Shown: in pieces, positions 1 to 64,000 of the stretch
Position numbering within the stretch: position 1 is the stretch's first letter
How the letters are laid out: every line of letters begins with the position of its first letter
NCBI GenBank assembly: GCA_963816715.1
Contig: CAWFMJ010000015.1
Coordinates: forward strand, 290,108 to 354,107
Origin: an uncultured delta proteobacterium
GTDB lineage: Bacteria > Desulfobacterota > Syntrophorhabdia > Syntrophorhabdales > WCHB1-27
Reading direction: 5' to 3'
DNA length: 64,000 nucleotides
Notes under the pieces: model-generated
The model's database searches: none
What the model was told of the DNA's origin: nothing
The model's input: only the letters and a program-made list of their open reading frames with translations
Made by a program: the position numbers and the translations under genes

Positions 1-3000
1 GCACAGTCCACGGCGGGCAGCGGCGGCCTCATCGCCGCCTCGGGCGCCGCTTCGAGCGTCGAAGACACGAGCACGACGCAAGCATACATCGAAAACGCGA
101 CGTCGGCTGCCAACAAATCGACCTTCGATACGGCCTCGCTCACGGTGTCGGCAAGCCATACGGCGCAGTTTGACAGCCAGGCGAATTCCACGGAGGCCTC
201 TTTGGTGGGCGGCAGCGGAGCCTCCGGCACGAACACCATCGACACGACCGTCGACGCTTTCATCGGCGACTACACGAACGTCGCGACGGACAACCTCAAC
301 GTCACGGCGACAAGCACCACCCTCAAGAATATGTCCATGCCCAACGCGTGGAGCACCTGGGACATCCAGGCCGGCTCCGGCGGCGCCATCGCGGGCAGCG
401 CGGCCCAGAGCATAACGAACATCAGCAATGACACCGAGGCCACCATCGGGGACTCCGTGACCATCGACGTGGTGGGGAGCCTCTCCGACCCCGGCGCCTT
501 TGTCGTGAGCGCTTACAACGACGTCGAGGCCTCCGATTGGGTCGATCTCGACGCAGGCGGAGCGATCGCCTATGCCGGCGCAACGAGCGAGATACTGGTC
601 GACAACAACAATCCCAACAATTTGCCGACCGCCCTGGCGAGCCTCGGCAACAACGACGTCATCTCCACGGTAGGAGACCTCGACCTGGAAGCGTACACGA
701 AGGGAATACTCGACGTGGAGCCGAAGGCGCATACCTACGGTCTGGCCGCCGCGGCATCGATCGACGCCGAAGCCCTCATGCACGAGAACGACGCGGTCAA
801 TGTCGGGACCGGGACCAATGTCCTGGCTATGGGCAACCTGAATCTCCTGGCAGGCGCGAACCACACCGGCACGGAGAACTACTTCAATATAACGTCCCAC
901 GGCGACGAATTGAACGCCTCGGCCATCCCCATCAACGAGCTGCAGTCGCACGGCGAGGTGGTCCAGAACAACACCGTTTACATCGGCGCGGGCAGCGATC
1001 TCCAGACCGCGCAGGACGCCAACCTCACCGCCGAGACGATGGGAACCGACGAAGTGACCGCGTACGGCGAGGGCAAGGACTGGATGAGCGATCTTGCCGC
1101 CGACATTAACAGCCTCGGCACGCCTATCCCTGCCACCATGCAGGGCGGCACGCAAACCGTCACCACCACCGGCACGGTGACGGTGAACGGCACGGTTGAA
1201 GTGGGCGTCGATGGGCAGAAAACACTCGTCATTAATCAAGACGGCACGATTGCCCAACAGACCGGCGGCATCACGTTTACGACAAGCACGGAGTCGGAAG
1301 CGAACGACCTGATGATGGAATATGAGTACTGGACTTCCATGGTGACCGTCTACGGCGCCGGTTCTACTGCCGGCCAGGCCTACCAGCAGCAGGCGGACTA
1401 CGTCGCCGCGGAGATGACGGCCCTCGGCCTCAGCGCCACAAACGGCTCGACCACCGCCTACCTCACGTCCTACGCCGTGCCTTATATCACGGTCGATGCC
1501 ATCGACGCTCAGGAAGGAACGATCAACGTCATCGGCACGTCCCTTGCGGTCAACGGGACCCTCGACGCCTCGGGCAACGTGTCGGTTGATATCGAGAACA
1601 ATAGCCCCGACTTTCTCCGGATCGAGGGAATCGACATATCCAGCAGCGCCGGCGGCCAAGTGCTTTTCAATTACAACGCCATCACGAGCCTTCAGGGCTT
1701 GACGAACGTCTCGGGGAGCGGCACGCTCAGCGTGGCGGGGAGCGCCGGCGCGACGACGCCCACCATTACGATCAAGAGCAACTTCGGCGCTTCCGACGAG
1801 ATCGGCAATTACGCCCATTGCCAGACACCGAATGTGGAACTCTCGGGCGACATCAGCAACATGCTCGGCTCGGTGACGATTTACTCGGCGGGAAGCGTCA
1901 TAGAGAATGCCAACACCGACGCAGGGACCATCTCCATCACCGCGGGCGGCAGCTACGTACAGAACTACAGCAATGCCCTGAGCAGCATCGGAGGAGGAGA
2001 CCCGGCAGCCCAGGCGGTGTGGACGCAGGTGCTCGAGGACGCCATAGCAGACTGGAATGGCAATTTCCTTTATGGCATGATCGGGGTGCTTTCGAGCTCG
2101 AATGACACCAACGCGCAGTTCCAGGCCGACCTCGCTGCCGCCCTCGCCGCCTCGGCGCCGACCTCGAGCAGCATCGTCGCGGGCGAGAATGTTTTCATCG
2201 CCGCGGAGTACCTCAACATCGATGGCACCGTGCAGAGCGGCCAGCCGCAGCAGACGGTGACGATCCTCAACAACGCGGCGACCCAAACCTACATCAGCAA
2301 CGCGAATAGTGTGTATGCGGCAGAACAGGCGGGCTCGACCTCATATGCCAACCGTCTGATAAATCAGGATGGCCTCACGACGAGCGACGGCATACACTTC
2401 AAGCTCGCGACGCAGTCGGGCGACACCATAACCGCTTACTACAACGCCCAGACGCAGCAGATCGACCTGGCGCCCGTGACCGTTCAGGGCGGCTACATGC
2501 AGCTCTACGGAGACATTGCCAGCACCGGCAACGGCCAGCTCAACGTCCTCGACGGCTACGGCACGGTGAGTATCACGAACGACACTTCCTATGCGCTGGT
2601 TACCAACACGATCGAGACGGGGCAGGGCGCGGCCGGGAAGCTCATCATCACGGATACGGCCTACACAGCCGACGTAAACGGCCAGGACCTGCCGCTCACC
2701 ACGGAGTATACCAGGGTGAACGGAGAAGTCACGACCGAAACCTACTACCTCTCTTCAACGGGCGCGAAGCTCGACGATACAACCGTTTCCTCGGGAAGCG
2801 TCGGGAGGACGGCGGTCTACACGCCGCTTTCCGGCCAGCGGTACTACTGGACCGAGGGCGAAGATTTCATGACCACCACGACCGACACGTACAGCGCCTC
2901 GGCGTGGCTCGGCATCAGCGCGTTCTACTCGCCGTCGAATATCGTCAGCTCCGATACCGTCGTGACGAAGGGCCTGCACCTTGAATCGGGCGCCTACATC

Positions 3001-6000
3001 GCGACTGACAGCAGCGATACGAGCGCGTACGACTTCAGCATGCAGCAATTCCAGACGAGCGCCCCCACTACGGTAGACAGTCCGGTGCAGGAAAGCTCGA
3101 CCTGGTACGGCAAGACGACCTATACCTCGACACAGACAACCTACGACGGCTATGAGGACATCTACACGAGCAGCATCAAGGCCGACAGCCCGATCAACAT
3201 CGATTTTATCGGGAGCGACAGCGGCAGCGTGACGATAAGCTCGCCCAACAGCAGCGTCATCGTCGACGGCGCCATCCAGAACGCAACGGGTACGACGAGC
3301 ATCAGCGCCGGCGGCCAGGTCGAGCAGGGCAGCGCGACCGCTTCCGTCGGCGGCGCCAACATCACCCTCGCAGCCGGAAGCGGCATCGGAGCGACCGGGG
3401 CGCTGGACGTCAATCTCACGAAATCTTCCGGCGTGCTCAACGCGACGAGCACGACGGGCGACATCGATATCGACGACCCCAACGGCAGCCTCACGATCGA
3501 CACAATCAGCACGTCCCAAACGGACGGCGACATCACGATCACGGCCGCGGAGAATATCTTCGCCTCGTCTACCTCTTCGCTGATAACCGGCGGCGCCATC
3601 ACCCTGACGGCGACCGACGGCGAGATCGGCAGCTTCGGCACGAACGGCACGTACGACGATCCGGCCTCCGACGCGCTCCCCATCGACATCGATACCGGGA
3701 CCGACGCAACGCACGACATGCTGACTGCTACGGCATTCGGCAACATCTACATCATCCAGCCGACGGGCAACCTGCTCGTCCAGGACATCACGACGAACGG
3801 GGACGTGCGGGTAGAGGTCCCTAACGGCAATATCGCCAACTCGAACACGGACGTCGTCGTCGACACAAGGACGTGGAACGAGCTGCTCAGCATGTACGAT
3901 CAGATGGAGGCCACGGGGTCGGCGGCTCAGACGAGCATCAACGATACGATCCTCGCGTACAACGCGGGGCAGACGCAGGATTACCTCACCTACTGGACCT
4001 ACCGGAACCAGCAGTCAAACGACTACGTGGGCGGCCTCACCGATGGCCAAACTTACTATGTCGTCCAGGTTGACAGCACGCACATCGGCCTTGCGACTAC
4101 CGCCGGAGGAACGCCCGTGAGCATTATGGCCTCCACCGACCCGGGCGACGGCGCCGCCGAGCAACGACTCTACACCGGCTCCGGGACGTACGTGACTTTT
4201 GACGACTCATCGTCGACCATCAACAATACGAACAGCACGATCGCCATGTCCGGCATTACAGGCGGAACCCTCACGGCGGGCGAGGAGGTCACCTTCGAGC
4301 GGTATGTGCCGTACAGCGACAGCCAGACGGTAACCCTTTCCGCTGCCCAGCAGACGGCCTACACCACGTACTATACACAGCAGGGAACGGCCCAGGGCCT
4401 CAGCGGCTCGGCCCTGACCAGCTACGTCAACAACGCAATCCAGACCCTGGAAAACCAGGAGACCCAGGAATACCACACGCTCAACCAGACCTGGGGGTCC
4501 GTGGGCGATTTCTACGACCCCACCTTCTCCTATAGTTCCGGGTATTCCGTAGCGAAGTTCGCAGGGTACTCCGTGGCGAACTTTGACTCCTCTTCCGTGA
4601 CGGGAAACGTCATTAATGTGGGCGCCAACGCCTTCACGACCGGCGAGGCCGTGACCTACGAAGAGAGCGGGGCCGCGGCCGGCGCAACGAACGGCAACCT
4701 CGTCGTCGGCAATACCTACTACGTGATCGCGGGCGTCGGCGGCAATGCGAACGACATCAGCCTTGCCGACTCCGCAGCCGATGCAACCGCAGGGAATGCA
4801 ATCACTCTGGGCACAATCACGGGAAGTGCGAATTACGTTTATGGGACCAGCCCTTCCGTGACGGGAAACGTCATTAATGTGGGCGCCAACGCCTTCACGA
4901 CCGGCGAGGCCGTGACCTACGAAGAGAGCGGGGCCGCGGCCGGCGCAACGAACGGCAACCTCGTCGTCGGCAATACCTACTACGTGATCGCGGGCGTCGG
5001 CGGCAATGCGAACGACATCAGCCTTGCCGACTCCGCAGCCGATGCAACCGCAGGGAATGCAATCACTCTGGGCACAATCACGGGAAGTGCGAATTACCTT
5101 TCGGGCGGCCCCAGCTCCGACGCCCTGCACAACGCGTTCGGCGCTTCCGCGGTAGCAGGCAACACGATCAACGTCGGCGCCAACGCTTACACGACCGGCG
5201 AGGAAGTCGTCTATGAGAACGGCCAAGCGGCGGGCGCAACGAACGGGAACCTTGTCGTCGGCCAGACGTACTACGTGATCAAGGATTCCACCGACACCAT
5301 CAGCCTTGCCGACTCCGCCACGGACGCGAGCGAAGGCAACGCGCTTGCCATAGGCTCGATTACGGGCAGCGGCAACTTCTTCTCCGACGGCGCCGTTCTC
5401 GCGCAACGGGCGGCGTGGAGCCAGGCGCAGTTACAGGAGTCCTTCAACGCGAATATCCTTGCGCCGAGCACCGCGACATCGACCCAATACGCCACGGAGA
5501 CGGACATCACGGCGCGCAATGTCTACCTGAAGGCGTCCAATGCGCCGAGTAATACATCCGCCGGCAACATCGGCGTGAGCGAAGGGACGCTCACGATTAA
5601 CCTGCCCCTTTCCTCGGACAATCTCAGCACGGCGCAGGAAGTTGCCCTGGCGGCGGCGGAGCCGGAAGACATCACGTTCTATACGGGCTCCAACGGCACA
5701 GGCTCGGTAATAAACCTCAACAGCCTCCCCAGCGGGGAGACTGTCGCCGAAGCCCTCGCCAAAGCCGGGAGCCTCACGGTGAACGAGATAAAGCCGGTGG
5801 ACGTCGTCGCCGCGGGAACGCTCATTTTCACAGGGACAGGCAACGTCAACGTTGGCTCGACCGGCAACATGAACCTGGAGAGCGTGACGGCGGGCAACGA
5901 GGCAAGGCTCACGGCGGGTGGAAACCTGGTGGACGCGAGGACAGACTCGAGCGCCGTCGTCGAGGCGGGCGGCAACGTGGTTCTCGAAGGTGGTAACGGC

Positions 6001-9000
6001 TACATCGGGACTGCCTCGAACCCCTTCATCATAGCGCTCTCCACCGGCTCTCTCACGGCGAGCGCGGCAGAGGACATCTACATCACGGAGACGAGCTACG
6101 AGGGAACGACCTATTCGATGAACGTCGCCCATGTTTTCAGCGATAACGACGTCTACCTGACAACACAGGGCTCGATCCTCGACTATTACGGCGTCAACGA
6201 TCAGCCCGAGTGGGAAATCGGCGCGCAGTCCGCAGACCTCCAGGCAGGAGGAGGCATCGGCGCGAGCAACAATTATGTGGGCATGGAGCTTACCGACGGG
6301 ACGATCACGGCGAATGCGAAGGGCAGCATTTATCTGAGCCAGTACTCGGGCGACATGGACGTCAAGCTGGTCGATTCAGCGACCGGGGACGTCGGCTTGT
6401 CGGCAGCGGGCAACCTCCTCGACGCCTCCGGAGGCGTAGCGGCGGCAGTGATAGGGAAGAATGTCACCCTCCAGGCAAACAGCGGGTCCGTCAATGTGGC
6501 GTCCAACGGGCTTGCCGTCGCTTTTGACATCCAGGCCTCCGGGAACCTCACTGCCTCGAGCTTCCTCGATATCTACGTTACCCAGATGAGCGGCAACCTT
6601 TCCCTCGGCACGGTGGCGACGACCCAGGGGACGGCCTATATCTCGGCGCCTACGGGAGAGATCCTGAACGGGCTCTCCAGCGGCGACAACATCACCTCCG
6701 GCGCGACCTACCTCTTTGCTTCCGGCAATATCGGCACGCAGGCAAACCCGATAACCTCGGCCACTCCGTCGAATGCAGCATCAGCCGAACTCCAGGCAAA
6801 TTCGACGACCGGCGGCGTCTATATCGTGAACAAGGGCGCCCTCGACATAACGGACGTTTCCGGCGGTGGCGATGCAATAGAAGCGGGCGGCTCGGTGGAC
6901 ATCACGACCCATTGCGTCATGACGTTGACCGGGCAGGTTACCGTCGGAGCAGACGGCCTTGGCAATCTCACCCTCACTGAAGCTGGCGGCACGGCGGGCG
7001 ATTTCATCCACGTCGAGCAAGGCACAGACCTAACTGTATCGGGCAACGTAACCTTTATAGCCGAACAGGACGTGCTTATCGACGCAGGCTCCACAATCAG
7101 CGCTGGTGGATCGGTGACGATCGAAGGCGACCAGGAGACCGCAGCATTAGTAAACGCCACAGCAGCCAACATACTGGTGGCCGGGACGATTACGGGAAGC
7201 TCGCTGACCATCCAGGGCGGCGCACATGACGATATCATTAGCCTGACCAATGTCCAGCCCGGCGTGCCCACGACCATCGAGACGGGCACGGGGAACGATA
7301 CGATCAACATAGGAAGCCTCGCGACGATGACCCTGAATACGGGCGATGTCCTCGGCACGATCCAAGCCCCCCTCGTCATCGACGGCCAGGGCGGAACGGA
7401 TACCCTCAACCTCGACGACTCGGGGGACACGGCGAACACATCGGGCGACCTCACGTACAATACCCTCACGGGCCTCGGCATGGCGGACGGCATTACGTAT
7501 TCCAACATCGCCGCCCTCAATATCTCCCTCGGCTCCGGCAACGATACGTTCACCATCCAGTCGACCGACTCCGGGACGACGAAGCTTTCCACCGGCGCCG
7601 GGACGAACACCGTCAACGTCCAAACAATCTCAGGCGCGACGACCATTGACGACGGAAGCGCGACAGACACGATCAATGTCGGCAACGTTTCCAGCCAGAC
7701 AGGCCAGATCGGCGCCCTCCTCACCGTCAAGGGCGACGTTTCCGACATCCTCAACGTGACCGACGCGGGCGACGCGACGGGCCGCACGGGAACCCTCACC
7801 GGTTCCACGATCACCGGCCTCGGCATGACGGGGAGCATAGCTTACGCCGGCGTCCAAACCTTGAACATCTCCCTCGGCTCTGGATCGGACACGTTCAATG
7901 TCCAGTCGACCGATTCGGCAACGACCAATCTCAATACCGGTTTAGGGGCAAATGAGGTCGACGTGCACGACGCGTCGAACACAACCAACCAGATCAACGG
8001 CCTCCTCACCGTGACGGGCAACCCCGGCTCCGACATCCTCAACGTGACCGACGCGGGCGACGCGACGGGCCGCACGGGAACCCTCACCGGTTCCACGATC
8101 ACCGGCCTCGGCATGACGGGGAGCATAGCTTACGCCGGCATCGAGACCTTGAACGTCTCCCTCGGCTCCGGCAACGACACGTTCACCGTCCAGTCGACCG
8201 ATGTGAACGTCACCAACCTCCATACCGGTGCAGGGAGCAATACGGTCAATGTCCAAACCATTTCCGGCGCGACCACCATCTATGACCAGAGCACGACAGA
8301 CACGATCAACGTCGGCAGCCTCTCTAACCAGACAGGCCAGATCGGCGCCCTCCTCACCGTCAAGGGCGATGCTTCCGACACCTTGAACGTGACCGACTCC
8401 GGCGATTCCGCGAACGGTGTCTCGGGCGACCTTACTTCTTCAACGATCACGGGCCTCGACATGGCCACGGGCATCGACTACTCGGGCGTTGCAACGCTCA
8501 ACATTCATCTCGGCACGGGCAACAACGCTTTCGCCATCGACTCCACCTCCGCTGCGACGAACAACCTTTACACGGGCGTCGGAACCGAGAGCAACACGGT
8601 CAACGTCCACGAGATCGACAATGCGACGAACATCTATGACGGAAGCAAGAGCGACACGATCTACGTGAGCGACACCTCCAACACGACAAGCCATATCGAG
8701 GCCCTGCTCACGGTCAATGGCGCGGGCGGCGCAAACAACGGCGACACCTTGAACGTAACCGACACGTCTGACGGCGGGAACATATGGGGCAACCTAACGT
8801 CTTCCGCGATCACGGGCAATTTCTTCGGAACCGGAGGGAGCGTCGACTACTCGGGCGTCGCAACCCTCAACATCTCCCTCGGCTCGGGCAACGATACGTT
8901 CACCATCCAATCGACCAATCAGAGCACGACGAGCAATCTCTCTGCAGGCGCAGGAAATAACACGATCTACGTCCAGACCATAGCAAGCACGACGTTGGTC

Positions 9001-12000
9001 CAGACGGGCAATGGGAACAACGCCATCGACGTTTACGACGGGTCGAACACGACGGACCAGGTGTCCGGTTCCCTCACGATTGCTGCCGGCACAGGCAACA
9101 ACACCCTCAACGTGACCGATACGGGCGATGCGACGGGCCGAAGCGGCAATCTCACCGCTTCCACCCTCACCGGCCTCGGCATGGCAGAGGGCATCACCTA
9201 CACCGGCATAACGACCCTGAACATCTCCCTGCCTTTGACGGCTCAGAACAACTTCACCATTTCCAATACCGATACGACGACCACGAACCTTACCGGCGGC
9301 AACGCGGGCGATACGATCACGATCTACCAGGTGAGCGGCCTCACGAACGTTCAGGACGGCTCGGGCGACGACACCATAACGAAACTGGGCTATGCCGACA
9401 GCGCCACGCTCAACATCGACGGCGGCTTGGGCAACAACACCGTCAACGTGAGCTATGCAGGCGGTTCGAGCAATGACCTCATCAATGTGACCGACGCCAA
9501 GGAAGCGCCGACGCCCATTACATTGAGCAGCGCCGGCTCGGGCTCCTCCCAGGAACTCACGCCTGTGGTCGCTAACCAGACTTTCAACGCTGCGTCCACC
9601 GCCAACGGCGGTTCCGTCAACATTGCAAACAGCACTATCGAGATCGCCAACGCGGACACACTGTACTACACCGGCGAGACGGTGCGCTACCTCAATGACG
9701 GGACGAACGCGAGCAGCGTGGGCGGCCTGAATAACGGGCAGGTGTACTATGTTATCGTGACGGGCCAGAATACCATCCAACTGGCCCTTACCCTGGAAAA
9801 CGCCCTGAAGGCGACCCCTGTCTCCATCGCGTTTACCGGCTACGGCACAGGGACAAACAGTCTGGTCGTCCCCTCCTCGACGCCGACGACCTTTAACGGC
9901 GCAACCGCCGTCAGCCTCGCGAACAACACGATCACCATCGATTCCCACGGCTTCCTCACGGGCGAGGAAGTCACGTACGAAGATGGCGGCGGGACGGCGA
10001 TCGGCGGACTCGTCAACGGGCAGACCTACTACGTGATCGTGGTCGATGCGAATACGATCCAACTATCGACGACGGCGCCTTCGGCCGGAACGACGCTCAA
10101 CATTTACGGTACGAACCAGACGGAGAACCTGCTTCTGAGGGCGACCTCCAACCCGACAAGCTCAGGCCCCAATGGCACGGGATTCGTCGCTGCCCTGAAC
10201 GGCGGAACCGACTACGAGATGGTCACGTATACCTCGTCGATCAGCAATCTCATCGTCAATACGGGAAACGGCAACGACACGGTGACGCTGGACGACAACC
10301 GGATAGAGACGCTGATCAACGCCGGCACGGGGACCGACACGTTCCAGATAGGCCAGATTTTCCAATCGGCCCGTAACACGAGCAGCAACGTGCTCATCGA
10401 CGCGTTTACGACGACCCTGACCACCAGGGGCTACCTGAGCAACGGCGTGAGCTACGACACGACTATCACCGGCGGCGTGGGGACCAACGCAGGGGCGGAT
10501 ACCTTCACGGTATACCGCAACCTCGCCACCCTCGACCTTGTCGGAGGCACGGGGAACGACACCTTCATTGTCCAGTCCTTCGTGACGGAGGCCTCTGTCC
10601 TGTCGCGCGTCAACACCGGGAGCGCGAGCAATAATATCCAATATGTGACGAACGCCGACCTCGAGATTGACGGCGGCGCAGGCATCAATACACTCGAGAT
10701 CATCGGCACCGAGTTCGACGACGACTTCGTCATCACGGACCAGGCGATTTACGGCGTCGGCAGGACGATTGATTTCCAGAACATTCAGAACCTGATCATT
10801 GACGGCGGCGCAGGCGACAACACGTTCTACATCCTGAGCACTCCCGCTTCGTGCAACGTCGAGCTCTGGGGCGGCCTCGGCAACTCGACCTTCATCATCG
10901 CCGGTTCCTCGGCGGTGCTGCCTGCCGGATTTAACGCCGTGGGCGCCAACGACGTCAGCGTCAACCTTGCAACACTGCAACAACAACCCACCGATAACCT
11001 GAGCTGCATCGAAGGAAACCTCACGATACAGGGCGGTCCGAGCCCGGGGAGCGTCGTGGGAACGAACGCTCCGACGATGCTGCCGGGAGAAACGAATATC
11101 CCATCCCAGGACGGCACGGTACAGGCTTTTTCGGGAACGGGCGTTGCGGGGGCGACGACGGACACGATGACGGTCGAGACGGCCGACCTCCAGACGAAGG
11201 CGAATACCCTGGGCTTTACCACTTTGAGCCAGTTCGCCGGCCAGACCATCGAGATCGTTTCAGGAAGCGGCGTCGGCCGTTTCTGGTTGATCACAGGGGT
11301 GACTCAGTCTGCTTCCGATCCGGCGCTGACGACCCTCACGTTGCAGGACCCGGCGGAGTTGTCGGCGCAATGGACGACGCTTCCCACGAGCGGCAGCGTA
11401 TACGCCATCAACGGTTTATCTCAATCGTACTTTGTGAACACTGCCAGTCTCGTGAACGTCATGTCCGTCTATGACGACCAGGCCTCCACGTCCACGGGGT
11501 CGCTCGTCGGGAAGGGCAGCCAGGGCATGGAACTGACCGGGCTCGACATGGGCGGGACCTTCGATTACAGCGACATGGATACGGTGCAGTTCTACCTGGG
11601 CACGAACGTGACCAACTTCACCGTGTCGGGCTCCCTCGAAACGGGCACTCCTGACAGTTCGGGCGGCTACGGCCAGACGCTGACGTCCATCACCACGGTG
11701 AGCGAAAGCGCAACGCCGGTGACCGATACCTTCAACATCGACCTCGACGACTCCATTGCCGGCCTCTTCGCCCTCAATATGGAAGGGGGAGCGGACAATT
11801 ACGTTTATGCGATGAATTCAACCCTGCCGCTCGTGATCTTCGGCGGCGAAGGAAGCAACACTATTTACGGAGGCCAGGGCGGGGACACGATTTTCGGCCA
11901 CGAGGGCCTCATTGACTACACGGACGATGCGGGCGACGTGATAACCCGTCTCGGCCTGGACTTCTCCGAGCAGACCAACAACACCTTGAACCGGGGTCAG

Positions 12001-16950: not shown

Positions 16951-19100
16951 AAAACACCACGGAACAAAAGAGCCTCTTCAGCGAGTCGTGGTACCGGGCG
17001 GCCGATCTGAGGCCCCGTTTGCGGAGCCATACCCAGTTCCATCACCACGTCTACCGGGGGACCGACTGGTACATCCTCCAGGACAACTCTACCGGCCGGT
17101 TCCATAGGTTCTCACGGGAAGCGTACGCCATCGTGGGCCTCATGGACGGAAAGGCCACCATGCAGGAGATCTGGGAAGCGGCCGGCGAACGACTGGGCGA
17201 CGACATGCCGACGCAGGGCGAGGTAATCAGCCTTCTCTCGTACCTTCATCAGAACGATATCCTGCAATCGGACAAGCCGCCGGACATCCGGGACCTTGCC
17301 AAGCGGCGCCGGAAGGAAAAAGCGAGCCGCTGGATTGCCATGGCCCGTTCGCCGGCCGCCATGAGTTTTCCCGTCTGGGACCCGAATTCCTTTTTGGAAA
17401 AAAGTCTTTTCATCGTGCGGCCCTTCATGAGTCGCGTCGGCGCCGTACTCGGCGCGCTGCTCCTCGGCGTTGCGCTCCTCCTCCTCGGGATGCACTGGCA
17501 GGAGCTGTCTCGGGACGTGACCGACCGGGTGATGAGCACGGAAAACCTCTTCCTTCTCGCGCTCATCTATCCCTTTTCGCGCCTTCTCCATGAGTTCGGC
17601 CATGCCTTCGCAGTGAAAAGGTTCGGCGGGGAGGTCCACGAGATGGGCATCATGCTCATCGTTTTCATGCCCCTGCCTTACGTGGACGCCTCCTGGTCGT
17701 CGGCTTTCCCGGAGAAGGGCAGGCGAATGTTCGTGGGAGCGGCGGGGATCATCGTCGATATCCTCGTGGCGTCGCTCGCCCTCATTGCCTGGACCCTCGC
17801 GGAGCCGGGAGCGGTGCGCGCCATCGCCTACAATATCATCTTCGTCGCGGGCCTCTCCACCCTGCTGCTCAATGGCAACCCCCTGCTTCGCTTCGATTCC
17901 TACTACATCCTCGCCGACTGGCTGGAGATTCCCAACATGGCGGACAGGGCCAACAAATACCTCGCCTATCTTGCCAAGCGCCGCCTGTTGCACATGTCGG
18001 ACGCCGTTTCCTCAGTCCAGGCGCCCGGCGAAAGCCCCTGGCTCTGCATTTACGCCCTTGCCTCCTTTGTCTACCGCATCCTCATCTCCGTCGGCATCTT
18101 TCTCTTCGTCGCCGGGAAGTTCTTCTTTATCGGCGTGATCCTGGCCCTGTGGGCCGCTTTCAGCATGATCGTCTGGCCCCTGGTCAAGGTTGTGCGTTAT
18201 GTGGCGGAACACATGCGCGAGCAGGCGCTACGGGCGGCCCTTGTCGCGGGGGCCGTCATTTGTCCGATCCTGGCCTTCATTGTCTGGTTTCCCCTTCCTT
18301 CCTCCACGGTGACGGAGGGCGTTGTATGGGCGCCCGAAGACTCGCAGGTCTTTGCCGGGACAGACGGGTTTGTGGTGAAGGTCCTCGCACGTCCCGGACA
18401 GCGCGTCTCGCGGGGCGACCCGCTGCTGTTCTGCGACGCCCCCGGTTTGCAGGCGGAAATGAAGGTGCTCAACGCGGCTATGGAAGAGGTGGAGGCGCGT
18501 CTCCGGGTCAGCCTCGTGACGGACCGCACGCAAACGGAGATATTGAAGGATGAGATGGGCAACGTCCGCGCCAAAATGGCGCGGGCCGAGGAGCGGATGT
18601 CGGAGTTGATCGTGCGAAGCCCCGGCTCGGGAACCTTTCTTCTGCCCGAGGCCGAAGATTGGCCCGGCAGGTTCGTCCATAAAGGCACACCGGTCGGTTA
18701 TGTGGTCGATTTTTCGAGGACCGTCGCCAGGGTTGTCGTCAGCCAGGCCGACATCGAGCACATAAGGCATAAGACCGTCAGGGTGGAGGCCCGTCTCGCG
18801 GAATCCTTGCCGACCATTTTGCCCGCCGCGGTCGAGCGGGAAGTGCCGGCCGCGTCGAAGGATCTGCCCAGCATGGCCCTCAGCGTTCAGGGGGGAGGGC
18901 GCGTCGCTCTCGACCCGAAGGAGACGCGACGCCCGCAGGCTTTTGAAAAGCTGTTTCACCTCGATATTGTTCTCCCGGAGGCAAAGGCGCGAGGGATCGG
19001 CGAGCGGGTCTTCGTCAGGTTCGTCCATACGCAGGAGCCCCTCCTTGCGCGATGGCGCAGGGCGGCCCGACGCGTTCTGCTCAGGCGGCTGAGCGTGTAG
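16893..19100 (+). CDS. Fusion of an M50 (site-2-protease family) polytopic zinc metalloprotease with a C-terminal HlyD-like periplasmic adaptor region.
   Basis: HExxH in a hydrophobic context ('FSRLLHEFGHAFAVKRFGGEVHEMGIMLIVFMPLPYVD') and multiple TM segments. The C-terminal half has HlyD-like beta-barrel/coiled-coil features ('GVVWAPEDSQVFAGTDGFVVKVLARPGQRVSRGDPLLFCDAPGLQAEMKVLNAAMEEVEARL...IVRSPGSGTF'). It overlaps the preceding gene by 58 nt, so the true start may be internal. Confidence 0.7.
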   Translation: MDAQTAQLVQALVLVVAALKNTTEQKSLFSESWYRAADLRPRLRSHTQFHHHVYRGTDWYILQDNSTGRFHRFSREAYAIVGLMDGKATMQEIWEAAGERLGDDMPTQGEVISLLSYLHQNDILQSDKPPDIRDLAKRRRKEKASRWIAMARSPAAMSFPVWDPNSFLEKSLFIVRPFMSRVGAVLGALLLGVALLLLGMHWQELSRDVTDRVMSTENLFLLALIYPFSRLLHEFGHAFAVKRFGGEVHEMGIMLIVFMPLPYVDASWSSAFPEKGRRMFVGAAGIIVDILVASLALIAWTLAEPGAVRAIAYNIIFVAGLSTLLLNGNPLLRFDSYYILADWLEIPNMADRANKYLAYLAKRRLLHMSDAVSSVQAPGESPWLCIYALASFVYRILISVGIFLFVAGKFFFIGVILALWAAFSMIVWPLVKVVRYVAEHMREQALRAALVAGAVICPILAFIVWFPLPSSTVTEGVVWAPEDSQVFAGTDGFVVKVLARPGQRVSRGDPLLFCDAPGLQAEMKVLNAAMEEVEARLRVSLVTDRTQTEILKDEMGNVRAKMARAEERMSELIVRSPGSGTFLLPEAEDWPGRFVHKGTPVGYVVDFSRTVARVVVSQADIEHIRHKTVRVEARLAESLPTILPAAVEREVPAASKDLPSMALSVQGGGRVALDPKETRRPQAFEKLFHLDIVLPEAKARGIGERVFVRFVHTQEPLLARWRRAARRVLLRRLSV

Positions 19101-19280
19101 CGTCGTGAACCATGAGAAAAGAGCTGTTTCATCCCCCCGCGACCCGGAGTCTCCGGCCCGAAAAGAAAGATCCCACGCTTTCCACGGCGGAGCGTGCAAG
19201 CCGGGCCCTCGTCGCCCCGCTCGCGCGTTCCCTGCGCTCCCTGAACCGGGTCGGGCGGATCGCTCGGGTCGCCGCAAAAC

Positions 19281-21101
19281 ATGCCTAGCGCGGCATCCCA
19301 AATGAGCGATTCGGCCCTGAAGGAGGAGGCGGGGCGGCTGGGGCTCGAGGCCAGGAGAGGAGGCTTTTCCGAAGAGATTGTCGGACGCCTCTTCGCCATT
19401 GTCCGCGAAGTATCAGGAAGAACCCTGGGCCTCCGTCATTTCGATACGCAGCTTATGGGAGGTTTTCTCCTCCTCAAGGGGATGATCGCCGAGATGGAGA
19501 CGGGAGAGGGGAAGACGCTCACCGCCACCCTCGCCGCGAGCGCGGCGGCGCTTGCCGGGCTGCCCGTTCACGTGATTTGCGTGAACGACTACCTCACCGC
19601 GCGCGACGCGGAGGAGATGGGGCGTGTCTATAAAGCGCTCGGTTTGACCGTCGGCTGCGTGGTCCACGAGAAGACGCTTCGGGAGCGGCAGGCCGCATAC
19701 GGTTGCCAAATTACGTACTGCACCAATAAGGAGATCGTCTTCGACTACCTGCGCGACAGGCTGATCCTCGGAGATGCGACGGACAACCTTCGGCTGCAGG
19801 CGGAATACCTTCACTCCCGCGACGTGCGGGACGACCGCCTCCTTCTGCGCGGCCTTCATTTCGGCATTTGCGACGAGGCCGACAGCATCCTTGTCGACGA
19901 GTCACGCACGCCCCTCATCATTTCCGGCGCGGGAGACGGTAGGGAGGAAGAGGCGTTCCTCCGCCAGGCCTTGTCTTTGGCGAGATCGCTGAAGGAAGAT
20001 AAGGACTACTCCATCGACAGGGACCGGAACAGGATCGACCTGACGGACAAAGGACTCAATCGGGTTAAAACGGCCTCGGGCCAACTCGGCCCTCTCTGGG
20101 CGGTCGCTATCAGGCGCGACGAGACCATAAGGAAGGCGCTGGCCGCCCTCTACCTCTTTCAGGCTGACATCCATTACCTTGTCAAGGACGGCAAGGTACA
20201 GATCATCGACGAATACACGGGCCGGCTCATGCCGGATCGGTCCTGGGAGCGCGGCATGCATCAGCTCATCGAGATAAAGGAAGGGTGCGAGCCGACCCGT
20301 CAGGTGGAATCGATTGCCCGCATCACCTACCAGCGTTTCTTTCGGAGATATCTGCACCTTTGCGGCATGACGGGGACCGCCTGGGAGGTAAGAAAAGAGC
20401 TCTGGTCGGTGTACGGTCTTGCCGTTGCCCGGATGCCCACCGAAAAGCCCCTCAGGCGCCTTTATTTGCCCGGTTTTGTCGCGCCCACCATGGACCAAAA
20501 GCAGCGGGCCATTCTGGAGCGGGTGGAGGAGCTTTTTCACCTGGGCCGCCCCGTCCTTATCGGGACGCGTTCGGTAGCAGCTTCGGAAGAACTGAGCGCG
20601 CGCTTCACCGCGGCCGGTCTTGGCCATCGCGTCCTCAACGCAAAGAATGACGGCGAAGAGGCGGCAATCGTGGCCGAGGCCGGCAGGAGCGAGGCCATCA
20701 CTATCGCAACGAACATGGCGGGACGGGGCACGGATATCAAACTGGGACCGGGGGTTGCCGATCTCGGCGGGCTGCACGTGATCCTCTCGGAGCGGCACGA
20801 CGCCGGAAGGATCGACCGCCAGCTCGCGGGCCGTTGCGGCCGCCAGGGGGATCCGGGCAGTTTTGAGGCCATTTTGTCCATGGAGGATGCCTTGCTCGAA
20901 GGCGGCAGGGCAGGGATGTTCGGGTGGGCGGCGAAGCACGTACCCCGGTTTGCCGCCGGTCTCTGGACACTGATTTCGAAAATCGCTATAGTACATGCGC
21001 AACGAAGGATGGAGCGCGTCCATGCCCGCGCGAGACGGGAGCTTTTGAAGCAGGACGAGCAGATGGGCACGCTTCTTTCATTCTCCGGTTCCGGAGAATA
21101 G
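19281..21101 (+). CDS. SecA-like ATPase of 606 aa. The SecA motor core (NBD1, preprotein-binding region, NBD2) is present, but the C-terminal helical-wing, scaffold and zinc-binding tail of canonical ~900-aa SecA is absent.
   Basis: SecA signature strings are present: 'GMIAEMETGEGKTLTATL', 'ITYCTNKEIVFDYLRD', 'ICDEADSILVDESRTPLIISG', 'GMTGTA', 'ATNMAGRGTDIKLG', 'GGLHVILSERHDAGRIDRQLAGRCGRQGDPGSFEAILSMEDALL'. The protein ends ~40 aa after the last motif. Confidence 0.8.
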   Translation: MPSAASQMSDSALKEEAGRLGLEARRGGFSEEIVGRLFAIVREVSGRTLGLRHFDTQLMGGFLLLKGMIAEMETGEGKTLTATLAASAAALAGLPVHVICVNDYLTARDAEEMGRVYKALGLTVGCVVHEKTLRERQAAYGCQITYCTNKEIVFDYLRDRLILGDATDNLRLQAEYLHSRDVRDDRLLLRGLHFGICDEADSILVDESRTPLIISGAGDGREEEAFLRQALSLARSLKEDKDYSIDRDRNRIDLTDKGLNRVKTASGQLGPLWAVAIRRDETIRKALAALYLFQADIHYLVKDGKVQIIDEYTGRLMPDRSWERGMHQLIEIKEGCEPTRQVESIARITYQRFFRRYLHLCGMTGTAWEVRKELWSVYGLAVARMPTEKPLRRLYLPGFVAPTMDQKQRAILERVEELFHLGRPVLIGTRSVAASEELSARFTAAGLGHRVLNAKNDGEEAAIVAEAGRSEAITIATNMAGRGTDIKLGPGVADLGGLHVILSERHDAGRIDRQLAGRCGRQGDPGSFEAILSMEDALLEGGRAGMFGWAAKHVPRFAAGLWTLISKIAIVHAQRRMERVHARARRELLKQDEQMGTLLSFSGSGE

Positions 21102-21114
21102 GGAGGAAGGGTTT

Positions 21115-21858
21115 ATGAGCAGGAGGATCGGTACCGCGGCGCTCCTCGCAGCCGCGCTTTTCGTGGTGTTCTGCATCGGGGCGGGCAGGGCGGCCTGCCA
21201 GGAGTACCTGGAGGGGATGATAGAACCTTACCTGGTGGTGAACATCAGCAGCCAGACGCCGGGCATCATCGACCAGGTGCTGGTCGAGCGGGGGGACGTC
21301 GTGAAAAAAGGGCAGATCGTGGCGAACCTCCGCGCGGCCGTCGAGAAAGCCGACGTAGAGCTTGCGGAAGCGCAGGTGGCGTTCAGCAAGCGCAAACTCG
21401 GCCGCAACGAACAACTCTTCGAGCAGCAACATATCTCGGCAAATGAGAAGGATGAGATCGAGACGGACATGAAGAAGGGCGAAGCCTTGCTCGAAGAGGC
21501 AAAGGCAAAGCTCGAGATACGGAATATCCGCAGCACCGTGGACGGCGTCGTGGTGAAGCGGGAGCTGGCGGCGGGCGAGTACGTGGGCGAAAAGCCCATC
21601 GTGACCATAGCGCAGATTAACCCCCTCAACGTGGAAGTGGTCGCGCCGGTCAGGCGCTATGGCTCGATCACGAGGGGGATGCTGGCCGAAGTGAGGCCCG
21701 AAGCCCCGGTAGGCGGCTCGTACACGGGCAAGGTGGTCATCGTGGACAGGGTGGTCGACGCGGCAAGCGGCACCTTCGGCATCAGGGTAGAGTTGCCGAA
21801 CCCGAGCATGACCCTGCCGGCGGGGCTGAAGTGCCGGGTGAGGTTCTACCGAAAATAG
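21115..21858 (+). CDS. Short HlyD/RND-efflux-type periplasmic adaptor (membrane fusion)-like protein with an N-terminal signal/anchor sequence.
   Basis: Strong RBS 'GGGAGGAAGGG'. The N-terminus is hydrophobic ('IGTAALLAAALFVVFCIGAG'). Adaptor motifs include 'PYLVVNISSQTPGIIDQVLVERGDVVKKGQIVANL', a coiled coil, and 'IRSTVDGVVVKRELAAGEYVGEKPIVTIAQINPLNVEV'. Confidence 0.7.
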   Translation: MSRRIGTAALLAAALFVVFCIGAGRAACQEYLEGMIEPYLVVNISSQTPGIIDQVLVERGDVVKKGQIVANLRAAVEKADVELAEAQVAFSKRKLGRNEQLFEQQHISANEKDEIETDMKKGEALLEEAKAKLEIRNIRSTVDGVVVKRELAAGEYVGEKPIVTIAQINPLNVEVVAPVRRYGSITRGMLAEVRPEAPVGGSYTGKVVIVDRVVDAASGTFGIRVELPNPSMTLPAGLKCRVRFYRK

Positions 21859-21883
21859 TGCCTGTATAGTGGGTACGAGGCGT

Positions 21884-21917
21884 GCGGCCGGGTTAGGCGC
21901 GAAATTAACCCGGCCGC
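21884..21917 (+). terminator. Perfect 12-bp stem-loop (GCGGCCGGGTTA / TAACCCGGCCGC, 10-nt loop) just after the last operon gene. It is terminator-like but has no U-tract.
   Basis: Inverted repeat read directly: 'gcggccgggttaggcgcgaaattaacccggccgc'. Confidence 0.45.
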
Positions 21918-22232
21918 GAAACCACGGCTGCTTACTTGACCTGCCAGTGATTGCACCTGATCAGACCCTGGCCTGAGAGGCTTATCATTTCAGGACCAGA
22001 GAATCTTCAACGGCTCGTCGAAAAGTGAAGGGCGGTTCATGGCTGACTCCAGAGAGCGTATTGATTGTAAGAACTGAATTCGATAGTCAACAAAATGACA
22101 ATGTCCCCTTGGCCTGCCGCTCCTTGTAAGGCTTCGACGGAAAGCCAGAGGAGCAAATCGTGTCAAATGGGGCGTATAGTAAGAGGATGTGCCCTTGAAC
22201 CGCCTTCAACAGAATAAATCGTTTACATCGCG

Positions 22233-23615
22233 TTGGATTGGGCGTATATAGTAAATATGCCTTTAACGAGTGATACCATTGTTATAGGCTTCACCGGTTC
22301 TATCGGAAGCGGATGTACTTTCATTGCATCCAAAATAATGGACGAATACCGCTATGACTATTTTTCCCTGTCAAATATTCTTAAAGACAAGGCGCGAGCG
22401 GAAGGGAAAAGTGATTTTTCCGTACCTGCCCTCCAAGAGTATGGTGACTCTCTTCGAGCGCAATTTGGATCCGGTTTCCTCGTTGATCAGCTGATTAACA
22501 GTGTAATAGGGGAGCGGAAACTATCTGAGGTCATCCTCGTTGACAGCATCAGAAACGATGTTGAGGTACAGAGTCTAAAGCTGCTGCCACTTTTCTATCT
22601 TTTCTCTGTCCATGCTGACGAAGACGTCCGATGCGCAAGAACAATTAAGCAAAAGAGATTCGAGACTCCTGAGGATTTCCGCACTGCTGATGAGCGCGAT
22701 CAAGCCGAGGAATTCACCTTCGGTCAACAAGTGAAGAAGTGTAACGATCTTGCCGATGTCATAATTGACAACAACAGAACTTTTACCTCTACCGCACCTG
22801 GCAGAATAAGAGATTTCATACGGGGCATTCACCATCGTTATATCGCTTTGATTGTAGCGCGAAAAACCCATGCCTCCAGTCCTGAACATATACCATCAGA
22901 AGACGAGACCTTCATGACTATGGCCTACGCTGAGAGCCAGCGTTCGCACTGTTTAAAGAGAAAAGTCGGCGCGGTGGTAACGTCAAAATACGCAACTGCA
23001 CTCGGGGACGCTAATGCTATAAAGGACACCGTCATGGTAGTCTCTTCAGGGCACAATGAAGTGCCAGTTGGCACAACGCCTTGTGTTTTCGATGAGAAGC
23101 TTGAAAAATGCTATCGAGACTTCCTGCAGGAGGAACAGGCCGAGAAGTATAAGCATTGTCCTTTCTGTGGGACAGCCATCGCATTACCCGCGATCACCTG
23201 TAGAAATTGCGGCTATGAGACAAGCCGCTACGTAAAGACGTGCCCAAAGTGTAGGTCAGAACTCGACATCAAATATAGATGCCCAAACGAGAATTGCAGG
23301 AAAGACGTGTTCAAGGAATACTTAAGGGGGGGAGGCAAACTCCTTGATATGTGCAAGGCTTTGCATGCCGAAGAGAACGCACTCCTTGGTCTTGTACGAG
23401 TGCCAGGCATGGACGGCACTGATCTGACCCTTTACACGACTACATACCCTTGCAACCTTTGCGCGAACAAGATCGTAACTGCTGGGATTAAAACTATTGT
23501 CTATGCGGACCCCTATACAATGAAAGAAGCAGAATTGGTTCTGGCGGCTGGCAAAGTCGGCACCCGTAAGTTCCAAGGAATAAAGAGCGTTGCCTTTTTC
23601 AAGCTTTATTCTTGA
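22233..23615 (+). CDS. Fusion of an N-terminal nucleotide-kinase-like (CoaE/dNMP-kinase-like) P-loop domain with a C-terminal CMP/dCMP-type zinc cytidine deaminase. It resembles antiphage dCTP deaminase (DCD) defence proteins and has an inserted Cys4-type zinc ribbon.
   Basis: The N-terminus 'IVIGFTGSIGSGCTFIASKI' is a kinase-like P-loop, but Cys replaces the Walker-A Lys. The deaminase motifs are 'HAEENALLGL' and 'TYPCNLCANKIVTAGIKTIVYA' (H[AC]E...PCxxC). The insert is 'CPFCG...CRNCG...CPKCR...CPNENC'. The gene sits in an AT-richer island. Confidence 0.65.
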   Translation: MDWAYIVNMPLTSDTIVIGFTGSIGSGCTFIASKIMDEYRYDYFSLSNILKDKARAEGKSDFSVPALQEYGDSLRAQFGSGFLVDQLINSVIGERKLSEVILVDSIRNDVEVQSLKLLPLFYLFSVHADEDVRCARTIKQKRFETPEDFRTADERDQAEEFTFGQQVKKCNDLADVIIDNNRTFTSTAPGRIRDFIRGIHHRYIALIVARKTHASSPEHIPSEDETFMTMAYAESQRSHCLKRKVGAVVTSKYATALGDANAIKDTVMVVSSGHNEVPVGTTPCVFDEKLEKCYRDFLQEEQAEKYKHCPFCGTAIALPAITCRNCGYETSRYVKTCPKCRSELDIKYRCPNENCRKDVFKEYLRGGGKLLDMCKALHAEENALLGLVRVPGMDGTDLTLYTTTYPCNLCANKIVTAGIKTIVYADPYTMKEAELVLAAGKVGTRKFQGIKSVAFFKLYS

Positions 23616-24057
23616 AATACCGTTCCTGCCGTGCTACGTTTTCTTAAAACAGAAGGAGAGGAAGATGAAAAGAGAAGCCAAGCCAGGCGTATCAGGCAGC
23701 CTTTTTGCACAACAATCTTCGAGTGACCTTCCGTCTGAGAGAAAGAGATTGCGTCAAGAGGTTCAAGCCTACCAAACATACTCCAGAGTGTGGAGTTGCG
23801 AGTTACTGTGATCAAGCGATCCACCATTATGGACCGCAAAGAAGAGTGACATTGTCGATTATGCCTGTGGAGGAGAAGGGGAGAAGCTCTTGAAATGGCA
23901 TCCCGGTTATCTCAGGAGTTAATCAGTCCTCATTTCAACATTTCAAGAGCTTCTCCAAAGATCCCTGTCCGGAGAAGCAAATCTGTACTCTTTAGCGCCG
24001 ACGTGGCGAGAGTGGTGCGCAGCACTTTTCTCGCTTATCGTGCTTCTGGCTTTATCC

Positions 24058-25482
24058 TCACCTGCCGTGATTGGTCTTTCTGTTCTCTGCGGATGCATCA
24101 CGGCCCTTAAGACTAAACAACTTATCGGCCCGCCCGATTACCTCTCGCATATCGCAGGCGCTTGCGCAGGCCCTTTCCGTATCCGCTTCCAGTATTCCAG
24201 GTACATACCGGTAGCGCTGCACTCCAAAATCATTAATCCCCGCAGCTCCGGTTGCAAGAGCGACAAGCTGCAGGACTTCGAGAGACGCCAGGTTCGCGCT
24301 AAATGGAAAGACGTTCTCATTTCTCTTAAACCGGTGATCTTTTGGAAGCCCCTGTAGATATGACGGTTCATCCAACTTGCCTTCAATTTCCGTTGCCACA
24401 TCACTCGGCTCATACGTTTTTAGACATGCGAGGCAAGGGCGTTCAGGCCCTACCGTTTGGACCTGCCAATCGACGCCGGAAAACTTACCGTTCTTGAACC
24501 GAACTCCAATACCTCCGTCAATGACTGGGATTAGATGGGCATAAGCGAAATGATTCATAATGTGTCGGGCCCTGGGTCGATCGACGCAGCTGAATAATAC
24601 ATCGCAGTCCAGAGCCGCCTCGTAGCCTTCTTCTTCGACCAGGCTGTGCGGTGCCGACGTCACATCTATCATGGCAGCGGTCGCCGACCCGCGTATCTGT
24701 CTTTCGGCCGCGGTGACCTTCAACTGCCCTATGTCCTCTACGGTTGCCCCCATCAGCCGGTCCAAATTGTGCGGAAGTACTTTGTCGAAATCAATAAGGA
24801 CGAAAAACTGCATCCCCATACGGGCCAGGGTCTCCGCTACAATACTGCCCACGCTCCCCAGCCCAACAATGCCGATACGCAGCCGGGCGAGGTTCGCATG
24901 ATTCGCCTCTCCCCACACGGCGAAGGTCCGCTTGTAGACTTCTCGATAAGCCGGAGGTGGTGCTATGAAGTCGGCAAAGTCGACACTCAACCCACGACCT
25001 ACTTTTCTCACCGAGCGGCACCACTTGCGTTCGTAGTTCCGCGCTTCAATATGTTCCCACACCCTTGCGCTCCAGACGCCATCGGAGCTCAAGGTCAGAC
25101 CAACGAGGGGCAGGTCGGTGATAGCCCCCGCTGCCGACATCATCTTTCTTTCAGCGTCCACATCGTCCACGCTCATCCCCTGCCAGCCACGTCCCGGGTG
25201 GCTGTGAAGAAAAGCGATGCCACTACCCTCAGCCGCCGCCCTTTCGCAAACCCTCTCGAAATACCGAGGATTAAAGCTCACGTTTCTATGCCGCTGTCTG
25301 TCGCCCTCCACAGGATATATGGGGTCGTTGATGAGGGCTGTGAGACGCCGCCTCCCGTGAGACGGCGTCCACAGTGCAAACATAAGCTCTTCCTCTTCGT
25401 CAGGTCTCAAAAGGAATTCTTGAAGCTCGGCGTCGAGGACCGATAAGAGCGCAACGCTATACTCCCGCTCAGGCATTCGCAA
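24058..25482 (-). CDS. Fusion of a JAB/MPN (JAMM) metalloprotease domain with an E1-like (ThiF/MoeB) adenylyltransferase domain. It looks like a ubiquitin-like conjugation/deconjugation enzyme of the bacterial Ubl-E1-E2-JAB operon type.
   Basis: The JAMM-like motif is 'AFLHSHPGRGWQGMSVDD'. The E1 Rossmann motif is 'LRIGIVGLGSVGSIVAETLARMGMQFFVLIDFD' (GxGxxG...D). 'ERPCLACL' is a CxxC. The gene overlaps the upstream gene by 14 nt, so the two form an operon. Confidence 0.7.
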   Translation of the reverse strand: MRMPEREYSVALLSVLDAELQEFLLRPDEEEELMFALWTPSHGRRRLTALINDPIYPVEGDRQRHRNVSFNPRYFERVCERAAAEGSGIAFLHSHPGRGWQGMSVDDVDAERKMMSAAGAITDLPLVGLTLSSDGVWSARVWEHIEARNYERKWCRSVRKVGRGLSVDFADFIAPPPAYREVYKRTFAVWGEANHANLARLRIGIVGLGSVGSIVAETLARMGMQFFVLIDFDKVLPHNLDRLMGATVEDIGQLKVTAAERQIRGSATAAMIDVTSAPHSLVEEEGYEAALDCDVLFSCVDRPRARHIMNHFAYAHLIPVIDGGIGVRFKNGKFSGVDWQVQTVGPERPCLACLKTYEPSDVATEIEGKLDEPSYLQGLPKDHRFKRNENVFPFSANLASLEVLQLVALATGAAGINDFGVQRYRYVPGILEADTERACASACDMREVIGRADKLFSLKGRDASAENRKTNHGR

Positions 25483-26170
25483 ATACTCCGTTGATCTGTG
25501 ACAGGAGGCGTCGAACCGTTTTGTCTCCCGTCCAGCCGAAGTTCAGGCTCCAGTAGCGCCAGTCGGGACCCAGTGCGCTCGCGGTAATATTCCTGACATT
25601 AGGAACGGAATCGCCGCAATCGAAGAGCTGGGGCGACGCAAGTACGTGAATTGATGAACCGACTGTCCGGGGAAAATCAGCAGCGGCCAGAAGCCCTAGG
25701 TCGATCGTCCTGCCGGAGAATCGACCCATCGGAACTTCAAAACCTTTTACTATCGCATAATCATTGCCATCCGTGCCCTTCACCAGTTCGGCCTTATGTC
25801 CGTGCTCGCGAAGCTCGCTCACTAGTTTGTCGGGGCCGTAAGCCGGGCTCGATGAAACAGTCGTAGGCGTGTTGTAGTAGACTATGAACTTCATGCCGTC
25901 TTCCAGACGCACTACCTGATCGAGATCCGTGAGTTTGATAAGTTCGTTTCCCTTCTTTAACACAAGGGTGGTCTGAGCAGGATCCTCCTGAGCGAAGTTT
26001 TCCAGAAGGTTTCTCACGGTTATGTCTCTTGTCTCCGTCTCGAATTTTTCTGCCTTGTCGATGAAAAATGTAACTTCTTCATGCTTGTGGCTCTCGCCTT
26101 GCGTATTCATTGTTCCCTCCTTGAGAACAGGTTTGTCGTGGAAAGGTATAGAATCAAGGACGAGAAACAA
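25469..26170 (-). CDS. Partner protein of the JAB-E1 gene. Its N-terminal ~85 aa look like a beta-grasp/ubiquitin-like domain. Its C-terminal ~140 aa have a His...Cys arrangement, so it is a candidate E2-like domain.
   Basis: The Ubl-like segment is 'VTFFIDKAEKFETETRDITVRNLLENF...LVLKKGNELIKLTDLDQVVRLEDGMKFIVYY'. The possible catalytic region is 'SSIHVLASPQLFDCGDSVPNV' (His then Cys ~10 residues later, as in UBC-like folds). The assignment is tentative. The start may be at the internal Met (MNTQGESH, ~26110). Confidence 0.45.
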   Translation of the reverse strand: MFLVLDSIPFHDKPVLKEGTMNTQGESHKHEEVTFFIDKAEKFETETRDITVRNLLENFAQEDPAQTTLVLKKGNELIKLTDLDQVVRLEDGMKFIVYYNTPTTVSSSPAYGPDKLVSELREHGHKAELVKGTDGNDYAIVKGFEVPMGRFSGRTIDLGLLAAADFPRTVGSSIHVLASPQLFDCGDSVPNVRNITASALGPDWRYWSLNFGWTGDKTVRRLLSQINGVFANA

Positions 26171-26330
26171 GCTAACTCGTGTTTTTCTTCATAGACACCT
26201 CCTTTGCCCCGCCTTGACAAAGGAAGTAAGCCCTGATACTTTTAAAATGTCGGGGCAGTTCCTCTGCGGGCTGGACCCGGTTTCGTCGGGGCTGAGGAAA
26301 CTTTCGAAGGGGACCTCAGCCCCGTTTTTC

Positions 26331-26360
26331 ATTTTAGATGATGTTTAGGATAAAAGTCAA
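26331..26360 (-). promoter_or_regulatory. Sigma70-like promoter on the minus strand (TTGACT-18 nt-TAAAAT) for the Ubl/E2-like and JAB-E1 operon. A perfect 10-bp stem-loop (26292-26330) lies in the leader.
   Basis: The minus strand reads 'cccTTGACTtttatcctaaacatcatcTAAAATg'. The leader hairpin is GGGGCTGAGG...CCTCAGCCCC. Confidence 0.45.
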
Positions 26361-26397
26361 GGGAAACTTATTTATTATAGTAAAGTGAAAATAAATC

Positions 26398-26426
26398 TTG
26401 ACATTACCTGCACTACTTGTTAGATT
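26398..26426 (+). promoter_or_regulatory. Divergent sigma70-like promoter on the plus strand (TTGACA-17 nt-TAGATT). It precedes a ~280-nt non-coding stretch that ends in a terminator-like hairpin.
   Basis: 'TTGACAttacctgcactacttgtTAGATT' read directly. Confidence 0.45.
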
Positions 26427-26677
26427 GTCTGTGAGGCAAGATTGAATATCTCTTTTGGCGGGACTTTGGCTCCCAATGAGACTCGACCGCAAGCACACAC
26501 TTCAACCTGAATGGGTGGCGTGCAACTATCGTGTTAAACGACCACCGCGTAAAGATCAGTGGTGACTACGGGCCGTCCCTTCGGTTGCAGCCGGAAAGGC
26601 ATGCTTAACCTTCAAGGAAAGCGACAATTATAGTCCGGTGTTGGGCCAACAAGCTTTTGTGGGGGCATATGACACGG

Positions 26678-26725
26678 CGGCGAGACATTTCCGATATAAC
26701 CACGGCTGTCTCGGCCGTTTTTTTT
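26678..26725 (+). terminator. Rho-independent terminator-like hairpin (CGGCGAGACA...TGTCTCGGCCG) followed by T8. It abuts the XRE gene start.
   Basis: 'cggcgagacatttccgatataaccacggctgtctcggccgtttttttt'. Confidence 0.5.
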
Positions 26726-26732
26726 GTGCACT

Positions 26733-27056
26733 ATGGAAAAAACGCTTAACAAGCTCATTGGCGACAGAATCAGGAATGCCCGAGCAGACAAGGGCAAGAA
26801 GCAGGCAGACCTGGCAAGCGCGATTGACTCCACTCCCGCTTTAATCTCGAACATCGAAAACGGCCAGCAGAGTATCCATATCGTAGACCTTTATAAGATC
26901 GCGGGCTTATTGGAGAAGCGGGTAGCGGAGCTTCTGCCAACTATAGAGGAAGTCGAAGATGCTACTCCTTCAATAGAGAAGGAAAGAGAGAAACTGGCGC
27001 CTCAGGAAGCAGCTTTTGTTGATGAGCTGCGAAAAAAAATGTCAGAGGGGGAATGA
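26733..27056 (+). CDS. XRE-family helix-turn-helix transcriptional regulator.
   Basis: 'LIGDRIRNARADKGKKQADLASAIDSTPALISNIENGQQSIHIVDLYKIAGLL' is a Cro/C1-type HTH. It overlaps the downstream ImmA-like gene. Confidence 0.75.
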   Translation: MEKTLNKLIGDRIRNARADKGKKQADLASAIDSTPALISNIENGQQSIHIVDLYKIAGLLEKRVAELLPTIEEVEDATPSIEKEREKLAPQEAAFVDELRKKMSEGE

Positions 27057-27610
27057 TGTTAAGAAAAGTCCGTGCAAGAAGGATTGCTCAAGGACTTTTG
27101 GAAGAATTCAAGATGAGCAGACAGGCCCCGATAGACGTCAGAAAAATCGCCGAGGAACTGGTTACAAGAAAGACTGATCAAGTAGGCGTATCGACCCTTT
27201 CAATCGAGAGTAAGGATTTCCCGGACGAATTGCAGGACGTTTCTGCGGTTCTCGTTAAGGAAAAAGGGTCCGCTTTTATTGCTGTGAACGCATCGCATTC
27301 CCTCGTTCGTCAACGGTTCTCGATTGCACACGAACTCGGGCACCTGATTTTGCACGAAGGTGCGGAGTATCTTACGGTTGACCGCTACGAGAAGCAGTTA
27401 TTTACGAGGGCGGAGGGCGTCGGGGGCTTGGACGAGTACGAAGCTAATGAATTTGCGGCAGCGCTCCTTATGCCCGAAAGGGCGATAAGCGAGGCGTTCG
27501 ATCGGCTCTTTGAAGAGCAAGCAGATAACATCATTAGCCAGCTTGCTCAAAAATATGAAGTGAGCGAAGCTGCGCTCAGTTATAGGTTAAGAAACTTGGG
27601 TCTTCTATAG
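27053..27610 (+). CDS. ImmA/IrrE-family zinc metallopeptidase, the partner of the XRE regulator.
   Basis: HExxH is 'FSIAHELGHLILHEG'. The downstream motif 'EYEANEFAAALLMPE' is typical of ImmA/IrrE proteases. There is a 4-nt overlap with the HTH gene. Confidence 0.75.
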   Translation: MMLRKVRARRIAQGLLEEFKMSRQAPIDVRKIAEELVTRKTDQVGVSTLSIESKDFPDELQDVSAVLVKEKGSAFIAVNASHSLVRQRFSIAHELGHLILHEGAEYLTVDRYEKQLFTRAEGVGGLDEYEANEFAAALLMPERAISEAFDRLFEEQADNIISQLAQKYEVSEAALSYRLRNLGLL

Positions 27611-28009
27611 TTTTAGCCCAAGGGGAGGCAATAGGAGGGCGAGGGAGGTTAACGGGGAAGGCCTGAGGGTCAAATCTTTATCCTTTGCTTAAGGCGCCTC
27701 CTCGGCCAGTCCTACCTCTCATTGATTACAATCGATAAGGCAGCCATTGCAAGAAAAACGTACAGCCTCTCCATTTCAGGAACGACACTTTCCAACCGGC
27801 AAGGGTCTGACCGGGACTATGGAAGTACAGCAAGGGCATCAGGAGCGGCAGCGCTGTGGATTGAGGTGCGGATCGCCGAGGAGTGGGAACAAGGGAGGAT
27901 AGAGGGACGGGCGCGAAATTATAACTGGAAAGGGCTAGGGGTCAGCCCTTGACGGCCTGTTGCCCAAACGGTTCTTCTGAAGCGGGCGATAGTTTCCTGC
28001 CGCTTGCGA

Positions 28010-29617
28010 TTACGGCAGGGTCGCCGGACAACCCGACCATATCTCTCCATGAAGAAAGACAAGGTACAATTCGATGCATGCCCGTTTGGCTCTTCCCATC
28101 GTTTCCAGAGGGGCAGTTCTTATCCCCTTCGTCGGTTTGATTGCATGCCGGATCAATGTCTCGATGTTCTGAACGGCCGACACCAGGTACTCCTGGATAG
28201 CCACTCTCCACAGTCCACGCCAGCGAGCCCGATCAAACCCGAAGCGCGCGCTCCGAGCAAAGGAGCGCTCCATAAGCTGTTGACGCGTTTTAAGGTCTCT
28301 TTTTGCCGCACGGGTTTCAGTAAGCGCAAGCATATGGTCAAGCTCTTCCTGTCGAACGTGACGCTGCACCGTTCGCGGTCCTTTTGCCCTGGTGCACTGA
28401 GATCGCAAGGCGCATGCAGCGCAGCCTCTCTTTGATCCCGCATATTCGACGTTCTGCTTGTTTTCGTGGATTGACCTTCTCTTCAGCGTCTTTCCTGCAG
28501 GACAGGTAAAGGCATCGTTCTCCTTATGATAGACAAACTGCTCTTCCGGGAAAATCCCGTCTCGTGAACTCGTGCCGCTCGTGACGGCCTTGACGGCGGG
28601 CGTGTGGGGCTGTATGCCTTTATCGCAGCAAAGCAGAAGGTTTTCTTTTGTGCCGTACTTGCTGTCGGCCACAACAGTTTTTACCGCCGAATCGGCATTC
28701 TTTTCGTGTTCCTCAATGAGAGCGCCCATTTCGCGCCCGTCGTCAACAACGCCGGGGGTCGCCTTCACCGCCGTAATCACTTCATGGAGTCCATCAACCG
28801 CCCGGTGGGTCTTATACCGCAGCTTTGCCTTGCCTCCTGCATGGCGGACGATTGATGCATCGGAATCCGTGGTGGAAACATACCGCGCATTGACCGTAGT
28901 GTTTTTCGGTCGTGCGGTTTTAGGGGCATCTGCGGTCTCCTCGGGGGACTCGGCATTCTCCTCCGCGGCCCCGTCGGCTTTAGGTTGCGAGGTCTCAGCA
29001 GGAGCTTTCGTTGAGCCGGCTTCTTCTTTTGCGGCATCCAATCTTTTTTCCAGCTCCCGATAGCGTCCGTTGAGATATCGTTTGAGAGCGTGGGAATCCA
29101 CGACGGAGTTGTTGGAGGCGTCGGCGTCGATAAGGCTTGAGTCCATGAAGATCTTGCCGCCATCGACCAGCCCTGCTTCAACGCACTGCACCACGATCCG
29201 CTCGAAGAACTGCTTGAAGACTTCCTCGCCCCATCTCTTTCTCGCCTTCGACAGAACGCTGTGATCGGGTACGGACGATTCGATGGTGAGCCCGAGAAAC
29301 CAGAGCCAATCCAATCGCTCGGGAAGAGTCTCCATAAGTTCCCTTTCAGAGCGGACATTGTAGAGTATGAGGAGAAGCATGAGCTTGAGAATGACCGGGG
29401 GAGGAACGGAGACGTTGCCCTTCTCCCCATAAGTTTTCTTGACTTCGTCGTAAATGAAGTCGAAGTCGATCAGTTCCTTGATTTTGCGAAGAGGGTGGTC
29501 CTTGCGGACTCTCGTCTCAAGCTGAACATGGTAAGAAAAGAGGGGGTCGTTAGGCGGGGGGTCGTAACCCATCATGGGCCGCATCTCCTTGTCCTGAGCG
29601 TTCATAAAGCTTACCAT
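28010..29617 (-). mobile_element. IS element transposase gene, an IS5/IS1182-like DDE transposase of ~535 aa. The exact IS boundaries were not resolved.
   Basis: The N-terminal transposase-associated region is 'YHVQLETRVRKDHPLRKIKELIDFDFIYDEVKKTYGEKGNVSVPPPVILKLMLLLILYNVRSERELMETLPERLDWLWFLGL'. The DDE region is 'GKIFMDSSLIDADAS'. The C-terminal cysteine cluster is 'FTCPAGKTL...CAACALRSQCT'. Confidence 0.75.
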
Positions 29618-29785
29618 ACGCTACCGGAGAAGGCCACATAATTGTATGCAATGACGAACACAAACCACGAATTGTCTGTTCTTCTGCTTGCGCCGGAATC
29701 ACGATTTGGGCAACAGGCCGTTGACAGCGGACAACGATCCATGGTGGGTCAGACTCTATCGTCCACCAAGAAGGGAGACCCAATG

Positions 29786-29944
29786 GCCCGTCCCTTAAGA
29801 ATCGAATACGAAGGCGCCTTCTACCACATAACGGCGAGGGGAAACGAGAGAAGGAGGATCTTTCTTTCCAAGGCCGACCATGAGAAGTTCCTTGCCAATC
29901 TCCGCATGTCAGCCGAGCGCTTTTTTGTCGGCCCCGCGAGCTGA
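29786..29944 (+). pseudogene. N-terminal fragment of an IS200-like/REP-associated tyrosine (Y1) transposase. It is truncated after ~53 aa.
   Basis: 'MARPLRIEYEGAFYHITARGNERRRIF' matches the N-terminal signature of Y1 transposases. The ORF ends where the vapC gene begins. Confidence 0.55.
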
Positions 29945-29948
29945 CTTA

Positions 29949-30344
29949 CTACGACAGCGTGATTGCGATTGCCTCGCGAATGTCTTTGAAGTGCTCGTCG
30001 AGGGTGAGAATTGCGCATTGCTGTTCGTGAGCAATGGCGGCAATGTAGCAGTCGGCCAGATTTACCGTCTTTCCCTTCCTTTTGAGCAGGTAAGCCAGTT
30101 TTCCGGCGTTGACCCACGTATGCTCGCCTTGATCTACTATGATGAAGGCGCCGAAAAAGGATTCTATGGTTTTGATCTCCCGTTCGGACTTTGCGCCCTG
30201 GAGGAGTTCGGCGAGAACAATCTTCGGAACGCATATTTCCGCCTCGGTCATCAAGCTTTCGACGCGCTTGCTCAGCTCGACGGAAGTGTTTCTGAAATAG
30301 GCTATCCAGACCGACGTATCTATCAGGACGCGGTCAGCGATCAT
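29949..30344 (-). CDS. vapC: PIN-domain ribonuclease toxin VapC.
   Basis: 'VLIDTSVWIAYF...LTLDEHF' is a PIN fold with conserved acidic residues. It overlaps the upstream antitoxin gene by 11 nt. Confidence 0.8.
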   Translation of the reverse strand: MIADRVLIDTSVWIAYFRNTSVELSKRVESLMTEAEICVPKIVLAELLQGAKSEREIKTIESFFGAFIIVDQGEHTWVNAGKLAYLLKRKGKTVNLADCYIAAIAHEQQCAILTLDEHFKDIREAIAITLS

Positions 30345-30531
30345 AGTGACGCAGCTCCTCAGCGGTAAGATCGAATTCCAGCTTCCCTTTCATGGACTTG
30401 ATCTTTTCCACCCTGCGGCGTCTGAGATAGTCGGAAATGGCTTCCTTTACAGCCGTCGTTTTGTTCTTCGCGTGGGTCTCAGCCAAAAGCTCATCGAGCA
30501 TATTCTTCTCAATAGTTACTGTGCTCCTCAT
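30334..30531 (-). CDS. vapB: VapB-type antitoxin (65 aa).
   Basis: It is a small protein immediately upstream of the PIN toxin and overlapping it, which is typical type II TA architecture. Confidence 0.65.
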   Translation of the reverse strand: MRSTVTIEKNMLDELLAETHAKNKTTAVKEAISDYLRRRRVEKIKSMKGKLEFDLTAEELRHYDR

Positions 30532-30989
30532 TGATCACACTCCTATTGTAAAACTATGCTACATGATAGCACATAAGTCTTGCAGACTGCAATGTTGAAA
30601 TGCTGCATATGCAATAGGAGCGCTATTTTATCCGCTACCTTCCACTGGAGCGCTCCTTACCTCCTGTTCCTGCGTCATCATTACTACTTTCATTCCGGAT
30701 GCACGAGAACAAACATAGAACTGAAGACGATGCACCGGAAGTGCTAATGCCAAGCTGTCGTCGAATTTCGGCATACGAGATGCCCGGTTCTCTTGCCAGA
30801 GTGAAGGCAAGCTCTGATCTGAGAGGCGGGGAAGATGGGGTCAGGCAAAAAAACGTATCGGGCAGCACAAGCTCCTCTCCGTTTCCGGAAATTCGATCCC
30901 CCTGGGTTGAGAAAGAGAAAGACCCCGGATAGGTCGCCGCAAGGCAACCTATCCGGGGCGTCAAGCCGGGGCCGAAGAACCGCCTGTTG

Positions 30990-33041
30990 TTATTCTGTTA
31001 TGTCCGCGGCAGGCTGGCTTGACGAGCCATCTGTGGTAGATGGCAGAACATTCGTCACAGCCCCGGGCACGAGTTTGTGCATCAGGATCGCCGCCAACCC
31101 TTCCAGGACTCCGCCGCCCGAATCGCTGCCGCCAATGACCAGGGTATTGGGCATGAATGGAACGGTGCTCTTTGAGAGAGCCTCGACGGCGTTCACGAGA
31201 GCCGTGGCGCCCTGGCCCAGTGCCGCGACCTGCTTTTGATAGGCCTCAGCCCTGGCCAGACCGATGGCCCTGACTTGAGCGCCCTGAGCGGCGCCGGTCC
31301 GTTCGATGTAGGTGGCCTCGCCGTCGGCTTCGGCTTTGCGGGCTTCGGCGTTATTCTTCTTGATGTCGACACCGACTGCCGACTGAGCAAGTCCCGCCTG
31401 CATGTCGGCGGTTCCTTTGGCCTTCTCGGTCTCGACGCGCTGGTCCTGGGCCTGCCGCTGCATCTTGAAGGTCTCGACTTCCTGATGGGCGACCTCGCGC
31501 TGAGTCAGCACCGTGACCAGCGGCGCCGGGTAAATCACGTCCTGAATATAGACGCCCCGAGTCTCGATTTCGTACTCGGCGAGTTTTTCTTGTATATACT
31601 TCATTGCTTCTTCCTGAACGATCTGGCGCGTCTGGATAAACTTGATGGCTTCCATACCGCCGATCTTGTCGCGGAAGAGGTTGCCGACGGCCGCCTGCAG
31701 GACTTCGTTCACCAGGTTTTCCATGGAGCCGACCATGGAAATAACCCGCGGCGCCCTGGTGTCGGGAACGTGAATGAGCACCTGGAGATCGATGGAAAAG
31801 ACGAAGCCCTCATTGCTTTTGGCAATGATGGGCTCGAGGCGTGCATCGAGGCCATGAGCCCCGGTGACGTCTTTGGCCCAGTCGAGCTTGAGGATGGCCG
31901 TGAGGACCACCTTGGCGTCGTAAATCCGGGGGTTGATCGGGTACTTTCCGGTTCTCAACGCTTCCTGCCAGATGCCCTGATGGCCGGGTCGCACCAAACT
32001 CCCGAACTTGAAGCCCACGCCTGAAATATCCTGAGTCGGCAAACCGACATAGGCTTTGATGACGCCGACCTGGCCCTGTTCGACAACCAGCATCGGGACC
32101 TGTTCGACGCGTACCAGGAATGGATTCAGGTTATAGGCGCCGTAGAGAAGCGGGTCGTGCTGCAGGCCGATCTTCCCGCCGGCTTCCAGGAACTTTTGGA
32201 AATCCTGGTAGTTGTTGTGCAGATCGTTCTTGCTGCCAAGGATTAAGCCCATTAGTTGGAAGTCGGTGACGTCGTCTTTCTTTTCAAGTTCTTTGATGTC
32301 CTCAAACCCTCCGAGCCGACTGGCGATGGCGCCGGCCGGCAGCGGTTCGCCATCGAGCGTCGTGACGATGCCTATCATGTCCAGGACTTTTCCGCCCTCA
32401 GCGGGTTTTGGGGCAATGCGGGTGACCTCCAACTGCATTGCTTCAAGGCCGAAAGCTGCGGCCGTAAGCCCGTCTTTTGCGTCAGCGAGTTTCCTGTATT
32501 CGTCGGAAACCGGCACGCCAAAGATCTGCGGCTTGGTGATGACCAAAAAAGCCACGGGGTGAATCGGCGCCAGCGTTCCCGGAGAGAGAACCGGCCTCTG
32601 CACGCCTTTTTGGCCGCCCTTTTCAATAAAGATCTTGAGATCGGTGAAATTACCGAACTCGGATTTGTAGACGCCCGATTTGGCGCCGATAGGCGTTGGC
32701 TCGCCGACTTGCGCGATGACCACGCCGATTTGGCCCGCCGGCACCTGAACCCACGGATGTTTTGTGACGTCGTAGATGAGGCAGAACTTGAAACGGAGGC
32801 CGGGCATAAGCAACTCGGCCTGGTAACCGGCTTCCCCCACGAAAGCCACGGGGTTGTTGCCGGGCAGCTTCGCTCCAAACCGCTTACGGACCAGTCCGAT
32901 CTGGGTCGGGCCGATGCTGTAGATCGATTTGAAAAACACGACCAGCACGAAAAGCACGATCAAAACGCCCAGCACACCTTCCGGAAACGCATAAGACGTT
33001 GTTTCTATCATTGCTTCGTTCTCCTTTGTGCGGACTTCCAT
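30990..33041 (-). CDS. Flotillin-like SPFH/band-7 family membrane protein (YqiK-type).
   Basis: It has an N-terminal TM helix ('LGVLIVLFVLVVFF'), an SPFH domain ('IGLVRKRFGAKL...'), and a long Ala/Glu/Gln-rich coiled coil ('AEARKAEADGEATYIERTGAAQGAQVRAIGLARAEAYQKQVAALG'). Confidence 0.8.
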   Translation of the reverse strand: MEVRTKENEAMIETTSYAFPEGVLGVLIVLFVLVVFFKSIYSIGPTQIGLVRKRFGAKLPGNNPVAFVGEAGYQAELLMPGLRFKFCLIYDVTKHPWVQVPAGQIGVVIAQVGEPTPIGAKSGVYKSEFGNFTDLKIFIEKGGQKGVQRPVLSPGTLAPIHPVAFLVITKPQIFGVPVSDEYRKLADAKDGLTAAAFGLEAMQLEVTRIAPKPAEGGKVLDMIGIVTTLDGEPLPAGAIASRLGGFEDIKELEKKDDVTDFQLMGLILGSKNDLHNNYQDFQKFLEAGGKIGLQHDPLLYGAYNLNPFLVRVEQVPMLVVEQGQVGVIKAYVGLPTQDISGVGFKFGSLVRPGHQGIWQEALRTGKYPINPRIYDAKVVLTAILKLDWAKDVTGAHGLDARLEPIIAKSNEGFVFSIDLQVLIHVPDTRAPRVISMVGSMENLVNEVLQAAVGNLFRDKIGGMEAIKFIQTRQIVQEEAMKYIQEKLAEYEIETRGVYIQDVIYPAPLVTVLTQREVAHQEVETFKMQRQAQDQRVETEKAKGTADMQAGLAQSAVGVDIKKNNAEARKAEADGEATYIERTGAAQGAQVRAIGLARAEAYQKQVAALGQGATALVNAVEALSKSTVPFMPNTLVIGGSDSGGGVLEGLAAILMHKLVPGAVTNVLPSTTDGSSSQPAADITE

Positions 33042-33556
33042 TTATGGCTGCGGCCTTCACACTTCCTCCTCGCAAGTGTTGGGTAAATGTCCTGATCTCG
33101 GGGCAGACCGCCCGAACAGGGGGTTGAACACGACTCTCCAGGAGAGACTATACCGCTTTCCGCGCACTTTCTCTATCAGTCATGGCGGCGCAGCCGCCGA
33201 CGCCGGAACCGGCAGGGCCTCGCCTGTCCCTCCAAGGGCGCCCACAAGACTCATGTGAACGTAAATGAATGCAAACAAATAACCAATTTTACCGGCAGCA
33301 GAGAGGTGGTCGAGGTATCAAGCTTATCGTCAAACCGGCGCAAACCGCCGGAAAGGGCAACGTGGACAGATCTCCGTGACGGTAGAAGCAGGTTCCTCGG
33401 CTTTGTGAACAACCCCGTTGTACATAGCTGATGAATTCTTTGTTCCCGTAATCAGGTAAAAAGGCATATCGAGCAGTAATTCCGTCGCCGGGCTTGATGC
33501 CCACGGCAGCGGTAATTATAACCATACTGAGGGACAGCAGAGGATGCGAGGAGGTC

Positions 33557-34000
33557 ATGAAAATGGTGAGGAACTTCGACCATTGCACGGTCGTGGTGCG
33601 CGATATTCAAGCGGCAAAAGAATTCTTTGCGCTCCTGGGGTTTCGGGAGGATTATGCAGGCGTCGTATCGGGGGATAAGTTCTCGGCGTATATGGGAGTG
33701 GACGACATCGAGGCGGATCATGTCACGTTAGTTCTTCCGGACTCTTCTCCGCGGCAGGAGATTCAACTGCTCAGATATCACAAGCCCATGCCGGTTGTCG
33801 ATCCCAACATTGAGCGACTCGACAAGGTGGGTTACAACCATCTTTGCTTTGCCGTCGACGACATAGAGCAGGAAGTAAAGCGGCTCAAACGGGAAGGCGT
33901 CAGGTTCTTGAATGAGATCATGGAATTCAGGGGCAGAAAATTGACATTTGTTTCCGGTCCTGAAGGGATCACGCTGGAGTTGTCGGAGAGGCTGAGATGA
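33557..34000 (+). CDS. VOC/glyoxalase-family protein.
   Basis: RBS GAGGAGG. 'FDHCTVVVRDIQAAKEFFALLGF...YNHLCFAVDDIEQEVKRLKREGVRF' is a glyoxalase fold signature. Confidence 0.7.
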   Translation: MKMVRNFDHCTVVVRDIQAAKEFFALLGFREDYAGVVSGDKFSAYMGVDDIEADHVTLVLPDSSPRQEIQLLRYHKPMPVVDPNIERLDKVGYNHLCFAVDDIEQEVKRLKREGVRFLNEIMEFRGRKLTFVSGPEGITLELSERLR

Positions 34001-34299
34001 GGTCGAAGCCTTCCGGCAAAGGGTCAAAGACCGAATTCGAAGCATGAAGAGCGGCCTCAGCGGAAAAGAACCTTCGATGCGGATGTCGTCGATGCCTAGG
34101 TAAATCCATATGCCGGCCAGTGGGCCCGGATCAGTGTTTGAGAAATACTTTGAGGATTCTGGCCAGGAGGGCCATCAAGAATAGAGCCAGCCCTACCTTG
34201 ACCCATATGATCGTCCCGTGCTTCCTTCGTCTTCCTTTCTTCCATCGTTTCATGCCCGCAAACACCTTTCCAGCCCGATTGGGGTCAGAAGACCCCCCT

Positions 34300-35205
34300 C
34301 TACTCGGAGGCAGGCTTTTTTGGCACGGGGCCGGCGAGCCTTCCTGCTTTGAGGAGCGTCCGGAAAAGCTCTTCCACTACCTCATCCTCGTCGCCGTCAA
34401 CGATCCTGCCCTGTCGTTTCTTTACCGACCCCTCTAAGAGCTGCATCCTGCGCTCGTAACCGGGGAGGGAGGAATCCGGCGCGGGAAGGTATTTGGTCTT
34501 AGGAACCGGATCGCGCAAAGGGCCGACGGCGAGGAGGCTGTTCGCCTTTCTGACGAGGGCTGAAGGGATGCCCAGATCGGCAAGATCAAAGCAGGGAACT
34601 GATTGCTCGGTTGTTTCAAGGCGGGCTGCAAAAGAAGCAGGAGGGCGCAACTCCTCGCCCGGCTGAAAGGTGATTACGGCGGGCGTGGAGCACTGAACAC
34701 GCTGGAGCGAGCCGTCGGAAAGCTGCTTCGTCGCGATGAGGGCATCTTGCTCTGAGACTCTCAAAGCGGTTGCAGCCGCGATGCAGGGCACATCGAGCAT
34801 GGAAGCGACGAGGACGCCCAGTTGCCCGGAGCCGGCATCGATGCGGCACACGCCGGCGAGGATGAGGTCGAAGGAAAGAACTTGCGCCAGCCGGGAGAGA
34901 ATAACAGCTTTTGCCCTTGTCTGAAGGTCGCGCGCTTCTTCGTTCCAAATGCGGTAGGCCTCGTCGCACCCGGCGGCAAGTCCCTCCCGGAGAAAAATCT
35001 CGCCCTCGACCGGCCCGAGGTGCGCGAGAACAACCGTGCCCTCGGCCGCCCGTTCCCTGATATCCAGGGCCTGGTCGATGGCCGTCCGGTCCGCGGGGTT
35101 GAGCATCAGGACGTTCCTCTCGTCCTTGAGACGCCCCGTCGATGAATAAAACTCCATCGGGACCTTCACATCGTACGCGCCTTCGATAAAAACAAGTATC
35201 CTCAC
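34300..35205 (-). CDS. etfB: Electron transfer flavoprotein beta subunit (EtfB/FixA).
   Basis: 'MRILVFIEGAYDV...' with typical EtfB length and motifs. It is the last gene of the etfA-fixC-fixX-etfB run. Confidence 0.75.
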   Translation of the reverse strand: MRILVFIEGAYDVKVPMEFYSSTGRLKDERNVLMLNPADRTAIDQALDIRERAAEGTVVLAHLGPVEGEIFLREGLAAGCDEAYRIWNEEARDLQTRAKAVILSRLAQVLSFDLILAGVCRIDAGSGQLGVLVASMLDVPCIAAATALRVSEQDALIATKQLSDGSLQRVQCSTPAVITFQPGEELRPPASFAARLETTEQSVPCFDLADLGIPSALVRKANSLLAVGPLRDPVPKTKYLPAPDSSLPGYERRMQLLEGSVKKRQGRIVDGDEDEVVEELFRTLLKAGRLAGPVPKKPASE

Positions 35206-35224
35206 AAGATTCTCCCGGCCGCCT

Positions 35225-35500
35225 TTAGGTCATCCGGTATCGTACACCGCGCCCGTTCTTCGGGTAGCGCCACTCCAGGGCGTTCGATTCGCAGACGACG
35301 AGGCAGGTCCCGCACTCGAGGCACGCCTCATAGGCGAAGTCTATGCGCTCCTTCCCTTCGTTCCACTCGTAGCAGCGGGCCGGGCAGACAAAGGTGCACG
35401 CCCGGTGGCTGCATTGCCGGCACGTCTCGTTGTTGACGCGGATGTGGGCCTCGCCGTCGACGTCGTAGCTCACCAGCTCAAAAATGTTGTCGGTGATCAT
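35225..35500 (-). CDS. fixX: FixX-type ferredoxin-like protein.
   Basis: Two Cys clusters: 'CRQCSHRACTFVCPARCY' and 'CLECGTCLVVCE'. It is 91 aa and sits between fixC and etfB. Confidence 0.75.
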   Translation of the reverse strand: MITDNIFELVSYDVDGEAHIRVNNETCRQCSHRACTFVCPARCYEWNEGKERIDFAYEACLECGTCLVVCESNALEWRYPKNGRGVRYRMT

Positions 35501-36786
35501 AGGAGCGATCTCCCGCCTTTCAGCGCGTCGAGGAGGAGGCGGGCCGGCTGGTCGGCGCTCCGCGCCGCATCCCAGACGGTCCGGCCGAAGCCCTTTTTCG
35601 GCGTGCCGTCCGACCGGTAGAGTTCCTCCAGCACGGCGCCAACCAGGCGCGGGTAAACGGAAAAGAGCCGGTCTTCGTGCATGAGGTCCGCCGATCTCCT
35701 GAAGGTCTTCATATCTTTGAGGACAAAGCTCTCTTTCAGCCTGGCCTCGTATCCGGAGAGCTGCCTGGCCGAGAAGTCGCCTTTTTCAAAGGCTTCGACG
35801 GCTGTTTCACCGGCAAGAAAGCCTGAAGTAACGGCGAGGTTCATCCCTTCCTGATTGAGCCCGTTGGTATAGCACAGACCGGCCGCGTCGCCCGCGAGAA
35901 GCAGACCCGCCATGGAGAGCCGAGGCACGGCGTCGTAGCCCCCCTCCGGCAGCAGGTGAGCGGAATACTCGACAAGGCGCGCTCCTTTGAGCAGCTTTGC
36001 GACAGGTGCCTGCGCGACAAACCGCTCGAAAAGATTGTAGGGCGCAATCCCCCGCTCTTTAAGGGAATCGAGGTGACAAACGAGGCCCGCCGACAGGGTT
36101 TCTGTCTGGGTGTAGATAAAGCCCCCGCCCCGCACGCCTTCCGTGCAGCCGAGGAACTCGTGACTGGCCCCCTGACGCCGTACGAGATTGAACCGCTCGT
36201 TGATCGCCTCTTCGGAAAGGCGGAAAAGCGCCTTGACGCCGAGCGCCATGTCTGCCGCCAATGCCCGCGGGACCAGACCGATCTGCTTCGCCGTGAGGGA
36301 GAGGACTCCGTCGCAGGCGATAACCAGGGGCGAACCGATTTCCTTTCCGTTTACCCGCACGCCCTGCACCCGCTCGCCGCTGACCAGCAGCTCTTCCGCA
36401 AGCGCTCGGGCAACGGGGCGCACGCCGGCTTTTTGCGCCGCTTGGGCGAACCAGCGGTCGAAGATCGGGCGATAGAGGGTGCAGCCGTTATAGGGAGGAT
36501 GATCGAACTCCGCGGATTCGAAGACAACAGAGGCGGCCGACGCGTCCGAAAGGACGGTCAGGGTTCTTTTTACCACGTGCCGCTCCCAGGGCGCCTCTTC
36601 CCAAAAACGGGGAACGAGCTCTTCGATGACCGGAGAGCGGGGGAACATGCCGCCGAACATGTTCTTCGAACCCGGCGTCGCCCCGCGCTCGACCAGCAAC
36701 ACCGCGAGTCCCTTCCGGGCTGCCGTCAACGCCGCTGCAGCCCCGGCAGGGCCGGCGCCGACCACGATGACGTCATACTTCTTCAT
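35497..36786 (-). CDS. fixC: FixC-type FAD-dependent oxidoreductase (ETF:quinone oxidoreductase-like).
   Basis: 'MKKYDVIVVGAGPAGAAAALTAARKGLAVLLVERG' is an FAD Rossmann motif. It is 429 aa and overlaps its neighbours. Confidence 0.8.
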   Translation of the reverse strand: MKKYDVIVVGAGPAGAAAALTAARKGLAVLLVERGATPGSKNMFGGMFPRSPVIEELVPRFWEEAPWERHVVKRTLTVLSDASAASVVFESAEFDHPPYNGCTLYRPIFDRWFAQAAQKAGVRPVARALAEELLVSGERVQGVRVNGKEIGSPLVIACDGVLSLTAKQIGLVPRALAADMALGVKALFRLSEEAINERFNLVRRQGASHEFLGCTEGVRGGGFIYTQTETLSAGLVCHLDSLKERGIAPYNLFERFVAQAPVAKLLKGARLVEYSAHLLPEGGYDAVPRLSMAGLLLAGDAAGLCYTNGLNQEGMNLAVTSGFLAGETAVEAFEKGDFSARQLSGYEARLKESFVLKDMKTFRRSADLMHEDRLFSVYPRLVGAVLEELYRSDGTPKKGFGRTVWDAARSADQPARLLLDALKGGRSLL

Positions 36787-37774
36787 GATCTTCCCTGTAG
36801 CGCTTGATCCGCTCGATCAGCTTAGGCAGCAAGGAGCGCACGTCCCCCACGAAACCGGCGTCGGAGAAGCCGAACACCGGCGCCTTCGGGTCTCTGTTGA
36901 CGGAGAGCACCTCTTTGGCGTCCTGAATGCCCGCGACATGATGGGGCGAGCCGGAGATCCCCAGGGCGAGGTAGAGATCGGGGGCGACCGTCTTGCCCGT
37001 CTGCCCGACCATCCGCACCTTTGGGACCAGCCCATCGTCAACAACGGGCCGGGTGGCTGCCGTGGCGGCGGCGAGGAGATCGGCCAGCTCTTCCGCGAGG
37101 GCAAGACTTTCCTCGGAGCCTGCGCCGATGCCGATCAAGGTCTTTGCATAAAGAATATCGACCGTTCGATAATCGGCCGGAATCGTCTCCAGGGGCTCGG
37201 TGGCGCGAAGGCTTGCGGGAACATCGACGGAGAGATCGACAATACTCAAAGACGGCGCAGTAGCTGCTGCTTTCCGTGGGTAGAGGCCGTCCGTCCTGAT
37301 GGAGGCGATCTGGGGCACATCCACGGCATAGGATATTTCCTGTCCGAGCTGGCCGCCGTAAACGAGGCGCGCGTAAACGATGCGCCCCTCTTCCACGCGC
37401 AGATCGACGCAATCCATTGCGGCGGCGCTGTCGAGCAGCCAGGCGAGCCTCGGGGCAAGCTCGCTTCCCCGATCGGTATGGGCGAACAGGAGAAGCCGAA
37501 AGGGCATCGTTTTGAGGACTTCCGCCGCGGCCCAGGCAAAGGTCTCGCCGGCGTACCGGGAAAGGCGGCTGCCGCCGACCCGGATCAACCGGGAGGCGCC
37601 GTATCCCTCGATGGTCTCCGGCGCCGGCGCGGGGCTTCCGACGCTCAGGGCGCTTAAGGACCCGCCGGTGAGACGGGCGATCCTCGCCCCCTCGGCGACG
37701 AGCCCCTTATTGATTTCATCGCCCTTTTCTCCGGAAGGCTCGAGGAAGACGACAATGCCGGGCATGCCGCTCAT
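36773..37774 (-). CDS. etfA: Electron transfer flavoprotein alpha subunit (EtfA/FixB).
   Basis: 'PDLYLALGISGSPHHVAGIQDAKEVLSVNRDPKAPVFGFSDAGFVGDV' is the EtfA FAD-binding signature. Confidence 0.8.
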   Translation of the reverse strand: MSGMPGIVVFLEPSGEKGDEINKGLVAEGARIARLTGGSLSALSVGSPAPAPETIEGYGASRLIRVGGSRLSRYAGETFAWAAAEVLKTMPFRLLLFAHTDRGSELAPRLAWLLDSAAAMDCVDLRVEEGRIVYARLVYGGQLGQEISYAVDVPQIASIRTDGLYPRKAAATAPSLSIVDLSVDVPASLRATEPLETIPADYRTVDILYAKTLIGIGAGSEESLALAEELADLLAAATAATRPVVDDGLVPKVRMVGQTGKTVAPDLYLALGISGSPHHVAGIQDAKEVLSVNRDPKAPVFGFSDAGFVGDVRSLLPKLIERIKRYREDHEEV

Positions 37775-39720
37775 ACCCGCCTGCCTGCCGTGTAGCCTTC
37801 ATGGATGGCCATGTCCGCCTTCCGGGGGGCAACGCAATCTCCCGCCCGGTAGAGCTCCTTGACTTTCCCCTTCAGGGCAAAATAAAGTCCGTCGTCCACC
37901 ACGTTGCCCATGGCCGCCACGACGCTGTCGCAGGGGAAGACGGCTGATTCGTTCGAATAGACGTTGATGCCGAAGACCTCGTTCTCGCGAATCTCGAGGA
38001 CATAAAAATCCGTCGTGAATGTCACGCCTTTTTTCAGGAGCCTTTGCTTCATGAGGGTGATGTCCTGGGTAGGGCCGAGGTCGCCGCCGACAAAGAACGC
38101 CGTAGTTGTCACGTGAACTTTTTTGCCGAGGTCGGCCAGGTATTCGATGGCGCTCGTCGCCCGGTGGCCGCCGTCGTCGTCGATGAAGAGGATTCTCTCA
38201 CCCAGCTCCGCCTCTCCTTTCAATACCTGGGGAACGGTGCAGGCCCTCTCGCCGCCGGGTATGGCGGGCCGCAACGGCTGCGAGCCGGTGGCGACGATGA
38301 CGGCGTCGGGGTTTTGCTCCAGCACGAATTCGGGCGTCACGGTCTGGCCGAGTACGGTTCGTATGCCGAGGGCTTGCAGTTGGTTCCTCTCGTTCCGGAT
38401 GATAGCGCCGAACTCTTCCCTGCCCGTCCCTTTCATGGCAAGGACAATTTGGCCGCCCAAGGCTTCTTCCCGCTCGTAGAGCGTCACATCGTGGCCCCGC
38501 AGATGAGCGATCTTCGCCGCCCACATGCCCGCCGGGCCGCCGCCGATCACCATCACCCGCTTTCTCCACAGCGATTTCGGCAGACGCAGCTCGTCTTCAT
38601 CCTTCTCCCTGCCGACAAGCGGGTTCTGGACGCACCCTATCGACCGGTTGAAGGCAATCCGGCCGTAGCAGTTTTGATTGCAGGCCACGCAGAAGCGTAT
38701 CTCTTCGAGTTTTCCTTCCCGTGCCTTGAGGGCCATATTGGGGTCGCAGATCTGGGCCCGCACCATGCCGATCATGTCTGCCTGCCCGTTCGCCAGGACC
38801 TTCTCCGCAAGGAGCGGATCGTTGATGCGTCCTGTTGCAAAGACGGGAAGCCGGACCGCCTCCTTGATGGCCGCGGCGAGAGGCACGGCGTATCCTAGGG
38901 GCATGTGCATGCTGCCGCCGACGAGGTAGAGGTTATGAAAGGTGGAAAGGGTGAGGTCGATGAAATCGATTTCTCCCGTTCCTTCCAGTCGTCGCGCGAT
39001 CTCTTTGGCGTCATTGAGGGTGATGCCGCCCCAGGAGGTCATTTCATCGGCGCAAAGGCGCACGCCGAGGGTGAAATCACGACCTATTGTCCTTCGAACG
39101 GCGGCGACCAGCTCCAGGGGAAAACGCATCCGTTTCTCGAAAGTCCCGCCATAGTCGTCGGAACGCAGGTTGGTGAGGTCGGACATGAACTGCCGGGCAA
39201 GGGAGCTATGGCCGAACTGGAGCTCAATGCCGTCAAAGCCGCCTTCCCGTACGTTGAGGGCCGAGCTGCAAAAATAGTCGATCACCTCCGCTATGTCTTC
39301 AATCTCCATGGCTTTCGGCGTTTCCCGGTAGATGGGGTCGGGTATTGCCGACGGCGCCCACACGGGCAGCCTGGACAGGGCGCCGCTGCATTGCCCCCCG
39401 TTGTGGTTCAACTGGGCGAAGATCTTTGTCTCGTATTCATGGACCTGCCGCGTGATCCTCTTGTAGCCCGGCAGAACTTCGGGCCTGAAGGCTTCGATGA
39501 GCTTCTCGTAGGCCCGGTCCGTCGGATGGACCGACTGTTCCTCCGTGATGATCAGCCCCGCCCCGCCCTTCGCCCTTGCCCCGTAATAAAAGGCGTGGCG
39601 CTCCGAAGGGACGCATTCTTCCGCGAAACTCGTGAGGTGGGCGGAAAAGGAGATGCGGTTCGGGACCCCGGTCCTGCCGATCCTCAAGGGCGAAAAAAGA
39701 TAGTTAAACTGTCCTGGCAT
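37771..39720 (-). CDS. Old-yellow-enzyme family flavoenzyme. It has an FMN TIM barrel plus a C-terminal FAD/NAD(P)-binding domain and is 2,4-dienoyl-CoA/enoate reductase-like.
   Basis: The start is at ATG 39720 (RBS AGGGAG). The OYE N-terminus is 'FSPLRIGRTGVPNRISFSAH...GGAGLIITEEQSVHP'. The C-terminal Rossmann motif is 'VMVIGGGPAGMWAAK'. Confidence 0.75.
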   Translation of the reverse strand: MPGQFNYLFSPLRIGRTGVPNRISFSAHLTSFAEECVPSERHAFYYGARAKGGAGLIITEEQSVHPTDRAYEKLIEAFRPEVLPGYKRITRQVHEYETKIFAQLNHNGGQCSGALSRLPVWAPSAIPDPIYRETPKAMEIEDIAEVIDYFCSSALNVREGGFDGIELQFGHSSLARQFMSDLTNLRSDDYGGTFEKRMRFPLELVAAVRRTIGRDFTLGVRLCADEMTSWGGITLNDAKEIARRLEGTGEIDFIDLTLSTFHNLYLVGGSMHMPLGYAVPLAAAIKEAVRLPVFATGRINDPLLAEKVLANGQADMIGMVRAQICDPNMALKAREGKLEEIRFCVACNQNCYGRIAFNRSIGCVQNPLVGREKDEDELRLPKSLWRKRVMVIGGGPAGMWAAKIAHLRGHDVTLYEREEALGGQIVLAMKGTGREEFGAIIRNERNQLQALGIRTVLGQTVTPEFVLEQNPDAVIVATGSQPLRPAIPGGERACTVPQVLKGEAELGERILFIDDDGGHRATSAIEYLADLGKKVHVTTTAFFVGGDLGPTQDITLMKQRLLKKGVTFTTDFYVLEIRENEVFGINVYSNESAVFPCDSVVAAMGNVVDDGLYFALKGKVKELYRAGDCVAPRKADMAIHEGYTAGRRV

Positions 39721-41059
39721 AGTCGTCGGCTCCCTGGCTTGGTTGATGCCGTACGTCCTCAGGCGTTGCGACGAGACATTCCGGGTCCGGCGTTTCAAGC
39801 GACTGGGTCAAAAAGTGCGCTACCGCCGGGCAGCCCCCGTGGCAGAGGTCGAACCGGACGCATCCCTCGCAGGATTTCTTGCGGACATTCCGGACCGAGT
39901 GAAAGACTGTGGCGTCGCGCCAGATGGATTCGAGCGGCTCGGCGCCGACGTTTCCCGCGCGGAAGGCCGCTTCCTGGAGGAATGCGCAGGGATAGAGGCC
40001 GCCGTCGGGCGCCACGCTGCAGGTCATCCGTGCGGCGCCGCACATAGTAAGGCCCAACGCGCGCCGGTCTTCCCGGGTAATGGAAAAGAAAGAGTCGCCC
40101 GTGAGCACTTCTTTCCGGGCGCTCAGAAAGTCTGAAAGGCCCTCCAGTTGAGCCGCATTCAGCCGAAGCTCGTGCCACGCCCTCTTGGCGGCGCCCGAAG
40201 GACGGAACCGGGAAAGTCGCGTCTTCATTCCGTATCCGGCGCCGAGGCTGCAAATCTCCGGTATCTCGTGGAAGTTGAGACCGGTCACGACGGTGTTGGT
40301 GCTCACTCCCGGGATCGTGTGTCGGCTGAGAAGTTGGATGCCCGCCATGATCTTCTCGAAGGTCCCTTCACCCCTCAGCCGGTCGTTGGTCGCCGCCGAC
40401 GCCCCGTCAAGGCTGACCTGAAGGTAGAGCAGGTCCATCCGCTTCAGCCGCTCCACGAGCGCGTCGTCGAGCGTCGTGCCGTTGGTGCTCACGCACGTGG
40501 TGATCTCTTTTTTGTGGGCGTATTCGAGGATATCGAGAAAATCAGGACGCAGGAAAGGCTCCCCGCCGCCGAAGTTGATCTGAAAAACCCCCAGGGAATG
40601 AAGATGATCGATAAAACGGCAGCACTGATCGAAGTCGAGTTCCGGGCCCGCGTGGTCGCCGATGTCGGCGGAGAGGCAGTGGCGGCAGCGGAGATTGCAA
40701 CGGCTCGTGATTTCCCAGGTGACGTTTACCGGCGCTCGAAGCGGTTCGCCGTAGGCGTGTCGCTCTTTTGTGCCGGACGGCGACCGGCCCGCGCGGGAAA
40801 CAGCGTTGTGGCGAATGTCTTCGTCAGGCAGAGAGACCGGCGCGAGAAGACTCCTCGCCATAAGGGCCCTGAGGACGGAATTAGCGTTGCCCGGTTCGCT
40901 GGCAAGCCGTAGGGCGTTCCGCCCATTTCGGGCGGTGCAGAGCAAATCCGGGCGCCTCACGAAGGTGAGCATGCCGTCGCTGCTCTTGTAGAAAAGGAGG
41001 CCGAACCCTTCCTCTCTCACTCTGACGCCCGGAAGAAGATAATAGATGCTCTCTCCCAT
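39704..41059 (-). CDS. mftC: Radical SAM/SPASM peptide-modifying enzyme. It looks MftC-like and carries an N-terminal MftB/PqqD-like peptide-recognition (RRE) domain.
   Basis: The rSAM motif is 'SRCNLRCRHC'. The SPASM cysteines are 'CGAARMTCSVAPDGGLYPCAF...CEGCVRFDLCHGGCPA'. The N-terminus 'YYLLPGVRVREEGFGLLFYKSSDGMLTFVRRPDLL' matches the PqqD/MftB-type RRE pattern. It lies 28 nt downstream of an MftA-like peptide gene. Confidence 0.7.
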   Translation of the reverse strand: MGESIYYLLPGVRVREEGFGLLFYKSSDGMLTFVRRPDLLCTARNGRNALRLASEPGNANSVLRALMARSLLAPVSLPDEDIRHNAVSRAGRSPSGTKERHAYGEPLRAPVNVTWEITSRCNLRCRHCLSADIGDHAGPELDFDQCCRFIDHLHSLGVFQINFGGGEPFLRPDFLDILEYAHKKEITTCVSTNGTTLDDALVERLKRMDLLYLQVSLDGASAATNDRLRGEGTFEKIMAGIQLLSRHTIPGVSTNTVVTGLNFHEIPEICSLGAGYGMKTRLSRFRPSGAAKRAWHELRLNAAQLEGLSDFLSARKEVLTGDSFFSITREDRRALGLTMCGAARMTCSVAPDGGLYPCAFLQEAAFRAGNVGAEPLESIWRDATVFHSVRNVRKKSCEGCVRFDLCHGGCPAVAHFLTQSLETPDPECLVATPEDVRHQPSQGADDYARTV

Positions 41060-41087
41060 CAGCGTCCTTTCCTGCCTGTTCGTCTGC

Positions 41088-41210
41088 TCAGTACACGCCG
41101 CAAATGCCGTCGACCGTTAGGTCCTCGATCTCTATTTCTTCGAGGATGTCGGTAATTTCGCTGTCCGATGCCGCTTCCGTGGTCGCAGGCGTTTTCCCTT
41201 CCCGATTCAT
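41088..41210 (-). CDS. mftA: Mycofactocin-precursor-like peptide (40 aa) ending ...VDGICGVY.
   Basis: The ATG is preceded by 'AAAGGGGG' at 9 nt. The peptide is 'MNREGKTPATTEAASDSEITDILEEIEIEDLTVDGICGVY'. Its acidic leader and C-terminal DGxCGVY match the MftA signature. The longer ORF to 41270 starts at a GTG with no RBS. Confidence 0.65.
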   Translation of the reverse strand: MNREGKTPATTEAASDSEITDILEEIEIEDLTVDGICGVY

Positions 41211-41356
41211 CGCGCATTGCCCCCTTTGTCCGTTAGATCGCTGCTCGTTCTCTCCACTATTTGTTTCCACTATATTGATACAAGCCCCGTGTCCCCGTCA
41301 AGCAAAATGACAAACCCGGAAGTTGCGCGCTCTCGCCGGAAGGCCCGGCGGACGCG

Positions 41357-42577
41357 TTAGTCGTCGCTCTTTCTGACCCCGGTCGGCCGCCAGGCAGGAG
41401 AGATCACGCGCTGCCCCCTTTCCTGCTCCAGCGCTGCCGCGTGCGTCACTGTCTGTTCCCCGAACTTGTCGTTGACCGCGTCGACCGCCTTCGTGAGCGC
41501 GGTCTTTCGGTCTTTGTCGGGCTCCGGGAAAAGCGGAAGCGAGCAGCCCTCCTGAGAAAGGGATGAAAGGGAGACGCCGAGGAGCCTCACGCTCTTTCTC
41601 AGCCGAATTCCATCGATGATGCTGACGGCCGCACGGTAGATATCGCTCGTATCGCTGGTCGCCGCCGGCAGCGTCGTCTGTTTCGTGAAGGTCGTGAAAT
41701 CGGTATACCTCACCGTGAGCGTAACCCTTTTGCCTCCATACTCGTAGCGCCTTGCCCGTCTGCCCACCCGTTCGCTCAAACGGAGGAGACAGCTCTCGAT
41801 CTCTTCCCGTTTCCAGATGTCCTTCGGGAGGGTTACGCTGTGGCCGATCGATTTCGGACCCGCGGAAGAAGTCTCGAGGGGACGTTCCATGACGCCCGCG
41901 CCCATGGCTTTGAGCTGTTCGCCCAGAAGGCCGAACCGCTTCACGAGAAGCGACAGGGGCGCCCTGCCCAGTTCTCCGCACGTGGCGATGCCCATTGTCC
42001 GAAGCTTCTGCTCGGTATGGGGTCCGATGCCCCAAAGTTTCTTGACGGGTAGGTTCTCCAGGACGGCCGGAGCGCCAGACTCGTCGATCCAACGCAGCCC
42101 ATCCGGCTTGGCCAGGTCGCTGGCGAGTTTGGCCACGAGGATATTCGGCCCCATGCCTACTGTACAGGTGAGCCGCAGCTCGTCAGCCACGGCGGTCTTG
42201 ATGCGGCGGCTCAACTCGAGGGGTCCACCGAAGAGGTGGTGCGAGCGGGTAATGTCGAGAAAGACTTCGTCGATCGAGTAGATCTCGATGTCGGGGCTGA
42301 ACCGCAGGCAGACCTGTTCCAACTGCTTGCAGGCCTCCGCATACTTCCTGTTGTTCCCGATCACGAAGATGAGCTGAGGGCAAAGTTTTTTTGCCTCCCG
42401 GCCGGTCATGCCCGTTTTCACGCCGTACGAGCGGGCCTCGTAGGAAGAAGTCGTGATGACCGTTCTCTCTCCTGCCCCCGTAACCGCAATGGGTTTGCCC
42501 CTGAGGGCAGGGTTGTCCCGCTGTTCCACTGAGGCGAAGAACGCGTCCATGTCGACGCAAACAATGATCTTTGCCAT
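41357..42577 (-). CDS. dinB: DNA polymerase IV (Y-family translesion polymerase).
   Basis: 'MAKIIVCVDMDAFFASVEQRDNPALRGKPIAV' is the canonical DinB N-terminus. 406 aa. Confidence 0.85.
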   Translation of the reverse strand: MAKIIVCVDMDAFFASVEQRDNPALRGKPIAVTGAGERTVITTSSYEARSYGVKTGMTGREAKKLCPQLIFVIGNNRKYAEACKQLEQVCLRFSPDIEIYSIDEVFLDITRSHHLFGGPLELSRRIKTAVADELRLTCTVGMGPNILVAKLASDLAKPDGLRWIDESGAPAVLENLPVKKLWGIGPHTEQKLRTMGIATCGELGRAPLSLLVKRFGLLGEQLKAMGAGVMERPLETSSAGPKSIGHSVTLPKDIWKREEIESCLLRLSERVGRRARRYEYGGKRVTLTVRYTDFTTFTKQTTLPAATSDTSDIYRAAVSIIDGIRLRKSVRLLGVSLSSLSQEGCSLPLFPEPDKDRKTALTKAVDAVNDKFGEQTVTHAAALEQERGQRVISPAWRPTGVRKSDD

Positions 42578-42622
42578 TCCCGATATTTTACCGGGAATTG
42601 CCGTTCATGGCAAGGTGGGGCG

Positions 42623-43399
42623 CTATTTGCCCAACACTATGCCCGTCGGGTCGATTTCCTCCCGCAATATCTTCAGATACTCCGCCGGGGGCGTGGGGCT
42701 CGTTGCTGCTTTGCCGGGCACGATGATCTCGAAGCCGCTGTTCTCTTTCATCGATTCGAGGGTTTCGCCGGGATGGAGCGAGATGAGCTCGACCGTTTTG
42801 AGTTCTGAATGGAAACCGTAGATGCCGATCTGGGTGACGACGCGGTATGGTCCCGTGCCTCTGGGGAGCCCTGCGCGCTCGCGGGCGCCGGGGCCGTCGA
42901 GATAGCCGGCGGTGGTGAGAAAGTCTACCTTGTTGACGAAGGTCTGCTTCGACTGCTTCGCCGCGATGATAATGAGCTTCTCGGAAAAGGAGGCGACGTC
43001 CGGCGCGCCCCCCGATCCCGGCAGCCTCGTCCTGGGGTGTTCATGATCGCCGATGACCGTCGTGTTGATGTTCCCGTAGCAGTCCATTTGGGCAGCGCCG
43101 AGAAAACCGTAATCAATGTAGCCCGCCTGGGCCATTGACATAATGTCGTGCATTGAAGAGGCCAACACCGCCTTATGGAAAGTCCGTCCCTCTCCCACTG
43201 AAATGGGCAGCTCCGGTATGTAGGGACCTACGCCGCCCGCCTCGAAAGCGATGAGGAGATTCGGCGCGTGGGTCTTCTGGGCGAGCACCGCCGCGATGAT
43301 AGGCAGTCCCGTGCCGACAAAAACCGATTTCTTGTCTTCGAGCATCAGCGAACCCAGGTAGGCCAGGTATTCGCGTATATTGTAACCGTTGTTCGTCAT
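42623..43399 (-). CDS. gctB: CoA-transferase subunit B (glutaconate CoA-transferase GctB-like).
   Basis: The true start is 'MTNNGYNIREYLAYLG'. The long upstream ORF extension overlaps gctA and is Arg-rich junk. It has family-I CoA-transferase B-subunit motifs. Confidence 0.7.
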   Translation of the reverse strand: MTNNGYNIREYLAYLGSLMLEDKKSVFVGTGLPIIAAVLAQKTHAPNLLIAFEAGGVGPYIPELPISVGEGRTFHKAVLASSMHDIMSMAQAGYIDYGFLGAAQMDCYGNINTTVIGDHEHPRTRLPGSGGAPDVASFSEKLIIIAAKQSKQTFVNKVDFLTTAGYLDGPGARERAGLPRGTGPYRVVTQIGIYGFHSELKTVELISLHPGETLESMKENSGFEIIVPGKAATSPTPPAEYLKILREEIDPTGIVLGK

Positions 43400-43446
43400 A
43401 GCGCATCCCCCTCGATTTCTCTGTTCCGTCGTTCTCTGATGACGCC

Positions 43447-44457
43447 TTATTTTCTCCACGGCGCTATCATGGGCTCTCGCATGAACTCCCGGCGCTTGAG
43501 ATAGTTGAGCTGCTTGACGCCGCCGCAGAGCTCCAGGTACTCGTCGAAGTCGTGGACGCCGAAAACATACTTTTGGAGGTACGCCTGAACTCCCTCCGCG
43601 GTCTTTGCGAGCCCGAGCCACTCCGATATGTGCTCTTCGTCGTAATAGTACCTGCCGGGCATCTGGCAGGGATGGCTGCCATAAGGCGCCTCGACGACTG
43701 CATCGACGCAGAAGAAGGGGATGACCGTTTTCCACGGCTCCTCGCGGATCGCGTCGCTGCTCACGATCTCTTCCGTCGTGATGATGAGCCTCCTCGCACA
43801 CCGGGAAAGCTCGAAGTCTTCGACCGTGCTGCCGTCTATCTGGGCGTTCCCGTAGATATCGCAGCGATGGACGTGAATGAAGGCGCAGTCCGGATAGGCG
43901 GCCGGAATGAGGACGATCGGCTTGCCCGTAAAAGGGTCCGTGGCGGTCTTGAAACAACTGTGCTTCAGAGTGTCCGTGCCCATCAGCGTGCGGGCGGGGA
44001 TGAAGGGAATGCCCATCATGCCCGCGAGGAACCGCCATTGATAGGCCGCATTGCTGATCTCGGCGGCGATCTTGCATTCTCCCGATTCCACCATTCGCTT
44101 TCCGGCCGGAGAAAGACCCCTCAGTTCGTGGCCGAAGGAGTAAGCGGGCTCGACCTTGTTGACGCAGCCCGAACCGATGAGGACGTCGAGGTCGTGCACG
44201 GCGGTTTTGCCCGCCATAGCGAGGTCGCGCTTCTTCTGCCTGATGATCTCGTAAATGATCGCCATGGAGACCCGGACGTGGCCGAACCCCCCGCTCGCGA
44301 TGTACTCCCCGTCATGGACGAACTGCTCGACAGCCTCCTTGGCGGTCATGAGCTTGCTCTTCAACTCGCGGGATTTGTTGTTCTTGACCCATTCCCTGGC
44401 TTCGTCGGGGTCGTGCCAGCCGATCATCTGGCCGAGACCTTCGTCTAAGATTTCCAT
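43447..44457 (-). CDS. gctA: CoA-transferase subunit A (glutaconate CoA-transferase GctA-like).
   Basis: 'MEILDEGLGQMIGWHDPDEAREWVKNNKSRELKSKLMTAKEAVEQFVHDGEYIASGGFG'. It is 336 aa and paired with the B subunit. Confidence 0.7.
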   Translation of the reverse strand: MEILDEGLGQMIGWHDPDEAREWVKNNKSRELKSKLMTAKEAVEQFVHDGEYIASGGFGHVRVSMAIIYEIIRQKKRDLAMAGKTAVHDLDVLIGSGCVNKVEPAYSFGHELRGLSPAGKRMVESGECKIAAEISNAAYQWRFLAGMMGIPFIPARTLMGTDTLKHSCFKTATDPFTGKPIVLIPAAYPDCAFIHVHRCDIYGNAQIDGSTVEDFELSRCARRLIITTEEIVSSDAIREEPWKTVIPFFCVDAVVEAPYGSHPCQMPGRYYYDEEHISEWLGLAKTAEGVQAYLQKYVFGVHDFDEYLELCGGVKQLNYLKRREFMREPMIAPWRK

Positions 44458-44756
44458 TCTGTTCCCCCCTTCATCACGGTATGTTCAGAGTAATGTCTAT
44501 TGCACGGATCCATCGTTAGCGGCGGGATAGAAAAAGCAATCCACGGAGGACGGGCGTTCACAGGGGTTGGGATAGTTGGCAATCCTTTTATGACGGCGCT
44601 TGTTGACGAACCGCGTTGCGTTGGCGCCGGCGGTTCTCTCCGGCGATGATCGCCGAAGGGCGTGCTTCCTCATAACTCCCCCCTCTTTTTCGTTCCCCCC
44701 ACGCGTTGTTTCTTTGTTCTCCTCCTTAGGGCATCGCTTCCCTTCCTCTCCTCTGT

Positions 44757-45344
44757 TCAGATCAAAAAGTCGGAACGGGAGAGACGGGCTTTGGGCATCG
44801 GCGCATCGGCAGCGTAGCCGACAGGACAAAGCGCAGTCGGCACAAGGTGCGCAGGCAGACCGAGTACCCGGGAGACCTGAGCGGGGTCGAAGCCCGTCAT
44901 GGGGCAGGAGTCGAGGCCAAGAGATTTTGCGCCGTATACGGCGTTGGAGAGGGCGAAAAAGACCTGCTGCTGCGCCCAGGCCGGAGTGAGATTTGCCTTG
45001 ATCTGCGTTGCCATGCCCATTGCGTGCGCCAGCCATTCAGCAGGAACGCCCGCTTCCTTCATCGATTTCTCTGCCTTCGCGAGCACGTCCTCAACGTCTG
45101 TGTTCGCGCACAAAACAAGCAAGTGCGAGCAGTTGACGGCCTGCGTCTGGCCGAAGACCGCCGGGCCAAGCATTTCTCGCGTCGCCTGGTCCCTTATTAC
45201 CTTGATTTTCCAGGGCTGGAGATTGAGGGCTGACGGCGCCATGCGAATAAGATCGATAAGCTCGTCGATTTTTTCCTCCGGCGCTTTCTGTCCGGTGAAA
45301 GCCCTCGCCGCGTACCGTTTCATCACCACGTCTTTGTATTCCAT
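44757..45344 (-). CDS. Nitroreductase-family protein.
   Basis: The start is at 'MEYKDVVMKRYAARAF'. Typical nitroreductase fold motifs are present. Confidence 0.7.
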   Translation of the reverse strand: MEYKDVVMKRYAARAFTGQKAPEEKIDELIDLIRMAPSALNLQPWKIKVIRDQATREMLGPAVFGQTQAVNCSHLLVLCANTDVEDVLAKAEKSMKEAGVPAEWLAHAMGMATQIKANLTPAWAQQQVFFALSNAVYGAKSLGLDSCPMTGFDPAQVSRVLGLPAHLVPTALCPVGYAADAPMPKARLSRSDFLI

Positions 45345-45551
45345 GGAGCCTCCTCCCTGCTTTCTTGTAAACCGTAAACCAAAGATGTGAGGCCCGATCG
45401 CGGAATTCCCCCGGCCGCCCTCTTTCACTGATTATATAATCAGTGCCCGATGCTTTGCAAGAAAAGAAGACGCACAACGCATCGCGAAACGCGCACCGTG
45501 AAACGCGAAACTCAATGACCAACAGCAGCCAAAGCAGGAGTGGAAGATTCC

Positions 45552-46349
45552 TCAAGAGCGTTTCCATACGTACCTGCCGAACTTGATGGTCCGTACGCTC
45601 TCCCTATCGCACCGCGGGGCGAGGAGCCGGATTTCGTTGTCGCCGGCATCGACAAAAAGGCCCAGACAGAAAAGAAAACCTTCTTCGTCGAGGAGACCCA
45701 CCAGCCGGCCCGGTTCCGGCGGCGCAGCAGCGGCGACCAGGGTGCGGCCGGCAACCGGGAGGACGAGGAGCGATGCCCCCCGGAAATAGGCCGCAAAGAG
45801 CGCGTCTCTGTAGCGTGCCCGCTCCTGCGGGCTCCTTGGCGTCACCCCTTCTTCGGTTGAAAGGAGGAGCCATTCGACCGCCAGACGATCCGCAAGCCGG
45901 GCGATCGGCCGCGACTCGCCGCACCGGTCGATGATGACCGCCAGGTCCGGCCGGAGCGTCTCGATTTCCATTCTCTTCAGGAACCTGCCGAATGGCCCCG
46001 TCACGAGCCCGGCGCTATCGACCAAAACCCGGTTGCCGGGCATCCCGTCGACGAGACTCTTAAGGCGCGCGAGACCGTCGCGGATCTCCGGAACAACGCC
46101 GAGCGGCGAGGTGTTGCCGACGAAACAAAGCTTTTCCCCGCCGTCGGGCAACCGCAGCCCGATGGCGCCCGGCGGGCCTATGGTCGATTGGCCCGTATCG
46201 AGGTCCATGTGGAGCGGTCCCTCGCCTCGCTTTCTGAGCTCGTCGAGGAGGGACGCAACGAAATGGGTTTTTCCCGTATCGCTCTCGCCCACGCAGAGAA
46301 TCACCCTTTTATCGCTCTGGGCGATCCGGGAGACTACCCATGAGGACAT
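45552..46349 (-). CDS. P-loop NTPase of unknown function (Clp1/polynucleotide-kinase-like GTPase/ATPase).
   Basis: Walker A is 'VGESDTGKTHF'. 265 aa. Confidence 0.5.
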   Translation of the reverse strand: MSSWVVSRIAQSDKRVILCVGESDTGKTHFVASLLDELRKRGEGPLHMDLDTGQSTIGPPGAIGLRLPDGGEKLCFVGNTSPLGVVPEIRDGLARLKSLVDGMPGNRVLVDSAGLVTGPFGRFLKRMEIETLRPDLAVIIDRCGESRPIARLADRLAVEWLLLSTEEGVTPRSPQERARYRDALFAAYFRGASLLVLPVAGRTLVAAAAPPEPGRLVGLLDEEGFLFCLGLFVDAGDNEIRLLAPRCDRESVRTIKFGRYVWKRS

Positions 46350-46464
46350 TCCCGCTCTCCGCTTGGATTTCCCCCCGTTCTAGTAGAATCTATTGCGCCG
46401 GCCTTCGTTCTTGCAAGAGAGTCGTCGTGGGACGGCATCTATGGAAACGGTGGGAATTGTCCTT

Positions 46465-48639
46465 TCAAGAACTTCCTTGAACAGCGCCTTGCAGTCGCTC
46501 TTTGAGGAGCGTGTACCGCATCTGCGGCTTGTCGTTCCGCACCGCCATGCCGACGGCTTTTTTCGTTCCCAGCAGAACGACGAGCTTCTTCCCCCTCGTA
46601 ATGCCCGTGTAGAGGAGGTTTCTCTGGAGGAGGATGTAGTGCTGCATCAGGATGGGCATCACGACGACCGGATATTCCGAGCCCTGGGCCTTGTGGACGG
46701 AGGTGGCGTAGGCGAGCATCAGCTCGTCGAGGTCGGAGAAATCGTAGCTGACGAGCTTTCCGTAGAAGTCGACGTGGACCTCCTGCTCTTCACGGTCAAT
46801 CCTTCTGATCCTGCCGATATCCCCGTTGTAGACTTCCTTATCGTAGTTGTTCCTGACCTGCATCACCTTGTCGCCCGTCTTGTAGGTCCGGCCCGCCCAC
46901 AGCAGTTCGTCTTTCGAGGGGTTGAGGCGTTTCTGCAGCTCGATATTGAGATTCATGGCGCCCACCGTCCCCCGGTGCATGGGCGTGAGGACCTGAATGT
47001 CGTCGATGGGGCGGAAGCCGAACTTGCGGGGTATGCGCTCCAGGCAAAGACCGACGATCCTTTCGACCGCTGCTTCGGGCGCCTCCATCTCGATGAAGTG
47101 AAAATCGGCCCTGCCCGTTCCGTTCAGGATCGGCATTTGGCCGCTGTTTACCCGGTGGGCGTTGACGATGATCATGCTCTCCCTGGACTGGCGGAATATC
47201 TCATTGAGCCGCACTACAGGCGCCGCCCCGGAATCAATGATGTTCCCCAGCACGTTGCCCGCGCCAACCGAGGGGAGCTGGTCCACGTCGCCCACGAGGA
47301 TCAGGGTTGCCTGCAGGGGTATCGCCTTGAGCAGGTGGTACATGAGAACGGTGTCGATCATGGAGGCCTCGTCGATGACAAAGGCGTCGGCATCCAGCGG
47401 ACTCTGCTCGTCCTTCTTGAACTTTCCCTCGCCGGGGCTGAATTCGAGGAGGCGGTGTATGGTGCGCGCCTCCTGGCCCGTGGCCTCGGACATCCTGCGG
47501 GCTGCCCTGCCTGTTGGCGCCGCGAGCAGCACCCTGCGGCCGAGGCGTTTCTGTATGGCGATGATGGACTTGATGATGGTTGTCTTTCCCGTGCCCGGTC
47601 CGCCGGTGATGATCATTACTTTCCGTTCCACGGAATCGCTCACCGCCCGGGCCTGTTGGGCCGACAGGGCAAGGCCGAGCTGCTTCCCCGCGGCCTCGAC
47701 GAGCGCCTCCTTGTCGATCAGGGGCAACTGCCTCGGATGGTCGACCAGTTCTTTCAGGCGACGGGCAATCCCCGTCTCGGAAACATGGAACCGCATCAGG
47801 TAGACAGGCTTCTCTTCGTCTTCGGAAGCGGCCCATGAGTCAATCACGATCCGGCGGTCGGCTGCGGCCGAGGCCATCGCGTCGAGGATCACGCCCCGCT
47901 CGATCTCGAGCGTTTTTTCGCAATGGTCCACTAGAAGGCCGAAGGGATAGCAGACGTGCCCCTCGTCGGACAACTGGTTGAGGAGGTACTGAATGCCCGC
48001 CCTCGCCCTGGTAGGCGAATCCTTGGCGATGCCGAGCTTTTCCGCGATCCTGTCGGCCGTGACGAAACCGATGCCGAAGACGTCCTCAGCGAGCCGGTAG
48101 GGGTTTTCGCGTACAATGGCGGCGGCGTTCTTGCCGTATTGCTTGAATATCTTCACGGCGTAGGCCGGGCTGACCCCGTGCCCCTGGAGGAAGACCATGA
48201 CGTCGCGGATATCCTTCTGGGTTTGCCACGCGCTCCGTATCATCTCGATGCGCTTTTCGCCTATGCCGTCGACCTCGCCGATGCGCTCGATGTCCCCGTC
48301 GATCACGTTCAGGGTTTCCGCGGCAAATTTCGAGACGAGCCGTTTTGCCATCACGGGGCCGATGCCCTTGATCATGCCCGAGCGCAGGTAGCGCTCGATG
48401 CCCGAGACGGTGGCCGGCATCACCACTTCGCACGAAGCCGCCCTGAACTGCCGGCCGTACCGGGCGTGAACCTGCCATTCTCCCTGGAGCTTCACCGTCT
48501 CGCCGGGGTTCAAGCCGGGAGCGCTGCAGACCATCGTCACCAGGCCGGCCACGCCTTCCGCCTTCACCTGGGCGACGGTGTAGCCGTCCTGCTCGTTGAA
48601 ATAGGTGATCCTCTCGATTTGTCCCTTCAACTCGACCAT
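46465..48639 (-). CDS. recD2: RecD2-type SF1 ATP-dependent DNA helicase.
   Basis: It has an N-terminal OB/HhH region and 'ITGGPGTGKTTIIKSI' as Walker A. 724 aa. Confidence 0.85.
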   Translation of the reverse strand: MVELKGQIERITYFNEQDGYTVAQVKAEGVAGLVTMVCSAPGLNPGETVKLQGEWQVHARYGRQFRAASCEVVMPATVSGIERYLRSGMIKGIGPVMAKRLVSKFAAETLNVIDGDIERIGEVDGIGEKRIEMIRSAWQTQKDIRDVMVFLQGHGVSPAYAVKIFKQYGKNAAAIVRENPYRLAEDVFGIGFVTADRIAEKLGIAKDSPTRARAGIQYLLNQLSDEGHVCYPFGLLVDHCEKTLEIERGVILDAMASAAADRRIVIDSWAASEDEEKPVYLMRFHVSETGIARRLKELVDHPRQLPLIDKEALVEAAGKQLGLALSAQQARAVSDSVERKVMIITGGPGTGKTTIIKSIIAIQKRLGRRVLLAAPTGRAARRMSEATGQEARTIHRLLEFSPGEGKFKKDEQSPLDADAFVIDEASMIDTVLMYHLLKAIPLQATLILVGDVDQLPSVGAGNVLGNIIDSGAAPVVRLNEIFRQSRESMIIVNAHRVNSGQMPILNGTGRADFHFIEMEAPEAAVERIVGLCLERIPRKFGFRPIDDIQVLTPMHRGTVGAMNLNIELQKRLNPSKDELLWAGRTYKTGDKVMQVRNNYDKEVYNGDIGRIRRIDREEQEVHVDFYGKLVSYDFSDLDELMLAYATSVHKAQGSEYPVVVMPILMQHYILLQRNLLYTGITRGKKLVVLLGTKKAVGMAVRNDKPQMRYTLLKERLQGAVQGSS

Positions 48640-48796
48640 GGCAAAGACCTCGCTATAGTATAAAACATTTTACCGCTTAAGGGTTTCCGGGGAAGGCCTT
48701 CCGCTATGTTCGCCCGGCGAAAGATGCTATATTATAGAGAATTCGCCCAAAGCCGCTTAAGAGACCATGACGGGGATATAGAGGCCCCTTCACCGA

Positions 48797-50137
48797 GTGA
48801 AGCAGATGAAGTATGTTCTGACGATCGCCGGACACGACCTGACCAACGGGGCAGGCATCACGAAAGACCTTGAGGTCTTCTCCTCGCTGGGGCTGCACGG
48901 CCTTTCCGTTCCTACAAGCTTCGTCATCCAGGGCCCGCACGGCGTCGACAAGCCCGTTTCGGTCCCTCCGGATCATTTCTCCGTGATGCTGGAAAAGGCG
49001 GGAGCGTCCTTCCCCTTGTCGGGAATCAAAATCGGCGTCTTGCCCGACAGACCGCACGTGGAGAAGACAGCGGAGTTTCTTGCCCGTCATCAGGGGATTC
49101 CCGTGGCGCTCGACCCGGTTATCAGCGCGAAGAACGGCATAAGACTGATTTCCGACGAGGGGCTCCGTGCGCTTGTGGAGTGTCTCTTGCCGCTCGGCTT
49201 GTGCTTGACGCCCAATCTCGACGAGGCGGAAGCGCTCATCGGCCGGCGCGTCGAAGGCGTCGACGAAATGGAAGCCGCGGCCCGGGCTATTTCGGCGAAA
49301 GGGCCGAAGCAGGTAATCCTCAAGGGAGGCCACCTGGCAGGTCCGCCGGTCGATCTCCTGTTTGACGGGAACCGCTCGACCACTTACACAAGGGGAAGGG
49401 TCGACAAGACGGTCCACGGGACCGGCTGCATCTTCTCGTCAGCCCTGCTTGGGTTTATGGCGCGGGGCTACCCCGTCGCGGAGGCGTTCTTCGAGGCGGA
49501 GCGGCTTATGGACCGGCTGCTTCCGGAAAGCCGCCAGCCGGACGAGGCTTCGTACTCCTACGCGTTTCCCGGCCATGGAACGAGCCGGGACGCGGAAAAA
49601 TGGCGCATTGTCGCAGCGCTGCAAGAAGCGGCGAAGCGCCTGGAGGAGTCGAACATGGCAGAGTTGGTCCCCGCTGTTCAGCTCAATATGGGCTACGCGC
49701 TGAGCGATGCGGCCACGACGGATGACGTGGCGGCTTTTCCGGGCCGAATCGGGACCAGGCACGGGGAAATTTACGTCAAAGGAGCGGCCGAGTTCGGCGT
49801 CTCGTCCCACGTGGCCCGCTTATGCCTTGCCTATATGAAGCGTTATCCTTATCAGCGCGCTGCCGCCGGCATACGCTACGACGAGACATTCATTGAGAGA
49901 GCGCGCAAGTCGGGACTATCCGTAGCGTTCCGGGACCGCACGACCGAGCCTGACGGCGTGAAGTCCAAAGAAGGCAAAAGCCTCGATTTCATCGTGGAGG
50001 CGGCGCTCAATGCGACAGACGGTCCGCCCGACATCATTTACGATCACGGAGATGTGGGGAAGGAGCCCATAATAAGGCTTTTTGCGAGAGATCCGCAGGG
50101 GTTGTTGGAGAAGATGGAGGCGATACGACATGGTTAA
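48797..50137 (+). CDS. thiDN: Bifunctional ThiD (hydroxymethylpyrimidine/phosphomethylpyrimidine kinase) fused to a ThiN-type thiamine-phosphate synthase domain.
   Basis: The N-terminus 'VLTIAGHDLTNGAGITKDLEVFSSLG' is ThiD. The C-terminal ~170 aa are ThiN-like. It overlaps thiC by 8 nt. Confidence 0.75.
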   Translation: MKQMKYVLTIAGHDLTNGAGITKDLEVFSSLGLHGLSVPTSFVIQGPHGVDKPVSVPPDHFSVMLEKAGASFPLSGIKIGVLPDRPHVEKTAEFLARHQGIPVALDPVISAKNGIRLISDEGLRALVECLLPLGLCLTPNLDEAEALIGRRVEGVDEMEAAARAISAKGPKQVILKGGHLAGPPVDLLFDGNRSTTYTRGRVDKTVHGTGCIFSSALLGFMARGYPVAEAFFEAERLMDRLLPESRQPDEASYSYAFPGHGTSRDAEKWRIVAALQEAAKRLEESNMAELVPAVQLNMGYALSDAATTDDVAAFPGRIGTRHGEIYVKGAAEFGVSSHVARLCLAYMKRYPYQRAAAGIRYDETFIERARKSGLSVAFRDRTTEPDGVKSKEGKSLDFIVEAALNATDGPPDIIYDHGDVGKEPIIRLFARDPQGLLEKMEAIRHG

Positions 50138-51410
50138 CCAACTAATCGAAGCAAGAAAAGGAAATATCACCGAGGCGATGAAAGCCGTCGCGGCCCAGGA
50201 AGGCGTGGAGGCCGAAAGGCTCAGAGATCTCGTCGCCGCCGGCAAAGCCGTAATCCTCAGCAACGAAAAACACCGCAATCTCACCCCCCGGGGCGTGGGA
50301 GAGGACCTTTCGATTAAAGTAAATGCCAACATAGGCACCTCCTCCGAGAAGGTGGACATAGAAGAGGAGATCGAGAAGCTGCGCGTAGCCGAGGAGGCGG
50401 GCGCCGACGCCGTGATGGACCTGAGCACCGGCGGCGCCCTCGACGAGATACGCAAGATCGTCATGGAGCACGCCCATGTTCCCGTCGGCACGGTCCCCAT
50501 CTACCAGGCGGCCGTCCAGGCGGCGAAAAGGGGCGGCATTACCGGGATGACGCCCGACGAGCTCTTTGAAGCGATCGAGAAAGATGGAGCGGACGGCGTC
50601 GATTTCATTACTGTCCATGCGGGGGTCACGAGGAGCGTCATCGAGAGACTGAGGAAACAGGGCAGGATCGCCGACATCGTGAGCAGAGGGGGCGCGTTCC
50701 TCACCGAGTGGATGATCGCGAACAATAAGGAAAACCCCCTGTACGAACAGTTCGAGCGACTCGTCGCCATCGCGAAGAAGTACGATATGACCCTGAGCCT
50801 CGGGGACGGCCTCCGGCCCGGGAGCATCGCCGACGCCACCGACAGGACCCAGGTGCAGGAGTTGCTCATCCTCGGCGAGTTGTGCGACGAAGCGCAAAAG
50901 AACGGCGTCCAGGTGATGATCGAAGGGCCCGGCCATGTGCCGCTCAACCAGATAGAAGCGAATATCGTGCTCGAAAAACAACTGTGCAAAGGGGCGCCCT
51001 TTTACGTCCTGGGACCCATCGTCACGGATATCGCGCCTGGATACGACCATATCACTTCGGCCATAGGAGGGGCGCTTGCGGGATACTGCGGCGCCGACTT
51101 CATCTGCTACGTGACCCCTTCGGAACACCTCGGCCTGCCGACCGTCGCCGATGTGCGAGAAGGGGTAATCACGGCCAGAATCGCGGCCCATGCGGCCGAC
51201 CTTGCCCGGGGGAACAAGGCCGCCTGGAAAAGGGATGAAGAGATGTCCCGCTTTCGCAAGGCCCTCGACTGGGAAGGCCAAATCAAAATGAGCATCGATC
51301 CGGAGAAAATAAGGGCCTTCAGAAAAGAGCGGAGTCTCCACGACGACGTCTGCAGCATGTGCGGCGATTTCTGCGCCATGAAAATCGTCGCGGAGTACTT
51401 CAAGAAATAG
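50130..51410 (+). CDS. thiC: Phosphomethylpyrimidine synthase ThiC.
   Basis: 'MVNQLIEARKGNITEAMKAVAAQEG...' and a C-terminal CxxC...C cluster ('CSMCGDFCAMK'). Confidence 0.85.
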   Translation: MVNQLIEARKGNITEAMKAVAAQEGVEAERLRDLVAAGKAVILSNEKHRNLTPRGVGEDLSIKVNANIGTSSEKVDIEEEIEKLRVAEEAGADAVMDLSTGGALDEIRKIVMEHAHVPVGTVPIYQAAVQAAKRGGITGMTPDELFEAIEKDGADGVDFITVHAGVTRSVIERLRKQGRIADIVSRGGAFLTEWMIANNKENPLYEQFERLVAIAKKYDMTLSLGDGLRPGSIADATDRTQVQELLILGELCDEAQKNGVQVMIEGPGHVPLNQIEANIVLEKQLCKGAPFYVLGPIVTDIAPGYDHITSAIGGALAGYCGADFICYVTPSEHLGLPTVADVREGVITARIAAHAADLARGNKAAWKRDEEMSRFRKALDWEGQIKMSIDPEKIRAFRKERSLHDDVCSMCGDFCAMKIVAEYFKK

Positions 51411-51445
51411 GCGCTCCCGATTATGTCCTATTTCACTCCTGACCG

Positions 51446-52672
51446 ATGACGTACTCGACAAAATCCCTTCTCGAATGGCCTCCCCTCGCGCTCACGGTAT
51501 CGCAGGTCACCGCGCGCGTGCGCGACTGCATCAGCCGGCAGTTCAGGGACGTAATCGTGGAAGGGGAAATCTCGAATTTCAAGGTCTACCCCTCGGGCCA
51601 TCTCTACTTCACCCTCAAAGACAATGCGGCGGCGCTCAAAGCAGTCATGTTCAATTACGTGGACAAATATGGAGGCGTAGCGCTGGCGGACGGATGCGCC
51701 GTCATCTGCAAGGGCCGCATCGATGTTTACGAGAAGAGAGGCGAATACCGCCTCCTCGCCGACGAGATCGAATTGAAAGGGCAGGGCCTGCTCCAGATCA
51801 AGTTCGAAATGCTCAAGGAAAAACTGCTCAAGGAAGGTCTTTTCGAGGCAGCGGCCAAGCAGCCGCTGCCGTTCCTTCCCCGCAGGATCGGCATCATCAC
51901 CTCCCCGGCGGGCGCAGCCATCCGGGACATGCTGAAAATCATTCTCGGCAAATTCGAGAACATGCACGTGTGCATCTATCCCGTCAGAGTGCAGGGAGAG
52001 CAGGCGTGCGCGGAAGTTGTGGCGGGCATCGACTATTTCAACAGGGAAAACGATGTCGACGTGATCGTGTTGGGTCGCGGCGGCGGCTCGTTCGAAGACC
52101 TCGCCTGTTTCAACGAAGAGGCCATGGCAAGAGCCATTTATGCGTCCAGGATACCCATCATCTCCGGCATCGGTCACGAAGTCGACTTTACCATCGCCGA
52201 TTTCGTTGCCGACGTGCGGGCGCCGACGCCGACTGCCGCCGCGGACATGGTCGTAAGGGACAAGCGCGAGCTGCTGGAGCTGTTGCGCGACGAACGGCGG
52301 CGGCTGGCCAGTCACATGAAGCGGCTGCTCGAGAACAAAAGGCTGCTTCTCGCCAAAGAAACGATCGACCTGAAGGAAAAGCGGGCATTTCTCGTGAAGT
52401 GTCAGATGTACCTCGACGACCTCTCGCACACGCTCACCACGGCCTTCTCGAATCTTTTCACGGAGCAAAAGACGAGGCTCCAGGCGGCTGCCCAGAGACT
52501 CAAAGACCTTAATCCCGAAAACATCCTGAAGAGGGGCTACAGCATCACCATCCGGACCGAGACGAACACCGTGCTGCGCGAGGCAACCGAAGTCCGTCCG
52601 GGAGAACGGGTTTCAATAAAGCTCTTCCGCGGCCGGATCGAGGCCGAAGTCGAAAAAACGGAATCGGACTGA
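51446..52672 (+). CDS. xseA: Exodeoxyribonuclease VII large subunit.
   Basis: It has an N-terminal OB fold ('VEGEISNFKVYPSGHLYFTLKD') and the XseA catalytic region. Confidence 0.85.
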   Translation: MTYSTKSLLEWPPLALTVSQVTARVRDCISRQFRDVIVEGEISNFKVYPSGHLYFTLKDNAAALKAVMFNYVDKYGGVALADGCAVICKGRIDVYEKRGEYRLLADEIELKGQGLLQIKFEMLKEKLLKEGLFEAAAKQPLPFLPRRIGIITSPAGAAIRDMLKIILGKFENMHVCIYPVRVQGEQACAEVVAGIDYFNRENDVDVIVLGRGGGSFEDLACFNEEAMARAIYASRIPIISGIGHEVDFTIADFVADVRAPTPTAAADMVVRDKRELLELLRDERRRLASHMKRLLENKRLLLAKETIDLKEKRAFLVKCQMYLDDLSHTLTTAFSNLFTEQKTRLQAAAQRLKDLNPENILKRGYSITIRTETNTVLREATEVRPGERVSIKLFRGRIEAEVEKTESD

Positions 52673-52744
52673 CCCGACGCGGCTGTACTTCTCGCCTCGC
52701 TGACGCTATAATTAAGACAAATACCCATTCGGAGGATGCTGATT

Positions 52745-53281
52745 ATGGATGTCACTGAAGCGATTATGAAACGGAAAAGCATAAGGGCTTATGAGGATCG
52801 TCCGGTCTCTGCCGACCTGGTGGCGAAGATCGTTGAAGCGGGCCAGTGGGCGCCCAATGCGGGGCCTTTTCAAATTTCCGTGATCACAAAAGCCGGCCTG
52901 CGGCGAAAGATCAACGACGGCACGCTCGACGCGATGATCAATGCCAAGGAAGAATTCCCCAGGCAGCGGGCGGCCCTGCCCGGCTACCAGCCTCTCTATG
53001 GAGCGCCGGTATTGTTCCTCCTTTCTGCGCCTGCCGGACCCATGGCCGCAGTGAACGCCGCTCTCGCCGCAGAAAACATGCTCATCGAGGCCACGGGGCT
53101 GGGGCTGGGGTCATGCTATCTCATGTCGCCCACGCGCATTCTCGGAACGGACAGCGGCAAAGAACTCCTGCGGGAGGCCGGGGTGCCCGAGGGCTACGCA
53201 GTCCAGTGCGGGATAATTGTCGGACACGCCGCAACGGAGAACAAGTTCTCCCCCCTGAGCGCACAAAGAAAGGGACCGTGA
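52745..53281 (+). CDS. Nitroreductase-family protein.
   Basis: 'MKRKSIRAYEDRPV...' shows nitroreductase fold features. Confidence 0.65.
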   Translation: MDVTEAIMKRKSIRAYEDRPVSADLVAKIVEAGQWAPNAGPFQISVITKAGLRRKINDGTLDAMINAKEEFPRQRAALPGYQPLYGAPVLFLLSAPAGPMAAVNAALAAENMLIEATGLGLGSCYLMSPTRILGTDSGKELLREAGVPEGYAVQCGIIVGHAATENKFSPLSAQRKGP

Positions 53282-53489
53282 ATTACGTGGAGTAAGGGGA
53301 AGACCGGTCGCCGCTGAGAGCGCAATTGGCCCATGCATTTGCAAGAACGCGGCCAATGGGGTAAACTATAGAAGTGAAGGCGGGGGGCGTCGGGGAGGCG
53401 CCCCTTGGCCCCAGTCTTCAACAACATCAGGTGTTTTTCAGGAGCCGCAAGTCGCTCGTGGTCTAACGGGCATAATCAATTCCGACAAA

Positions 53490-54857
53490 GTGAAGGTTCT
53501 CATGGAAAGACAGTCCGGCTGGAAAAGAAAGTCTTTGGAAGAAATCAGGGAGATCAACGCGTTCTGCGAAGGCTACAAACAGTTTCTCGATGCGGCGAAG
53601 ACGGAGCGGGAAGCGGCCGCGCAAATCGAGCAAAGGCTTCAGGCTTCCGGCTTTGGGCGCGACTTGAAGGGCGGGAAGATTTATGCCGTGAACAGGGGAA
53701 AAGAGGTCGTTGCCTTCAAAAAGGGCAGCCGGGACCTAAGTCAGGGCATCAAGATCATTCTTGCCCACATCGACTCGCCGCGGCTCGATCTCAAGCAGAA
53801 CCCCCTCTACGAGGACGTCGACCTTGCCCTCCTGAGGACGCACTATTATGGCGGCATAAAGAAGTATCAGTGGGTAGCGATGCCGCTCGCCATTCATGGC
53901 GTGGTGATAAAAGCGGACGGCACGCCCGTCGACTTCACCATCGGCGAGGACCCCTCCGACCCGGTCTTTTCCATCGACGACCTCCTCCCCCATCTTTCCC
54001 GCAAGCACCAGGACGAGAAGAAACTCTCCGAGGCAATAGAGGGCGAGAAGCTGACGGTGCTCTTCGGCAGCATTCCTCTGCTCGGTGAGGAAAAGGAGCC
54101 GGTGAAGAAAGCGATCCTGGGGCTGCTCAAGGAGCGTTACGACATCGTGGAAGAAGATTTCATGAGCGCCGAGATTGAAGTGGTTCCTGCCTTCAGGGCG
54201 CGGGACGTGGGCATCGACCGGAGCATGGTGGGCGCCTACGGTCAGGACGACCGGGCATCGGCCTACCCGCTCCTCGCCGCTGTGACGGACCTCGTTGAGG
54301 AGACCTCCTGGCCGGTCCTGGCGGTTTTTGTGGATAAAGAGGAGATCGGCTCGGAAGGGAACACCGGCGCCCAATCTCACTTTATTCAGCTTTTTCTTCA
54401 GGACCTGATCGAAGCGCAGGGGCACGGCAACGTGGAAACAGTGCTGCGGCGCGCCCTCTATGCGTCAAAGGCGATCAGTGCGGATGTCAACGGCCCCATG
54501 AATCCGACCTATCAGGAAGTGCACGAGAAACAGAATGCCTGCTATCTCGGAGGCGGGATCTGCGTGACCAAGTTCACGGGCCACATGGGCAAGGTGGGGG
54601 CGAACGACGCCCATGCCGAATATATGGCCGAGATCAGGCGCATCCTTTCGACGAACAAGGTGATTTGGCAGACGGGAGAGCTGGGAAAAATCGACGAGGG
54701 CGGCGGCGGGACGGTGGCAAAGTATCTCGCCGAGTACGGCATGGACATCATCGACATGGGCGCCCCGATACTCACCATGCATTCCCCCTTTGAGATATCG
54801 AGTAAGCTCGATATCTCTGAGTCATATAAGGCTTTTAAGACGTTTTTCGCGTCGTAA
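53490..54857 (+). CDS. M18-family aminopeptidase (aspartyl aminopeptidase-like).
   Basis: 455 aa with M18 features ('IILAHIDSPRLDLK', 'HSPFEISSKLD'). Confidence 0.7.
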   Translation: MKVLMERQSGWKRKSLEEIREINAFCEGYKQFLDAAKTEREAAAQIEQRLQASGFGRDLKGGKIYAVNRGKEVVAFKKGSRDLSQGIKIILAHIDSPRLDLKQNPLYEDVDLALLRTHYYGGIKKYQWVAMPLAIHGVVIKADGTPVDFTIGEDPSDPVFSIDDLLPHLSRKHQDEKKLSEAIEGEKLTVLFGSIPLLGEEKEPVKKAILGLLKERYDIVEEDFMSAEIEVVPAFRARDVGIDRSMVGAYGQDDRASAYPLLAAVTDLVEETSWPVLAVFVDKEEIGSEGNTGAQSHFIQLFLQDLIEAQGHGNVETVLRRALYASKAISADVNGPMNPTYQEVHEKQNACYLGGGICVTKFTGHMGKVGANDAHAEYMAEIRRILSTNKVIWQTGELGKIDEGGGGTVAKYLAEYGMDIIDMGAPILTMHSPFEISSKLDISESYKAFKTFFAS

Positions 54858-54876
54858 CACGGAGGCTTATCAACGT

Positions 54877-64000: not shown

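Follow-up and report, generated by a model that had tools for sequence, protein, structure and literature searches.

To our knowledge, SecA is the textbook motor of general secretion and is thought to act with SecYEG only. Secondary SecA_DEAD domain proteins, together with a conserved locus, were described by Kamneva, Poudel and Ward (PLoS One 2015, PMC4452313), who proposed that SecA substitutes for the ABC ATPase in a T1SS-like system and placed the clade next to actinobacterial SecA2. An example is the locus META1p2402-2399 of Methylobacterium extorquens AM1, whose SecA, M50 and HlyD genes are silent or very weakly expressed in exponential phase according to re-analysed expression data (PMC4452313). 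Our literature search found no follow-up work on this family, and nothing relevant on DUF3467 or on truncated SecA with HlyD, M50 or GAF as such.

The locus analyzed here lies in a 64,000-nt stretch of DNA (the window), in which the following features were annotated:

1..13128, + strand: 3' part of a gene for a giant RTX-like repeat protein, 4,375 codons or more (reading frame 1 already open at the first base; the gene continues beyond the 5' end of the window)
13125..14516, + strand: 463-aa RTX protein (Pfam HemolysinCabind, E 1.1e-18)
14647..15012, + strand: DUF3467 protein, 121 aa, a conserved companion
15100..16950, + strand: GAF-TM-HlyD adaptor, 616 aa (Pfam GAF_2 1.8e-12, HlyD_3 5.2e-16, HlyD_D23 1.5e-13)
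16938..19100, + strand: RRE(PqqD-like)-M50 intramembrane metalloprotease-HlyD fusion, 720 aa from GTG at 16938 (NCBIfam, Pfam, motifs)
19112..19288, + strand: first 58 codons of the short SecA, N-terminal extension HPPATRSLRPEKKD... (translation; short-SecA HMM, E 1.8e-7)
19281..21101, + strand: body of the short SecA, with NBD1, PPXD, NBD2 and about half of the scaffold helix (Pfam, NCBIfam, alignment to B. subtilis SecA, AF2 model of relative P0003)
21115..21858, + strand: small periplasmic HlyD/RND-type adaptor, 247 aa (TIGR01730 RND_mfp, 134 bits, cutoff 94.9; Pfam HlyD_D23, 5.7e-19)

The cassette of the 2015 locus is found in the window with the same four genes in the same order (GAF-HlyD, Peptidase_M50-HlyD, SecA_DEAD, HlyD/biotin-lipoyl), and the SecA-like protein has the same domains (SecA_DEAD, PPXD and NBD2, with SecA_SW absent or fragmentary). 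As in the published family, the short SecA proteins form a clade apart from canonical SecA in our neighbor-joining (NJ) tree, they are equally scattered phylogenetically, and the ATPase role proposed for them is the same. The short SecA of the window is another member of the 2015 family, and nothing essential about it is different. The terms RTX, HemolysinCabind, DUF3467 and 'radical' have zero occurrences in the main text of that paper (term search); the upstream giant RTX-like proteins, the DUF3467 companion and the radical-SAM/methyltransferase module are new here as additions beyond that main text. Furthermore, the M50 protein, for which Kamneva et al. (PMC4452313) gave only a weak Peptidase_M50 similarity, has intact catalytic motifs in our dataset. 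We also document an RRE-like domain, an 80-aa tail and N- and C-terminal motifs, the comparison with the 2015 text having been made by the four terms above alone.

Reading frame and domain content of the short SecA

The ORF at 19281..21101 on the forward strand is present and translates into 606 aa. All SecA motifs listed in a preliminary description of this DNA occur in the translation in the expected order, namely GEGKTL, FDYLRD, DEADSILVDESRTPLIISG, GMTGTA, NMAGRGTD and RHDAGRIDRQLAGRCGRQGDPG. Pfam assigns SecA_DEAD (E 6.7e-97), SecA_PP_bind (E 2e-27) and P-loop_SecA (E 4.3e-48) to the protein, and finds neither a scaffold/wing (SecA_SW) nor a C-terminal domain. The preliminary description had placed the stop about 40 aa past the last motif and had taken the whole scaffold/wing and the zinc tail to be missing. 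The early stop was confirmed, but the tail after GDPG is 80 aa long and aligns to the linker between NBD2 and the scaffold and to the beginning of the long scaffold helix. With a tail of this length, about half of the scaffold helix is retained, whereas the wing, the two-helix finger and the zinc tail are indeed absent. Residues 7-594 of the query align to residues 35-602 of B. subtilis SecA, and the alignment stops at about residue 602-614, the end of the short SecA falling at about B. subtilis residue 614 of 841. An AF2 model of P0003 (79% identical) ends in a single long helix (615-651) and matches B. subtilis SecA (1tf5) with E 1.7e-48 and TM 0.73.

The NCBIfam models of canonical SecA (TIGR00963 / NF009538) score 563-573 bits, below their cutoffs of 800-814, and their matches span model positions of about 7-491 and 31-605 alone. 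An accessory SecA2-like ATPase that still serves the housekeeping SecYEG with special substrates would be consistent with the highly significant matches to SecA2 models (e.g., TIGR04397, E 4.4e-161), with the match of the structural model to M. tuberculosis SecA2 (4uaq), another shortened SecA, and with the position of the clade next to actinobacterial SecA2 according to Kamneva et al. (PMC4452313). However, every SecA2 model remains far under its cutoff (TIGR03714, 474 of 930 bits; TIGR04221, 453 of 725; TIGR04397, 538 of 1085; NF012136, 387 of 1100). The two-helix finger and the C-terminal scaffold, by which SecA touches and inserts into SecY, are wholly missing, the linkage to the M50-HlyD gene described below is near-obligate (53/54 loci), and there are no secY2 or asp genes nearby. 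We regard this reading as highly improbable.

A scan of all window ORFs with the short-SecA HMM found no second SecA-like ORF within the 64 kb. Members of the 2015 family occur beside a full-length housekeeping SecA, and for the window strain such a gene is presumed to lie outside the 64 kb. The 884-aa ORF at 60352-63006, which was considered as a full-length secA, encodes a molybdopterin oxidoreductase.

The 606-aa protein of the preliminary description exists as an ORF but is incomplete at its 5' end, since its homologues have 662-668 aa and carry a conserved N-terminal extension of about 30-60 aa (about 58 aa). In the window, this extension sits in another frame from the body of the gene, whereas it is in frame in three relatives (L085, L087 and L089); the first 58 codons are out of frame because of one extra C at about position 19284. 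An independently assembled contig from run ERR11523660 (L090), which is from the same strain as the window, matches window positions 11229-25697 with 0 mismatches and two single-base gaps. It lacks the C at about 19284 and encodes an intact protein of 662 aa (P0241), so the apparent 606-aa start most likely results from an assembly indel. Once the spurious base is removed, the gene spans 19112..21101 and encodes 662 aa, and the window copy is a normal member of the family. A programmed +1 frameshift at GCC-TAG was rejected, as the independent assembly, identical otherwise, is one C shorter at this site and the gene reads in frame in every relative.

Conservation of the truncation across the family

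The tail that follows the last motor motif measures 64-91 aa (mode 80) in 62 loci from many phyla, compared with at least 207 aa in 59 canonical SecA proteins. In a tree of 122 motor-domain sequences (an NJ distance tree without bootstrap), the 60 non-short sequences, i.e. 59 with tails of at least 207 aa and one with 165 aa, fall into one clade with zero short members. The Walker A, DEAD, TGT, NMAGRGTD and RIDRQLxGRxxRxGDxG motifs are invariant across 71 homologues, and a conserved SFSG..E motif marks the C-terminal end, with P..RPEK as the motif on the N-terminal side. Among the best 120 homologues nearly all are full length, mostly 662-668 aa. A contig scan with the patterns EMETGEGK and NMAGRGTD returned mostly canonical SecA, with about a dozen of the 80 loci belonging to the short SecA family. 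The constant truncation point in 62 loci and the clean split in the tree support, at the level of the family, the earlier proposal of a SecA paralogue that lacks the C-terminal domains.

The preliminary description had raised two ways in which this proposal might fail. The first, that the missing domains are supplied by the downstream ORF, was rejected because 21115..21858 encodes an HlyD/RND adaptor according to Pfam and NCBIfam. The second was a 3'-truncated pseudogene of the only secA in the genome. Widened to any decaying secA copy or an assembly artefact, this reading could draw on the frameshift near the 5' end of the window copy, on the split of the adjoining giant gene and on the mobile island that abuts the cassette. 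These local features stand against a stop position that is constant within a few residues in 62 loci, ATPase motifs that are invariant in 71 sequences, and predominantly full-length homologues; moreover, the frameshift is a single extra C, missing from the otherwise identical assembly with its intact 662-aa copy. The pseudogene reading is largely refuted, and we consider it scarcely credible.

Partner proteins and upstream neighbors of the cassette

The gene order GAF-HlyD, M50-HlyD, short SecA and small HlyD (15100-21858 in the window) is conserved in L001, L004, L005 (Achromobacter piechaudii), L007, L008, L012 and L081-L090. We calculated linkage from 80 metagenome loci, with denominators that vary by gene. 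The short SecA gene lies directly 3' of M50-HlyD in 53/54 loci, the small HlyD gene 3' of the short SecA in 41/46, and GAF-HlyD upstream of M50-HlyD in 50/54. The genes of the cassette overlap or are spaced by 12-14 nt; a terminator scan of the cassette gave a result no better than chance. The earlier suggestion of a repurposed motor among HlyD-like adaptors thus finds support across the family in the position of the gene directly 3' of M50-HlyD.

The GAF-TM-HlyD adaptor has a cytoplasmic N-terminal part of about 345 aa with the GAF domain, one TM helix (350-368) and a periplasmic membrane-fusion domain. The small 247-aa adaptor has a hydrophobic N-terminus at 5-23, which is either a signal or an anchor. 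The RRE-M50-HlyD protein, a candidate for the inner-membrane core of the machine, contains about five hydrophobic helices at 157-451, and carries within its TM segments the HExxH and NxxPxxxxD motifs of site-2 proteases (M50). The corresponding residues, H218/E219/H222 and N312/P315/D320, do not vary among 7 orthologues that are 42-78% identical. Its Pfam matches to Peptidase_M50 (21.7 against a cutoff of 27.2) and HlyD_3 are weak, and the model for daptide-type HExxH intramembrane proteases matches with E 7.6e-45, under its cutoff. In the N-terminal 150 aa, PqqD is the sole Pfam match in 5/5 orthologues (E 4.5e-5 to 0.019), while the C-terminal part matches solved MFP structures (the MacA, EmrA and MexA adaptors). 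The M50-HlyD family counts 4,179 cluster representatives at E <=1e-30, and these roughly 4,200 representative clusters are spread across Proteobacteria, Desulfobacterota, Acidobacteria and Planctomycetes.

Upstream of the cassette, the window contains the 3' part of a giant RTX-like gene with HemolysinCabind repeats in the last 1000 aa of its product (E 6.9e-29); the giant ORFs that precede the cassette in L085 and L087 are its homologues. The following 463-aa RTX protein corresponds to the C-terminal ~470 aa of what is a single giant ORF in relatives; it aligns to positions 1267-1739 of the last 1745 residues of the L087 giant and to the C-terminus of the L085 giant. The ATGA overlap that splits the giant gene at 13125 is the same in the independent assembly L090. 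The 463-aa protein closes with a hydrophobic, A/G-rich stretch and, after it, the basic motif REGFKRLKEEQRRRRFLPW; this C-terminal motif is common to L083-L087, L091, L100 and L106. Judging from its sequence, the hydrophobic stretch with REGFKRLKEEQRRRRFLPW is possibly a targeting or cleavage signal, and the giant RTX-like protein is a candidate cargo.

Giant RTX ORFs, with 5,619 to 17,800 aa in relatives, are the commonest upstream neighbor of the cassette. A large ORF is present upstream in 18/28 metagenome loci with enough upstream sequence and DUF3467 in 27/43. About a third of the loci with enough upstream sequence have no large upstream ORF, and the distant loci L001 and L005 lack both DUF3467 and the RRF..W motif, so the link to a cargo is not universal. 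The DUF3467 protein was also considered as a SecB-like chaperone; its fold and sequence were tested for similarity to SecB, and this idea was unsupported. In relatives L081-L087, the opposite strand carries conserved genes for Methyltransf_2, radical SAM and DUF3467-fusion proteins, whereas the window has a mobile island in place of this radical-SAM/methyltransferase module. Given the replaced module and the split of the giant gene at 13125, the export system of the window strain may not be fully functional.

Two other functions can be read from these neighbors. In a peptide or RiPP-style machine, RRE-M50 would cut the leader of a small substrate, the radical SAM enzyme and methyltransferase would modify it, and the SecA-like ATPase with HlyD would export it. 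The PqqD/RRE-like domain in 5/5 orthologues tested, the daptide biosynthesis metalloprotease as the best specific protease model (E 7.6e-45), the modification-type genes conserved opposite the cassette in L081-L087, and the one or two small DUF3467 genes directly upstream all point in this direction. Nevertheless, DUF3467 looks like a conserved, folded domain: numerous invariant residues extend right up to its end, there is no variable core region, and it is also found fused to larger proteins. The modification genes are missing beside the cassette in the window, L001 and L005, the commonest upstream neighbors are giant RTX ORFs, and a preprotein clamp motor seems too large for short peptides. 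We therefore view a peptide machine as unlikely.

The second possibility is an ATP-driven device for intramembrane proteolysis, in which the motor would feed the M50 site with the hydrophobic, basic tail at the C-terminus of the giant protein and control the release of this protein from, or its anchoring to, the inner membrane, export itself taking another route. The invariant HExxH and NxxPxxxxD motifs are in line with such a role, the giant C-termini (A/G-rich hydrophobic, then basic) resemble sorting signals cut by dedicated membrane proteases, and the two-helix finger, with which chains are pushed into SecY, is missing from the short SecA. However, the cassette has three distinct, conserved periplasmic adaptor domains of the HlyD type, which are hard to explain for a release device without a trans-periplasmic conduit, and no ABC T1SS exporter was found beside the giant gene. 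We rate this possibility as distinctly unlikely.

A putative SecA-driven exporter in comparison with known systems

The reading that we favor, and consider probable, is a type-I-like exporter powered by the short SecA, with the upstream giant RTX-like protein as its cargo. The short SecA would be a soluble ATPase that combines two RecA-like motor domains with the preprotein cross-linking domain (the clamp) and one half of the scaffold helix. The wing, the two-helix finger/IRA1 region and the SecB/zinc-binding tail are naturally missing from it. Presumably co-transcribed with GAF-TM-HlyD, the RRE-M50 protease-HlyD fusion and the small HlyD adaptor, the short SecA would assemble with these three envelope proteins into a trans-envelope complex, in which it takes the place of the ABC ATPase, grips the unfolded polypeptide and threads it outward. 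The polytopic M50-HlyD protein would provide the passage through the inner membrane, its cytoplasmic RRE-like domain reading a signal that its metalloprotease site then cuts. The HlyD domains could build a conduit across the periplasm, leading to an outer-membrane factor whose gene would lie elsewhere. The likely cargo would be the giant RTX-like protein encoded directly upstream, with its conserved hydrophobic-plus-basic C-terminus, and DUF3467 may serve as an accessory factor.

More tentatively, the family could represent an unnamed and very widespread class of secretion machine, in which a SecA-derived motor without its SecY-engaging parts docks onto an RRE-S2P-MFP fusion. Giant RTX-like surface proteins (5,000 to 18,000 aa) might leave the cell through the MFP conduit, the S2P site cutting their C-terminal hydrophobic/basic signal, in what would be a Sec/T1SS hybrid without an ABC transporter or SecYEG. 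The link between the cassette and the giant RTX-like proteins offers a concrete, testable cargo and bears on the export of proteins of 5,000 to 18,000 residues.

Compared with canonical SecA (E. coli, B. subtilis, T. maritima), the short SecA has about 40% identity over NBD1, PPXD and NBD2 with all motor motifs in common, and the predicted fold of the family superposes on 1tf5, 5eul and 3din. In contrast to canonical SecA, it has no helical wing, two-helix finger/IRA1, C-terminal linker or zinc finger, its NBD1 carries an insertion of 19 aa, its N-terminal extension is distinct, and its gene is set among MFPs instead of following the canonical pattern with Sec genes. SecA-N68, an engineered fragment, has a deregulated, high ATPase activity and is not known to support translocation through SecYEG. 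The boundaries of this C-terminal truncation of E. coli SecA (PDB 5k9t; DEAD motor plus PPXD) are nearly the same as those of the short SecA, and the structural model matches 5k9t with TM 0.69 (target-normalised). Unlike this laboratory fragment, the short SecA is natural and conserved, and has about 40 more scaffold-helix residues and terminal motifs of its own.

SecA2 proteins retain the scaffold and the two-helix finger, and work through SecYEG or SecY2. The accessory SecA2 of Gram-positives and mycobacteria is a second, shortened SecA paralogue with special substrates, and the short SecA, shortened too, is presumably likewise a second copy. The SecA2 structures 4uaq and 6sxh were matched; the gene context of the short SecA is entirely different. 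West-Roberts et al. (bioRxiv 2023, 10.1101/2023.11.21.568195) described SecA_DEAD and preprotein-binding domains without scaffold/wing inside giant proteins of Omnitrophota and Actinobacteria, and proposed that they aid export. In those giant proteins the motor is fused in beside TM segments, whereas the short SecA is a stand-alone protein of 662 aa whose cassette also encodes MFPs and an M50 protease.

In type I systems, the gene for the outer-membrane factor commonly lies at another site. The window cluster has no TolC-family factor, unlike a T1SS (HlyB-HlyD-TolC), and no TolC-family or OEP-domain gene was found among the scanned window ORFs. Further differences from T1SS are that no cassette gene of the window or of the listed relatives encodes an ABC domain, that the ATPase is a soluble SecA-like protein, that the membrane component is of the S2P/M50 type with an RRE-like domain, and that there are three adaptor-domain proteins versus one. 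The likeness to T1SS lies in the HlyD-family domains (HlyD_3/HlyD_D23) of three cassette proteins, as expected of membrane fusion proteins. The protein encoded alongside, with RTX repeats and a conserved C-terminal motif that may act as a signal, is a candidate substrate. A predicted protease built into the inner-membrane component also has an analogue in the C39 domain of peptidase-containing ABC exporters (PCATs). Taken together, the short SecA family suggests that the SecA motor has been co-opted into a type-I-like tripartite system, where it replaces the ABC transporter.

Domain composition and true length of the short SecA

The SecA-like protein that lacks the C-terminal third (hereafter the short SecA) appears in the window as a 606-aa ORF, in which every SecA motif listed in the preliminary description was found, in the order given there. 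Its Pfam matches are SecA_DEAD (E 6.7e-97), SecA_PP_bind (2e-27) and P-loop_SecA (4.3e-48), with no scaffold/wing or C-terminal domain detected by Pfam. The NCBIfam SecA and SecA2 models match with E values between 1e-115 and 1e-172, but every score is well short of the curated cutoff, and these matches end at model positions ~490-605 of ~790. In a comparison with solved structures, residues 7-594 align with residues 35-602 of Bacillus subtilis SecA, so that the short SecA ends near position 614 of the 841-residue B. subtilis protein. The tail after the last motif had been put at ~40 aa; counted from GDPG, it is 80 aa and comprises the linker between NBD2 and the scaffold plus approximately the N-terminal half of the long scaffold helix. 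P0003, a relative with 79% identity, was modelled with AlphaFold2 (pLDDT 79, pTM 0.73). The model has a single long helix at its C-terminal end (615-651), and its structural matches include B. subtilis SecA 1tf5, on which it superposes (Foldseek E 1.7e-48, TM 0.73), and the engineered SecA-N68 fragment (PDB 5k9t).

Relative to B. subtilis SecA, there is a 19-aa insertion in NBD1 (GDATDNLRLQAEYLHSRDV..., residues 164-182 of the 606-aa ORF, window ~19770-19826). Some of its residues are conserved across the family; in P0003 numbering it is 222-242 and is predicted with low confidence (pLDDT below 50).

The length of 606 aa given initially has to be revised. The best 120 homologues, most of them 662-668 aa long, share a conserved ~58-aa N-terminal extension, M..HPPATRSLRPEKKD..., which the window encodes in another frame:

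19112..19288, forward: N-terminal extension, in a frame different from that of the body, stopping at TAG 19286-19288
19281..21101, forward: 606-aa ORF

The extension is in frame in the closest relatives (L085, L087, L089), whose database entries of 599-602 aa reflect start-codon choices only. P0241 (662 aa) falls in the same 90%-identity cluster as the window protein, and its contig (L090, an independent assembly of the same strain from run ERR11523660) spans window positions 11229-25697 with 0 mismatches and two single-base gaps, both of them additional bases in the window, a C at ~19284 and a G at 23737. The latter is apparently intergenic. The two insertions suggest indel-type consensus errors in the window's assembly. 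Since L090 lacks the extra C and P0241 has 662 aa, the real gene is 19112..21101, encoding 662 aa. The frameshift at ~19284 is most likely an assembly indel, with a strain polymorphism as a possible alternative.

The short-tailed family and its gene cassette

Motor domains were taken from 122 loci with complete SecA-like ORFs, and the residues between the G[RK]xGRxG[DE]xG motif and the stop were counted as the tail. The distribution is bimodal: 62 tails span 64-91 aa (mode 80), 59 tails of at least 207 aa belong to canonical SecAs, and a single tail is intermediate (165 aa). In a neighbour-joining tree of the motor domains, a distance tree without support values, all 60 non-short sequences form one clade with no short members. 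Walker A, DEAD, TGT, NMAGRGTD and RIDRQLxGRxxRxGDxG are invariant in 71 family members; P..RPE at the N-terminus and SFSG..E at the C-terminus are almost invariant in these proteins. The fixed tail length and invariant motifs, together with the lack of the extra C in L090, leave the reading of this gene as a pseudogene poorly supported. No second SecA-like ORF or housekeeping secA was found within the 64-kb window.

The short SecA gene comes third in a compact run of four genes that overlap or are separated by 12-14 nt. The other members of this cassette are:

15100-16950, forward: GAF-TM-HlyD protein with Pfam GAF and HlyD domains and one TM helix (350-368)
16938-19100, forward: M50-HlyD fusion with four recognisable parts
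21115-21858, forward: HlyD/RND adaptor of 247 aa with a signal-like N-terminus

For the N-terminal 150 aa of the M50-HlyD protein, PqqD (the RiPP recognition element fold) is the sole Pfam match in five of five orthologues (E 4.5e-5 to 0.019), spanning the full model length; export of RiPP-like peptides is one possible function, as an alternative to the reading given below. The protein has about five hydrophobic helices at 157-451 and invariant HExxH and NxxPxxxxD motifs, and an ATP-driven device for intramembrane cleavage or release is also possible. Its C-terminal part matches the MacA, EmrA and MexA adaptors. No outer-membrane factor gene was found within the window. An inverted repeat of 12 bp without mismatches (GCGGCCGGGTTA ... 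TAACCCGGCCGC, 10-nt loop, window 21884-21917) lies 26 nt beyond the final stop codon of the cassette; it has no T-run, is absent from the terminator-scan list and may form a transcript-end hairpin.

The cassette also occurs in Motiliproteus (L001), Achromobacter piechaudii NBRC 102461 (L005), other Gamma- and Betaproteobacteria and Planctomycetota (L004, L007, L008, L012), Geobacter sp. (L083), a Thermodesulfobacteriota MAG (L084) and many metagenome contigs. The M50-HlyD family has 4,179 representatives of 50%-identity clusters at E <=1e-30. Linkage was counted in 80 metagenome loci that were fetched via the M50-HlyD protein and not via SecA. A short SecA ORF (stop-to-stop 499-764 aa, median 671) lies directly 3' of the M50-HlyD gene in 53 of the 54 loci with room for it, the small HlyD gene follows in 41/46, and the GAF-HlyD gene precedes in 50/54. 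A role as a SecA2-like helper of SecYEG is poorly supported, given this linkage and SecA2 model matches far below cutoffs. The initial view of a repurposed SecA paralogue among HlyD-like adaptors was right in substance, as indicated by the conserved tail, the tree and the cassette linkage.

Giant RTX-like proteins and DUF3467 genes

The upstream region and the region beyond the cassette contain the following features:

upstream of the cassette, running off the window, forward: giant ORF, >=4,375 codons, carrying RTX repeats close to the 3' end
14647-15012, forward: DUF3467 protein whose first ~30 aa are variable and disordered and whose beta4-alpha core is strongly conserved
21900-33100: low-GC island (47-55%) directly after the cassette
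22233-23615: anti-phage dCTP-deaminase-like gene (NF041025, E 1.9e-58, below cutoff)
24058-25482, reverse: ThiF/E1-like gene
25469-26170, reverse: weak E2-like gene
27053-27610: M78/IrrE peptidase
28010-29617, reverse: IS4-type DDE transposase
30990-33041, reverse: SPFH protein

The giant ORF is followed by a 463-aa RTX ORF with an ATGA overlap at 13125-13128; in relatives (L085, L087) a single giant protein has this part as its C-terminus. Because L090 shows the identical split, it is real in this strain; possible explanations are a frameshift mutation, coupling of two genes, or recoding. In relatives, the same position is occupied by giant ORFs of 5,619, 10,236, 15,071 and 17,800 aa. An ORF of at least 800 aa lies upstream in 18 of the 28 metagenome loci with at least 3 kb of upstream sequence, a count of mostly open-ended, stop-to-stop ORFs on contigs of limited length. 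In L081 (ENA contig_56145), the giant gene is represented by consecutive ORFs of 1844+, 642, 790, 254 and 75 aa and the GAF-HlyD gene is also broken (only 351 aa), which looks like indel errors or decay and calls for caution with length statistics from such assemblies.

The giant proteins of the closer clade end in a hydrophobic stretch rich in A and G, frequently with GW as its last residues, and then a basic motif, ...R[DE]GF[KR]xL[KE]EE.R.RRF..W (window 14300-14516, and the giant-ORF C-termini of L083-L087, L091, L095, L100 and L106), while more distant ones have (I/L)DW-type motifs at the C-terminal end. Judging from sequence, the shared C-terminus is possibly a signal for secretion, recognition or cleavage.

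A DUF3467 gene lies upstream in 27/43 metagenome loci. The family has 5,006 matches at E <=1e-3 and no solved homologue, and a fold search with a low-confidence model of the window protein gave no match. Between the 463-aa RTX ORF and the DUF3467 gene, a sigma-70-like site (TTGACG-18-TACAAT, 14518-14547, 10/12 matches) may act as an internal promoter of the export cassette. In six relatives (L081, L083-L087), a conserved, divergently oriented module on the opposite strand lies past the small HlyD gene, some 0.5-7 kb downstream, and encodes a Methyltransf_2 O-methyltransferase, a 290-aa protein with no Pfam match, one to three radical SAM proteins, and fusion proteins of 370-690 aa with an N-terminal DUF3467 domain. 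This module suggests post-translational modification linked to the cassette. In the window, its position is taken by the low-GC island with defence-like and IS genes.

Proposed export function and relation to published systems

Known SecA structures assign ATPase regulation and insertion into SecY to IRA1 and the two-helix finger of canonical SecA, and SecB binding to another part missing here. The short SecA retains the ATPase and polypeptide-clamp domains and has lost the parts for ATPase regulation, SecY reach (IRA1, two-helix finger) and SecB binding. With the SecY-reaching parts lost, it would have to dock on something else, the candidates being its obligate neighbours with large cytoplasmic domains, the RRE-M50-HlyD and GAF-HlyD proteins. 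As the best-supported reading, in which we infer all functional steps, the short SecA would act in the cytoplasm as the motor for a type-I-like exporter that spans the envelope. The three HlyD domains would provide a conduit across the periplasm, the RRE-like domain and intact protease site point to recognition and cleavage of a signal, and the likely substrate would be the upstream giant RTX-like protein.

Our finding is a rediscovery of a family published in 2015 by Kamneva, Poudel and Ward (PLoS One, PMC4452313), who proposed SecA_DEAD as the ATPase of a T1SS-like system and the M50 protein as its membrane pore. A term search of the main text of that paper gave no mention of RTX, HemolysinCabind, DUF3467 or radical SAM, and no follow-up study was found in a literature search. 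This widespread system can now be linked with candidate giant-protein cargo and with an RRE-S2P-MFP partner. West-Roberts et al. 2023 (bioRxiv, 10.1101/2023.11.21.568195) described SecA_DEAD and preprotein-binding domains embedded in giant proteins of Omnitrophota and Actinobacteria; the embedded SecA_DEAD likewise lacks the scaffold/wing, a parallel link between a truncated SecA motor and a giant protein.

Follow-up and report, generated by a model that had tools for sequence, protein, structure and literature searches.

A divergent member of the anti-phage dCTP deaminase family and a conserved small downstream ORF as its candidate regulator

The window, by which we mean the whole stretch of 64,000 nucleotides that was analysed, contains a gene that PADLOC can call as an anti-phage dCTP deaminase and that, judging from its sequence, belongs to this known family as a distant relative. 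Directly downstream is a small partner gene that recurs in about 50 relatives and looks to be new. The pair may belong to a large, undescribed two-gene branch of dCTP deaminase defence, in which the coupled protein of about 44–81 amino acids would serve as a gatekeeper, either an inhibitor or an infection sensor, with a control ribbon located on the partner in a clade of Clostridia and archaea, or inside the deaminase in the clade of the window enzyme. We put the probability of this reading as a whole at roughly 0.35. The features discussed below are collected in Table 1.

Table 1. Coordinates of the enzyme gene, its candidate partner and the neighbouring genes in the window.
Feature	Position	Strand	Evidence or remarks
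Kinase-like/deaminase fusion gene	22257..23615	+	452 aa from ATG 22257; frame also opens at TTG 22233
Adenylate-kinase-like N-domain, about residues 7–205	22275..22871	+	AlphaFold2 model, Foldseek, phmmer, invariant residues
P-loop GSIGSGCT, residues 14–21	22296..22319	+	Cys20 replaces the Walker A lysine
CMP/dCMP-type zinc deaminase domain, about residues 215–452	22899..23612	+	PF00383 E = 1.6e-13; Foldseek
Double zinc-ribbon insert, about residues 298–350	23148..23306	+	CPFC, CRNC, CPKC, CPNENC
Catalytic HAE (H370, A371, E372)	23364..23372	+	Sequence
Zinc-binding PCNLC (P398–C402)	23448..23462	+	P398, C399 and C402 invariant
Shine-Dalgarno-like GGAGAGG ahead of the partner ORF	23655..23661	+	Sequence
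Small partner gene, frameshifted as assembled	23665..23849	+	Conserved ORF of the relatives, tblastn, HMM
Single-base G in the window, absent from independent assembly L001	23737..23737	+	Alignments
ThiF-type E1	24058–25482	-	Pfam ThiF E = 2.8e-32; HxH...SxxD JAMM-like motif N-terminally, seen by eye
233-aa protein with Prok-E2_E region	25469–26170	-	Pfam Prok-E2_E E = 7.7e-4
CapH-like HTH	26724–27056	+	PADLOC capH E = 2.7e-9; Pfam HTH_3
CapP-like M78 peptidase	27053–27610	+	PADLOC capP E = 1.6e-29; Pfam Peptidase_M78

The ORF listing gives a + strand frame without interruption at 22233–23615. The first-pass annotation had the right reading frame, but its TTG start at 22233 is probably not that of the enzyme. 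ATG 22257, giving a product of 452 amino acids, is preferred because an identical database protein (P0001) has this length and the homologues all align from about residue 3. Residue numbers here are those of the 452-residue protein, while the 460-residue ORF is the one read from TTG 22233. The AlphaFold2 model of the enzyme (pLDDT 86) has a kinase-like N-domain and a dCMP-deaminase C-domain. The deaminase ORF runs over its full length and keeps every residue that is invariant in an alignment of 50 homologues.

The 460-residue ORF matches the PADLOC dCTPase model PDLC02373 over residues 12–460 with E = 2.3e-75 (252.7 bits), and the NCBIfam model NF041025, "anti-phage dCTP deaminase", is matched over profile positions 2–431 of 437 with E = 1.8e-58. 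BLASTP shows 26% identity to the experimentally tested enzyme of E. coli AW1.7 (E = 1e-25). These matches bear out the earlier suggestion of a kinase-like/deaminase fusion akin to antiphage dCTP deaminase. One outcome that had been named as telling against that suggestion, a best match to ComEB together with conserved synteny, was not what we found, since ComEB TIGR02571 gives 44.2 bits, over the catalytic core only, against a cutoff of 219, and housekeeping synteny is not conserved. The NF041025 score of 198.5 bits lies below the equivalog cutoff of 400, which the AW1.7 enzyme passes with 449 bits, so the window enzyme is not a member of that equivalog in the strict sense. Because of this, and because no tested enzyme is more than about 26% identical to it, its substrate and phenotype are extrapolated.

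Tal et al. defined the family by an N-terminal kinase-like domain and a C-terminal cytidine/dCMP-type deaminase domain in a protein of >350 residues, in clusters with a defence score >0.33 (10.1101/2021.04.26.441389); the window enzyme has both domains in one protein of 452 residues. It retains each residue that was tested in AW1.7, G29/C30 as G19/C20 and C370/C401 as C232/C276, and C232 and C276, which align with the zinc ligands C370 and C401, are invariant across the 50 homologues. The architecture is more than a chance find, with 685 cluster representatives matching the profile at E ≤ 1e-30. The phyletic spread is sporadic, with members in Desulfobacterota, Planctomycetota, Lentisphaerota, Aminicenantes, Clostridia and archaea. 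A phage origin was considered and rejected, as only two distant matches were found among 50,697 phage records, plus two IMG/VR contigs. We consider it likely that the enzyme is a nucleotide-depletion defence enzyme of the dCTP deaminase family.

What is the function of the N-terminal domain? Foldseek superimposes it on the adenylate-kinase-related structure 3lw7 (E = 1e-9, TM 0.78 on the target), with further matches to 3h0k and to adenylate, UMP/CMP and dephospho-CoA kinases; phmmer also finds 3lw7 (E = 3.8e-5), and Pfam AAA_17 is matched with E = 0.0018. The residues that are invariant in the 50 homologues include R67, R125, R128, D145 and D148. The P-loop departs from the Walker A pattern of a functional P-loop kinase, GxxxxGK[ST], by having Cys in place of the lysine. 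This replacement had been seen in the first-pass annotation, but the degenerate P-loop is not peculiar to this protein. Among the 50%-identity representatives with a locatable P-loop (n = 113), Cys is found at the lysine position in 97 and Lys in 0. The P-loop of AW1.7 reads GRTGSGCT, the same Gly-Cys state as GSIGSGCT in the window enzyme, and this motif holds G29/C30, whose replacement in G29A/C30A abolished defence (Tal et al., 10.1101/2021.04.26.441389). As far as these alignments go, a lysine-less, Cys-containing P-loop is a hallmark of the whole family. Given this missing lysine, nucleotide binding without phosphate transfer is the most likely role of the N-domain, and such a role may reasonably be inferred for the family as a whole. 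We also considered a pairing of the P-loop Cys with the conserved Cys of QQVKKC (C162; C311 in AW1.7). It was rejected, as there is no strict covariation; the equivalent of C162 is kept in 22 proteins whose P-loop has Ser, Ala, Val, Gly or Thr.

The C-terminal domain is matched by Foldseek to the human, T4, S-TIM5 and S. mutans dCMP deaminases. The alignment of 50 homologues shows no variation at L369, E372 and E373 and hardly any at H370 and A371. Inside this domain, after the GxNE strand and before the HAE helix, is an insert with four Cys pairs, CPFC (301–304), CRNC (315–318), CPKC (329–332) and CPNENC (342–347). A Cys-rich insert in the deaminase domain had been described previously, as a four-CxxC zinc ribbon; the insert is there, but the pairs are three CxxC and one Cx4C. 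All eight Cys are fully or almost fully conserved across the 50 homologues, the insert is modelled by AlphaFold2 as beta-hairpins with pLDDT 80–87, and Pfam DZR (double zinc ribbon) is matched with E = 2.8e-4, under the gathering score. Four Zn per chain would be expected, one catalytic, one at C232/C276/C285/C366 and two in the ribbons. Across the representatives, four pairs are found in 14, three in 5, two (a single ribbon) in 70, one in 12 and none in 28. On this comparison, the zinc-ribbon insert is a trait of one whole clade of the family and not of this protein alone.

Directly 3′ of the enzyme gene, an ORF of 44–81 amino acids is present in 50 of 52 homologous loci. The test accepted an ORF of 40–90 amino acids starting between −20 and +100 nt from the enzyme stop, and the same test at control stop codons was positive in 22%. 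The partner begins with ATG in 47 of the 52 loci and with GTG in three more, and it is also predicted by independent gene callers. The partner motif scores 7–23 bits in 25 partners, while the background is −3 ± 4.3. The partner is thus very probably a real, conserved gene. It takes two forms. In clade A, where the enzyme has the ribbons, the N-terminus of the partner is basic and of low complexity, and the conserved, strand-like C-terminal motif resembles IPNLLKNxPFxIKFY; no DNA-binding fold was found in these partners. In clade B, where the enzyme has no ribbons, the partner begins with a zinc ribbon, CPKCG...SYNSYFGAYIC.DC.WE, and its start often overlaps the enzyme stop codon (ATGA). The ribbon is in the enzyme in 22 loci and in the partner in 22 loci, with no overlap. 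Since the clade B enzyme is ribbonless and its partner starts with a ribbon, the ribbon comes with the enzyme in one clade and with the partner in the other. As each ribbon state is that of one clade, this complementarity may represent a single evolutionary event. No natural enzyme-partner fusions were found among 268 family proteins, and a literature search outside the subscription journals found nothing relevant on a protein partner or a link to CapH/CapP. That the partner acts as a gatekeeper of the enzyme is a tentative proposal, to which we give somewhat less than even odds.

In the window, ATG 23665 opens an ORF of 48 amino acids that ends at 23811, and the family motif (SSLPNILQSVELRVTVIK) is encoded at 23739–23846 in another frame, with a stop at 23847–23849. 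With six partner proteins as queries, tblastn gave matches in the frame of 23748–23825 and N-terminal matches in the ATG frame. Repair by one base gives a 61-residue product which, scored with the partner HMM, ranks first among 1,113 window frames (E = 0.0025). The 48-residue ORF as assembled was rejected as the normal partner, its motif score being at background. Under a strict PSSM, no partner-motif 9-mer was found in any frame; the more sensitive tblastn and HMM tests put the motif in a frame other than that of the 48-residue ORF. The third-frame sequence QRRVTLSIM, the C-terminus of a 75-residue ORF in L001, was also rejected as the true motif, since it was matched by 0 of 27 partner queries. 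A composite of all three frames of the window partner gave no database homologues. The single G at 23737 lies within the purine tract where the frameshift must be, and the variants of this tract are TCT(-/A/GA)GAGAAAGAG. Over 13.4 kb, the window and L001 differ at one further place only, where an extra C at 19284 interrupts a SecA-like ORF; in L001 this ORF is intact. If the partner is an essential inhibitor, its loss next to an intact enzyme would not be expected.

Either the sequence is uncertain at the frameshift or the regulator is decaying. If the latter, the local copy could be an inactive remnant whose partner has been lost, which would be compatible with the family-level explanation. 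The motif is out of frame in both the window and L001, and an IS transposase is found 4 kb from the cassette, but the full-length deaminase ORF with all of its invariant residues does not fit such decay, nor does the fact that the assemblies differ by one base in exactly the frameshift tract. This disagreement, together with the probable insertion error at 19284, makes a base-calling error or population heterogeneity a live alternative, and we consider a decayed local copy unlikely, though far from negligible.

The GC content of the cassette is 43–50%, against 61–64% in the flanks. Beyond the cassette is the ubiquitin-like pair (24058..26170), which is matched by the PADLOC E1-E2 models with E values down to 5e-19 and is probably a separate neighbouring system; an E1/E2-type neighbour is also found in loci L072, L079 and L080. 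A functional link of the cassette to the E1/E2 and CapH/CapP genes was considered and rejected, as tblastn with the neighbour proteins over 80 loci matched only these three, besides the own copy in L001. Because of this and the differing gene orders, we treat the neighbours as co-located on an island and not as one system. Relatives of the cassette adjoin type I R-M, Eco29kI R-M, ParE, HEPN/MNT and Bil genes. Defence-type neighbours are found in the window and in L003, L004, L070, L072, L073, L079 and L080, but some relatives, such as that in L074, are flanked by housekeeping genes and have no further defence gene close by. We found no promoter-like site near the cassette and no conserved upstream DNA among the relatives.

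We propose that 22257–23849 of the window is a horizontally acquired nucleotide-depletion defence cassette, from a distinct clade of anti-phage dCTP deaminases. By analogy with AW1.7 and DcdV, the enzyme would be unleashed on infection and would convert dCTP, and possibly dCMP, to deoxyuridine nucleotides; the loss of dCTP would starve phage DNA synthesis. The N-domain would bind nucleotide, as the substrate triphosphate or an allosteric ligand, without phosphate transfer. The partner ORF would be translationally coupled to the enzyme gene, and its product, we infer, would dock on the enzyme and gate it as an inhibitor or a sensor, as the small RNA DifV restrains DcdV. How dCTP deaminases stay off and are then turned on by phage is left open by Tal et al. 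and Hsueh et al. If our proposal is correct, it provides a protein-based handle on how infection switches on nucleotide-depleting deaminases. The partner would be a concrete candidate for a regulatory subunit, from about 50 loci in many phyla, and single-gene models of dCTP deaminase defence would leave out a component in much of the family.

The cassette might instead be a toxin–antitoxin or addiction module, with a dCTP-depleting deaminase as the toxin and a small-protein antitoxin, that stabilises the mobile island. DcdV acts as a toxin checked by a co-encoded factor, and the tight two-gene unit is inserted alone between housekeeping genes in L073 and L074 and adjoins toxin–antitoxin genes elsewhere (ParE in L004, PhdYeFM in L079). 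However, the partner is downstream of the enzyme, its clade A form gave no DNA-binding fold, and a broken partner next to an apparently intact enzyme, as in the window, is awkward for an essential antitoxin. We regard such a module as improbable, and it would be compatible with defence anyway, since many toxin–antitoxin modules defend. Less probable again, and in our view quite unlikely, is a DNA or RNA cytosine deaminase that edits phage nucleic acid and not the dNTP pool, with the ribbons and the basic partner binding nucleic acid. Nucleic acids are often bound by zinc ribbons and by tails rich in lysine and serine. The Pfam model MafB19-deam is matched with 29.2 bits, above its cutoff of 27, and the HAE-PCxxC core also has weak matches of the SNAD4/APOBEC-like type. 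These toxin-type matches cover the generic catalytic core only, whereas the whole protein aligns to dCTP deaminase models; by sequence and by structure, it is best matched by mononucleotide dCMP deaminases, and it has the conserved GxNE motif and the counterparts of C370/C401 of AW1.7. A housekeeping or salvage dCMP deaminase of normal pyrimidine metabolism with a regulatory kinase-like domain is very improbable, for although relatives are labelled 'deoxycytidylate deaminase' in source records and nucleotide-metabolism genes are close to the cassette in L003 and L074, the ComEB score is far under its cutoff (44.2 against 219 bits), the cassette of 43–50% GC is inside a genome of 61% GC, synteny is not conserved across relatives, and the distribution is sporadic, from Desulfobacterota to archaea.

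The two-gene defence cassette that we propose may be compared with the known systems. The enzyme of E. coli AW1.7 and U09 (Tal et al., 10.1101/2021.04.26.441389) resembles it in the kinase-like N-domain and C-terminal zinc deaminase with HAE...PCxxC, and in its location on mobile, low-GC islands. AW1.7 further shares the Gly-Cys P-loop, the conserved Cys (C370/C401 in AW1.7) and a large insert before the HAE helix. Its P-loop is followed by about 180 additional residues, whereas the kinase-like domain of the window enzyme is compact, and its segment that BLASTP aligns to residues 302–361 has one Cys and no CxxC, compared with eight Cys in two ribbons in the window enzyme. Unlike the clade of the window enzyme, AW1.7 has no tightly coupled small ORF downstream.

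DcdV of Vibrio cholerae is likewise a fusion of a P-loop-kinase-like domain and a deoxycytidylate deaminase; both domains are needed, dC nucleotides are depleted, and the enzyme is a toxin restrained by DifV, a non-coding RNA 5′ of dcdV (Hsueh et al., 10.1101/2021.03.31.437871). Thus, the restrainer of DcdV is an RNA encoded 5′ of the gene, whereas the clade of the window enzyme has a conserved protein-coding ORF 3′ of it. A search of 21700–24200 against Rfam at E ≤ 1 for a DifV-like upstream RNA gave only two chance-level matches, although an undescribed, unrelated RNA could escape such a search.

The two-gene layout is shared with the sister clade B, for example the 388-residue enzyme of Desulforamulus (Desulfotomaculum) putei DSM 12395, which is in Table S1 of Tal et al. 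and flagged there as defence-linked (10.1101/2021.04.26.441389). Clade B enzymes have 31–37% identity to the window enzyme over the full length, and a G[SP]FGSGC[ST] P-loop, but are without the ribbon module of roughly 43 residues. ComEB, T4 Cd, human DCTD and S-TIM5 share the catalytic fold, the HAE/PCxxC zinc site and the insert segment, and have no kinase-like domain, zinc ribbons or partner ORF. In housekeeping and phage dCMP deaminases, the insert segment bears a structural zinc and an allosteric site. Finally, the dCTP deaminases of 4.6-kb ColE1-type Klebsiella plasmids and of E. coli pRHB10-C19_3 have about 25–27% identity over 92–98% of the protein, with a GAVGSGIKS P-loop and no zinc ribbons. 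These enterobacterial plasmid enzymes are also tightly linked to a small ORF (60–61 aa), but it is located upstream and ends in ...LKW or ...ITW, whereas the ORF in the clade of the window enzyme is downstream.

The deaminase gene occupies an open frame on the forward strand of the window. An identical protein in a public collection (P0001) is 452 aa long, with its start at ATG 22257, and the alignments of homologues all begin at about residue 3, so residues are numbered here from this ATG. The first-pass annotation had read the frame correctly but had probably started the gene too early, at 22233. Its proposal of a kinase-like domain fused to a deaminase is borne out by a Pfam match to the CMP/dCMP deaminase domain (PF00383, E=1.6e-13), by Foldseek matches for both halves, and by the PADLOC model for defensive dCTP deaminases, which matches nearly the full length (E=2.3e-75). 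Pfam also matches AAA_17 and a number of zinc-ribbon models weakly, among them that for the double zinc ribbon, DZR. AlphaFold2, given an alignment of 50 homologues, produced a model with a mean pLDDT of 86 and a pTM of 0.82. Its N-terminal half matches SSO1041, an adenylate-kinase-related protein (3lw7; TM 0.78 on the target), as well as further nucleotide kinases in the PDB, and no chain among the matches listed spans both domains.

The NCBI equivalog "anti-phage dCTP deaminase" (NF041025) aligns over profile positions 2-431 of 437 with E=1.8e-58. The score, 198.5 bits, is below the curated cutoff of 400, while that of AW1.7, the experimentally tested E. coli enzyme, is 449 bits. The AW1.7 gene was retrieved from its genome by means of the sequence in Table S5 of Tal et al. 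(10.1101/2021.04.26.441389), and its product is 26% identical to the window protein over 392 residues (BLASTP, E=1e-25). A profile search of 1.84 billion cluster representatives found 685 proteins at E<=1e-30. One family representative (P0245, 608 aa) continues past the deaminase domain in a 200-residue C-terminal extension that does not resemble the small partner proteins considered below.

The P-loop without its lysine had been regarded as a peculiarity of this protein. Judged by sequence, it is the norm of the family. In the 120 closest homologues the P-loop is almost always GS[IL]GSG[CS][ST], and among 113 listed representatives with a locatable P-loop the lysine position is Cys in 97 and Lys in none. 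The remainder have Ser, Val, Ala, Gly or Arg, the last possibly from mis-registered regex matches. From the start of AW1.7, MAEQKF...GLTGRTGSGCTTT, it follows that G29 and C30 correspond to the Gly-Cys of this motif; the G29A/C30A mutation abolished both defence and dCTP depletion (Tal et al.). R67, R125, R128, D145 and D148, residue types typical of nucleotide-kinase folds, are invariant in a 50-sequence alignment. It is a fair inference that the N-terminal domain binds a nucleotide without phosphotransfer, as was first suggested, although this holds for the whole family and not for the window protein in particular. The kinase-like domain has a second cysteine, Cys162 (22740-22742, in the motif QQVKKC), which is conserved through to AW1.7 (Cys311) and persists in proteins whose P-loop has Ser, Ala or Val in place of Cys. 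A Klebsiella plasmid enzyme has neither cysteine.

The cysteine-rich insert contains three CxxC pairs and one Cx4C, rather than the four CxxC originally counted. Across the 50-sequence alignment its eight cysteines show little or no variation, as do C232, C276, C285 and C366. C232 and C276 align with C370 and C401 of AW1.7, which were mutated as zinc ligands (Tal et al.). The AW1.7 segment aligned by BLASTP to ribbon residues 302-361 is slightly shorter, and has one Cys and no CxxC. The insert is modelled confidently as β-hairpins (pLDDT 80-87). It falls in the stretch that links the second strand to the HAE helix; in known structures of the dCMP deaminases of T4, human and S. mutans, this stretch holds the structural zinc and the allosteric nucleotide site. 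By number of Cys pairs in the insert, 14 representatives have four, 5 have three, 70 have two, 12 have one and 28 have none, so that many members of the wider family carry a ribbon here. The ribbon insert is therefore not peculiar to the window protein; the double ribbon marks its clade.

A small called gene lies immediately 3' of the deaminase gene in every relative context first inspected. Loci were then gathered, 62 from species-representative genomes plus others. An ATG-initiated ORF of 40-90 aa on the same strand, starting -20 to +100 nt from the deaminase stop, is present at 47 of 52 loci, and three more have a GTG start; applied to the stops of 415 other long frames from these loci, this criterion gives 22%. 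Two clades can be distinguished. Clade A, to which the window protein belongs, has enzymes of 441-485 aa with ribbons and occurs in Desulfobacterota, Planctomycetota, Lentisphaerota, Aminicenantes and one Bathyarchaeia genome. Its partner is basic and of low complexity, with a C-terminal motif such as EIPNLLKNLPFRINYY, KIPNLLKNRPLAIKFY or VTKGRPFTIKV; with a matrix of this motif derived by EM, 25 partners reach 7-23 bits, where random window ORFs give -3 +/- 4.3. Clade B, from Clostridia, Methanobacteriaceae and Thermoplasmatales, has enzymes of 358-415 aa without ribbons. Its partner frequently overlaps the enzyme stop codon (ATGA), and has an N-terminal zinc ribbon, M.ICPKCGK..SYNSYFGAYIC.DC.WE, ahead of a basic tail. 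Where both features were scored, ribbons are in the enzyme only at 22 loci and in the partner only at 22, the exceptions being one degenerate locus and one without the small ORF. Since this complementarity corresponds to two clades, it may go back to one event in evolution. None of the partners is covered by a Pfam family, no natural enzyme-partner fusion was found, and the searchable literature gave no mention of a protein partner of these deaminases. Two IMG/VR contigs (L075, L076) carry clade B deaminases of 33-34% identity, in L076 directly followed by the zinc-ribbon partner, and the cassette may sometimes travel on prophages. A pure toxin-antitoxin role for the cassette is a rival, less probable reading.

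In the window, a good Shine-Dalgarno sequence, GGAGAGG, precedes ATG 23665, but this frame as assembled has 48 aa and lacks the motif. By tblastn, the N-terminal partner matches are to the ATG 23665 frame, while six clade A partners match another frame at 23748-23825, IASRGSSLPNILQSVELRVTVIKRST (best E 6e-4 and 1e-3). A one-base insertion anywhere from 23737 to about 23758 joins the two into a 61-aa protein, which is the top match of the partner HMM among 1,113 window frames (14.3 bits, E=0.0025). A close relative (P0003) has a 57-aa gene with the same spacing. An independent assembly of the window's own sequence (L001; Logan, ERR11523660) is identical across 13,440 nt apart from two one-base gaps, where the window has an additional C (19284) and an additional G (23737). 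The extra C stops a SecA-like gene after 58 codons, and the L001 copy is intact (662 aa); the window therefore probably carries single-base insertion errors. The extra G lies inside the purine tract where the partner frame must change. The L001 partner, a 75-aa ORF, is likewise out of the motif frame; compared with a hypothetical intact tract TCT-GAGAAAGAG, L001 has an added A and the window an added GA. The frameshift may be a base-calling error, population heterogeneity or real decay, and the last would make the copy in this genome a decayed one.

The cassette has a GC content of 43-50%, against 61-64% in the background, and shares a reduced-GC stretch (about 22000-34000) with transposase and SPFH/Band 7 genes. 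No tRNA gene is present in the window. Adjoining the cassette, at 24058-27610, are a ubiquitin-like conjugation set, whose E1 has by eye a JAMM-like HxH...SxxD motif, and a divergently transcribed CapH/CapP pair. In three relatives of 53-56% identity (L072, L079, L080), the deaminase adjoins an E1/E2 or Bil operon (of four genes in L072) and CapH/CapP, in differing orders. Identity to the window's E1 is only 28-29% for L079 and L080, and the E1 of L072 gives no tblastn match. A tblastn search of 80 loci with the window's neighbour proteins found none beyond these three and L001. We read this as recurrent co-location in accessory islands, not as one system. Other relatives adjoin type I R-M, Eco29kI R-M, ParE, HEPN/MNT or helicase/trypsin genes, and some are flanked by housekeeping genes. 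Farther upstream, adjacent copies of about 365 nt (12368-12734 and 12716-13082; 78-79% identical) lie within a gene with haemolysin-type calcium-binding repeats, followed by GAF/HlyD-like and SecA-like genes; the arrangement suggests a secretion cluster with no relation to the cassette.

Features of the deaminase locus and of related islands
Feature	Position	Strand	Remarks
Open frame	22233-23615	+	ORF listing
P-loop GSIGSGCT	22296-22319	+	sequence
Catalytic motif HAE	residues 370-372	+	sequence
Catalytic motif PCNLC	residues 398-402	+	sequence
Cys-rich insert		+	CPFC, CRNC, CPKC, CPNENC
Shine-Dalgarno sequence	23655-23661	+	upstream of ATG 23665
ThiF-type E1 and protein with Prok-E2_E region	downstream of cassette
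CapH-like HTH and CapP-like M78 peptidase	downstream of cassette		PADLOC capH E=2.7e-9, capP E=1.6e-29
IS4/DDE transposase, 535 aa	28010-29617	-	no PADLOC match
SPFH/Band 7 protein, 683 aa	30990-33041	-	no PADLOC match
E1/E2 or Bil with CapH/CapP	L072:11688-15888; L079:2614-5757; L080:1982-5317

The best-supported reading places the enzyme in the dCTP deaminase family as a defence enzyme acting by nucleotide depletion, from a clade with zinc ribbons in cis and a small coupled partner; its substrate would be dCTP. Direct observation covers the homology and fold, the conservation of functional residues and of the partner, the complementary ribbons and the accessory-island setting, whereas defence and dCTP as the substrate are inferred. 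A polynucleotide deaminase is an improbable alternative; the Foldseek matches of the C-terminal half in the PDB are the dCMP deaminases of human, T4, cyanophage and S. mutans. A role in housekeeping metabolism is also improbable: the ComEB model, named as a possible refutation in the first-pass annotation, scores 44 bits against a cutoff of 219.

The enzyme is a variant, new as such, within an already known defence family. Tal et al. already include the D. putei DSM 12395 gene, of clade B, in their list of members, and no Lentisphaerae, Aminicenantes or Desulfobac* entries were seen in that list. By analogy with the control of DcdV by DifV in Vibrio cholerae (Hsueh et al., 10.1101/2021.03.31.437871), and with transcription shutoff, proposed as the trigger of dCTP deaminase defence (Tal et al.), the partner might act as a gatekeeper of the enzyme. 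Two hypothetical ORFs of 60-61 aa, in 4.6-kb Klebsiella plasmids (L077:124-306) and an E. coli IncI plasmid (L078:3697-3882), lie 12-34 nt upstream of a dCTP deaminase gene and end in ...SLKW and ...KITW; these could represent a further type of small partner, one that belongs to the classical branch of the family. AW1.7 has no such small ORF downstream, and the enterobacterial plasmid dCTP deaminases have theirs immediately upstream.

What the first reader, a model, noticed from the sequence alone, without database searches (positions are those of the whole stretch)
39704..41270. Minimal mycofactocin-like module outside Actinobacteria: MftA-like peptide (…VDGICGVY) plus rSAM/SPASM enzyme with a fused MftB-like domain, and no mftD/E/F nearby
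The 40-aa peptide has an acidic leader and the C-terminal DGxCGVY signature of mycofactocin precursors. The adjacent radical SAM/SPASM protein starts with a PqqD/MftB-like RRE segment in the same polypeptide, whereas MftB is usually a separate gene. The usual partners are not in the flanks. These are a creatininase-family peptidase (MftE), an LldD-like FMN dehydrogenase (MftD) and a glycosyltransferase (MftF). Instead the flanks hold dinB on one side and an OYE-like FMN reductase + EtfAB/FixCX on the other. This is either a split or variant mycofactocin system, or a related Val-Tyr cross-linked RiPP feeding a different redox partner.
Basis: partly seen in the sequence, partly recalled or inferred. 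Interest (0 to 1): 0.7.

Follow-up and report, generated by a model that had tools for sequence, protein, structure and literature searches.

The report
Anaerobe-type mycofactocin operon, fused MftB-MftC
This is a real seven-gene operon for a database-recognised but biochemically unstudied anaerobe version of the redox cofactor mycofactocin; its only unusual features are two maturation proteins fused into one and a missing sugar-adding enzyme.

Summary
A 40-aa peptide ending VDGICGVY (41210→41088, minus strand) passes NCBIfam's curated "variant-type mycofactocin precursor" model. The next gene (41059→39704) is a true MftB–MftC fusion, and each half passes its curated cut-off.

It is not a minimal module. 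The "flanking" OYE-like gene is TIGR03997, "mycofactocin system FadH/OYE family oxidoreductase 2". Its ATG lies 17 nt inside the rSAM gene. It is followed by tightly packed etfA-fixC-fixX-etfB.

The order mftA-mftB-mftC-OYE_2-etfA-fixC-fixX-etfB(-mftF) recurs across dozens of the 88 related loci and on RefSeq-annotated Streptomyces and Haloterrigena plasmids. None of the 88 loci holds mftD, mftE or mftG. On plasmids, OYE/ETF clusters and mftD clusters are mutually exclusive.

The window differs in two ways. MftB and MftC are fused, which is rare but forms a small natural clade. mftF is missing, and a low-GC island with an IS sits where mftF normally lies.

I infer from context only that OYE_2/ETF/FixCX replaces MftD and/or MftG. 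The source is probably a Syntrophorhabdales genome.

Verdict: a new member of a known, curated kind. Interest is modest.

The parts
41088..41210 (-). mftA, variant-type mycofactocin precursor (40 aa, acidic leader, core ...EIEIEDLTVDGICGVY)
   Evidence: NF040489 scores 32.5 bits (cut-off 30). The peptide is on record as a called 40-aa gene. The same core is found in about 60 related loci, with variation mostly at third codon positions.
39704..41059 (-). mftBC fusion (451 aa). Residues 1-80 are the MftB/RRE domain (41059-40820). Residues 81-105 are a linker (40819-40745). Residues 106-451 are the MftC radical SAM/SPASM domain (40744-39704, stop included).
   Evidence: TIGR03962 scores 316.7 bits (cut-off 265). 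TIGR03967 scores 35.6 bits (cut-off 33) on the N-terminus. Invariant cysteines are C121/C125/C128 plus seven C-terminal ones. The AlphaFold model has pLDDT 81.8; its best full-length PDB matches are the RRE-fused maturases SuiB and CteB.
37771..39720 (-). Mycofactocin-system FadH/OYE family oxidoreductase 2: an FMN TIM barrel, a 4Fe-4S motif C344/C347/C351/C363, and a GGGPAG dinucleotide domain. The ATG lies 17 nt inside the mftBC reading frame.
   Evidence: TIGR03997 scores 912.7 bits (cut-off 793). Pfam finds Oxidored_FMN plus Pyr_redox_2. The 17-nt overlap is identical in 23 loci. Homologues are 70-86% identical and widely carry this name.
36773..37774 (-). etfA (FixB-like electron transfer flavoprotein alpha subunit); overlaps the OYE_2 stop by 4 nt
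   Evidence: Pfam finds ETF plus ETF_alpha. NF038209 mft_etfA scores 122 bits, below its cut-off of 240. The position is conserved.
35497..36786 (-). fixC (ETF:quinone oxidoreductase-like FAD protein); overlaps etfA by 14 nt
   Evidence: Best NCBIfam matches are PRK10015 (321.9 bits) and FixC PRK10157 (286.5 bits), both below their curated cut-offs of 466 and 610. Pfam finds ETFQO_UQ-bd. The position is conserved.
35225..35500 (-). fixX (ferredoxin-like 4Fe-4S protein); overlaps fixC by 4 nt
   Evidence: Pfam finds Fer4_7 and Fer4_ETF_QO. The best NCBIfam match is FixX PRK15449, 42.5 bits, below its cut-off of 166.
34300..35205 (-). etfB (FixA-like electron transfer flavoprotein beta subunit), the last gene of the operon in this window
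   Evidence: Pfam finds ETF. TIGR04503 mft_etfB scores 72.5 bits, below its cut-off of 200. The position is conserved. In relatives it is followed by mftF, which is absent here.

Best explanation
The locus is a seven-gene operon, mftA-mftBC-OYE_2-etfA-fixC-fixX-etfB. It encodes the OYE/ETF-type ('variant-type') mycofactocin system and probably comes from a Syntrophorhabdales anaerobe.

Shown here, by curated models and conservation:
- the gene identities;
- the MftB-MftC fusion;
- the operon structure;
- the absence of mftD, mftE, mftF and mftG from the window.

Inferred from established MftC biochemistry:
- The N-terminal MftB/RRE domain binds the acidic leader of MftA.
- The rSAM/SPASM domain oxidatively decarboxylates the C-terminal Tyr and cross-links it to the penultimate Val, giving a C-terminal lactam.
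- The fusion simply makes the normally non-covalent MftB:MftC complex covalent, as in SuiB and CteB.

Inferred from gene context only:
- OYE_2 acts at the redox-active carbon of the lactam-derived product (FMN, then 4Fe-4S).
- It passes electrons to the co-encoded EtfAB and on to FixCX and quinone.
- It thereby takes the place of MftD (premycofactocin synthase), of MftG (mycofactocinol reoxidation), or of both. Systems of this type always lack these two.

Not explained: how the modified core is released without MftE, and whether it is glycosylated in this genome.
For: Identity:
- Curated-model scores pass their cut-offs for the variant MftA, MftB, MftC and OYE_2.

Operon structure:
- Starts and stops overlap by 17, 4, 14 and 4 nt.
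- The 17-nt mftC/OYE_2 overlap is identical in 23 loci.

Conservation:
- OYE_2 starts within 400 nt of mftC in 52 of 65 loci that have room for it.
- The full order ZnADH-A-B-C-OYE_2-etfA-fixC-fixX-etfB-mftF holds in most long loci.
- Gene clustering across 32 long loci finds no other conserved partner.

Replacement of MftD/MftG:
- tblastn with MftD (three queries), MftE and MftG finds nothing in 802 kb from 89 sources. MftC hits 88 of them and MftF hits 32.
- Among 12 mftC-bearing plasmids, the 4 with mftD have no OYE_2-like hit at 39% identity or more, and the 8 with such a hit have no mftD ortholog.
- Streptomyces yangpuensis has A-B-C-OYE_1-OYE_2-etfA-fixC-fixX-etfB-F-E. Haloterrigena has OYE-etfA-fixC-fixX-etfB next to F-C-B2-A and E. 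Neither has D or G.
- Canonical clusters have D, E, F and G but no OYE/ETF.
- In one locus the precursor gene sits directly upstream of OYE_2, with no mftB/C in between.

OYE_2 features:
- The Tyr proton donor of FadH and NCR is an invariant Ser173. The motif Q168-x-x-H171-S-S is invariant in 125 homologues.
- The third domain lacks GxGxxG, as in TMADH and histamine dehydrogenase. By my own knowledge, TMADH uses ETF as its acceptor.

Fusion:
- The fused proteins (window, L007, P0003, P0002) form one clade, from independent samples.
Against: - No biochemical data exist for any OYE/ETF-type system. The role of OYE_2 rests on gene context and anticorrelation alone.
- The plasmid sample is small, and its six Streptomyces records are related. 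mftD could be chromosomal in those strains.
- A dedicated ETF plus ETF:quinone module looks excessive for a single biosynthetic step. That favours the recycling reading over the MftD-replacement reading.
- EtfA and EtfB here score below the curated cut-offs for mft_etfA and mft_etfB.
- MftE is present in the Streptomyces and Haloterrigena clusters but absent here, so release of the core is unexplained.
- mftF is not in the window, so this copy may make an unglycosylated product or an incomplete one.
- Only 64 kb of the source contig (370,586 bases per the collection record) could be read.
Confidence: 0.6

Rival explanations
1. Split canonical system. OYE_2/ETF/FixCX only recycles the finished cofactor, as an MftG analogue. 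MftD, MftE and MftF are encoded elsewhere in the genome and do the usual biosynthesis.
For: mftF is adjacent in 32 related loci but missing here, so at least one function must lie elsewhere or be lost. The two modules can separate: mftBC-mftF occurs without OYE/ETF (L058 and L064), and mftA-OYE_2 occurs without mftBC. A four-gene electron chain suits high-flux recycling.
Against: No mftD or mftE hit in 802 kb around 88 related mftC genes. OYE/ETF-type plasmid clusters keep mftE and mftF in the cluster but never mftD. Haft 2011 already found MftD and MftE not universal in mycofactocin genomes.
Confidence: 0.25
2. A different Val-Tyr cross-linked product. The peptide is cross-linked by MftBC but is never released or deaminated. 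OYE_2 performs another modification, and the product is not a mycofactocin-type cofactor.
For: The MftC domain is only 36-44% identical to canonical MftC. The precursor fails the canonical TIGR03969 cut-off. No peptidase is conserved in the clusters.
Against: MftC passes the equivalog cut-off, and the core ...DG(I/M)CGVY is the same as in canonical precursors. Relatives carry a bona fide MftF (TIGR03965, 362 bits, cut-off 280) and a Zn-ADH closest to the NDMA-dependent/mycofactocin-linked subfamily, although below its cut-off.
Confidence: 0.1
3. A decaying or artefactual locus. The fusion is an assembly frameshift, or the operon is a remnant disrupted by the neighbouring mobile island.
For: A low-GC island with an IS1182 transposase abuts etfB where mftF normally lies. 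The adjacent Zn-ADH seen in many relatives is also missing. One distant fused relative (L068) has a degenerate MftB half.
Against: All seven ORFs are intact with preserved overlaps. The fusion has an in-frame linker of about 25 aa rather than a shifted overlap. It is shared by a clade of proteins from independent samples: P0002, P0003/L007 and P0004/L001.
Confidence: 0.05

Closest known systems
Canonical mycofactocin system, mftR-A-B-C-D-E-F(-G), of Mycobacteriales and Streptomyces (for example Tsukamurella tyrosinosolvens plasmid 23, Streptomyces sp. NBC_00080)
   Same: A precursor ending ...DGxCGVY, an MftB RRE, and an MftC rSAM/SPASM enzyme that passes the equivalog model.
   Different: This locus has no MftD, MftE, MftF, MftG or MftR in the window. 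MftB and MftC are fused. MftC is only about 36-39% identical. The leader motif is EEIEIEDLTVDGICGVY rather than ...VEEVSIDGMCGVY.
OYE/ETF-type mycofactocin clusters already annotated in RefSeq (Streptomyces yangpuensis plasmid; Haloterrigena turkmenica pHTUR01)
   Same: mftA-B-C is linked to a FadH/OYE oxidoreductase, etfA, a FixC-like gene, a FixX-like gene and etfB in the same order, with no mftD or mftG.
   Different: Those clusters keep mftE and mftF, and have separate mftB and mftC. Streptomyces adds OYE_1. Their ETFs are annotated as mycofactocin-associated, whereas the window's ETFs fall below those cut-offs.
RRE-fused radical SAM/SPASM RiPP maturases SuiB (5V1Q) and CteB (5WGG)
   Same: The domain order is N-terminal RRE, rSAM, then SPASM. 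These are the best full-length structural matches to the model (TM-score 0.67 normalised to the query).
   Different: Sequence identity is only 16-20%, and the chemistry differs (Lys-Trp or thioether cross-links). In the mycofactocin family the RRE is normally a separate protein.
Trimethylamine dehydrogenase / histamine dehydrogenase, and 2-naphthoyl-CoA reductase / FadH (the three-domain OYE-FeS flavoproteins)
   Same: An FMN barrel, a 4Fe-4S motif and two Rossmann-like domains. The third domain lacks GxGxxG, as in TMADH and histamine dehydrogenase. An ETF is co-encoded; TMADH's physiological acceptor is ETF (own knowledge).
   Different: There is no Cys for covalent FMN (Leu29). There is no Tyr proton donor (Ser173). 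The best sequence match, NCR (6QKG), scores only 289 bits. The substrate is unknown.
MftG (GMC oxidoreductase that reoxidises mycofactocinol and feeds respiration; PMC11778925)
   Same: It is the proposed functional analogue, a link from reduced mycofactocin to the quinone pool. It is absent wherever OYE/ETF/FixCX is present.
   Different: The protein families are unrelated, and the analogy is inferred, not tested.

Membership tests
Mycofactocin system (canonical definition, Haft 2011 / TIGRFAMs) | Short precursor with C-terminal ...CGVY (TIGR03969) | tested here: inconclusive
   The C-terminus VDGICGVY is present. TIGR03969 scores 22.9 bits, below its cut-off of 25. The variant model NF040489 scores 32.5 bits, above its cut-off of 30.
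Mycofactocin system (canonical definition, Haft 2011 / TIGRFAMs) | MftB peptide chaperone (TIGR03967) | tested here: met
   Residues 1-112 score 35.6 bits (cut-off 33). The HMM match itself covers only residues 4-44. Alignment with stand-alone MftB proteins shows the full-length domain. Here it is fused to MftC.
Mycofactocin system (canonical definition, Haft 2011 / TIGRFAMs) | MftC radical SAM/SPASM maturase (TIGR03962) | tested here: met
   316.7 bits (cut-off 265). The CX3CX2C motif and seven further invariant Cys are present.
Mycofactocin system (canonical definition, Haft 2011 / TIGRFAMs) | MftF glycosyltransferase (TIGR03965), reported to co-occur always with MftC | tested here: not met
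   No GT2 or MftF lies in the 64-kb window. It is present next to etfB in 32 related loci (362 bits, cut-off 280). The rest of the genome could not be read.
Mycofactocin system (canonical definition, Haft 2011 / TIGRFAMs) | MftD (FMN dehydrogenase) and MftE (creatininase-family peptidase) | tested here: not met
   No hit in the window or in any of 88 related loci at E<=1e-3. Haft 2011 notes that these are not universal.
Mycofactocin system (canonical definition, Haft 2011 / TIGRFAMs) | Product is the Val-Tyr-derived lactam cofactor | not testable with these tools
   Needs LC-MS or enzymology.
OYE/ETF-type ('variant-type') mycofactocin cluster as curated in NCBIfam/RefSeq | Variant-type precursor (NF040489) | tested here: met
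   32.5 bits (cut-off 30).
OYE/ETF-type ('variant-type') mycofactocin cluster as curated in NCBIfam/RefSeq | Mycofactocin system FadH/OYE family oxidoreductase 2 (TIGR03997) next to mftC | tested here: met
   912.7 bits (cut-off 793.15), full length, with its start inside the mftBC stop region.
OYE/ETF-type ('variant-type') mycofactocin cluster as curated in NCBIfam/RefSeq | Mycofactocin-associated EtfA/EtfB (NF038209, TIGR04503) | tested here: not met
   122 bits (cut-off 240) and 72.5 bits (cut-off 200). However, ETF genes occupy the same positions as in Streptomyces and Haloterrigena.
OYE/ETF-type ('variant-type') mycofactocin cluster as curated in NCBIfam/RefSeq | FixC-like and FixX-like genes between etfA and etfB | tested here: met
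   Searches identify them at family level (NCBIfam FixC/FixX scores are below their cut-offs). The same order is seen.
RRE-fused rSAM/SPASM RiPP maturases (SuiB/CteB architecture) | N-terminal RRE in the same chain as the rSAM and SPASM domains | tested here: met
   MftB model hit. Model residues 1-75 have pLDDT 65-84. SuiB and CteB are the top full-length matches.
TMADH / histamine dehydrogenase amine dehydrogenases | Cys forming 6-S-cysteinyl FMN | tested here: not met
   The aligned position is Leu29, invariant in the family.
TMADH / histamine dehydrogenase amine dehydrogenases | 4Fe-4S motif, a vestigial third domain without GxGxxG, and ETF as partner | tested here: inconclusive
   The motif C344-x2-C347-x3-C351...C363 and a 'DDDGGH' third domain are present, and ETF is co-encoded. 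Electron transfer was not tested.
FadH / NCR-type ene-reductases | Active-site Tyr proton donor and an NAD(P)H-binding third domain | tested here: not met
   The Tyr is replaced by an invariant Ser173, and the third domain has no GxGxxG.
FixABCX electron-bifurcating ETF complexes | The gene set EtfB/EtfA plus FixC plus FixX | tested here: met
   Pfam and NCBIfam family-level hits. Bifurcation itself cannot be tested here.

The most novel reading that the evidence does not exclude
In anaerobes and other lineages without MftD and MftG, the OYE_2/EtfAB/FixCX module is the missing half of mycofactocin biology. A single Fe-S flavoenzyme would dehydrogenate C3 of the lactam. That would both create the redox-active keto-amide without O2 and reoxidise the reduced cofactor. 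Electrons would go through a dedicated ETF to FixCX and quinone, or into a FixABCX-style bifurcation that yields reduced ferredoxin during syntrophic alcohol oxidation. In the Syntrophorhabdales-type clade, which also lacks MftE, release of the core would need a so far unrecognised route.
Probability: 0.3. Interest if true: 0.65.

Novelty: new member of a known kind. Interest (0 to 1): 0.35.

Why it matters
Mycofactocin is understood only in aerobic Mycobacteriales. There, MftD needs an oxidant and MftG feeds aerobic respiration.

This locus belongs to a large family of clusters that is abundant in metagenomes and mostly anaerobic. In them a conserved Fe-S flavoenzyme plus ETF/FixCX stands where MftD and MftG would be. 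Standard pipelines already name these genes, so the locus is not a discovery of a new system. No paper in the searchable library treats its biochemistry.

The comparison made here gives a concrete, testable hypothesis for how the cofactor is completed and recycled without oxygen. Its two supports are the strict complementarity of MftD/MftG and OYE/ETF, and the conserved overlap that suggests translational coupling of mftC and OYE_2.

The natural MftB-MftC fusion could also be a convenient single-chain enzyme for in vitro work.

Tried and rejected
- Looking up the window's own rSAM protein in the contig index found nothing, although the protein is in the collection. The native contig beyond 64 kb could therefore not be read.
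- The single genome-contig scan with the fused protein returned only one short contig. A genome-wide search for mftD/E/F in named genomes was not possible.
- The sigma-70 and terminator scan flagged nothing upstream of mftA or after etfB beyond chance. A TTGACG...TATCAA pair at about 41301-41275 is only a weak eye-match.
- Pfam alone does not detect the RRE in the N-terminus.
- A phmmer search of 1.84 billion representatives with the N-terminal 105 aa gave 21 weak hits. About 15 are stand-alone proteins of 75-107 aa; the rest are two of 172-179 aa and four long proteins (793-2024 aa) with weak or fragmentary matches. None is clearly a fused MftBC. This shows rarity but gives no count.
- No GVY peptide lies between etfB and mftB in the alternative gene order. 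In L042 and L044 it lies about 2.7 kb upstream of OYE_2 instead.
- Five literature searches found no paper describing this variant: mycofactocin with MftB fusion, FadH, ETF/anaerobe, old yellow enzyme, syntrophs, or 'variant-type'. The 2019 review could not be fetched by DOI.
- I considered and rejected an anaerobic sulfatase maturase or PqqE identity. Those models score far below their cut-offs.
- I considered and rejected OYE_2 as a classical ene-reductase, because the Tyr donor and the NAD(P)H motif are missing.

Full report
**1. What is there**

All features are on the minus strand. A 40-codon ORF (41210→41088) encodes MNREGKTPATTEAASDSEITDILEEIEIEDLTVDGICGVY. An AAAGGGGG ribosome-binding-like run sits 9 nt upstream of its ATG.

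Twenty-eight nt downstream starts a 451-aa ORF (41059→39704).

- The peptide scores 32.5 bits against NCBIfam NF040489, "variant-type mycofactocin precursor" (cut-off 30). It scores 22.9 bits against canonical MftA, TIGR03969 (cut-off 25).
- Residues 106-433 of the enzyme score 316.7 bits against TIGR03962, the MftC equivalog (cut-off 265). All other rSAM/SPASM models fall far below their cut-offs.
- The first 112 residues alone score 35.6 bits against TIGR03967, MftB (cut-off 33). Pfam sees nothing there.
- Aligned with stand-alone MftB proteins of relatives, the whole MftB domain is present. A linker of about 25 residues follows, and then the normal MftC N-terminus.
- The CX3CX2C motif (C121/C125/C128) and seven further cysteines are invariant in 32 homologues.
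- An AlphaFold2 model has mean pLDDT 81.8 (N-terminal domain 65-84). Its best full-length PDB matches are SuiB and CteB, which are rSAM/SPASM maturases with an N-terminal RRE in the same chain. PqqE and anSME match only the C-terminal ~350 residues.

**2. The module is not minimal**

- The ATG of the next gene (39720) lies 17 nt inside the rSAM reading frame.
- That 649-aa protein scores 912.7 bits, full length, against TIGR03997, "mycofactocin system FadH/OYE family oxidoreductase 2" (cut-off 793).
- It is followed by etfA, fixC, fixX and etfB. The first three junctions overlap by 4, 14 and 4 nt; a 19-nt gap separates fixX from etfB.
- dinB and the CoA-transferase genes upstream are unrelated.
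- No creatininase, FMN_dh or GT2 protein is encoded anywhere in the window.
- tblastn with canonical MftD, MftE, MftF and MftG finds nothing in the window.

**3. Comparison with relatives**

Homologues of the MftC part are numerous in metagenomes at 57-70% identity. Nearly all are unfused proteins of 345-356 aa. Named ones come from Syntrophorhabdales and Spirochaetes MAGs.

I collected 88 related loci.

- Most long loci share the order Zn-ADH, mftA, mftB, mftC, OYE_2, etfA, fixC, fixX, etfB, mftF.
- OYE_2 begins within 400 nt of mftC in 52 of 65 loci that have room for it.
- The exact 17-nt overlap recurs in 23 sources, the window included.
- The glycosyltransferase is a true MftF: TIGR03965, 362 bits, cut-off 280.
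- The Zn-ADH is closest to the NDMA-dependent subfamily linked to mycofactocin, but scores below that cut-off.
- Clustering all ORFs of 32 long loci reveals no further conserved partner and no peptidase.
- A second gene order exists: OYE_2-etfA-fixC-fixX-etfB-mftB-mftC…mftF.
- The two modules can also separate. mftBC-mftF occurs alone. In one locus the precursor gene lies directly upstream of OYE_2 with no mftB/C in between.
- The precursor core ...(I/V)(L/I)EEIE(I/V)EDL(T/A)VDGICGVY occurs in 59 distinct nucleotide versions. Substitutions are concentrated at third codon positions: 527, against 129 and 31.

**4. The fusion**

- Fused proteins are the window's, P0002, P0003/L007, P0004/L001, and a distant L068.
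- In a neighbour-joining tree of the MftC domain, the window groups with L007, P0003 and P0002. L001 is nearby and L068 is far away.
- The fusion is therefore a natural, rare and probably recurrent event, not an obvious assembly artefact.
- A search of 1.84 billion representatives with the N-terminal 105 residues returned mostly stand-alone MftB-size proteins and no clearly fused MftBC.
- Functionally, the fusion should make the known MftB:MftC complex covalent. This is an inference.

**5. What replaces MftD, MftE and MftG**

- tblastn with three MftD sequences, one MftE and one MftG found nothing in 802 kb from 89 sources. MftC hit 88 of them and MftF hit 32.
- Among the 12 plasmids in PLSDB that carry a true mftC, four have an mftD ortholog: Tsukamurella, Mycolicibacterium chubuense, Streptomyces NBC_00080 and Thermomicrobium.
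- The other eight instead carry an OYE_2-like gene: six Streptomyces and two haloarchaea.
- Annotated examples:
  - S. yangpuensis: A-B-C-OYE_1-OYE_2-etfA-fixC-fixX-etfB-F-E.
  - Haloterrigena: OYE-etfA-fixC-fixX-etfB next to F-C-B2-A and E.
  - Canonical: R-(G)-A-B-C-D-E-F(-G), without OYE/ETF.
- The OYE/ETF/FixCX module is therefore complementary to MftD and MftG.
- Haft (2011) had already noted that MftD and MftE are not universal, and that the system occurs in Geobacter, Pelotomaculum, Desulfotomaculum, Chloroflexi and a haloarchaeon.
- MftG is the enzyme that reoxidises mycofactocinol and feeds respiration in mycobacteria.

**6. OYE_2 anatomy**

- The best solved relatives are 2-naphthoyl-CoA reductase, FadH, histamine dehydrogenase and TMADH.
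- The motif Q168-x-x-H171-S172-S173 is invariant in 125 homologues. The Tyr proton donor of FadH and NCR is Ser.
- The Cys that makes covalent FMN in TMADH is Leu.
- The 4Fe-4S motif is complete in the window. Its second Cys is Asp in 107 of 125 homologues.
- The third domain lacks a GxGxxG and resembles the vestigial domain of TMADH and histamine dehydrogenase.
- Together with the co-encoded ETF, this argues against an NAD(P)H-dependent ene-reductase. It fits a dehydrogenase that hands electrons to ETF.
- I infer that it acts on C3 of the lactam, on the amine and/or the alcohol form. That would cover the roles of MftD and/or MftG, with FixCX delivering electrons to quinone.
- This is context-based and untested. 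How the core is released without MftE is not explained.

**7. This window's peculiarities**

- mftF and the Zn-ADH are missing.
- Immediately beyond etfB, where mftF lies in relatives, the GC content drops from 60-64% to 46-57% over about 22-34 kb.
- That stretch holds an IS1182 transposase, an HTH/ImmA pair, a deaminase-domain protein and an E1-like protein.
- An island insertion may have displaced mftF. This is an inference.

**8. Source organism**

Named homologues of the window's ThiC at 79-87% identity are all from Syntrophorhabdales MAGs. The "outside Actinobacteria" statement is correct, but not new.

**9. Verdict**

This is a correct and well-read finding. The system is already captured by curated NCBIfam/TIGRFAM models and annotated in RefSeq and IMG.

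It is a new member of a known, biochemically uncharacterised kind. It carries a rare MftB-MftC fusion and a locally missing mftF. No paper in the searchable library addresses this type.

Interest is modest for the locus itself. It is higher for the general hypothesis about the OYE/ETF module.

Noticed in passing
window 22000-34000: A low-GC island (46-57%, against 60-64% in the flanks). It carries a deaminase-domain protein (22233-23615), a ThiF/E1-like protein (24058-25482, minus strand) with an unknown 233-aa partner, an HTH plus ImmA/IrrE M78 pair (26724-27610), an IS1182 transposase (28010-29617, minus strand) and a 683-aa protein with no family hit (30990-33041, minus strand). It abuts the etfB end of the operon, exactly where mftF lies in relatives.
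   Followed up: partly
window 145-21858: A giant 4327-aa ORF (145-13128) is followed by an RTX-repeat protein, DUF3467, three HlyD-like membrane-fusion proteins (one with a GAF domain) and a 606-aa SecA-like protein (19281-21101). This looks like an unusual secretion locus for a giant adhesin or toxin.
   Followed up: no
window 38680-38692 (OYE_2 residues 344-351) and homologues P0126-P0245: In 107 of 125 OYE_2 homologues the second cysteine of the 4Fe-4S motif is Asp (C-I-A-D-N-Q-x-C). The window and 17 others keep Cys. This suggests an Asp-ligated or 3Fe cluster in most of the family.
   Followed up: partly
L087:1996-6755 (GCA_036705545.1 contig): The closest OYE_2 relative (86% identity) has a variant mftA gene directly upstream of OYE_2-etfA-fixC-fixX, with no mftB/mftC in between. 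This links the precursor gene to the redox module rather than to its maturase.
   Followed up: partly
window 39704-39720 and 22 related loci: The same 17-nt overlap between the mftC stop region and the OYE_2 ATG recurs. It probably explains the conserved MftC C-terminal tail (..Y.RTV), which mirrors the conserved OYE_2 N-terminus MPGQFNY.
   Followed up: yes
L033, L034, L036, L042-L044, L046, L052, L062: A second clade has the order OYE_2-etfA-fixC-fixX-etfB-mftB-mftC...mftF. No GVY peptide lies next to mftB. In L042 and L044 the precursor (…EEVEIEELAIDGICGVY) lies about 2.7 kb upstream of OYE_2.
   Followed up: partly
window 42623-45428, 52736-53281, 57248-58267 and 60352-63006: Other redox or anaerobe-type genes lie nearby: CoA-transferase A/B subunits, two nitroreductase-family proteins, a further radical SAM protein and a molybdopterin aldehyde/xanthine-oxidase-family enzyme. 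None is conserved next to the mft cluster in relatives.
   Followed up: no
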